Shown: piece by piece, positions 1-64,000 of the stretch
Layout of the letters: every line of letters begins with the position of its first letter
Numbering within the stretch: the first letter of the stretch is position 1
NCBI RefSeq assembly: GCF_037042905.1
Contig: NC_087251.1
Coordinates: 3,102,001 to 3,166,000, forward strand
Direction: 5' to 3'
Source of the DNA: Lytechinus pictus
Lineage: Eukaryota
DNA length: 64,000 nucleotides
The notes under the pieces: generated by a model
What the model was told of the DNA's origin: nothing
What the model saw: the letters and a program-made list of their open reading frames with translations, nothing else
The model's database searches: none
Program-made: the position numbers and the translations under genes

Positions 1-1539
1 TTTGAGCCCTTTTTAAATCAAATAATGTGTGGTCACTAGACATTATTGAGGAAAAGTGATCAAAATGACCACAAGGTCCAATAGTTCGGCCAATAACACT
101 GGTTTATATGGAATCATTGCATTGATTTTCACCCAAAAACTTTCAAACTTTTCCCATTTAACAATAATTGATGTTAATATTAACACAATCCTGAATTGTC
201 TCCTCACCATGTTCGCTATAGGCTGATTTAGTATACACATGGGGCAGGGGACAATGTGGCCAAAATGACCAAGGTGGTCAAAATATTTTGGGACACTCAA
301 TTTAAATGATTAATACACCAGTGTTAGGTGTCACAGCACACCCTTGTAACGATTATAGTAACATTCAAAGTATTTTTGGATAAATTGAAGTATTGAACAG
401 ATGGTATTGGTCATTTGGGGGGGGGGGCAAAAAGTGGCCAAAATGACCACAATCTGTTAAATGGGGTCATTAAGACTTGACATATTGGGAATCAGCATGA
501 AATTCTACACAAGAACGACCTATGCATCATTCCCATTTTATAAAGGAAGAAGATAAAGCACACGGAAGACCTCAAATTCCTGCCGATTTGCAGTTATTGT
601 GCAAAATTGCACGAATGGTCAGTTACCCAAAATGACCCTCATAGGTCAAAAGTCAAAACTAATGATATAAATTACATGAGGTCAAAATACTTTTGAAATG
701 TTCATTTTAAAGGATTAATACACCAATGTTAGATGTCACAGCACACCCTTGTAACGATTCTGGTAACATTGAAGTATTTTTGGATTATTGAACTGATGTT
801 ATTGGTCATTTTTAAGGCCATAAGTGGCCAAAATGACCATAAGGTGTTCAATAGGGTCATTAAGACTGGTATATCTAGAATCAGCATAATATTCTATACA
901 AGATGGACCTTTAAATGCATTCCCTTTTTATAAGGGAAGAAGATAAAACACGCTGAAGATCTCAATTTCCTCAGTGCCTATGTGCAGTTTATTATGCAAA
1001 ACTGCGCGAATGGTCAGTTATGTCTAAAGTACCCCAAATGGTCGACCCTCATACGTCAAAACTGACGGAATAGATTACATGAGGTTGATGGTTATGATCC
1101 AGCGCATATTTTGAAAATAAATGTGGATTTCTAAAGACATCCAATCGTAGCTCTGATCAACTTTTGTAACACATTTCGGACAAAAAAAAATATCATGAAA
1201 ATTGTCATTTTTTGCCAAATCATGGCCAAAATGACCACTGCTGTTGTGATTTGGCAAATGAAACCACTTTGTCTGGAATCTGGATCCATTTTTACTTAAG
1301 ATAGACCCTTTTAATTGCATGTGGCTACAAAAGCAGTCTGTTAAAGGGACCATGCATTTTCCAAAGAGTGGTCAAATTGGTCATTTTTGGTCAAAAATTT
1401 GCCAAAATTGCAAAAATGGCGTGAGTACGGTCAATAAGACATTTTTTTAATCAGCGCACAATTTTACCCTGGATAAGCTTGTCAAACCTTCCCCACCAAA
1501 AATTCTGAATGAAGCCCCCTGGCCCTATCTCCTAGACTA
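1..1539. mobile_element. Terminal part of a non-autonomous DNA transposon (Academ-like) with internal ~400-bp tandem duplication
   Basis: Ends ...CCTAGACTA (TAG...CTA-type terminus); 301-700 and 706-1060 are diverged direct copies; recurrent CAAAATGACC motifs; other end not in window. Confidence 0.5.
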
Positions 1540-1550
1540 ATAAATTTGCC

Positions 1551-1742
1551 CCAATAAACCCGGAAGTAATTTTGTTGTAAGATTTTGTATTTACTGATCC
1601 GATACGCTATACGGCTGTCATTGGACATTGTCATTGAGCTTAAATCCGTCTCGTTATACTGACTACTGTATTACTGGTACAGATATTGACATTTAGTGGA
1701 ATTCGGAAAGAGAAGAAATGCAAGTTTGTTTATAAGGTAAGT
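1551..1742 (+). promoter_or_regulatory. Candidate distal presenilin promoter and non-coding first exon
   Basis: CCAAT at 1551, ETS site CCGGAAGT 1560-1567, locally CpG-richer, consensus donor AG|GTAAGT at 1736/1737; coding exon 1a has an acceptor, so an upstream UTR exon is expected. Confidence 0.45.
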
Positions 1743-2149
1743 TTAATTAAAGAGGCCGATCTATAGATCAATTCAGTGATTAATAATGAGGATATTCATG
1801 ATAATGGAATGATTTTTTGGTCTGCATCCGTGTCCAGGCCGGTGCAGCATGAGAGGACTCCCAGGCCACTTACATTACCAGCGCATGCGATTCTTTTGCA
1901 CACGTATCTTGAGGGGTTATCATAGTTCTGTGACGCAGCTATTTGAATTACACAGGAGCTAAATCGCCAGGTATACATTTAACATAGAAACATGGCAGCA
2001 CACAGTACTTAGTCCACAGTTCGACTATCGACGTCTGGGAGGAAGGGTTAAGTTTCATTTTTTCTTTAATATTAATGCAGTCAATATCAGTGAACATGGA
2101 CAAACATGACAAAGTCAAACTCAAAGGAGAAACGGCATGCCGGAGAAAC

Positions 2150-3006
2150 TAGCCTTGACTTGAGGACTCCATGACCATGTCATGATGATGTTTTTTTTAA
2201 TAATAATATTTTGACATAGGCCTATATTCTTAAATTAATCATGACTAGGCCTACACTCTTCCCATAAGGCCATAGACGCAGAAGCGAGACCTAGACACCC
2301 GAATGGATTTCCCTAGGAAATCCATAGTGAGCAGTTGATAGAGGGTGAAATCGGTTTGTACGGGTGAATTTTATTGATATTTGAAGAACCTTCAAACGCC
2401 TTAATGCGTATGAAGGTTCCAAAAATTGGTTAATGAAATTTAAAAAAAGAGAAAATTTTAAGGTTTCTTACCAGACCGATCTCGTGTAGATCCCTCGATC
2501 CGTTTGTCAACAAAGCAAATACAATACTGTACATGATTATAAATAATTATTTTTAATCATGTAGGCCTATTATTAAATTTTAGTATTTGTTAAATAATAA
2601 TTTGTATCTATAAATTGTTCTTCAAAACGGCATTTTGTAACAACTAACATCGCTAATCGAATGTACGTCATAACAAAGCAGTTCAAGGGTCAGACCTATT
2701 GTATTTGCTTTGTTGACAAACGGATCGAGGGATCTACACAAGATCGGTCTGGTAAGAAACCTTCAAATTTTCACTTTTTTATTATCCAATTTTTGGAACC
2801 TACATACGAATTGGGCGTTTGAAGGTTCAAATATCAATAAAATTCAGCCGTACAAACCGATTTCACCCTCTTACTATGGTCTTAGGGAAATCCATCCGGG
2901 TGTCTATGTCTCGCTTCTGCGTCTATGGGAAGAGTGTCCAGGCTCCATGATGAAGAAGTATATGTCAAAATATTTTAAAAACATCATCATGGAGTCCTCA
3001 AGGCTA
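2150..3006. mobile_element. Foldback-type non-autonomous element (hAT-like), ~370-bp imperfect inverted arms
   Basis: Termini TAGCCTTG...CAAGGCTA; 8-bp TSD GGAGAAAC at 2142-2149 and 3007-3014; arms ~2150-2525 and ~2697-3006. Confidence 0.8.
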
Positions 3007-3358
3007 GGAGAAACAGTGATCATAAGCTCTCTGTAACAGTGGTATTTATTTAACTGATGATTAAATTTTAAATTGCCAAAACAAAAGTGGTTTTATCCCC
3101 AGCCATGGCCCATGGCATGCAACCAGGCATTTCTGGACCATATTGAAAGAAAGCACAAGCAGCGTCTCGATTCATGAATATAGAAATGAGAAAGTGCATA
3201 TCTACCAATTGTATGTTGAGAAAACAGAGTCTTAAAAGATGATTCGTTAATAATCTGCTCATGTGTCAGAACCCCAATCCTTGTCTTTTTTATTTTGCTG
3301 GCAAAAAGAAGCTGCTGAAAACTGCTTATCTAATAAAAGAGAGCCAATGGAGTAAATT

Positions 3359-3476
3359 AGAAAGTCAAAAAGGGGCCTAAGCTTTCGATCCTAGCAGAAT
3401 CTTCGTCGGAGGCAAAATTTTGCCTCCGACGAAGATTCTGCTAGGATCGAAAGCTTAGGCCCCTTTTTGACTTTCT
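3359..3476. repeat. Perfect 118-bp spacerless palindrome; probable inverted Penelope-like pLTR fragment
   Basis: Exact inverted repeat centred at 3417/3418; each arm contains a hammerhead-like fold. Confidence 0.85.
3422..3460 (+). ncRNA. Minimal type I hammerhead ribozyme-like motif (mirror copy on - strand, 3375-3413)
   Basis: Stem I GCCT/AGGC; core CCGACGA (CUGANGA with U4C); stem II GATTCT/AGGATC; GAAA; palindromic stem III AGCT; NUH = CUU. Confidence 0.6.
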
Positions 3477-3904
3477 TTTTTATTTTGTTAATTAGTTCTA
3501 ACTATTGCTATTTATTAGGTCCATTTTTCCCCAATGAGTTGGGACCAAATATTTTTTTAATCAAATGACGTTAGTGAACATACAATGTAGATCTACCGTT
3601 ACACGAAATAAAGCTCTGCAATTTTAACATCAATGTGTTCTGACAACATACTGAACAGTGAAAGTGTACATGCACATTTTAACTTCATGTCCATGGAGAT
3701 CTCTAATATCACATTAATTACCAAGATCATGACATGTACATACACGTATCAATTGGTTTGTATGATATTGAAATGTATTTGAAATGTATATTAATCAAAC
3801 ATTTTAAGAATGAATTGCAGAGAGTTATTAAAACACACTATGGTTTACTATCATTCACTTGTGAGAAAAGCAATCTTTATTCCACAGTCACAAAAATGTT
3901 CCTG

Positions 3905-6106
3905 TTTTTGTCTCGCCTGCATAGCAGAGCGAGACTATAGGCGCCGCTTTTCCGATGGCGGCGTCAACATCAAATCTTAACCTAAGGTTAAGTTTTTGAA
4001 ATAACATAACTTAGAAAGTATATGGACCTAGTTCATGAAACTTAAGGTTTATAAAGTATTACTGAACATCCTGCCTGAGTTTCAGATCACATGACCAAGG
4101 TCAAAGGTCATTTAGGGTCAATGAACTTAGACCATGTTGGGAAAATTATTTTCAAAATCTTAACCAAAGGTTAAGTTTTTGAAATGACATCATAACTTAG
4201 AAAGTATATGGACCTAGTTCATGAAACTTGGGCATAAGGTTAATCAAGTATTAGTGAACATCCTGCTCGAGTTTCAGGTCACGTGACCAAGGTCAAAGGT
4301 CATTTAGGGTCAATGAACTTTGGTCAAGTTGGGGGTATTTGTTGAATTACTATCATAACTTTGAAAATTTATGGATCTAGTCCATGAAACTTGGACATAA
4401 GGTTAATCAAGTATTAGTGAACATCCTGCCTGAGTTTCAGGTCACATGACCAAGGTCAAAGGTCATTTAGGGTCAGTGAACTTTGGCCAAGTTGGGGTAT
4501 TTGTTAAATTACCATCCTAACTCTGAAAGTTTCAGGGATGCCAGAGTTCCGGCTATAGCCGAAATTCCGGCTTTTTCATTTTTCCGACGTTAAGTTCCTG
4601 CTGGTCGAGTTTTCTCAGGCCGGACAGAACTGTCTACGGCCAGATCCGGCCGTTCAATGAGAAGTCTATGCTCCGTACGGCCGTTATGATCATGTACCTA
4701 AGCTATTGTGCAAGAAAAAATCCTGTGATATAATGGAATTAGACTCGTACGAGCCGGTCAGTTAAACGCTAGTTTTAATCAAGTTTTTTGTGTGCGTGTG
4801 TGTGTATATGGTCGCATTACGCTAGACTGCACTGTATGTATGTGATTGGTGTTGACTGATCGCCGTACATTATAATGTGTATGGATTGTGAACGTAACTT
4901 TGATTTTTGAGAAAACGACTGTATTTGAGTCTAGTGTAATACCAATTGATGCGATAAGTGGCATGGGCTGCATGGCTATGCGTTCGCTGCGCGATGAGTA
5001 TGCCTACACCGGCTGTACACGGTGTTTTCGCGCTCCCGTTCAATTCACGTTGTTATTCTGAGCTGATTCTCCAGTTGGATTGTGGATTTAATCACAATTT
5101 TTCAACAAGTATGGATGTTGAAAGAGGAACCAACATTAAGCAAATAGACAGTGGAATCAAGAACAAATTCCAGTGGAAGTGGTTGGAGAACAAAGACAAT
5201 AGTGGAACATTTCTCTCGGATTATTTTCGCAAAATCGATGTCGCTGGTAGTGGTAAAGCACGATGTATTGTTTAATTATGTTCTTGTAGACTTCATCAAG
5301 ACATAAATATTTTTCATGAATTAATTGTAAGTTGAGGCTCTGCAACATAAAAAAATGCCCAAAACTTGAGCTAAATTTTTGGGAAAATGATCCCTAAAAT
5401 AGGCTCAGATTGCATCAGAGACTATTTAGAACCCTAGAGCTTCCCTGGACCCCGGCCGAATGGGACTTCGCGCTTCGCGCTCGTCATGTACGCTTCGCGC
5501 ACATAATTTACCTTCCAAAAAAGTTCAGGCCCTGGGACCATTTGCCACTGGCATCCCTGAAGTTTATGGATCTAGTTCATAAAACTTGGACATACATGTA
5601 AGAGTAATCAAGTATCACTGAACATCCTGTACGAGTTTCAGGTCACATGACCATGGTCAAAGGTCATTAAAGGTCAATTAACTTTGGCTGTGTTGGGGTA
5701 TTTGTTGAATTACCATCCTAACTCTGAAAGTTTATGGATCTAGTTCATAAAACTTGGGATATAAGAGTAATCAAGCATCACTGAACATCCCCTGTGAGTT
5801 TCAGGTCACAAAACCAAGTCAAAGGTCAGTTAAGGTCAATAAACCTAGGCCATGTTGGGGTAATTGTTGAATTGCCATCATAACTTTGAAAGTTTTTGGA
5901 TAGAGTGAATGAAATGTGGACATGGGTGTAGTTGACAGTCTTAAGTCTCCGTTCAAATGTCATTTATGGTCAATGAACGTGGTATTATGTCATTATATGA
6001 ATGGTGTTTTTGTGAATGATTATTTTATAGTAGTTTTCAAAGTTAGCACTGCTGCTATATTAAATTGTGTAATGCAGGTGAGACTGCCAGAGGCGTTCCA
6101 CTTGTT
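3905..6106 (+). mobile_element. Helentron-associated non-autonomous element (HINE/DINE-1-like) family A, interrupted by a hAT-like insertion
   Basis: T-run flanks with no TSD; 5' hairpin GTCTCGC..GCGAGAC; subterminal inverted repeat GTCTCGCCTGCAT/ATGCAGGTGAGAC; internal ~160-190 bp tandem units; 3' end CCACTTGTT. Confidence 0.75.
4533..5559 (+). mobile_element. hAT-like deletion derivative with a transposase N-terminal remnant
   Basis: 12-bp TIR CAGGGATGCCAG; AAGTTT duplicated relative to uninterrupted host units; remnant KNKFQWKWLE...ARCIV* (5111-5275) resembles a zinc-finger start. Confidence 0.7.
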
Positions 6107-6301
6107 TGGTACGCTTTCGCTTGCTAGTCTGCAAGCTTCATCAGACCGTCGTAGTAGGCAAGCGCAGTTGCTGATTCATGATAGTGGAATTAAGAATGTT
6201 TCTTTCTACACACCAATCAGATCAACCTTTTCAGTGATATTTACTCTTTGTGCAGTTTGTCCTTATTTAGAAAACAAAAATTTTGTTTTTTTTTGTTTCA
6301 G

Positions 6302-6364
6302 AGGCTTCCTGACTCAATAAGTATTTGGACATTTGATTTCTATTAATACTGTAATATATACAAG
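6302..6364 (+). other. Candidate non-coding 5'UTR exon of presenilin
   Basis: Long T-tract plus tttcag acceptor and AAG|gtaatg donor. Confidence 0.35.
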
Positions 6365-8679
6365 GTAATGAAACTACATACAGTGTAAATCTTCACCTAT
6401 TATAACCAATTCATGTGCTTTCATTATAACCATTTTATAGATTGCAGTATTTCTGCTCTTCCACTAAATTAATTCACTTATATATTTTTGTGGGGCAAAA
6501 TCCACCCTAAGTGACCCCAACACCAAGTTGATTTAATCCATGTTAATCTAACAAGCTGAGCTCTGAAAAGTATAAAAAGTCCTGAGTAATTTTTCATTTT
6601 TTAAATTCTATCTTTATTCTCCATCTTTTTTTATTTACTCTCAGATATTGAAATAATTCAAATTCACATAATAAACAAGCCAAATATAATTATAAAAGGA
6701 ATTTGGTGTTTGACATCAATAAGCAGCTCTTTTGTACTTATCAATGTTATAATCTTGGAAAAGTTTTTAAACATCACTTTCTACAAGTATGTTTTATACA
6801 TGTATTTGATTTATGAACTTTTTAAGTTACTGCTTGTTTGAATACATGTAGCCTCTAAAATCAACTTGATGGTTTTTTTTTTACTTCATTTTATATATCT
6901 TATAAAACAAGTTGAGGTTTATTGTTTAAATTCAATCATTACTTCTACTTAAGAAAGTTTTATTTCATCATTTCCATCCCATATTAAGTTATTAACACAT
7001 TTGCATGATGCTGTCCAGAACAAAATTAACAACATACATGTAGTCGGATCAGGGAAGTCTAACTCCCACTTTCTTAGTGGGATCATCATCATCATCAATG
7101 TCACAATGAAAAGTTTGTATTGTGTATAATTTTTCAGAAAGTGAAAATTAATTTCCCCTTTTGATATTAAAATAAGAACCAAAGTATTTGTATCAGACTT
7201 GAACTTAAATTTGATGCACTTGCCATACAGTATAGCAATGACAGTATCAAAATAAAATATATGTGACCTGATTTTGGAATAAAAAGTGTAGAATTTGATG
7301 CTCATATTGTGACATGGAATATCTTACTGTGTAATGTTCTAAGCCATCGTAAAAATACAGGTTCAAATCTGTCACTATGCTATCATCCTTATTACAATAA
7401 AAGCGAATTTAATATCTAATCGTAATAACGTCATAGCAATTGTATGATTCACTACAATTTATTTGACCTTTACGCCAAAGTAAAGCTTGCAGTCATTCAT
7501 AATTGTTATTAGTATTCTTTCAGTTAATTTGAACCACAAATAAAAAAATACTTATAATTCACATTTTCAGAAAATGAGCAAAATTTGATGTTCTCCAAAA
7601 TTGGATTGTGGACCAGTTGTAAGGTGTTTCTTCACATGTGCTTGATACATTTTGTCATTGTTACACTTCGTACCTTACCGTTATATTATTTTCTAATTTC
7701 ATCAATTTTTTCTACATTTTAGTTTTAGCTTGAGAAAAGCTTATTTATGATGAAGTCCATGTATTTCTGGGCAAATAAGAAGACATGCTAAGAGGTACAT
7801 GTACATGTACACTATGAATATGAAATGCAGGTTGCAATGGGTATTTACATGTAGAATGTTATTTAAACAAGAAAATATAAAAATTCTTCACGATTCTTCC
7901 TTGTCCATCCATAGATACAATTTTTTTTTTTTGGGGGGGAGGGGGGGTTATTCAGAATAATTCTATGACAAAACTTGAGTAGCTGTAGCTCCAGGGAATC
8001 ATTTTCTAAGTTCATACAGTAGGCATGCATGTAACTTACTTTGGTCAAGTTTTGTTGATGTGCTTTTTGCCATTAATACAAGGATAATGATAATCATTTT
8101 AAGCATGTGAATTTTGTAATTGTTCGATTTTTTCAAAGTATTATTTTTCATTAACGGTACTTGTTTTTTCTAATTTTTAGTTGTACTGAAATAATTGCCA
8201 TAATTGGTTCAGTTTTTATTTTATTTCAATGACGTCAAATATCTTTGCATTTGACTTACTAAATTTCACATACATGTTCGAAATAAAATCATGAATAACA
8301 TTTCTTTTCATTTGTTTCAAATTGTCACTAAGCACTCTAGTGATAGGGTCTAGTACAGTGCATCTCACATAGTATGTGCTATGAATTTTGACTTATTAAT
8401 ATTAGTAGTAGTATTCTGTCAAATGAAGCCACCACAGATGGAAATACTACTCTAGTCAACACATAACTTTATCTAACATTCACTATATTAGAGTTTGTCA
8501 CACCACATGAAATGTCTGATTCTAAATACATCTCATTCTTTAAATATTTACACTTAATTTTGATAATGGTGTCCATATCAAATATTGTATTATTTTCAAA
8601 CCCATTTGATTTCATACACATGTATTGTACATGTAGATCATGCTTTATATCCTTGGGCAAGGTATTTTATTCCAATTGT

Positions 8680-8795
8680 CTAGTCTTTCGGAGGAGACTC
8701 TAAGCCGTCGGTCCTGGGTAAAGGAGAGTCACACCATTTGCACGTTAAAAAACCTACTCCTCTTTTCGTAAAGAGTAGGGAAGTTATCCCGGGGA
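8680..8795 (+). mobile_element. SINE remnant with Deu/Nin-domain-like core
   Basis: CTTTCGGAGGAGACTCTAAGCCGTCGGTCC...CACGTTAAAAAACC...TCGTAAAGAGTAGGG...CCCGG matches the Deu/Nin core as recalled. Confidence 0.55.
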
Positions 8796-9544
8796 AGTAG
8801 TTAACGTATTAATTTATTACTGATAATTACTAATTTATAATCCTGTTCCTTTGTAAAGTTGCATTAGGGTAATTTGTACTGTATTATAGTAACCTTTCCA
8901 GATTAACTGTCCGACACTTATATGACACGCATGTGTTGATAGTGTCGTTAATTTTTTATCAATCAATCTATATGATTCACAATACCTAACTATGATTTGA
9001 GAATGCATTATGTTATAGGTCTGCATTCTCTTCCAACTCTCAGTTTCACTGATAATTCCAGAGATATTACTTTAATTTAAGCATACACATATGTGTACAT
9101 ATGGTCATGTACATACATGTATCATGATCTTGTCACCTGAAATGGCAGCAATGTTACCATTCAAAAAAAGTCTTTGCTTACATTTTGTTTGAAAAATAAT
9201 GTATTACAAATTTTGTATCCGCATAAAAAAAATGTATAATAATATTTCATAAAGCTATTTCTTTGGATAACACTGAAAGCAGAGTTATTTGTGAGTATGC
9301 CTAAGTTTTAATAAAATTTGGCAGTCCACCAGTGCCTGCTCGATGATGGTGGTCCCCGGTGCAATTTTGTCCAGACTGGAGCGGAGCTTATACATAAGAA
9401 ATCCAGTTTTGTTAAAGATTTTAAATTAAGTTTAGGCCTATGTTTCCTTTTAGATCTCTATAATTTTTTGCATATTTCCAAACGTTGGTCAACCAGTTAT
9501 AGTTATGAAAATAATAGTACCAGGCAGGATTTCTCAATTTTCTT

Positions 9545-9735
9545 TCTTGAATTTATTGGCCCGAAACATTGCATTCCCGTTGCATGCGTGCAGCCATATT
9601 GTTTTGTGTGTGACTAATAGACATAGAGGGCATCAACATTTTGCAGCGTAAATACGATCAAACAAACAGAACAAAATGGTGGTGCACATGCTTCAGGAAT
9701 GCATTGTTTCGCGCTGATTAATTCAAGCAAGAAGT
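9545..9735. repeat. Decayed inverted-repeat (MITE-like) remnant
   Basis: TTGAATTTATTGGCCCGAAACATTGCATTCC vs GGAATGCATTGTTTCGCGCTGATTAATTCAA. Confidence 0.5.
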
Positions 9736-10165
9736 TGAAGCCTGAAGGAATTTTCATGGTCAAGTCCACCCCAGAAATATGTTAATTTGAATCGATGAAG
9801 AAAAATCAAACAAGAATAACAATTAAAATTTCATTAAAATTGGGTGTAAAATAAGAAAGTTAAGGCATTTAAAGTTTCACTTATTGTTACAAAATACGCA
9901 CATATCATTGACATGCAAATGAGAGTCACTGATGTCCCTGACATAAAAAAAATTGTTTGAATTACTCAATATTTCAATTTTTTACAGATTTGACAATAAG
10001 GTCAGACTTGACTGAACCATGGTAATTCCACTTGTTGAGGGAGGTAGAAAATTTTGTTTCACATGAGAATGAAGAGAAAGTTAGAATATTTCCTATAAAA
10101 ATTAAAATATAAAAGAAATAGTGAATGAGTGACGTCATCAATCCCCTAATTTGCATACCAACCAG

Positions 10166-10346
10166 GTGGGTGTTTCATAAAGCTGTTCGTAAGTTAAGAG
10201 TGACTTTAAGAACGACTGGTGATCCTTTCTTACGCGCAAAACCCTCGCCAATGAAGGTTTTTGTGTATATTATTTACCCCAAGAAAGGATCACCAGTCGT
10301 TCTTAAAGTCGCTCTTAACGTACGAACAGCTTTATGAAACGGCCCC
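10166..10346. mobile_element. Short palindromic MITE (Harbinger-like)
   Basis: ~65-bp inverted arms TTTCATAAAGCTGTTCGTA...; CAG on both flanks; second copy ~25835-25998. Confidence 0.7.
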
Positions 10347-10492
10347 CAGGTCGTGCATTATTTTGCACTGTATTTTTAAAATTATTAGGTGAAACTTTAA
10401 AATGTCATAACAATATTTTAGATAAAATTTCGATAATAGATGTATTTTCAGTGTTATGCTCGAAAGATTTTTCTCTTTTTATTCAAATCAAT

Positions 10493-11122
10493 TTTTGTCT
10501 TGCCCACCAGAGGTGAAGGCGAGACTAAGGGATCCAAATGTCGTCCGTCACAAACATTATGACACAACCGTAAGTCACTTTTCAACCAAACTTGGATGGT
10601 AGATGGTACTTAGGAGACCTGCATGTTATGCTGCAGTCAGAGGTCACATGGTAAGGTCAAAGGTCATTTTCAGGTCAACTTTAAAGTCTATGCGCAAGAC
10701 TCTCTTATGACACATAACTCCGCAACGGTATGTCACTTTTCAACCAAACTTGGGTTGTAGATGTACTTTATAGGAGACCTGCATATCATGGCGCAGTCAG
10801 AGGTCACATGGTAAGGTCAAAGATCATTTTAAGGTCATCGTTATGACATAACTCCGCAACCGTAAGTCACTTTTGAACCAAACTTGGGTGTAGCTGTACT
10901 AGGAGACCTGCATGTTATTTCGTTCAGAGGTCACATGTTAAGGTCAAAATTCATTTCGAGGTCAACATTAAAGTTTACGTGCAAGATTCCTATGACAAAT
11001 GTTATTCCATCCCAGTTATTTTACAATGAACTTTTGATACAATTCTGTTGCGTGCCCTCGCAAATCATGTTATTTCTGGTTACTTTCACAAGTGAGCAAG
11101 ATACAACATTGCTTGCCTTGTT
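10493..11122 (+). mobile_element. HINE/DINE-1-like family B copy
   Basis: 5' hairpin, GTCC microsatellite, ~157-bp tandem units, 3' GCCTTGTT, inserted in a T-run of the host MITE. Confidence 0.7.
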
Positions 11123-11951
11123 TATTAGGGTGGACTTGTCCTCTATAAAGTAAATGAAGCACCATGTGTATGTCCATGTAGAAAAATCAGTGCGTAAATT
11201 CACTAGGCTGCAACCTCCATTTATTAATGTCCATGTACTATCCCATTTGTGCTCAATTCGGTTGACTTTTCAGTTCAGTTGTAAACATTGTTAATTAATC
11301 ATTTGAATTCAAGAATAAGTGCAATTTCTGAATAGAATGATATCTTCCAGCTGTGTGTTTTTACTTTGCTTAGCTGTAAAGTGTAAAGTGAGGGTAACAT
11401 GGGTTTATGTTTTTAATGGCTAATTCAGAAAAGACTTCTGAAAATAAATTTCTTAATATTATAAAGTAACTGAGTACTTAAAGAGACTATTAAACTGTTT
11501 CTTTAATTACATGGTCCATGGTAAAATGTAAAAAAAATTTCTGAAAGTTATAGACAATAATTTATTTATGGAATTTGTACTTATTTAGTGCAGTTGCAAT
11601 GTACACCAAAGATATTTCATATCAGAAAATATACAAATCATACAGAACTTTTGTTTGTCAATATTCCTTATTGAAGCCATGAATTTAATATTTATTTCTA
11701 GATTTTTTTCATGATTCTTTTTCATAAGTGTAGATGTGCACAAATACATAATGGACTTGACTTGGGAAAGACTACAATCAACATAAAGTAGTAGCTAGAC
11801 GTATACATTTCATTCAATTACTCAGCAGGCGGAAGTCACTCATTTTGTGACGTCTAATCACACAAGCACATACATCCTCCTCCTAGCTTCCCTGTACAGC
11901 GTATTTCTCTCACATGACGTAGCCCTTTGCTTTTATATTTCCAGCTCCCAT

Positions 11952-31216
<19,265 letters not shown>

Positions 31217-34200
31217 CATCATACATCTTTTAAAAGTTCCTGATGATATTATATTGTTCTGTTTCAAAAGGAAAGTTTACTTTGAAATTAGTTTGTTTAA
31301 ATAAACAAGAAAGAGAGGAACAGACTAGTGAAATTTTAACAAACAAGGATTGGAACTAGGCAAATCATGAACTTTCAAAGTTTTTATTAAGCAAGTACTT
31401 TGCAATATATGGTTTCCTTCCATTCATTTGTGAAGTAATAAAAGTAAATTTACCGTAGTGATAACAAATTAATTTTTTTTTTCAATCCATAATGAAAATA
31501 TAAAATTTCACATCAATGACTTTATTTAATGTTGAAGTATGATGAAAAATGTTTGGAAAAATCATGGGAAAATGAAAATTTCTGACTTGAAGATGAGCTC
31601 ATGGGGGTGATAGGCTCAAATATTACAATCAAAGAGTTTGTTAATTGCATATCAAAAGTTCATTATTGTCTAATTTTCATTGGGGATATGCTTAAATGTT
31701 CACTCCCCCATTTCTCTCAATTTCTTTTCAAGCTACCTTGATTTTAGAGTGGACTTTCCCATTGAATGTGTTAAAATATTGCTTGTTAGATTTATTGTTG
31801 TTCTTTTTTAATCATAAAAATTTTTTAGAGAATGAATTATCAGTGACATCACAGAATTGGAGAAAATATGTAAGGCCTGGGAAAGTGTTTTATTAAGCAT
31901 ATTGTCAGTGAATTTTCATTACACTGACTAACTTGTTCTGAGCCAATCAGCTACAAGGATTTCAGTAGCTTGTAACAGGTATCAGTGAAAATAAGAAACT
32001 ATTTTGTTTAACAAAATACTTCCAACAAAAGTTTTTTGTGGTCTGGATGGGGGAGGGGGCAGTTATTGAAATTTCAGAAAAATATTCTCCAACATCAATT
32101 TAGAATTGATTCTTTAACTTACTCAAGATAAACTAACCAGATTACAGTTGTTTACGTAGACTGGCTCTTTGATGGAAATTGAATTTAAAGAGAAAAATGG
32201 AATGTCAATATTTTTAAGTAGTTCAAGCTAAAGCTGTAGGCTTAGAGAATTAAGCTTCTAACATTTCCACTGCATCCTCATGCTTCATGCAATATTTACT
32301 TCATGAGTTTAGAAATAGTTAAACGAAGAAGAGATTAACATTCAGCATATCTGATCATAGTTAGGCTGTTGGGGGTTTTAAAAGACCAACACTAGAAATC
32401 TATTTCAAGGAATTTTGATTCAGGTTAATATAAATTTCTAACTAACTGACCAATTAATAATGAAAACATTAACAATCTTATTTTATTTTGTGTTTTTTTT
32501 TTCCATCAAAAATGACACCACTGCTAACATGTTATAAAAGAATTTAAAAAAGGGAGAAGTATTGTTATTTGGAACAACATGATTGCTGGATCTAATTTAT
32601 GAATTGTTTGTAATGAGGCTGTGGGCACTATTTCTATGAATTGGAAAGGCCCAACAGACACCATGTGAAATATCATATTGAAAAATATGATGGATCTTGA
32701 ATATTAAAATATAGAGTTCATTGATGGTATTTTGCCAGTTTGAAAATATTCCATCTCTTTGTTTGGCATTGTTATATTTTGTGTGTTAATGTTGCTCTTA
32801 TTTATTTTGTTTGTTTCTATGTTAATTTTGTTGATACTATGTCTAATGCGTTTATATTTAAGAATGTTCTTATCATGATTTTTTTATTAATTTTGCTTGT
32901 CAAAAAGTGTAAGATATTCACTCTGAATTTTGATGTGTACAGATGATTTTTGCAAGAAAATGGTTAGGGAACTTTAGTAGTACTTATTATATTAGCGATT
33001 TCACAAGCCCTTTTTAAATTATTAATTAATGATTTTATTCACAAATGTATGTATCATTAGGAGATAAAAATTTCATAGTATAATAATACAGACATGAAAG
33101 CTGCATAGAATTGAATGATGTAATCGCCCAGCATTGTATAGGTAGACACTGTATGACTACAAAGAAACTGAAATTAGACATTTAGCTTTACACAAGATGC
33201 ATGTACACTATTCTGACTATTCCCTTAGCAGCAGAGTTTGAAAGATTTGCTTCATTATATAAAATTTGAAGAGAAATAAGTGATATACTAGTTACTTTTT
33301 GAATAACCTTCAAATGTTATGCTATACAGAATTATGAAATGTATAGTCTTTTGATTGTGCCATGGTAGCTGTTGATTAGAGATGATGAGGTGATGAAATG
33401 CTTTTTTTCATTTCATACTCCTTTTTGTAAACTCCAACAGAAGAGAAAAGAACAGTTACATGTAGGTAATGTTTCCATCTTGGAGTAACCCCCATGTTTT
33501 GCAATTCTTCATGAACACAATAGATAATTTCAAGTTTTGTGTCGGTGTACTGACTTTAATTCCAATATTGAATGTGGGCTTGATGTGACTAACATATGAA
33601 AGCTCAATATCTGTTGTTTATCGCAGCACCAGCCTCACTTAAAATTTGATGTGATGAATTGTGTAAATTAGGCCCAACACCAACGTCATTTCCATTTATG
33701 CTCAATCTTATACTGTTTTTATTTACAAAGGAAGAATGTTTATCTGTGAACTTGTACCCGATTTATATTGCTTTGTATTATGTTTGAATGGAAATGAAAT
33801 AAAGAATTGAATTGAATTGAATCAGTTATCAACACCAATCTTAAAATCACACAATATGTTTTTTTCTGTTAATAGCCAAAGGCTTATGTGCCTTATTTTC
33901 CATAATTTGTGGACTTGTCATTCATCCTAATCTGTCATACCCTTTTCAAAATAAATAGGAAAAGAAAATTGTGGATGATTATTGGTAAACTAGGTGAGGG
34001 GGTGGGGTGAAATGAATTTAAGATATATAAAGATTTGTATTTCAATAGTTAAGTCAATGACAGGCTGAATGTGTTGGAAAAAAGGATTAAACTAAAAATC
34101 TAAGTCAATCAAGCATAGTAGGCCCCTTTGAATATAGGAATTGTTGATGCAAATTGATGATGAATTAGTATAATTGTTTTTAAAAAGCTGATATTGACGC

Positions 34201-36426
34201 ATCAGAAATCTAAATCTGTTTTATTTTTTCTCAGTGAACCTATCTGACAAACAAATTCTGGCAGTATCATAAATCATATGTACTTCAGATACTATTCAAG
34301 CTCTATTGAATTTACTGAATGTTGCTCGAAAAATAGAATTTATCTATGTTTATATGATACTAAATGATTTGATACATAACCACATAATCAGCCTCTGAAT
34401 CTTATGAAATTTTTACATTTCTTATCAACCAACCAACCCTCATACTCACATCTGAAAATCATATACAACTGTCAACATATTTGATGTATAGTAAAGGCCT
34501 TTTTTCACCTTACATAGATAACCCACTATTACCCATTTTATACTGTGTGTAGTCAATGTAAAAATAATGTATCAAGATCATGTAGATCATTTTGAGTATT
34601 ATTGCAACCAATTTTATGAATAAATGATATTTGATTGTATAGACCTAAGTATAATTCTGTTTTATTTGTTTTGTTGTGATTTTACAATAAAGTCTTTACT
34701 ATTTGTTGAAATGTATCCATATGTTAATTTGTTCTGTTGTATTAGTAGTGAATTCAAGATATTATATGGGCAGAGGGCATGGAAATTTGTTCAAATTTTC
34801 TCTTAAGATTTCTGACCCCCCTAAAAAAAAATTACCTGTTACCTATCATCCAGATGCCTAGTGGCACATAATGCCTCCACCGAACGTCTCCCCCTTCGCC
34901 TATCAGAGGCCACAGCTCTGGCTTCTGTCCATGTCCTCCATCCAGCCAGGGTCCTTTCTTTTTCCCCCAAAAAATAATAACTAAATGAAAATAAGATATA
35001 ATATAAATGAGTAAATAAAATAAAATAGAAATTAAATAAAGAGAGTGTGGTTCCCGCTTCCCACACAGTCACAATTTGCCACACCAAAACTCTGGTAAGT
35101 AAAACAGTTGTAAAATCAAGAGGTTGGGTACTTATCAAAGGGGGATACAGTGTACCCTCTGCACCCACCCCACCCTTGGATCTGCACATACCTTGGTTAT
35201 CAATATTCTTGAGTTGGTATTTACTTCTGCATATCTTCTTGAATAAGGAATGAAGGCAGTACTCACATTTATGATTAATGACAGCTCCACCCTTATGTCA
35301 GCCAATGACACCCCAGTAGCTCCCCATATACTAAGCAATATTAATTCATTTAAAGTGATATTTTCCAAGAAATTACAAGGATTTCACATAAGGGTGCATT
35401 TGATATTATAATCCATCATATTTCATACAATCTCCTATGAACAAAAAAATCACCATGAACTTAATGACAATTTTAATATGGAAGTCAAATATTACAAAGA
35501 GGAGATTCTATAATATGATTTCACATAATTAAATCTTTTTAAAAATCCACAATAAAATTGTAACTAATGGATTTTCACAAAAGAATCGTGATAGGTTTCT
35601 TTCACCTTTCTGGGTTTTTTAAACCCAGTTCAGTGCGAGTGAACTTGCCTTTAAGGACATTGTAAGAAACTTGATTTGGAAGGAAAATTAATCATGTTTA
35701 CAAATAAGATATTTTGTATGTTTACTCTTCATCAATCCTACCTTTAGCTCCTTTACTAGATCAAGTTTATAACATAATATCGAATCAGATAACAAATATT
35801 TGATTGGTTCACTGGGTAGCATGGCTTGCTTTTTAATCAGCATACATTCCGTTATATTAAAAAAGACTTCATTATTATTTTACTGTACTCTACTAAATCT
35901 ATTCAGCATGGGCAGTTTTATTTTCTCCATTAAAAAATTTGGCTTATGTATTGTAAAAGCAAGACACCTAGAATAACATCCGACAAGATTTGTATTCAGT
36001 ACTATATAGTTCACATTTCTTTGATTTGTTCTTTTGAACCTAATCACCATATTTCATAATAGAAAACTCATTCCTAGTCTCTCCTAGGAACACAAAAACA
36101 AAAGTTATAGTTGTTTGACAAAAAATATATAATGCCCACGTTCAATCGGGCATAGGGCATCAATTTTTTGTTGTTTTCAAGTTGATATATTAAGATAATA
36201 TGATCATGGACTTGGATGTATAGATAAAGATTTATTTATACCTCCATGATATATCCAGGCTTTAAGTCTTATCTATAGGGTTTTTTCCATAATCTTTCTT
36301 TGCGAATACTAATAATAATGAAATTAGAATGTGTTTGGAAAGGTTGTCCCTACCCTACATCACAAAGATGTTGAATCTGTGACCAATTTGAAATCTTCAT
36401 ATACTGGTACACTGTTGTATATGCAT

Positions 36427-37375
36427 CCCGGGGGGGCCACTTACATTGACGAGTGGATACCATGCGCGACCAAAAAAACACGTTAAAAGGATGTCCTTTT
36501 CACGATAGGGCACGTTACGTACGTAACGTGATAAGGGTGTCAAAAACACAAAAATAATGAAAAAAGGGTATCTATTTCGCTAGAACAATTACGTGTTTAG
36601 GGTCGAATTTGCGGGGATGATTAAACAAAATTAAAATGTTTTATAAAGGATGTCTTTTTGCCCCAACACTTCGTGTTTAGGGTCCAATTTGCGCGAGATG
36701 TAGAAGGTGGGGTCGTACTAAACCAAATAAGGTAAAGCCGACGACCGAAGGACCCGTAACAATAAAACATTCCTGTACTTGTTTAGGGGTTCATTTCAGG
36801 GAATATTTGCCAAGAGTATCGTTTTGTTTCCAATTGTTAAGGGTAGGGTTTCACACGCCAATACTTGTTAAAGGACAAGTCCACCCCAACAAAGAGTTGA
36901 TTTGAATAAAAAGAGAAAAATCCAACAAGCCGCATAACACAGAAAAATTCATCAAAATCGGATGTAAAATAAGAAAGTTATGACATTTTAAAGTTTCGCT
37001 TAATTTCACAAAACAGTTATATGCACATCCTGGCTGGTATGCAAATGAGGAGACTATGACGTCATCCACTCACTATTTCTTTTGTATTTTATTATATGAA
37101 ATATGAAATATTCAAATTTTCTCCTCATTGTCAAATGATACAACAACTAATTCCTCACTGAATGTGTGGAATTAGCATTGTTTAATATTATATGGTTCAG
37201 TCAAGTTGGTCCTTATTGTCAAATCTATAAAAAAAATGAAATATAGTATAATTCAAACAATAAAAAACAAAAGAAATAGTGAGTGATGGACGTCATCGAC
37301 TGAGTCACCTAGTTGTGCATATCCTGTTTTGTGAAAAATAAGCGAAACTTATCGTGAATGGAAGTGGCCCCCCGG
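36427..37375 (-). mobile_element. CCCGG-terminal MITE interrupted at TTAA (36868-36871) by a Kolobok-like MITE (36872-~37350)
   Basis: Both host TIRs present; insertion begins TTAA|AGGACAAGTCC. Confidence 0.75.
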
Positions 37376-37838
37376 TACAATAGTTTTTTTTTTTTTACAT
37401 CTTTTAGATATTTACCTATTTCCATAATTCATCCAATTTTATTACATTTTAAGTATATGATCCTCTGATAGTTTTATCTGTAAAATATAAAATGAATGTG
37501 AAATAAATACCAAGTTCAATGGAAATTTTAGAGTTCAAGCTATTTGTCAAAGTTGGGATTTCTTTCTGGGTTAAATGTATCTAGGTTTAAAGAAAAACAC
37601 AAACAACAACAATGCCGAAGAAATATAATGAAATGAAAATCAAATTTCCTTCAAGTTCACAATAAGAGGAATTTCCCTTGCCAATGGCAATAGCTGAGCC
37701 CAATAAGGTATTGATGTCAAGATATAGACGTGTAATAGCTATATCGATCATCTCATATCCTACTATTACATAGCGTGAAACAACTATTGTTTGTCTTTGT
37801 CAGTTGACTGCCTTCGAGCGAGGGCCACCGACCCGGTG

Positions 37839-37852
37839 ATTACCATAGTGAC
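37839..37852. promoter_or_regulatory. Candidate RFX X-box in the WDR64-like promoter
   Basis: ATTACCATAGTGAC (reverse complement GTCACTATGGTAAT) in a CpG-rich patch about 430 bp upstream of the ATG. Confidence 0.45.
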
Positions 37853-38280
37853 TACACGCTAAGGTCGTATGTAGGTCGGTCTCTCTGCGATCAGTAGTGC
37901 AGACGATAAGTGAGCAAATTCTACCATAATCGATAGATACAGCGCGAGAGATATAGAAAAGCAAGGAGGCGAAAGCTAGACATAATTGCTGCTTTCTCAT
38001 TTCGAGACCACGGTTTGAAAGAGTAATTTCTTTGAAAAAGGTGAAAACTACCCATCATTCTGCGTTGCAAGTATTTATATATTGTGAATGCTAAGTTAAT
38101 TTCAAAGGACAAAACTTTTTGACGTTTTGCAACTAAATCAAGGCCGTCGTCGAGTTGAGACTTTACACTAGTTTGACTACTCCGAATAGCCACCGGAACC
38201 AATGTTAATTTCTGAAATATACATTATTTCATCATGTTCGATGACTGGATGATTATTTAACCTGACGGAACTAAGGAGTC

Positions 38281-38440
38281 ATGACATCCAAGGCGCCTGA
38301 GAAAGCATCTGGTGGTCTCCCGAGACCATATACCACGAATACTTTTCGACAAAAGTTGGAGCAATTTGAAGAACTAATTGCCCGTCTCACCCAGCAGGAC
38401 AGCGAGGCAAGCGCGGAGGAGCGTCGGCAGGCAATCAATG
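38281..38440 (+). CDS. WDR64: WDR64-like exon 1 (MTSKAPEK...RQAIN)
   Basis: ATG, CpG-rich, donor G|gtatga phase 1. Confidence 0.85.
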
Positions 38441-41400
38441 GTATGATCCCATTACCTTTCCTTGGCCTTGGGCAGGTGGGATTCGAGAGGTAGTCCCGAA
38501 AAAGAGTCGGATCTCGGGCGTGGGCGTTGGTGTATTATAGTTTTGAAAAAGAAGTTGTCAAGTAACTTTTTGTATTTTCAAGTAGGACCTCATGATTATA
38601 TGAATTTTTCTAAATTTATTTGTTATACTCATTAAAGCTGATGTTTGTTTATTTATCATGATAAGAGTCTGGAATGTTATGTCCATTACTATAAATAGGA
38701 AAGTCACTATCTCTGCTGGAATTCATCTTCATTAATGTCATCACCTTTTCATCATTATCTTTATCCTCATGCTCATTATTTTTTATAATTTTATTGTCAT
38801 TATTATTATTGTTATTATTATTATTATTGTTGTTATTATTATTGTTGTTGTCATTGTTATTATTAGTATGAACATTATCATTATGACCTTAAACTAAGCC
38901 TTCTTAATGTTATTGTCAATTGTTTTATTCATCATGATTATAATTATTGATTCATTTGATAGAAGACGGATGTAATAAAAGCAATGGGAAGAATGGTCTC
39001 ATATGTTTATTTATATTTATAATAATATTTTATGCAAATTTCACATATTTCATTAAAACATGAACCAGAGTAGTAGGTCCATGATTAAACCATGTCAGAA
39101 TAATATGTATTCCTATTAGTTAATACAGTAAATATTTATGAGTTATTGTGTGTTTTCTTCATATCACTTTCATTTGTGCAGTCTCAGTCTATCAGAAGCA
39201 TGTAACCCTGTCTGATAAGAGTCCTAGTATGATTTGGTGATATTTAAACGAAAATATTTCAAAATAATCTGTTTTATCAAACCATTCTCGAAGGACAAGT
39301 CCACCCCATCAAAAAGTTGATTTAAATAAGAAGAGAAGATCCAACAAGCATAGTACTGAAAATGACATCAAATCGGATGTAAAATAGGAAAGTTAAGACA
39401 TTTTTAAGTTTTACGAAATAGCTATATGCACATCCCGGTTGTTATGCAAATGAGGGGACTGATGACATCAATCACTCACTATTCTTTTGTATTTTATTAT
39501 GTGAAATATGGAATATTCTTGTTTTCTGCTCATTGCCCTGTGAAACTGTTTTATTTCTCCCTGAACATGTGGAATTACCATTGTTTAACATTTTATGGTT
39601 CAATCAAGTTGATCCTTATTGTCAAATCTGTAAAAATGGAAATAATGTATAATTCAAACAATAAAAAAACAAAAGAAATAGTGAGTGAAGGACATCAGCG
39701 CTTCTCTCATTTGCATCTGACTAAATTGTGCATATAACCATTTTTTGAAAAAAAAGAAAAACTTAAAAATGTCATAACTTTCTTATTTTACACCAGATTG
39801 TGATGATTTTTTAGCATTATGCTTGTCTGATTTTTCTCTATTGATTCAAATCAACATTTTTATGTGGTGAACTTGACCTTTACTTAAATTATGGGCAGTA
39901 TGGGCAGGTGATGGTTTGCTTTGATATTTCAAGTGATAAAAGAATATAGAAAATGCAGATGAAGAAATTAAATGAGGAACAAAAATAAAGTCACCTTAAG
40001 GATAAAAATAGGGCTCAGATATCCTGGTGACAACCCTGTTTACAAGTTATAGTATTCTATTGTGAATTTGATCTTTGTAACTTAATAAGAAATAATTGTA
40101 TAGCACTTATCGCAAAACATGTCTCTAAGCGCTTACATGTAGGAAAATTAGAAAGAAAGAAAGAAGGAATTTCAGCAAAACATTAAAGTAATTATATAGT
40201 TCACAGTAGACTATAGACAGCAAAGTCATATGAAAAATTGTTTACCAAACAAGACCCCTTTCTTATATTAATCTATCCTGGACGAAAGTCATGCCACATT
40301 ATGTTTTTATGAATGTTTTTAACAGAAATATGGCGCAATATAAATGCTGTGGATCATCATCATCATCGCATTATTTGCATTTCAGTATATTTTCTGTATC
40401 ATACATCTTTAAATGTTTTGCCATTGTTTCAGAAAACCTGAGGTTTGACACGTTCTGTGATTCGATCCAAGCTTTATTTGGACCAGACATCCGAAGCAGC
40501 GATCTGAAATCAATTTTCAGAAAAATCAGCAACAATCCAGATGCTAAGGTTGATTGGAGTGAGGTAAAAAACAAAAATCAATGATTTCTGTCTTTCAAGG
40601 ATGTTTTGTTTGTATCAATGAGAAACAATTATGAAAGACCAATGGAAAGAATGGACAATGTCAATTCAGTGCTGTTATTGTTCTACATAGAAACAATTAA
40701 TGCTTGGGCACTGCTTCTTATTTTCTACATTGTTTGTTTGGGGGATGGGGTAGTTCTGTTTGAGGTGAAAACAACCCCAATAATATTTAAAAAAAAAACA
40801 CTTGTATTTACAATATAATGATATTATAAATCAAGAACTTATTCAAGTATTTGTAGCTTGACATTCTAAGAATTGCTGTAACTTGTTCTTTGTTCTACTT
40901 GATGAAATGTTGTGGGTTCCCATTGAATATTCTATTTTTGCTTCAGATTTTTGGATACTTTCATTCTACGACTGATGAACCTGAGCCGATGCTAAATGAA
41001 GACATCAGTGTTTTTACTGTCTCAAAGAAACAAAGAGTTGGAGAGGCTGCAGGTAATGCAATCAATTCACTTGAAAATTTAGATTTTATTACCATTGCAT
41101 GGGTCTTGAATAATTAAATCAAATTGCAAAAAAACCTGTTTCACATTTGCTTTTAATCACTTAAATGTAATGAAATACAATTTGATTTTGATTATATTTT
41201 GTGATGTGTTATTTTTCACTTGATCTTTTTAAAGATTTACATAGTTCTTTAAAATTGGAAAATGTATTGTTTGCTGTTATTCTAAACATATTCATTTATA
41301 AATCATCAAGATTATTTCTGTTATACCCCCAAACATATAATTTTTGTAAATTTATTTTATCTTATCTGAATTATCTAACATATTTTCTCTTGCAAATTTC

Positions 41401-44400
41401 AATTTGTATTCTTATGATGTTTATGAAGATATTTGTTTTGGTTTAACAAGTTTGTACCCATGTGATGATAAGTGTGTTTCATGCTCTTTGGAATGTAATA
41501 TATGTATGACTGTCTGAGTATACAATCTTACATTGTCTGAGCGTACAATCTTATGTTGTCACTGGAAGAGTTTTCTTTTGTAATCTTAGGTACGTAAGTT
41601 TAATAAAAGAAATTAATTTATATTTTTGTATTAGGTGACAAGAAGAGAAGAGATGTGATTCATGCTGCAACAAGTGTACCTCAGGTAGATGTGTATCTAG
41701 CAGCATCTCAGAAAGGGGTTATATCAGTATGGAACTGTAAGGTGAGAAGATGATTTGTTCAATCTCCATTACAGTATCTTTATGGTCAGCTATTATCAGA
41801 ATGTGTACAAAACATAGATTGATTTTCTGCAACTTATCAGATGCAATGTGTTACTTACATTCCTCTTCTTTGTCTTGGGTGGCAGCGGTGGGATCGTCAG
41901 AGCAAAAATTATACACCACATAGAGCTACATGTGAATATCTAGTCCAGTGGCTGTATTCTGGTTGTTTATCATGTACTATTTAGTGATTTACCTCTAGTT
42001 TGGTTCACTTTCACATAATCCTTTCATTTACATGGTGTTTGATATATATTTAAAGGACAAGTCCACCCCAACAAAAAGTTTATTTGAATAAAAAGAGAAA
42101 ATTCCAAAAAGCATAACACTGAAAATTTCATCAAAATCGGATGTAAAATGAGAAACTTATGACATTTTTAAAGGACAAGTCCACCCCAACAAAAACTTGA
42201 TTTGAATAAAAAGAGAAAAATTCAACAAGCAAAACACTGAAAATTTCATCAAAATCGGATGTAAAATAAGAAAGTTATGACATTTTAAAGTTTCGCTTCA
42301 TTTCACAAAACAGTTATATGCACATCTCGGTCAGTATGCAAATGAGGGACTGATGACATCACTCACTCACTATTTCTTTTGTATTTTATTATACGAAATA
42401 TGAAATATTTTGATTTTCTCATCATTGCCATGTGAAATGAAGTTTCATTCCTCCCTGAACACGTGGAATTCCATTATTTTAACATTTTGTGCTTCAGGCA
42501 AGGAGGTCCTAATCATCAAATTCGTAAAAATTGAAATATTGTATAATTCAAACAATAAAAAACAAAAGAAATAGTGAGTGAGTGACATCATCGACTCTCT
42601 CATTTGGATGTAACTGACTCGTTCATATAACTATTTTGTTAAAAATAAGCGAAACTTTGAAATGTCATAACTTTCTTATTTTACATCCGATTTTGATGAA
42701 ATTTTCAGCATTGTGCTTGTTGAATTTTTCTCTTTTTATTCAAATCAACATTTTTCTGAGCTGGACTTGACCTTTAAAGTTTCGCTAATTTCACAAAACA
42801 GTTCTATTCTCATCCTGGTCGGTATGCAAATGAGGAGACTGATGACATCATCAACTCACTATTTCTTTTGTTTTTATTATATGACAAGGTCAATGGTGGC
42901 ACTAATACGTATAATGATAGGAGGGGTGAGAAGACCAATAGAAAATAAACAGAAAGTGGACATAATAAAAAAAAAACAGTTTATTTAGAGATGTGGGTTG
43001 GCACTTGGCAAGCCTACTACACATTAGGTGTATTCGGACATGTGGACATGCACTTTTTTTTAATATATGATTTATTTCCCTTATTTTTAATTGACCACCT
43101 AAAAACTAATAGGATGCAATTGACTTTCCCCTGAAGCACTCCCTATGAATGTTGTAGACTGTGTTAATAGATTGCTATTTAGATTGTGAGATAACATTTA
43201 TATTTTCTCTCCAACAGACACTGAGATTACAAGCATGCTGTGATGTTAATGTAAGTATGTCATCTAGCAACTCAATGGTCCATTATTTGTCCCCATTAAG
43301 TGCTATTCAATTAGTAGTGGGTGTAAATTGCTTTTAATTAGTTGTTGCATGCAGTGTTTTGTACATGTACTCGTTATGAATCTCTGTCAAGTTTATCAAG
43401 GGTGGTGCAATGGTTTGAGGCAATGGATGTTACCTGTATTGTGTGGGCACTTGTTGAGCTGACTTAAAAAAACACCTTCAGGTTTTTTATTCATCAAGAT
43501 TTTATCCTTTATAATCTGAAACAAATAAGGATTATTAAATTCAATATGAAAAATTTCATCCATTGCACAGCTTATATGTACATCATTCAGATAAACTTTC
43601 AAGAGTTAAAAAAAATCTATTTAAAACAGTATGTATTACTTCAACTTTTTCTCTGATTGAGGTCACATTTAGTTTTTTGTCTCGCCTGCATAGCAGAGCG
43701 AGACTATAGGCGCCGCTTTTCCGACGGCGGCGTCAACATCAAATCTTAACCTAAGGTTAAGTTTTTGAAATGACATCATAACTTAGAAAGTATATGGACC
43801 TAGTTCATGAAACTTGGACATAAGGTTAATCAAGTATTACATCCTGCCTGAGTTTCAGGTCACATGACTAAGGTCAAAGGTCATTTAGGGTCAATGAACT
43901 TAGACCATGTTGGGAGAATTATTTTCAATATCTTAACCGAAGGTTAAGTTTTTGAAATGACATCATAACTTAAAAAGTATATGGACCTAGTTCATGAAAC
44001 TTGGGCATAAGGTTAATCAAGTATTAGTAAACATCCTGCACCAGTTTCAGGCCACATGATCAAGGTCAAAGGTCATTTAGGGTCAATGAACTTTGGTCAA
44101 GTTGGGGGTATTTTTGAATTACTGTCATAAATTTTAAAATTTATGGATCTAGTTCATGAAACTTAGACATAAGGTTAATCAAGTATTAGTGAACATCCTT
44201 CCTGAGTTTCAGGTCACATTACCAAGGTCAAAGGTCATTTAGGGTCAATGAACTTTGGCCAAGTTGGGGGTATTTACCTTCATAACTTTGAAAATTTATG
44301 GATCTAGTTCATGAAACTTGGACATTAGGTTAATCAAGTACCACTGAATATTCTGTGCGAGTTCCATGGTCACATGACCATGGTTAATGGTCATTTAAGG

Positions 44401-47400
44401 TCAATGAACTTTGGCCATGTTGGGGGTCTTTGTTAAATTACCATCCTAACTCTGAAGTTTATGGATCTATTTCATAAAACTTGGGATATAAGAGTAATCA
44501 AGTATCACTGAACATCCTTCCTGAGTTTCAGGTCACAAAACCAAGGTCAAAGGTCAGTTAAGGTCAATAAACGTAGGCCATGTTGGGGTAATTGTTGAAT
44601 TGCCATCATAACTTTGAAAGTTTATGGATAGAGTGAATTAAATGTGGACATGGATGTAGTTGACAAGTCTTAAGTCACCGTTCAAATGTCATCTATGGTC
44701 AATGAACGTGGTATTATGTCATTATATGAATGGTGTTTTTGTGAATGATTATTTTATAGTAGTTTTCAAAGTTAGCACTGCTGCTATATTAAATCGGGTA
44801 ATGCAGGCGAGACTGCCAGAGGCGTTCCACTTGTTTAATCATAGTTCAGTCTACAAGGAATAATTGTTGTGATTATAGACTTACTACATTTATATACTAG
44901 ATTTTTTTTTTCAACTGTAGTTCTGATTTTCAAAAGCAATCACAAATTGACATAATTAGCAAAAATAAAAAAGAAAGAAAGCACATGTGTTTGCCTTTTC
45001 AAGCTAAAGTTTTTGTTGAAAGCTCTGTCATGAATATTCATGCATACACAATCTACTCCATCTCTTGCTATGTTGATATCTTCATTTAAAGTACTCATGC
45101 TTGGGTATTCTTACCACTCTTATGTCAATATTTCAACACAGAGTATGAACTGTAAAGGCCTAAAGAAGGTAAAGAATCCATGGCCCTTCCATGAGTATAT
45201 TGTAATCTTTACTGCAAATATTAAAATAGTCCCATGGGTAGCAACAATGTCTCAAAAGCAGACATGTTTGAGAACAAGATGAAGATGTGATGGAATCTGT
45301 TAATAAAACCACTTTGATTGCTGTGGTTCATGTGAATGTTATGTATTTTGATCATCATACAATCTCCTTTTGATTTGTTTATAATTATGTACATGATATT
45401 GATAGATGTTTCTAGAATAAATGGATGTACAATCATTTCAATCAATTAAATGCCCAAAGGAAATATCAAGCAATTTTCTGTCTTCTAATACAAAGGTGTT
45501 AAAGGAAACCAAAACCCAAGAAGAGAAGCAATCTTAACGTGGAGAAGGTTTACGGTTTACTATGTGTAATGTGAAGAAGGGAAGGAAATACAGGCAGAAA
45601 GATTGAAATTGAAAGACGAGATAGGATGAAAAGAGGAAATTAACTCCACCATGCAAACCTACAAAGATCATCAGAAGCAATCTTTTTGGAAAGCGCTAAA
45701 TGAGAGGAACAATTAAAAAAAAAGTTTCATCAAAATCGGTTATGAAATAAGCAAGTTATGGACGTTTAAAAAGTCTTGTTGTACTTTCTATGGGGATCCT
45801 CAAATTGGCAAACATGCTTCAAAATGGCGGATTTTGTGGACAACTCTCCATTTAATTGTACACAAATTTTCAGATTTTCCCCTTTATTTTACATATTTGA
45901 CATTATTTCTTCCTGACCTTGACATATGTGATGTGAATTATATTTTCCCATGACATGTTGTGCTCAGAAGGAGGCAAGAAGCAATTTGGAAAATAATGAG
46001 GAAAATTTGAAAATTTGTGTACAAAACAAATGGAGAGTTGTCCACAAAATCAGCCATTTTGAAGCATGTTTGCCAATTTGAGGATCCCCATAGAAAGTAC
46101 AACAAGTCCTTTTAAATTTCCATAACTTGCTTATTTCATAACCGATTTTGATGAAACTTTTTTTAAATTGTTCCTCTCATTTTACTCTTTCCAATAAGAT
46201 TGCTTCTCTTCTTGGGTTTTGGTTTCCTTTAATCATGTAGATCGATGCATGATTTCATTACACTTACGTCTCTTTGACTTGAAATATAAGATTTATCCAT
46301 TGCAAAGAATGCATGTACTTTACAACTTAGAAATCATTCTAATCCTACCTTCAATTCACTTGGTTATTTGATATCCAGAAAATATTAGATCTAACATATA
46401 TATAGAGAGAGAGGGGAATGGGGGGTGGATGGGGGTTGAGGTGAACACTTTTGGATTCCATTTCTTGTATTTTTAAGGAAATAATTCTTAGGTTTTTTTA
46501 AAATATATATTATGTTTCATGAATTGATGAGTATGTGTTTTCTTTTTTGTGTGAAAATTCATTTCATCACGTGTTATGTAAAGATGTTGCTCTGAAATCA
46601 TATAGCTCATATTTGACTTTTGGATACTCACTGTATGTAATACAGAAACTGTAATATAGTCTTACTTTCAATTGGACTTTTTGATGACCTTTTGAATAGA
46701 ACCAATTCAGTCTTTGATCCTTTTGTCAATATTTTCAATACAATAGGGAAGATACAATGCTCATTCTTATGGCATATCTTTGATATTGATTTTCATGCCT
46801 TCTACAATACTAGTGTCCAATGCACAAAGGAATGAATTGCATATTCTAAGTTGTTTATGTTTGCTCCTTGTAAGAGAGTGACAGAGCAAAATTTTGTGAA
46901 AAACAAATCCATGAGGAAGGAAGATGGAAGATTAAGAAGAGATAGGAAAAATGAATGAAAATTTTAATTTGGAAAAGGTTTCTTGTAGGATAGGAAATAT
47001 TTTTGAATTTTTTAAGGCTGTTTTTTTCCACAATGGGGCGATTGCTTCATTTTTTGGACTAATTCTTTCATTTCAAAGGCTACTTTTTTATTATGCTATA
47101 AAAGCAATTCTCATTATTCTGTTGTAGAAAGTTGATTTTTAAAACTTTCTTGATTATTGTTTGTGGCAGAACTTGACCTCTTGGGGCAGCTTGAGAATAG
47201 ATGGTCAAGTAAAAGCACTTAATTTTGGGAATTTTAGGTGCAAATTGGGCTGTCATGACGGCAAAATAGCCTGTCACCCTCATGTATTTCAAATGCTTGT
47301 TTCTTGCATCTCTAATGATAGATGATGTTATGTATGTAATATGTGTTACTGTCATACTGACTATATCCTTTGTTATACAGGTTACATTTATAAATTATGT

Positions 47401-50400
47401 GAGTTTTATCTTTATGTACATGTATCTACTCTGCGAGTCGAAGCTATATACATATATACTATGCAAGTCAAACTATTTTATATACTATTCAAGTTTTGTT
47501 CATAATATGCATGTAGTACATGAGCCATATTTTTTATAGACATCTTTAAGCCATCTATTCATTGCTAACTTATTTTATTTTATCTACATTCTGATAAATA
47601 CAATGGCTTTTATTTAATCTTTTTATAACTGTGATCTAATATTTACAAATTCATACTTATAACATCAATGAGTCAATCTTTATGATAATCTTGTCTTGTT
47701 TATTGTTGTAGGAGACGTGCTGGGTGACAGGAGTAGACTATTTGCCAAGTTTGCGTAGGATTGCTTGCTGTACAGAACGTAGCATTTGTGTTTGGGATCA
47801 TAGAGCTAAAGGAAAGAACCAGGTAAGATCTAGGACTCTTCTTACAGTGCTCACTTAAAAGGTTGTATGTTCAATTGTACTTCCACATTTTATTTCATGG
47901 CAAAAGAACAAATGAAATACAAATGTGATGGATATTGAATATACCTAGGACCATTGGCCAAGAAAGCCCACATAAAACTTACTCTTATTCAAGTTTCTCC
48001 CACATTGGTTGGTTGTTATATGCTTTGTATTGAATTCTTAAATTGATTGAAATACAATGTGGTATGAACAGGAGGAGAAATAGTCTCCTAAAAATACAAT
48101 TATGTTTTTCACATTATGTTTACCCAAAGAATGCTGTTCTCTTAAAGACAGAAGTGTTGTAGTATGACATCTTGATATTTCTATCTGTCATATTTGCATT
48201 TCAGATCAGAGAACAAATAGTTTGATTTTTGATATCTAAAAATAGAAAGTGATTGTTTAGTGAGCTCCATGTAACAATGAATGGATTCAAAGAAGATTGT
48301 AATTGTGTGAGATTTGTTAGTGTAAGGAAAGGCTTAAAGGAATGTTGGATACAAATACCATGATAACAATAGTGATAGCAAATAAAAAGTTGGAAAGACT
48401 TGTTTAGCTCTCATATTGGAAGTGAAATTTGAATGACTGATGTATATATTACATTTATAAGGTAAATTACTTATTATAATGATGGTAATATTGTCTTTTT
48501 TCACTGATTTCATCACCTTTACCTTGTATTTTTTTACGCATGCATGTATATTTATATATTTTGGGGTACTATTTCAGGGACAGTTCCAGGTTTCAAAGGG
48601 GGTGCACAAAAATTTGATTTTTTTTTTTTCAAGATTTCTTTCCAAGTAAATGAGGAAAAATAATTACTTCTCCTAAAAGTCATACAAATCCAATTATTTG
48701 CATCCTTATTCAAAAAGTATCACCACAGTTGCTTTTCTTTTTTTCTTTTTAGGTTATATGTATAGTGAAGCAATTTACTCATCCTCAAAAAGCTCACTCA
48801 ATATTAGCCTTGTCGCCAAAAGTCACAAATCCACATAGTTTATGACCACAATATTAAATTATGTATCATGTTATCATCACTTTTAATCTAGACCAGTGTG
48901 GTGGAGAATTTCCTTTTCACCTGCCACTTGGGGCAAAGTAAAAGGGTTTGGTTGTTAAAGGACTTGTATTATTAATTAACTGATATACTGCATGCTATAT
49001 AGTCTGTATAGAAATGAGAAACTGACAGGTGCAACAACCTGTTTACTATCACATGTGATCATATATCACCTGCTTATATTTCACTTATAATTGAATGGGT
49101 TTAATGGATTTTAGATAATGTATGATACTTCATTTATGTAGTCAGTTACAAAGTTACATGAGAAGTGTCTTCCATTTGGGGTGCGTCGTGGTCTAGTGGT
49201 TCTGACTCTCGCCTTTGAAACAGAGGGTCGCAGGTTCGAATCCTAGCCATGGCGTTTTTTTCCTTCAGCGAGAAATTTATCCATACTGTGCTGCATTCAA
49301 CCCAGGTGAGGTGAATGGGTATCAGTAGGAAGAAATTCCTTGAATGCTCGAGCGCCCGATCAAGGTAGCCTTGCTAAAGCCGGGGTAATGATAACATTAC
49401 CATGTTAAGCAGGGCCCACCGGTAGAACTGAAGCGGCTTCCCTGGGTAAAATATGACCTTATTGTTATTTGGTAAACATCTGATGAGAAGCATCTTCGTT
49501 GTGCGTAATTGATTGCAAATCTGTGTAATATTTCCTTGTTAATTTCTTATTCTAAGTGGGATAGAAGGCTTTTCTAGCCATTGCCAATAAAATAAAGAGT
49601 AGGCCTACGTTTGATTTTTTTACATTTTTTCAAATTTTATTAGTAAATTTTTGTACATGGTTTGCCATAGACTTTAATATAGTTGTACTTAATTTGTTAT
49701 GTACATTATGGAGTCCTGATAAGACATTGTTTTGATGTCTTTATAATCATTCACTAATAATTATTCAAGTTTTATTACCATTCATCCTCAATAGTTATAC
49801 TTGTTCTTCTGTTCTATTTACAACACAGAGTATCTTTTGCATCAAGCCCACTGACAACTCTGTCCAATGTCTTGCCTGGGTTCCTCATGCCCAAAACCTT
49901 CATGAGGATAGTTTAGTGTTTGGTGATGATCAGGGTTCTATTAGTCTACTTACAATAGCTGCTAAAGATCTCAATACTAAGCATGCTAAGGTAGATAAAC
50001 GCAATCAGAATCTCATCATTGAACCAGCTACTCTCACATAGTAAGTACCTTCATACCCCACCGCATTTTAGCTCATAGATCTTAAAATCCATTTTGCATG
50101 CATGTTTGTTATTCAAAAGAATACTGAAATATGAGACATTTCTAAAGATTGTTTAGCTCTGGCTTTCGATTTGATGTCTTTATATTATGTAATATACCAA
50201 TTTTAGTCATAGAATAATTCAAATTTTCTCAAATATTTTTGACACAATTCATGCTGTTATCATTTAAGATGATTATTCTTTGTTTGATGAAAATTTGTTT
50301 AGTATTCGCTACAGAGTTATCATCGATGCCTCATCTCATATTGTATGTTTATAGTCCATGTATGTCACCCTCTAAGGAATTCTGTTTATAGGCCAGCATT

Positions 50401-53400
50401 TGTTACTTGTGGTAAGCCTGTTGAATTTATAAATTTGTTATTTCACCTCAACTAGTCTTTTCATCCTTGTAAAAATCTTCATTCCAATATCAATTCTTTG
50501 ATTTTCTCCCATAGTCCGATTGTGAAAAGAAAGTTCCATGACAACTGGGTGCTGAAGATCAAATACTTTCCTGAGTTAAGATGTTTCGCATCCTGTTCAC
50601 CAAGTAGTAATACTTCATTTGTTCTTGAGTCAGTTGATAGAATCACTGATAATCAGTAAGTTGAGGATAGCTCCTGTCTGATAATTATAATCTTTATTCA
50701 GTTTAGAATGATTTGTTATATCCATATATGTGATGATTACCATCTCTAATATTATGATCTTTATAATAATCATTCAGATAGTAAAAAAACCAACAACAAA
50801 AAACGGATGGACAACCTCAGAGAGTAAAGGTAGTTTTTTAAATCATGGAACTGAAAAACAACCTAAGAATAGATTAAAGCAATTCATCAATGTGGCTTAT
50901 GTCCATACATTATATTGGTGACCTCATCTTAATTTGATTTCAGTAACTCATCTTTTAAAGTACAGAATTATTGCCTGTATTCAATACAAATACAAGATCT
51001 TCATCTATGGAGAATAAGATTAATGTGATAAAGGATTTCTTGAAGTGATCTGTATAAGTTCAACTACATCAATATGATATTCCAGTTATGGTTGACCTCT
51101 TTTGTGCGATTTGTGCAAAATTGTATGTTTGTACCATTGAACTTAACAATCTATTAATTGATTTTGTCACTTTCCTTTGTACAATAGAAATTTCAACATG
51201 TAAAAACAAAATTAAAAACAACTGCTATTGTAACCTCCTCAGTATGCTGATAGTCAGTGATCAATATTTTGAAATGATCTCTTAACAGACCATTCAAGTC
51301 CATTAGTATCCCTAAGGGAGTCAACTCATTTGCCTTCTGTTCAAGAGCCAACATCATAGCAACTGGAGGCAATGATAAGATTGTCCGTATCTGGCATCCA
51401 CATATCTTCTCAAGACCTACGGGCAAGATGATTGGTCATCTCTTTACTATCATTGATGTAGCAGTCAATGAGAAGGACCAACATGTCATTAGTTTATCAA
51501 CAGCTAGGGTAAATATTAGTATTTTGTTCACTTTACTGCTTAATATTTATAAGTACTATTTGTTGATGTAAGGCCATTAACATTTAGCGAGTTGCTTGTC
51601 CTTATTGTATGCATCTAATATCATAATTCTCTTGAGAATCTAGGCATATAATTGATTTATATTGTATTCAGTGTTTATTTTTTAAAGTTTAAAATGCAGA
51701 AGGAAAATAAAAACTTTATCTAGCTTGAATCAACATGTCATTAATTAATATTTAAATTCAATATTCCATTAGTAGCAGAGATGTTATTGTATCTGCCATT
51801 GAAGACATGTTTGATGAGCTTACATATGTTTACTAGGAATCAAAATTTATCTGTAACATATGTCATTACATAAATTATAAATCTGTAATTTAGTTTCCAA
51901 ATAATAGCATTGATGTCTTTATATGTATCTTTGAATGCAGGTATTCAGAATATGGGATATTCACACGCTGACAAGCTTACAGGTGTTTACTGATAATGAA
52001 GACAGGCCGGGTGAAAAGAGGATTCATTGTATGGTATTTGATGAGAAACATGAGAGACTCATGACAGGTGAGCTTTTCAATTAATGGCTTATTCACTTTT
52101 ATTTAGATGAATAAAAACATGTTTAGGTGTGCTGTCTGTCTCATGTATCAGTTACATTTTAAGAGGATATAGTTAGACATTTTAATAAAGGAGCAGAGAT
52201 TTACATGTATCACATCCCACCGCTGCCACCATTTATTCAACACTTTTCAATTATGTACAAGGGCCAATCCAGGATTATATGAAATAGAGAGAATGCAGAA
52301 AGTGAGCTGAGGTATTCAGACTCTTCTGAGAGCAATAAAAGATCCTGAGCCCCCTTCAAATGGGCGCAATAATTAGAAAGAAAATAAGAAAAATCAAAAT
52401 AAGTTTTCCCACTTGTCAAAATGAAGAAGGAATAAATCACACTGTTCATTAGTAAGGTGGGGATATAATGAGTTTTGGATGGGTAGGGGGCGTGCCCCCT
52501 ATTGGTCTCCCGGATCTGTGTATGGCCGCTGCCTTCATTTATTTCAGACGAGGATTCAGGCTTGTAAGCTCACTAAACAAGGAAATTTGTATTGACGCTG
52601 TATTCTATGTGAACTTACCTAATTGAAAAGTTTAGGTCCTTTAAAAGCTACTGTACTAATTGCTATGTAAATATGTTTTATTGTCTTAACTCAGCTCCAG
52701 GCTTTGTCTTGATTTTTGGTTGTTAATTACCATGACAATGTGCATTCACGCTTTAGGCAGTACAGTAGTCTTCTAATCGCTTAACCCAAATTTGAAGATT
52801 GGGTCAGTGTATTATTTCCCTTTAGTAAAATATCATTAAGTTATCTGACAGAGAAGAAATGAAACAGAATTTTCTATGGATGGTTTGAAGCAAGCAATTG
52901 TGCTTTCTTATCAGTCAAGTCAACCAACCAACCAACCAACCTACCATGTAATTTTAGAGATTTTGTTTGAGCCTACCAATAACCTTTTTATACTTTTCCC
53001 ATTATTTTGTTTGGCCTCAGGGTCTAGTGTGTTGGATGTATGGCCTTTAACAAGAACAGTACAGGATACTATGCAGGTACCTCATACTCATGATAGACCA
53101 ATCAGTCATGTACTATGTAATGATGAACTCAATCAGGTGGTCTCTGTTTGTACGGAATCTGTTATCAAGGTAAGACCTATTTAGGAGGAGTCAGTTTGTA
53201 ATAATTAAAATTTAGGGTTTTTTGGGGGGAGGGGGGTGGGCTGTTTTAGAAAGAATATAATCATTTATCTCTTTTGTTCATTCTCTCTCTCTCCATTATA
53301 GATAATCTATCTTTGTGTTTTCATTCAGGTTAAGTGATGCATAGTAGAGCAGGCATCTATTGTATTACTAAGAATGTTTAGCAATAGTTGATAACTCCAT

Positions 53401-56400
53401 CAATTAATTTTGTAATTGAGAGAGAAATTAATCCACTTGAACTTTATACAGTAGTGTTAGCAGGATGTTTTTAGCACTTTAAGAGATTGAATAGACACAG
53501 GTATTTAGTTAGATCATGTTTGGTAATCTTATGCAGTATATTTCTCTTAATACAGTTTTCAAATCTTGATGTTGATTTTAATCTTTTAAATAAACTTCAA
53601 ATTAGCTACTGGAAAACTTTTTGAAAATGAACTTTTTTTTCAATTTCAGTTTAATGTATTTTCATATCTCATGAATTATTGCTACTCACATGTCTGATTA
53701 TCTCCCTCAATAGGTTTGGGAACTAGAATCTGGTAAAGCTGTTTATCATGTGACTGGGTCACATGGTCCAAATACAGAGGTCACTGCCCTTGCCATTGAT
53801 ACAACTGGATATAGACTGGCATCTGGTGCAATAGATGGTATATAACACTTTTTTTATTTGGGAGGTTCTAATCAACTACTCCTCTTAGTGTACTACTTTG
53901 TAAATACTAGTAATATACACGATAGCTGTTGCTTCAGCATTCTTATAATTAACTATCAGATATATTCACTGGTAATGTTGTATCTTTCTTTTTGTTTACT
54001 AAGAATTTACTTTAATTAGCACCTGTTGAACAGGCATATTTCTGAGAAAGAGACAAAAAGCTCTTTAGGTTTTGTGGTTCTTTTTATGCATGGCCATGCA
54101 TTCCATTAGATTTTAATGGTTAATGATATCTGAATAGTGAAGGATATATATTCTCGATCATTTTTATAAATATGAAAAGTATTAGGCCTCTATATACTAA
54201 ACACACATGTATTTTAGCTAAAGTGAAATAACTATATCTCTTTAGTTTTAATGAAAAACAAAGAAAATCCATTTTATTGTTTGAAGTAGACATCATAAAT
54301 GAAATTCTCTGAAAATTTGTTTTTGCCCAATTGATCATGGGCCCCGCAGCCACTGTGCAGCGCCAGATCGACGAGGATCTATCTCTTTAATTGTTGAACA
54401 CAAAACAGGGCGTTTAGATACAAAAGTAAATAATTATTAGTGCACTGAAAGCAATTTCCAGAATCCCTTTTCTATTCAAGATTATGTTTTATTGCATTCC
54501 ATACATACATGAATTTTACAGGTTCAATCAGAGTATGGGACTTTGGAAGTGGTCAAGAAATTCGTTCCTGGGTCTACTGGTCAGAGAATGAGAAAGAAGA
54601 GGATGTATCTATTGCTTCAATGCTTTACTGTGAAGTACAAAAGTTTGATGACCCAAAGCCACATCGATGCTTAGCTGTGTTGGGTTGGAATAACAAACTC
54701 AAACTTTTAGAGGTAAGTGCATTGTAGTTTTGGTGGAACATCATTAGAGGAAATTAATCTTGTGTTGAGAAACTTGTAGAGAAAATAGGGATGTAATTGA
54801 AATTTGTTTATGATTTGCATACTAGGGTAAAGTTTCATTTGAGTTAGGCCAAAAAAAAATTTTGTTTGCTGAAAAAGAAGAAAAATTAGGGTCTGTCGGT
54901 ATTCTTTTTAGAGGTATGATAAGATCTATGATTCATGTTTATAGGGAGAGTATTTAAAAACAATGTGTGAAAATTATGATCGGTCAGCACAATTTTTTCC
55001 CCCTTTTTTTTTTGGGGGGGGGAAGTCACAGCAAACGAATTTGGAAAGGGTGCTGCCTTCATGGAATATTATGTTATGCCTTTAATTGAATAGAATTGCT
55101 TTAGAATAGAGGATGCTTTATGGCCACTTCCATTGACGAGTGGATACCATGCGCGACCATGGGGTCTCGAAAATCACCCTTAACACGTATTTTCCATATT
55201 CTGAAAATGCACCCCTTAACAAGTATTGGCGTGTGAAACCCTACCCTTAACAAGTATTGGAAACAAAACGACACCCTTGGCAAGTATTCCCTGAATTGAC
55301 CCCCTAAACAAGTACAACGATATTCTTATTGTTATGTTATGTCACTGTCGTCGGTTTTACCTTTACCTGATTGTGTTTAGTACAGCCCCATCTCGCGCAA
55401 AATCGTACTCTAAACACGGTAGTGTTGACCCTTGGGGCAAAAAGTACATCTTTTATAAAACATTTTAGTCTTAATTTTTACACCCTCGCAAATTTTACCC
55501 TAAAGTATTTTAGTGTTTTTTGACATCCTTATTACGTTACGTACGTAACGTGCCCTATCTTGAAAATGACATCCTTTTTACGTGCTTTTTGGTCGCGCAT
55601 GGTATCCACTCGTCAATGTAAGTGGCCCCCCCCCCGGGCTTTATCACTGGATGACCGATACTTCTTTTATTTTTCTTCAGATCAGAGGGTCAACAGGTCT
55701 GCTTATTTTCAGTGCATATATGCATCTAAATAAATAAAGGTAGACATAGCAATTGTCCAACAGTTGATGGTATTTATCAATTGGTCACATGATCCAGCTG
55801 TGGCCTATATTCAAGAAAACATATAGTGTGCTCTTTGTAGACAAGTGTTGATATGATTTGTTATAGTATTTTTTTACTAAATGATCTATTTCTGTAGTAC
55901 ATTCATGTTATGGTAACAGCTTCATCAACAACCTTATTGTGTATGGGTGTCGATTTGTGTTGTGAATCTATTGTTCAAGGGGGGTTGATCTATTGTTTCA
56001 TTCCCGACTTGAATAGTATGACGTCATGGATGGACATCAATGTTATTGTCCCTTCCTGATTCATCTACGTGTATCCCTTTACCCTTTAGGACCCTGCTGA
56101 TCATGGTGACTTGGTCCTGTTTGCTGAGTTCTCAGGCTACACCCAGCTACCTGACAGTCTAGTCTTACCAACTAGTCCTAATCCTAGCAGTGGAAGTAGC
56201 AGTGCTAGGGGTGGTGGAAGTGTGAGTCCCTTCAACAAGTCAGCTCCACTTCCATCCATTGGTCAAAGTGTTGCACAGGTCACAAATATGGCTCGGGAGG
56301 TGAGTGTAAACTACCCAATAGCTATTCTTGTATTCAAAATTATATAAGAAGTTGTCCACAATTAACCTTTCATGCCCAGGTGAGATGATCAAAACCACTC

Positions 56401-59400
56401 TGTTTTTACTACTTATAGACAGAAAGAGTAACTGAATTCTCATATCAAATCATCAGAAAGACTCATATGGTTTTATTTTTGGTGCGAAATGAGCAAAAAG
56501 GTCCACACCTCAAAATATTTTTTTCAAATCATTGAATTTAACATGTTATTTAGCTGATTAAACTTGATTATTTAGCCGATCAAAAATTAAACTTGATACA
56601 AAGTAAACATGCTGTCCTTTATCACGTGTAGAGAAAATACATCCACAAGCAGAGCTTAACATAACCAGTTCATCCAAAATACCAATGAAACAAACTTTGG
56701 ACATAATGATAATAATGTGTATTCATTTGACAAGAACTCCTTATTTTGGGAGTAGGTGTTGATAATGCAAAATAAAGTGATGTGTTATAGCTCACCTAGC
56801 TCACCTAGCTCATTAATCATTGTTGTACGATCTCTTACTTCAGGATGACATTCTTCAGTATTATGATATGACTTGTACAGCCTTCATGAATCCAGATGTA
56901 CTCGCTACAGGATGTTCTAATGGTAACATTCTTCTATGGGATGTGTCAAGAGGTGCTGTTGATAATATGTAAGTAAAATGTAAAGGGAAAGAATTAATTG
57001 TCCTCTGAATACTTGGAGGATTTGGGTCTAAGTTCTTCTTAGGTTATTATTCTCAGTGTAATCAGAGCATTACTCAAGCCAGGTTTTCAAGTTATTAGTC
57101 ACTATATGTCTGTGCTTGTGGTGGTGGTGGTTTTTGACTCGCCTGCATAGCAGAGCGAGACTATAGGCGCCGCTTTTCCGACGGCGGCGGCAGCGTCGTC
57201 AACATTGAAATCTTAACCAAGGTTAAGTTTTTGAAATGTCGTCATAACTTAGAAAGTATATGGACCTAGTTCATGAAACTTAGACATAAGGGTAATTAAG
57301 TATAACTGGACATCCTGCCTGAGTTTCAGGTCACATGACCAAGGTCAAAGGTCATTTAGGGTCAATGAACTTCGGCCATGTTGGGGTTATTTGAGGAATT
57401 GTCATCATAACTTTGAAATTTTATGGATCTGGTTCATGAAACTTGGACATAAGAGCAATCATGTATCTCTGAATATCATGTGCGAGTTTTAGGTCACATG
57501 ACCAAGGTCAAAGGTCACTTAGGGTCAACAAACTTTGGCCATGTTGGGGTTATTTGAGGAATTGTCATCATAAATTTAAAAGTCTATGGATCTCGTTGGG
57601 AAGCAGCAGTGTATCCCTGAATATCCTGTATGCATTTCAGGAACATGGCCAAGATCAAAGGTCATTTAAAGGTCAGTGAACTCTGGCTGTGTTGGGAGTA
57701 TGTGTTGAATTGGCATCATAACAAAGGAAGTTTATGGATCTAGCTCATGAAACATCGACATAAGGATAATCAAGTATGAATGATTGTTTTGCACATGTCT
57801 TAGGTCACATGATCATGGTCAAAGGTCATTTTGGGTCAATGGGCATAATGTTTTATTATCATATTAGTGTTTTCTTCTGTAAATAATATTCATTAGCTAT
57901 TTTCAAAAGAAGCACTGCTGCTATATCGCATTGCGTAATGCAGGCGAGACTGCCAGAGGCATTCCACTTGTTTTTTACCTGATTGCTAAAATGCATGAAT
58001 GCTTGTAAGCAAGCAATCAGAGGAACAAAGTTTTTAAGGTCCTCTCCGAGGGACCTGGTAATGAGGATAAATGCCTTACCAGATGGCACTAGCACACCAA
58101 GTGGGAATTGAACCGTTTTTCCAGAATCTAAAACCCCTGCTCTCCCAACTCAGCTGTGATGCCTTCTTTATCATCAAAGGAATATTATATTGATGAATGA
58201 ATATTGACTATCAAAAATGTTTTCTTTGCTGTGAGAACTTGTGAATACATTCCTTTTACTTCACTATTAAAACTGTGTAAACTCTTTTATCCTTTATCTG
58301 TTAGATTTGAGATGCCACCACTTGCTCCTGGACCAGAAGATGAGAATAGATTGAAGAGTCCTAATCCTCACAAGGTCTATATGATGATGTTTCTTATTCA
58401 TAGAACAAGACGACCAGATCCTGCTTATATCAAGTAAGCCATACTTAGTACATAATCCTTTTCAACACTTGTTACTTGTTCAGTTTATCTTCGTTTCATT
58501 CCATAGAACAATGATATGTAAGGTAATAAAGAAGGTTCCAGTTTTGTAGATTCATTTAGTTTTTTTTTTCAAACCATCTTCAACATTTTCATTTGTCCAT
58601 GTAACCTTACATTTTTTTCTCTCTTAACCCTTTCCACGCGTACTTCGCACCAATGCACACTCGGTGCCGTGCGAACTTCGCATTTCACACTCAACAAACA
58701 ATGCATTGTTTCCCTCCCTGAAAATAATTCAGTACAGATGGGTTCATGGTCCTGTGATATATAGACTCAACAGTATCTTTAAGCAAATAGATAGTGATTT
58801 CATGAAATTAGATTGAATAAATATGAATGTTAGAACCAAACAGTATGTTCCTAATTTGGATAATGAAAAATCATTTTAAATCTTATTATTATTACATCAA
58901 CAGCACCTTCAATGATGCAGTGAGAGTACATTTGTTATTTGTAGGCAATTTTCTGTATTCATATCTGTTTGTTTTATGTGTTAGGAAACTAACAGTAAGA
59001 CAGGAAGGACCATCAACTCCTGGAACTGATTTAGAAGGGATCAAGGAAGGTGATGAAGACTCAGATGCTTCTTCATTTACTCAGAAAGAAAAGGTTAGTT
59101 TGACTATCTCTAATTGTTAAAGGTGTTTTAGTAGTTCATATTGCTTATTTGATTCTTTTTTTTATGACAGCCTATGGTGCATGTAACATTATTATTATTG
59201 ATAATTCATCATGAGTTAAAATTGTTATGGCAAAGTTATGCAACACAATTAAACAAGACAGTGTTTGCATTTGTTTGCTTTGACTTTTGTTTTCTTGTTA
59301 TTTGAAAGTGTGTATATGAAATACACAACTTATTATTGATACCAGAAAGACTTATCAATATGTGTGTTATAATTTCAGTACTAGATTCCTTCCACCAAGA

Positions 59401-62400
59401 CCAATGTTTAAGCTCTGCACGATTATAAAACTGTAATTTTGTTTAAACTGTTCAGATTCTTGTATGTACCCTGATATTTTAGTAGATCATGAATTCATCA
59501 TTGTTTTTTATTCCATCTCTAGGTTGAAGATGAGGAAGGGATGGAGGAAGATACAAAGAGCCCAAGGGATGGAGAAACTGAAGACATGGATACTGCTATC
59601 CAAGATGGAGATAAGGAAGAAGAAAAGATGGAAGATGATGAGATGGAGAGGTTAGGTTCCAAGCCAGAGAGTGAGCAGGATCCTAATGCTAAGATGTTGG
59701 TCACCGAGTATGATCCTATTCTTGTCTCGGTTCATGCAGATTCTTTCATTAGATTCTGGACTATGGAGGTAGGTCTTTCTTCATACAACAAGTCAGTTCA
59801 TGGTTAGCTCATCATCAACTTTTCTCAAATGACCATTACGTTTTTTCATTAGGATGAAGATGTTGCTTAAATATTTCACTTATTAATACAGAATCTTGAA
59901 CTATGCAAATCATTCAAAGTCTAAGAATGAAAGGCCTTGTATAGACCAGGTGACTAGAATAGAATAGAGGTAAAGTTAGGAAATCTATTTTATTGTCTGC
60001 TTTTGGCATATTTGACTATTGTTTGGACTACTGTCAAATACCAGTGATTATGAAGACTTTTTTACTCTTTAGCGTGGATGTGATGAAAAAATAATTTAAA
60101 AGTAAGACATGAATAATCATCAAATCACAAATGCCTATGTCAGTGAATTTGAAAACCACCTTCATGGTTTATCTCAAAGAACATTTTACTGCTTGTGTGC
60201 AATTTACAAAACCGTGAACAGGCTTATAGGGTGCTTTCAAACCCTTGTGAGTGTTAGAAACCAAGGGCACAGTGGGAATTTAGTCTATAGTTACATCATT
60301 TCTAGTTGTCCTTTGTGCTGAAAGCTACTAAATGTTGTGTATTCATTACAGCAATGATTTCATGCACAATTATTCATTATTGCTTTATATTCATTCAGTT
60401 TTGAGGATTTTATTTAGTCTTGATTGTAATCTTGTCCATTGGTTTTAGGGAGAGGTTGTGAGGATGTTGAGTCCTATGACTAAGAGACAAGGTTCAGCTG
60501 TAACATCAATCTGTTCAGATGAAGATTGTAATATGATCATTACTGGAGATATGAGTGAGTAGACAGACTTCTATCCTGTATCTGATACTCTATTGCTGTA
60601 CAGGATATGATAATTATATCAAGAACATATCCTATTAGGTTGAAGGAGTATCACCACTCAGAGGCGTCGATCCTGGGGGGGCAGGGGGGCGATCGCCCCA
60701 CCAATGAAAATATTGGGGGGGCAAACATATCGTTTTGCCCCCCCAATAATTCCGCTGATGTGTAAAAATAAATTAAGATTGTAATGTTACACAGAAATCA
60801 ACAAGTGAGATTGAGATACCAACTCGTTCTTTATTTAAAATTGTGCTCAAAATGTCCGCTTTTTAGATTGGAATATAAGAATTTTCAGCTCGCGCTTCGC
60901 GCTCGCATCATTTATGTAGCAAAAACCCATACTTTTCATTATTAAATAGGTGAATAGAATGTCCCATTTTCAGTTCCGAACCTTAACAGAACTACAGCTT
61001 CGATTTGCAATAATCTTTTGTTGGATATATATCTTGTTCTTTATGAAAAAAATGTCCATTAAACTGCCTTTTTTTAGATCGAAATATCAAAATTTTCAGC
61101 TCGCGCTTCGCGCTCGCATCTATTTTTCTATTAGATACCCATCTTAACAATTGGTACCAAAAATGCTTAGAATATCAAGCTTTCAGGTCAGAATATAAAG
61201 AAATTTCAGCTCGCTCTCGGCACTCGCATTATATGTGTAGTGAGATACAAGTATCTATCCTCCTCATGAGTTACTACAAACAGTCCTAAACAGGTACCCT
61301 TTTCCTGTTTTCAATTCAGTATACTAACAAACTTCAGCTCGCGCTTCGCGCTCGCATTAACTTGTTGTTGAGATATGTGTCTCTTTCTCATGTGTCATAT
61401 ATATATATATATATATATAGTGTGTGTGTGTGTGTGTACCTATTTGTGTGAGGGGGGTGAGTTTGTTCGTTTTGTGTGATCAAGCACCTTTGGAACATTG
61501 ATTCATGATTTTGCCCCCCCAATCTGAAAAATGGATCGACGCCCCTGTCACCACTTACAATATTGCAAAAAATGAAGGTTTAATATGTTCAAAGAATTAA
61601 AACTTGCTCAATTTGCAATAAATTAGTGACAGTAGGTCATAAAAATTGGAAATCCCTTATCCACTTCACCAGGTTTCAAATATATGTGTTAACCATAACC
61701 AATTTGTTTACTCCTTCCAGTGCATCTTGGATGTATGATAACCTATGCACCATTTGAACATTGACCATTATACATGGGTGACAATGAGTTATCGCTTATT
61801 GAATCCCCAAATATGTTATATTATGCAGTCCAATATGATAGGGTTCAGGGATAACATAATGGTAGAGAATTTCAGTTGAAGAAAGAACCGTTGAAGAGAA
61901 CCGTTGAAGAAAAAAACTTTAAGATATATTGTTCCATCATTTTGGTGTTCTTATGCAAATACCAGGTTAATTGCCTTTTTAGAAGTTACATTTTTCTTGT
62001 AGATTGATGATGCTCCTTGTTCTCTTTGCATCATAACAAACCATGAGGTATACATCATTATCATCTATATATAGCGTTTTAGCCATACATTAGAAACATG
62101 TATTTTGGTCTGCATCAATTGCTTGTGCAGTATCAGAGTGTATAGAGATAAATATCCCATAGGCTTCTGTAAAAATTTACCGTTGAGTATGAGACCATAT
62201 TGAACAGTCTAGTGCACATGCGTGAATGCGTGAAATATACAATGCGTACAACAATGAAAGCAATGCGAAGAGCAGCATAGATCACAATTACGCTCAATGA
62301 CCAAAATTGATCCTAAAGTGATGCCATAATGTGATAAGTGATTTGACTTGTTCAAATCAAATTCTCCCTCTTTTTTTTTTTTTGGGGGGGGTTGTATAGA

Positions 62401-64000
62401 TGATAATAATTATATTGGATGGCTTTATTTCATGAAATACCAGAAACATTCCACTCGTAATGGCTAATATTTTCCCAAACTCTTGGGATATTTCTGGTAT
62501 TCCATTCTGAGCCATCCAGTATAATAGTATTATTGTCTTGTTTTGTTCATTATTCATTATCATCAGAGGGTTACATAACAATGTGGAATGTTGCTGCACT
62601 CTTGGAGGACCCCCTAACAGATGATCATGTAAGTTATACACAATACCATATATATAAAGATTTCAGTAAAATGTCTATATAGCCAAAGCAAGTATAGGAA
62701 CCAATCATGAAATTGATTGTGTGTGGAGTCACAGTCTTGATTGTTCAAGTAAAATTTCAAGTAGATTTAATTTGAGTCAAATATGTAACTGATAAAAGAG
62801 TTTGGTAATTAACATATTTAAGCTCATACCAACTTAAATTTTGTGCCAAGCTTTTATCTAATTTGTATTTGTTGACTTTCTTTAGCCAGGTGATCATTTT
62901 TCTTTTTCTCAGTGTTGCTAGTGGTCTTTGAATGGTCATTGGTCATTGAATAAATTGAAGAAAATGTTCATGAATTATTCAAGATATATCCTGTAATATA
63001 CATGGTGACTTTACTAAATACTCTTATTGTTTTTACAGGGAGCAGTACAGCAGCTGATAAGTTGGAGAGCTCACCTTAGTAAGATTGTTAGTCTGATCTA
63101 TGTAGATAGGATGAAGATTATCATATCAGGATCAACAGATGGTTCAGTCAGGTATGTAGGTTTCTATTATCATTGTCAAGTTAAAAGCTAATATTTTAAC
63201 TCATCAAATGATGCCTTCTGATTGGTCTAGGGAACATTTTGTGAGAGTTTGTATATTTTTCTTGATAAGAAGTTCTATGAAACTGAGTTTAGTTCTTAAT
63301 CACTGTGTTATGTGGTGAATCATTTTTGTAAGATTAAATGGCTGCATTTACAACAAATTTCAAAACGATTAGTTGGAAGGGATGCATGAAAGAGTAATAA
63401 ACAAACCCCTGCCTATTGCATTGCTAATCACCATGAGAATCAAATTGTTTATTTCTTTCTGATAGAGGTTGTTTAAAAAATAACAATGCCACTTCCATAG
63501 GAGACAAGTGATATTGAAAACTGGAAATATCGGCTGATAGTTGGTAGCAAGATGTAATGACTCAGTGGTACCACTTCACTTGGTCATAATTCATTAACTG
63601 ATTATCCATCCATTATTAGCATGGACAGGATATATTTTCAGAAAAGTTCTCAGATTTATCCAGAAATATTCTAGTCATAGCAATTCACCATTTTTACAAG
63701 TTGATAGAAGTTCCAATAAAAAAAAACTGACATAGAAAATGAATGATACAGGACAATGGAAATAGTGACTGCTGTTACTTAAGAGATCGTATTTGGAGAT
63801 ACCAATTAACACTACATTCTTTTGTGATAGGGTTTGGTATGGTGATGCACCCCAGAGAAGTCACTTCATGGGATTCTTTGGTCAACATAGACCATGGAAC
63901 TACCCCAGTGCTGAAAGCTCAAGTGAACCTGTATTACCCTATGATATAGCTGAGAGACCCCTCCTGCCACCAAAGAGGGAGAATGAGAAGAAGAAACAGA
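38281..64000 (+). CDS. WDR64: WD repeat-containing protein 64-like (N-terminal helical/EF-hand-like region plus WD40 repeats), 3' end beyond window
   Basis: join(38281-38440,40433-40563,40947-41052,41635-41741,43218-43250,47712-47822,49829-50040,50515-50655,51289-51508,51941-52067,53021-53169,53714-53837,54522-54712,56090-56299,56844-56968,58305-58433,58985-59093,59523-59768,60449-60554,62567-62628,63039-63151,63831->64000); all GT-AG, one open frame, over 1000 aa. LFGPDI...FRKISNNPDAKVDWSEIFGYF and KKRRDVI resemble the WDR64 N-terminus as recalled; WD repeats e.g. IATGGNDKIVRIW, LASGAIDGSIRVWD, SGSTDGSVRVW. Confidence 0.88.
38795..38870. repeat. (ATT/GTT)n microsatellite
   Basis: Degenerate trinucleotide run. 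Confidence 0.8.
39292..39879 (+). mobile_element. Kolobok-like MITE copy
   Basis: AGGACAAGTCCACCCC ... GTGAACTTGACCT. Confidence 0.75.
40433..40563 (+). CDS. WDR64: WDR64-like exon 2 (ENLRFDTF...VDWSE)
   Basis: tttcag/gtaaaa. Confidence 0.9.
40947..41052 (+). CDS. WDR64: WDR64-like exon 3 (IFGYF...GEAA)
   Basis: cttcag/gtaatg. Confidence 0.9.
41635..41741 (+). CDS. WDR64: WDR64-like exon 4 (GDKKRRDVI...SVWNCK)
   Basis: attag/gtgaga. Confidence 0.9.
42054..42885 (+). mobile_element. Kolobok-like MITE containing a complete copy of its own family (42172-42773)
   Basis: Inner copy flanked by TTAA (42168-42171, 42774-42777); host sequence resumes AGTTTCGC. Confidence 0.85.
43218..43250 (+). 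CDS. WDR64: WDR64-like exon 5, 33-nt microexon (TLRLQACCDVN)
   Basis: ccaacag/gtaagt, phase 0/0. Confidence 0.75.
43673..44835 (+). mobile_element. HINE family A, full-length copy
   Basis: Collinear with 3905-6106 minus the hAT-like insertion. Confidence 0.8.
45503..46228. mobile_element. TTAA-flanked foldback MITE (Kolobok-like) with ~250-bp arms
   Basis: TTAA|AGGAAACCAAAACCCAAGAAGAG ... CTCTTCTTGGGTTTTGGTTTCCT|TTAA. Confidence 0.85.
47712..47822 (+). CDS. WDR64: WDR64-like exon 6 (ETCWVTG...CVWDH...NQ)
   Basis: tgtag/gtaaga. Confidence 0.9.
49178..49470 (+). mobile_element. tRNA-derived SINE
   Basis: A box TGGTCTAGTGG, B box GGTTCGAATCC, non-tRNA body (CCCAGGTGAGGTGAATGGGTA core), TTA-like tail. 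Confidence 0.8.
49829..50040 (+). CDS. WDR64: WDR64-like exon 7 (SIFCIKP...FGDDQG...)
   Basis: cacag/gtaagt. Confidence 0.9.
50515..50655 (+). CDS. WDR64: WDR64-like exon 8 (PIVKRKFHDNWVLKIKY...)
   Basis: ccatag/gtaagt. Confidence 0.9.
51289..51508 (+). CDS. WDR64: WDR64-like exon 9 (...IATGGNDKIVRIW...GH...)
   Basis: taacag/gtaaat. Confidence 0.92.
51941..52067 (+). CDS. WDR64: WDR64-like exon 10 (VFRIWDIHT...)
   Basis: tgcag/gtgagc. Confidence 0.92.
53021..53169 (+). CDS. WDR64: WDR64-like exon 11 (GSSVLDVW...ESVIK)
   Basis: cctcag/gtaaga. Confidence 0.92.
53714..53837 (+). CDS. WDR64: WDR64-like exon 12 (VWELESG...LASGAID)
   Basis: caatag/gtatat. Confidence 0.92.
54522..54712 (+). CDS. 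WDR64: WDR64-like exon 13 (GSIRVWDF...KLLE)
   Basis: ttacag/gtaagt. Confidence 0.92.
55122..55638 (+). mobile_element. CCCGG-terminal MITE copy
   Basis: TIRs as in 15129-15798. Confidence 0.8.
56090..56299 (+). CDS. WDR64: WDR64-like exon 14 (DPADHG...Ser/Gly-rich...MARE)
   Basis: ctttag/gtgagt. Confidence 0.85.
56844..56968 (+). CDS. WDR64: WDR64-like exon 15 (...LATGCSNGNILLWD...)
   Basis: ttcag/gtaagt. Confidence 0.9.
57131..57972 (+). mobile_element. HINE family A copy (3-4 units)
   Basis: Same termini as the other family A copies. Confidence 0.8.
58000..58165 (-). mobile_element. Decayed tRNA-derived SINE
   Basis: B-box-like GGTTCAATTCC on the - strand. Confidence 0.45.
58305..58433 (+). 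CDS. WDR64: WDR64-like exon 16 (FEMPP...PAYIK)
   Basis: gttag/gtaagc. Confidence 0.85.
58985..59093 (+). CDS. WDR64: WDR64-like exon 17 (KLTVRQEG...QKEK)
   Basis: gttag/gttagt. Confidence 0.85.
59523..59768 (+). CDS. WDR64: WDR64-like exon 18 (acidic insert...HADSFIRFWTME)
   Basis: tctag/gtaggt. Confidence 0.9.
60449..60554 (+). CDS. WDR64: WDR64-like exon 19 (GEVVR...IITGDM)
   Basis: tttag/gtgagt. Confidence 0.9.
60659..61547. mobile_element. hAT-type non-autonomous element
   Basis: TIR CAGAGGCGTCGATCC / GGATCGACGCCCCTG; 8-bp TSD TCACCACT; four internal TTCAGCTCGCGCTTCGCGCTCGCAT-type repeats; (AT)n(GT)n. Confidence 0.88.
62567..62628 (+). CDS. WDR64: WDR64-like exon 20 (KGYITMWNV...DDH)
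   Basis: catcag/gtaagt. Confidence 0.85.
63039..63151 (+). CDS. WDR64: WDR64-like exon 21 (...WRAH...SGSTDGSVR)
   Basis: ttacag/gtatgt. Confidence 0.92.
63831..64000 (+). CDS. WDR64: WDR64-like exon 22, partial (VWYG...HFMGFFGQHRPW...)
   Basis: gatag acceptor, open to window end. Confidence 0.88.

What the first reader, a model, noticed from the sequence alone, without database searches (positions are those of the whole stretch)
3359..3476. Perfect 118-bp palindrome built from two back-to-back minimal hammerhead ribozyme motifs (Penelope-like pLTR)
Seen: an exact spacerless palindrome. Each arm reads GCCT-CCGACGA-A-GATTCT(GCT)AGGATC-GAAAGCT-T-AGGC. That gives stem I, a CUGANGA-like core with U4C, stem II, GAAA, a self-complementary AGCU stem III and a CUU site. 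TCTTTTTTATTTTG occurs at both 3284-3297 and 3474-3487, a possible TSD. Known: Penelope-like elements carry minimal type I hammerheads with palindromic stem III that work as dimers, and often insert with inverted pLTRs. Inference: a recent Penelope-derived insertion, probably in the presenilin 5'UTR intron, where it would form a 59-bp dsRNA hairpin that masks the ribozyme fold, or a DNA cruciform.
Basis: partly seen in the sequence, partly recalled or inferred. Interest (0 to 1): 0.72.

Follow-up and report, generated by a model that had tools for sequence, protein, structure and literature searches.

The report
Head-to-head Penelope stub with variant hammerhead
The palindrome is real: it is a young, 190-base scrap of a very abundant Penelope-like jumping gene in a sea urchin, two copies of the element's ribozyme-bearing end joined head to head as such elements are known to do, and its one unusual trait is a changed letter in the ribozyme core that the whole family shares.

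Summary
The 118-bp exact palindrome (3359-3476), its two minimal type I hammerhead motifs and the 14-bp direct repeat are confirmed. The host is a camarodont sea urchin. The insertion is larger than the palindrome: 3298-3473 plus one repeat copy, including a ~60-nt one-sided tail. Public runs show a dispersed family, at depths over a thousand times the flanks, with two preferred 3' ends that match the two ends of this insert; one orthologous contig lacks it. That is the published anatomy of endonuclease-containing Penelope-like elements: inverted ends, palindromic junction, tail, target duplication. The same motif type lies downstream of GIY-YIG/RT frames in 5 of 20 metagenome loci, but no such frame was linked to this family. 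At this locus the hairpin masks both ribozymes. The only unusual point: core position 4 is C, not U, in over 95% of laid contig depth in two organisms, so it is a family trait, not decay. Activity is untested. The scan noted similar stubs elsewhere in this genome. Verdict: ordinary, with one modest testable variant.

The parts
3284..3297 (+). Target-site duplication, left copy (14 bp, AT-rich)
   Evidence: Exact match to 3474-3487, only two copies in the window; family depth begins right after it
3298..3358 (-). Tail: family sequence between the distal 3' end (3299) and the proximal 3' end (about 3356-3361), present on the left side only
   Evidence: Loose ends pile at 3299 in 4 of 4 runs and at 3356-3361 in X5 and X21 (tables 7, 8)
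3359..3417 (-). Left arm: 5'-truncated element end, sense on the minus strand
3375..3413 (-). Minimal type I hammerhead motif with C at core position 4 (left copy)
   Evidence: 34.8 bits
3417..3418 (.). Head-to-head junction; both arms stop at the same family position and share a self-complementary AT
   Evidence: Family reads match through 3418 and from 3417, then run on into upstream family sequence that is absent here (table 7)
3418..3476 (+). Right arm: 5'-truncated element end, sense on the plus strand, ending at the proximal family 3' end; last 3 nt shared with the target duplication
3422..3460 (+). Minimal type I hammerhead motif (right copy): stem I 3422-3425/3457-3460, C3 3426, C4 3427, N7 3430, extra A 3433, stem II 3434-3439/3443-3448, predicted cut 3456|3457
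   Evidence: numbering by the consensus in PMC4209133 supplement
3474..3487 (+). Target-site duplication, right copy
1560..1736 (+). Inferred non-coding first exon of presenilin (ETS-type box at 1560, splice donor after 1736); places the insert in a 5'UTR intron
   Evidence: Only CCGGAAG box and only AG|GTAAG(T/A) donor in 1-12000; inference, no RNA support
11945..12190 (+). First conserved coding exon of presenilin (ATG at 11952)
   Evidence: 52% identity over 79 aa to residues 8-78 of Diadema presenilin P0004; later exons

Best explanation
A recent, passive insertion of a high-copy, endonuclease-type Penelope-like element (or its non-autonomous derivative). Inferred mechanism: the element's GIY-YIG nuclease cut both strands of an AT-rich target 14 nt apart; each 3' end primed reverse transcription on uncleaved element RNA, one at the distal start site (about 120 nt copied, with tail) and one at the proximal start site (56-59 nt copied); both cDNAs stopped just 5' of the hammerhead and were joined through a self-complementary AT, giving a head-to-head palindrome between target duplications. 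The hammerhead is the family's normal pseudo-LTR motif; here each transcript direction carries one sense and one antisense copy, so it zips into a 59-bp duplex and cannot cleave or form the head-to-tail dimer. The C at core position 4 is inherited from the family. Shown: anatomy, copy abundance, the two ends, family-wide C4, predicted masking. Inferred: the enzyme, twin priming, the lack of host function.
For:: X1 flank depth about 30 against 40,605-226,906 in the seven bins over 3289-3477; loose ends at 3299 with unlike flanks (agreement 0.45-0.53) in all 4 runs; second end at 3356-3361 in X5 and X21, mirroring the right arm's end (3476 mirrors 3359); family runs on upstream of 3418, so it is not normally palindromic here; an X1 contig joins 3191 to 3524 with 126 other letters; another X1 contig has a head-to-head joint at the same place with 36 letters between; same motif type downstream of GIY-YIG frames in 5 of 20 loci examined (2 also RT). 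Literature: inverted pLTR, junction palindromes, tail and 8-10 bp TSD (PMC3846280); two RT start sites define the tail, both strands are cut and extended, AT-rich targets, uncleaved RNA is the template (PMC11167929); min-HHR consensus (PMC4209133); stem pair probabilities 0.79-0.99 for the right arm alone, 0.0 in context on both strands.
Against: No RT or GIY-YIG frame in the window (tblastn with 6 PLE frames) and none tied to this family; the exact-family pattern found 0 metagenome loci. The tail is about 60 nt, against 30-40 in the papers read. The 126 letters of the 'empty' contig did not lay on the flanks and are 16 short of the expected 142, so a single target copy was not seen; that contig is from organism A, whose family variants differ from this copy more than organism B's do, so it may be a sister species. 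The proximal end is not among the listed loose ends of X1 and X24. AT-rich 14-mer repeats are common near repeats (80 pairs spaced 30-400 nt in the window). U4 is not met.
Confidence: 0.85

Rival explanations
1. Same element, other route: one cDNA primed at the distal site folded back (or self-primed on antisense RNA, as proposed in PMC3846280) and copied itself, then jumped to the target.
For: Perfect arms and no spacer; the right junction has 3 nt exact and 7 of 9 nt imperfect pairing with the target; self-priming is the published proposal.
Against: The short arm ends within 0-3 nt of a second family-wide 3' end, which fold-back does not predict; a second head-to-head contig has 36 reiterated letters at the joint, more like end joining.
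Confidence: 0.25
2. Piece of a non-LTR retrozyme or other non-autonomous hammerhead repeat, mobilised in trans by Penelope enzymes; no autonomous parent shares this sequence.
For: No coding frame linked; C4 could mark a relaxed non-autonomous lineage; retrozymes are argued to derive from pLTRs (10.64898/2026.07.22.740005). Non-autonomy is compatible with the best explanation.
Against: No head-to-tail tandem here; minimal, not canonical, hammerhead; no read pile-up at the cut site and no 'go back' joint listed.
Confidence: 0.2
3. Assembly fold-back artefact: the palindrome, or its perfection, was made by sequencing or polishing.
For: No laid read or contig spans the junction; arms have zero differences.
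Against: Both flanks are collinear with one X1 contig; both outer ends fall on family 3' ends; 14-bp duplication; asymmetric tail; head-to-head joints exist in X1 and in unrelated animals (L124).
Confidence: 0.05
4. Host-selected regulatory hairpin (dsRNA, editing or small-RNA source) or cruciform in the presenilin intron.
For: Very stable hairpin (RNA about -130 kcal/mol for 3284-3487; DNA -74); likely intronic position.
Against: Absent from the orthologous X1 contig; no compensatory change between arms; no RNA depth on most of the flanks and almost none across the junction in X21 and X24.
Confidence: 0.04
5. Palindromic MITE (DNA transposon) with a chance hammerhead look-alike.
For: The window is rich in inverted-repeat elements.
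Against: Arms are not terminal to the insert; family copies continue upstream instead of folding back; descriptor null 0 in 100 shuffles; 14-bp duplication.
Confidence: 0.02

Closest known systems
Minimal type I hammerheads (min-HHR) in pseudo-LTRs of metazoan Penelope-like elements (Cervera and De la Pena 2014, PMC4209133)
   Same: Short stem I, long stem II closed by G10.1-C11.1, extra base after A9, palindromic 15.2-16.2, NUH site, U-rich 5' flank, thousands of dispersed truncated copies, opposite-strand pairs; sea-urchin examples are in its supplement
   Different: C at position 4; all 44 rows of the supplement part I read have U4 (their descriptor fixed the core, so C4 families would be missed). 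Pair here is spacerless, not 100-700 bp apart
Inverted-pLTR insertions of EN+ Penelope elements (Arkhipova et al. 2013, PMC3846280; Craig et al. 2021, PMC8557442)
   Same: Head-to-head inverted 5'-truncated copy, palindrome at the junction, one-sided tail, TSD
   Different: No coding part; only 176 bp; tail about 60 nt and TSD 14 bp, longer than the 30-40 nt and 8-10 bp in the passages read
PAc (Poseidon of Anolis) in vitro mechanism (Frangieh et al. 2024, PMC11167929)
   Same: Two 3' start sites downstream of the hammerhead, AT-rich target, uncleaved hammerhead copied into DNA, no RNA reads ending at the cut site
   Different: In PAc the frame starts inside the hammerhead; here no ATG stands in the hammerhead or tail on the sense strand (sequence printed)
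U4C hammerhead variant of a viroid (Ambros and Flores 1998, as cited in Perreault et al. 2011, PMC3088659)
   Same: Same core change; lower activity in vitro but enough in vivo
   Different: There a full ribozyme with tertiary contacts; here a minimal motif without stable stem III, fixed in a genomic repeat family
Non-LTR retrozymes of animals (PMC7229834; 10.64898/2026.07.22.740005)
   Same: Non-coding repeat with type I hammerhead, related to pLTRs
   Different: Retrozymes are head-to-tail tandems; this is a head-to-head stub

Membership tests
EN+ Penelope-like element | RT plus GIY-YIG frame upstream of the pLTR | tested here: inconclusive
   None in the window; no family copy in metagenomes; same motif type beside GIY-YIG frames in 5 of 20 other loci, 2 with RT, but these are other families
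EN+ Penelope-like element | Hammerhead motif near the 3' end | tested here: met
   80 nt and 17-20 nt upstream of the two ends
EN+ Penelope-like element | Inverted 5'-truncated copy joined head to head | tested here: met
EN+ Penelope-like element | One-sided tail between two alternative 3' ends | tested here: met
   Ends at 3299 (4 of 4 runs) and 3356-3361 (2 of 4 runs among listed rows); about 60 nt, longer than the usual 30-40
EN+ Penelope-like element | Target-site duplication, single at the empty site | tested here: inconclusive
   14-bp repeat flush with both ends; the X1 contig lacks the insert but its 126 letters are not shown
EN+ Penelope-like element | Dispersed multicopy family | tested here: met
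   Depth ratio above 1000 and unlike flanks; the tool warns that summed depth is no copy number
min-HHR (PMC4209133) | Core CUGANGA with U4 | tested here: not met
   C4 in both arms and in over 95% of depth in X1 and X5
min-HHR (PMC4209133) | C3, G5, A6, G8, A9, GAAA, U16.1, H17 | tested here: met
min-HHR (PMC4209133) | Extra base after A9; G10.1-C11.1; palindromic 15.2-16.2; stem I 3-5 bp; stem II about 6-8 bp | tested here: met
min-HHR (PMC4209133) | Covariation of stems among copies of this family | tested here: inconclusive
   Only per-site variants were visible. Across other families stems covary (8 of 10 pairs), but rows were chosen for having stems
min-HHR (PMC4209133) | Self-cleavage as dimer or with protein | not testable with these tools
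   No read ends at the cut site in X21, X24; this is also so for the active PAc ribozyme
Non-LTR retrozyme | Head-to-tail tandem units, each with a hammerhead | tested here: not met
   One head-to-head pair; no further copy in the window. Other loci of the family could not be read
MITE / DNA transposon | Terminal inverted repeats at both ends, fixed structure among copies | tested here: not met
   61-nt one-sided extension; family continues upstream of the junction

The most novel reading that the evidence does not exclude
A still-mobile sea-urchin Penelope family, thousands of copies strong in two organisms, has fixed U4C in its hammerhead while keeping every stem and all other core bases. 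If C4 cripples cleavage, the family is natural evidence that the motif is kept as a structure (protein-binding site or reverse-transcriptase stop) and not as a nuclease; and this palindrome is a snapshot of twin priming from both start sites with both cDNAs halting at the 5' edge of the folded ribozyme. Such families would be invisible to descriptors that fix U4.
Probability: 0.25. Interest if true: 0.55.

Novelty: new member of a known kind. Interest (0 to 1): 0.25.

Why it matters
As a locus it matters little: a young passive insertion. As a family it offers a cheap handle on an open question, what the hammerhead does for Penelope-like elements (cleavage was dispensable for insertion in vitro, PMC11167929): a natural C4 family can be assayed against its U4 form. 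The perfect palindrome with two defined start sites is also a clean specimen for telling twin priming from fold-back as the source of head-to-head Penelope insertions.

Tried and rejected
No whole genome is held, so copies could not be counted or read. Rfam: no hammerhead match; miRNA matches are far below gathering scores and reflect any long hairpin. Exact-family pattern in metagenomes: 0 loci. C4 pattern in viral contigs: 71 loci, 1 of 71 with both stems, taken as chance. Loose pattern in prokaryote genomes: 0 of 17 with stem II>=5 and stem I>=3. A-to-I editing: A>G and T>C differences in X21 and X24 cannot be told from family variants. Cleavage ends: none listed (table 6), uninformative. 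The catalytic dimer is not the predicted minimum (-16.1 against -25.4 kcal/mol for an alternative dimer), and with its tail the left arm folds away from the hammerhead stems (p about 0.02); these are weak points against unaided activity. The covariance model R1 came from rows found with a pattern drawn from this motif, so its score for the arms is partly circular. Lunse et al. 2017 and Ambros and Flores 1998 are not held: I saw only their titles; Lunse's variants may include C4. Supplement file 1 of PMC4209133 was not searched and parts 1 and 3 of file 2 were seen only as search passages or not at all.

Full report
Observation. The sequence holds an exact palindrome at 3359-3476, 59 nt per arm with no spacer; the next best exact arm in the window is 15 nt. 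Each arm carries a 39-nt minimal type I hammerhead motif (3422-3460 on +, 3375-3413 on -). A descriptor that leaves position 4 free and asks for stem I of 4 bp or more and stem II of 5 bp or more finds only these two sites, and none in 100 shuffled windows. The 14-bp direct repeat is at 3284-3297 and 3474-3487 only. Rfam has no hammerhead match in 1-12000 at E<=10.

Host and place. An exon at 25.1 kb is presenilin, 99% identical over 91% of an 81-aa query to a Lytechinus pictus protein and 97% to Strongylocentrotus purpuratus: a camarodont sea urchin. The exon with ATG at 11952 matches the N-terminus of Diadema presenilin. The only CCGGAAG box and the only AG|GTAAG(T/A) donor in the first 12 kb lie at 1560 and 1735. 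So a 5'UTR intron of about 10 kb around the element is likely, but this is inference: the two RNA runs put no depth on most of the flanks.

The family. No genome is held. I laid 4 of 24 listed runs on 3100-3900. In X1 (contigs, DNA by guess, organism A) the flanks have depth about 30 and the seven bins over 3289-3477 have 40,605-226,906; the tool warns that this is no copy number, but it points to thousands of copies. X5 (organism B) shows the same block. Loose ends pile at 3299 in all four runs with unlike flanks (agreement 0.45-0.53), one base from the left repeat. A second end at 3356-3361 shows in X5 and X21; it mirrors the right arm's end (3476 mirrors 3359); it is not among the listed rows of X1 and X24, where an indel at 3367 breaks alignments (198 rows not shown). 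Behind 3418 and before 3417 reads run on into a shared upstream sequence (agreement 0.58-0.68) that is absent here: the family is not normally a palindrome, both arms are cut at the same base, and they share a self-complementary AT. One X1 contig joins 3191 to 3524 with 126 other letters, so it lacks the element; 142 would be expected from clean absence, the letters are not shown, and at 3334, 3339 and 3362 this copy agrees with organism B and not with most of organism A, so X1 may be a sister species. Another X1 contig has a head-to-head joint at the same place with 36 letters between. No record spans this junction. RNA reads (634 in X24, 733 in X21) lie in both directions about equally and nearly all run on into unlike sequence: read-through from dispersed copies; no ends pile at the predicted cut.

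Position 4. N7 is C or A about half and half in organism A, so variants in the core are seen. For X1 the counts by kind of change (C>T 2, G>A 4) are filled by listed places other than 3427 and its mirror 3408, and X5 has no C>T or G>A place at all (tables 1 and 3). C4 is thus above 95% of laid depth in both. In the RNA runs some C>T and G>A places are among 19 rows not shown, so a U4 minority is not excluded, and a U4 sister family over 15% apart would not have been laid. In 56 metagenome loci found with a looser pattern, 13 of 28 U4 matches and 0 of 28 C4 matches have stem II>=5 and stem I>=3 (my count; several are copies of one family). All 44 rows in the part of the Cervera supplement I read have U4, though their descriptor fixed the core. 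U4C is known from a viroid, with lower activity in vitro but enough in vivo (PMC3088659). Searches for 'hammerhead' with 'U4C', 'core', 'variant' gave that one paper; with 'CCGANGA' none; 'hammerhead, sea urchin, Penelope, ribozyme' one squid genome paper; 'Lytechinus, Penelope' none on this family by title or abstract start. Lunse et al. 2017, on Penelope hammerhead variants, is not held and may cover it.

Link to Penelope enzymes. The exact family is not in the metagenome collection and tblastn with six PLE frames finds nothing in the window. Of 20 loci examined (chosen for stems or shared family, of 56), five have a GIY-YIG frame upstream of the motif on the same strand (L077, L096, L107, L115 above the Pfam cut-off, L127 below), and L077 and L107 also have RT (9 frames sent). 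They share only the motif type. L124 shows a decayed head-to-head pair in another organism. Stems covary across these families (8 of 10 pairs), on rows selected for stems.

How it most likely arose. Published Penelope insertions have an inverted 5'-truncated copy, a palindrome at the head-to-head junction, a one-sided tail and a short duplication (PMC3846280, PMC8557442; passages). The purified Anolis protein cuts and extends both strands at AT-rich DNA, starts at two internal RNA sites whose spacing is the tail, and copies uncleaved RNA (PMC11167929, parts 1-2 of 4). The insert fits this point for point: left junction at the distal site, right junction at the proximal site with 3 nt shared with the target, both cDNAs ending five bases 5' of stem I. 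I infer twin priming and end joining; fold-back remains a rival. At this locus any transcript makes the antisense arm first; stem probabilities drop from 0.79-0.99 to 0.0, so the ribozyme is masked and no head-to-tail partner exists.

Novelty. The kind is known, sea-urchin min-HHRs are in print, and the scan's own notes list like stubs and head-to-head pairs elsewhere in this genome (unchecked leads). What is left is the family-wide C4, which I did not find described for a Penelope family in the searches named. It works like a Penelope pLTR end; membership lacks the enzyme link, and the motif fails the U4 test of the min-HHR consensus. Papers seen: PMC4209133 parts 1-2 of 4, supplement file 2 part 2 of 3 and passages; PMC11167929 parts 1-2 of 4; 10.64898/2026.07.22.740005 part 1 of 5; PMC3088659 section 8 and passages; PMC3846280, PMC8557442, PMC6765202, PMC7229834 passages; PMC11014351 one reference line. 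Interest 0.25.

Noticed in passing
window 6108-6147, minus strand: A second minimal hammerhead of another family with normal U4 but G at 16.1 and only 3 bp of stem I; it abuts the end (6107) of a different repeat that recurs at 44679-44836 and 57819-57973, so it is probably cut or decayed (35.2 bits).
   Followed up: partly
window about 3900-6107: Repeat with tandem units of about 160-190 bp, with relatives near 43.7-44.8 kb and 57.3-58.0 kb, and a GC-richer piece at about 4520-5550 between its units.
   Followed up: no
window 2153-3008: Long nested inverted repeat (MITE-like), about 79% over 350 nt, 300 bp left of the insertion; more such elements at 10161-10351, 12738-13327, 39291-39880, 42049-42778, 45499-46232.
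   Followed up: no
window 13401-14483, minus strand: Intronless rhodopsin-family GPCR frame (360 aa) nested antisense in a presenilin intron.
   Followed up: no
window 3478-3531: One X1 contig and 7 X24 reads share the same four differences at 3490-3503: another allele of the right flank or a different repeat; not resolved.
   Followed up: no
L076, L079, L082, L086, L105, L124 and L078, L095, L117, L125, L126: Two multicopy min-HHR families in animal DNA within metagenomes; many copies lose similarity 10-20 nt upstream of the core, as this insert does, hinting at a truncation hot spot just 5' of the ribozyme.
   Followed up: partly
L107 120-455, minus strand: A second frame starts at the hammerhead right after the RT-GIY-YIG frame, the partial-tandem layout described for PAc.
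   Followed up: no
window about 40-60 kb, plus strand: Exons of a WD40-repeat gene follow presenilin.
   Followed up: no
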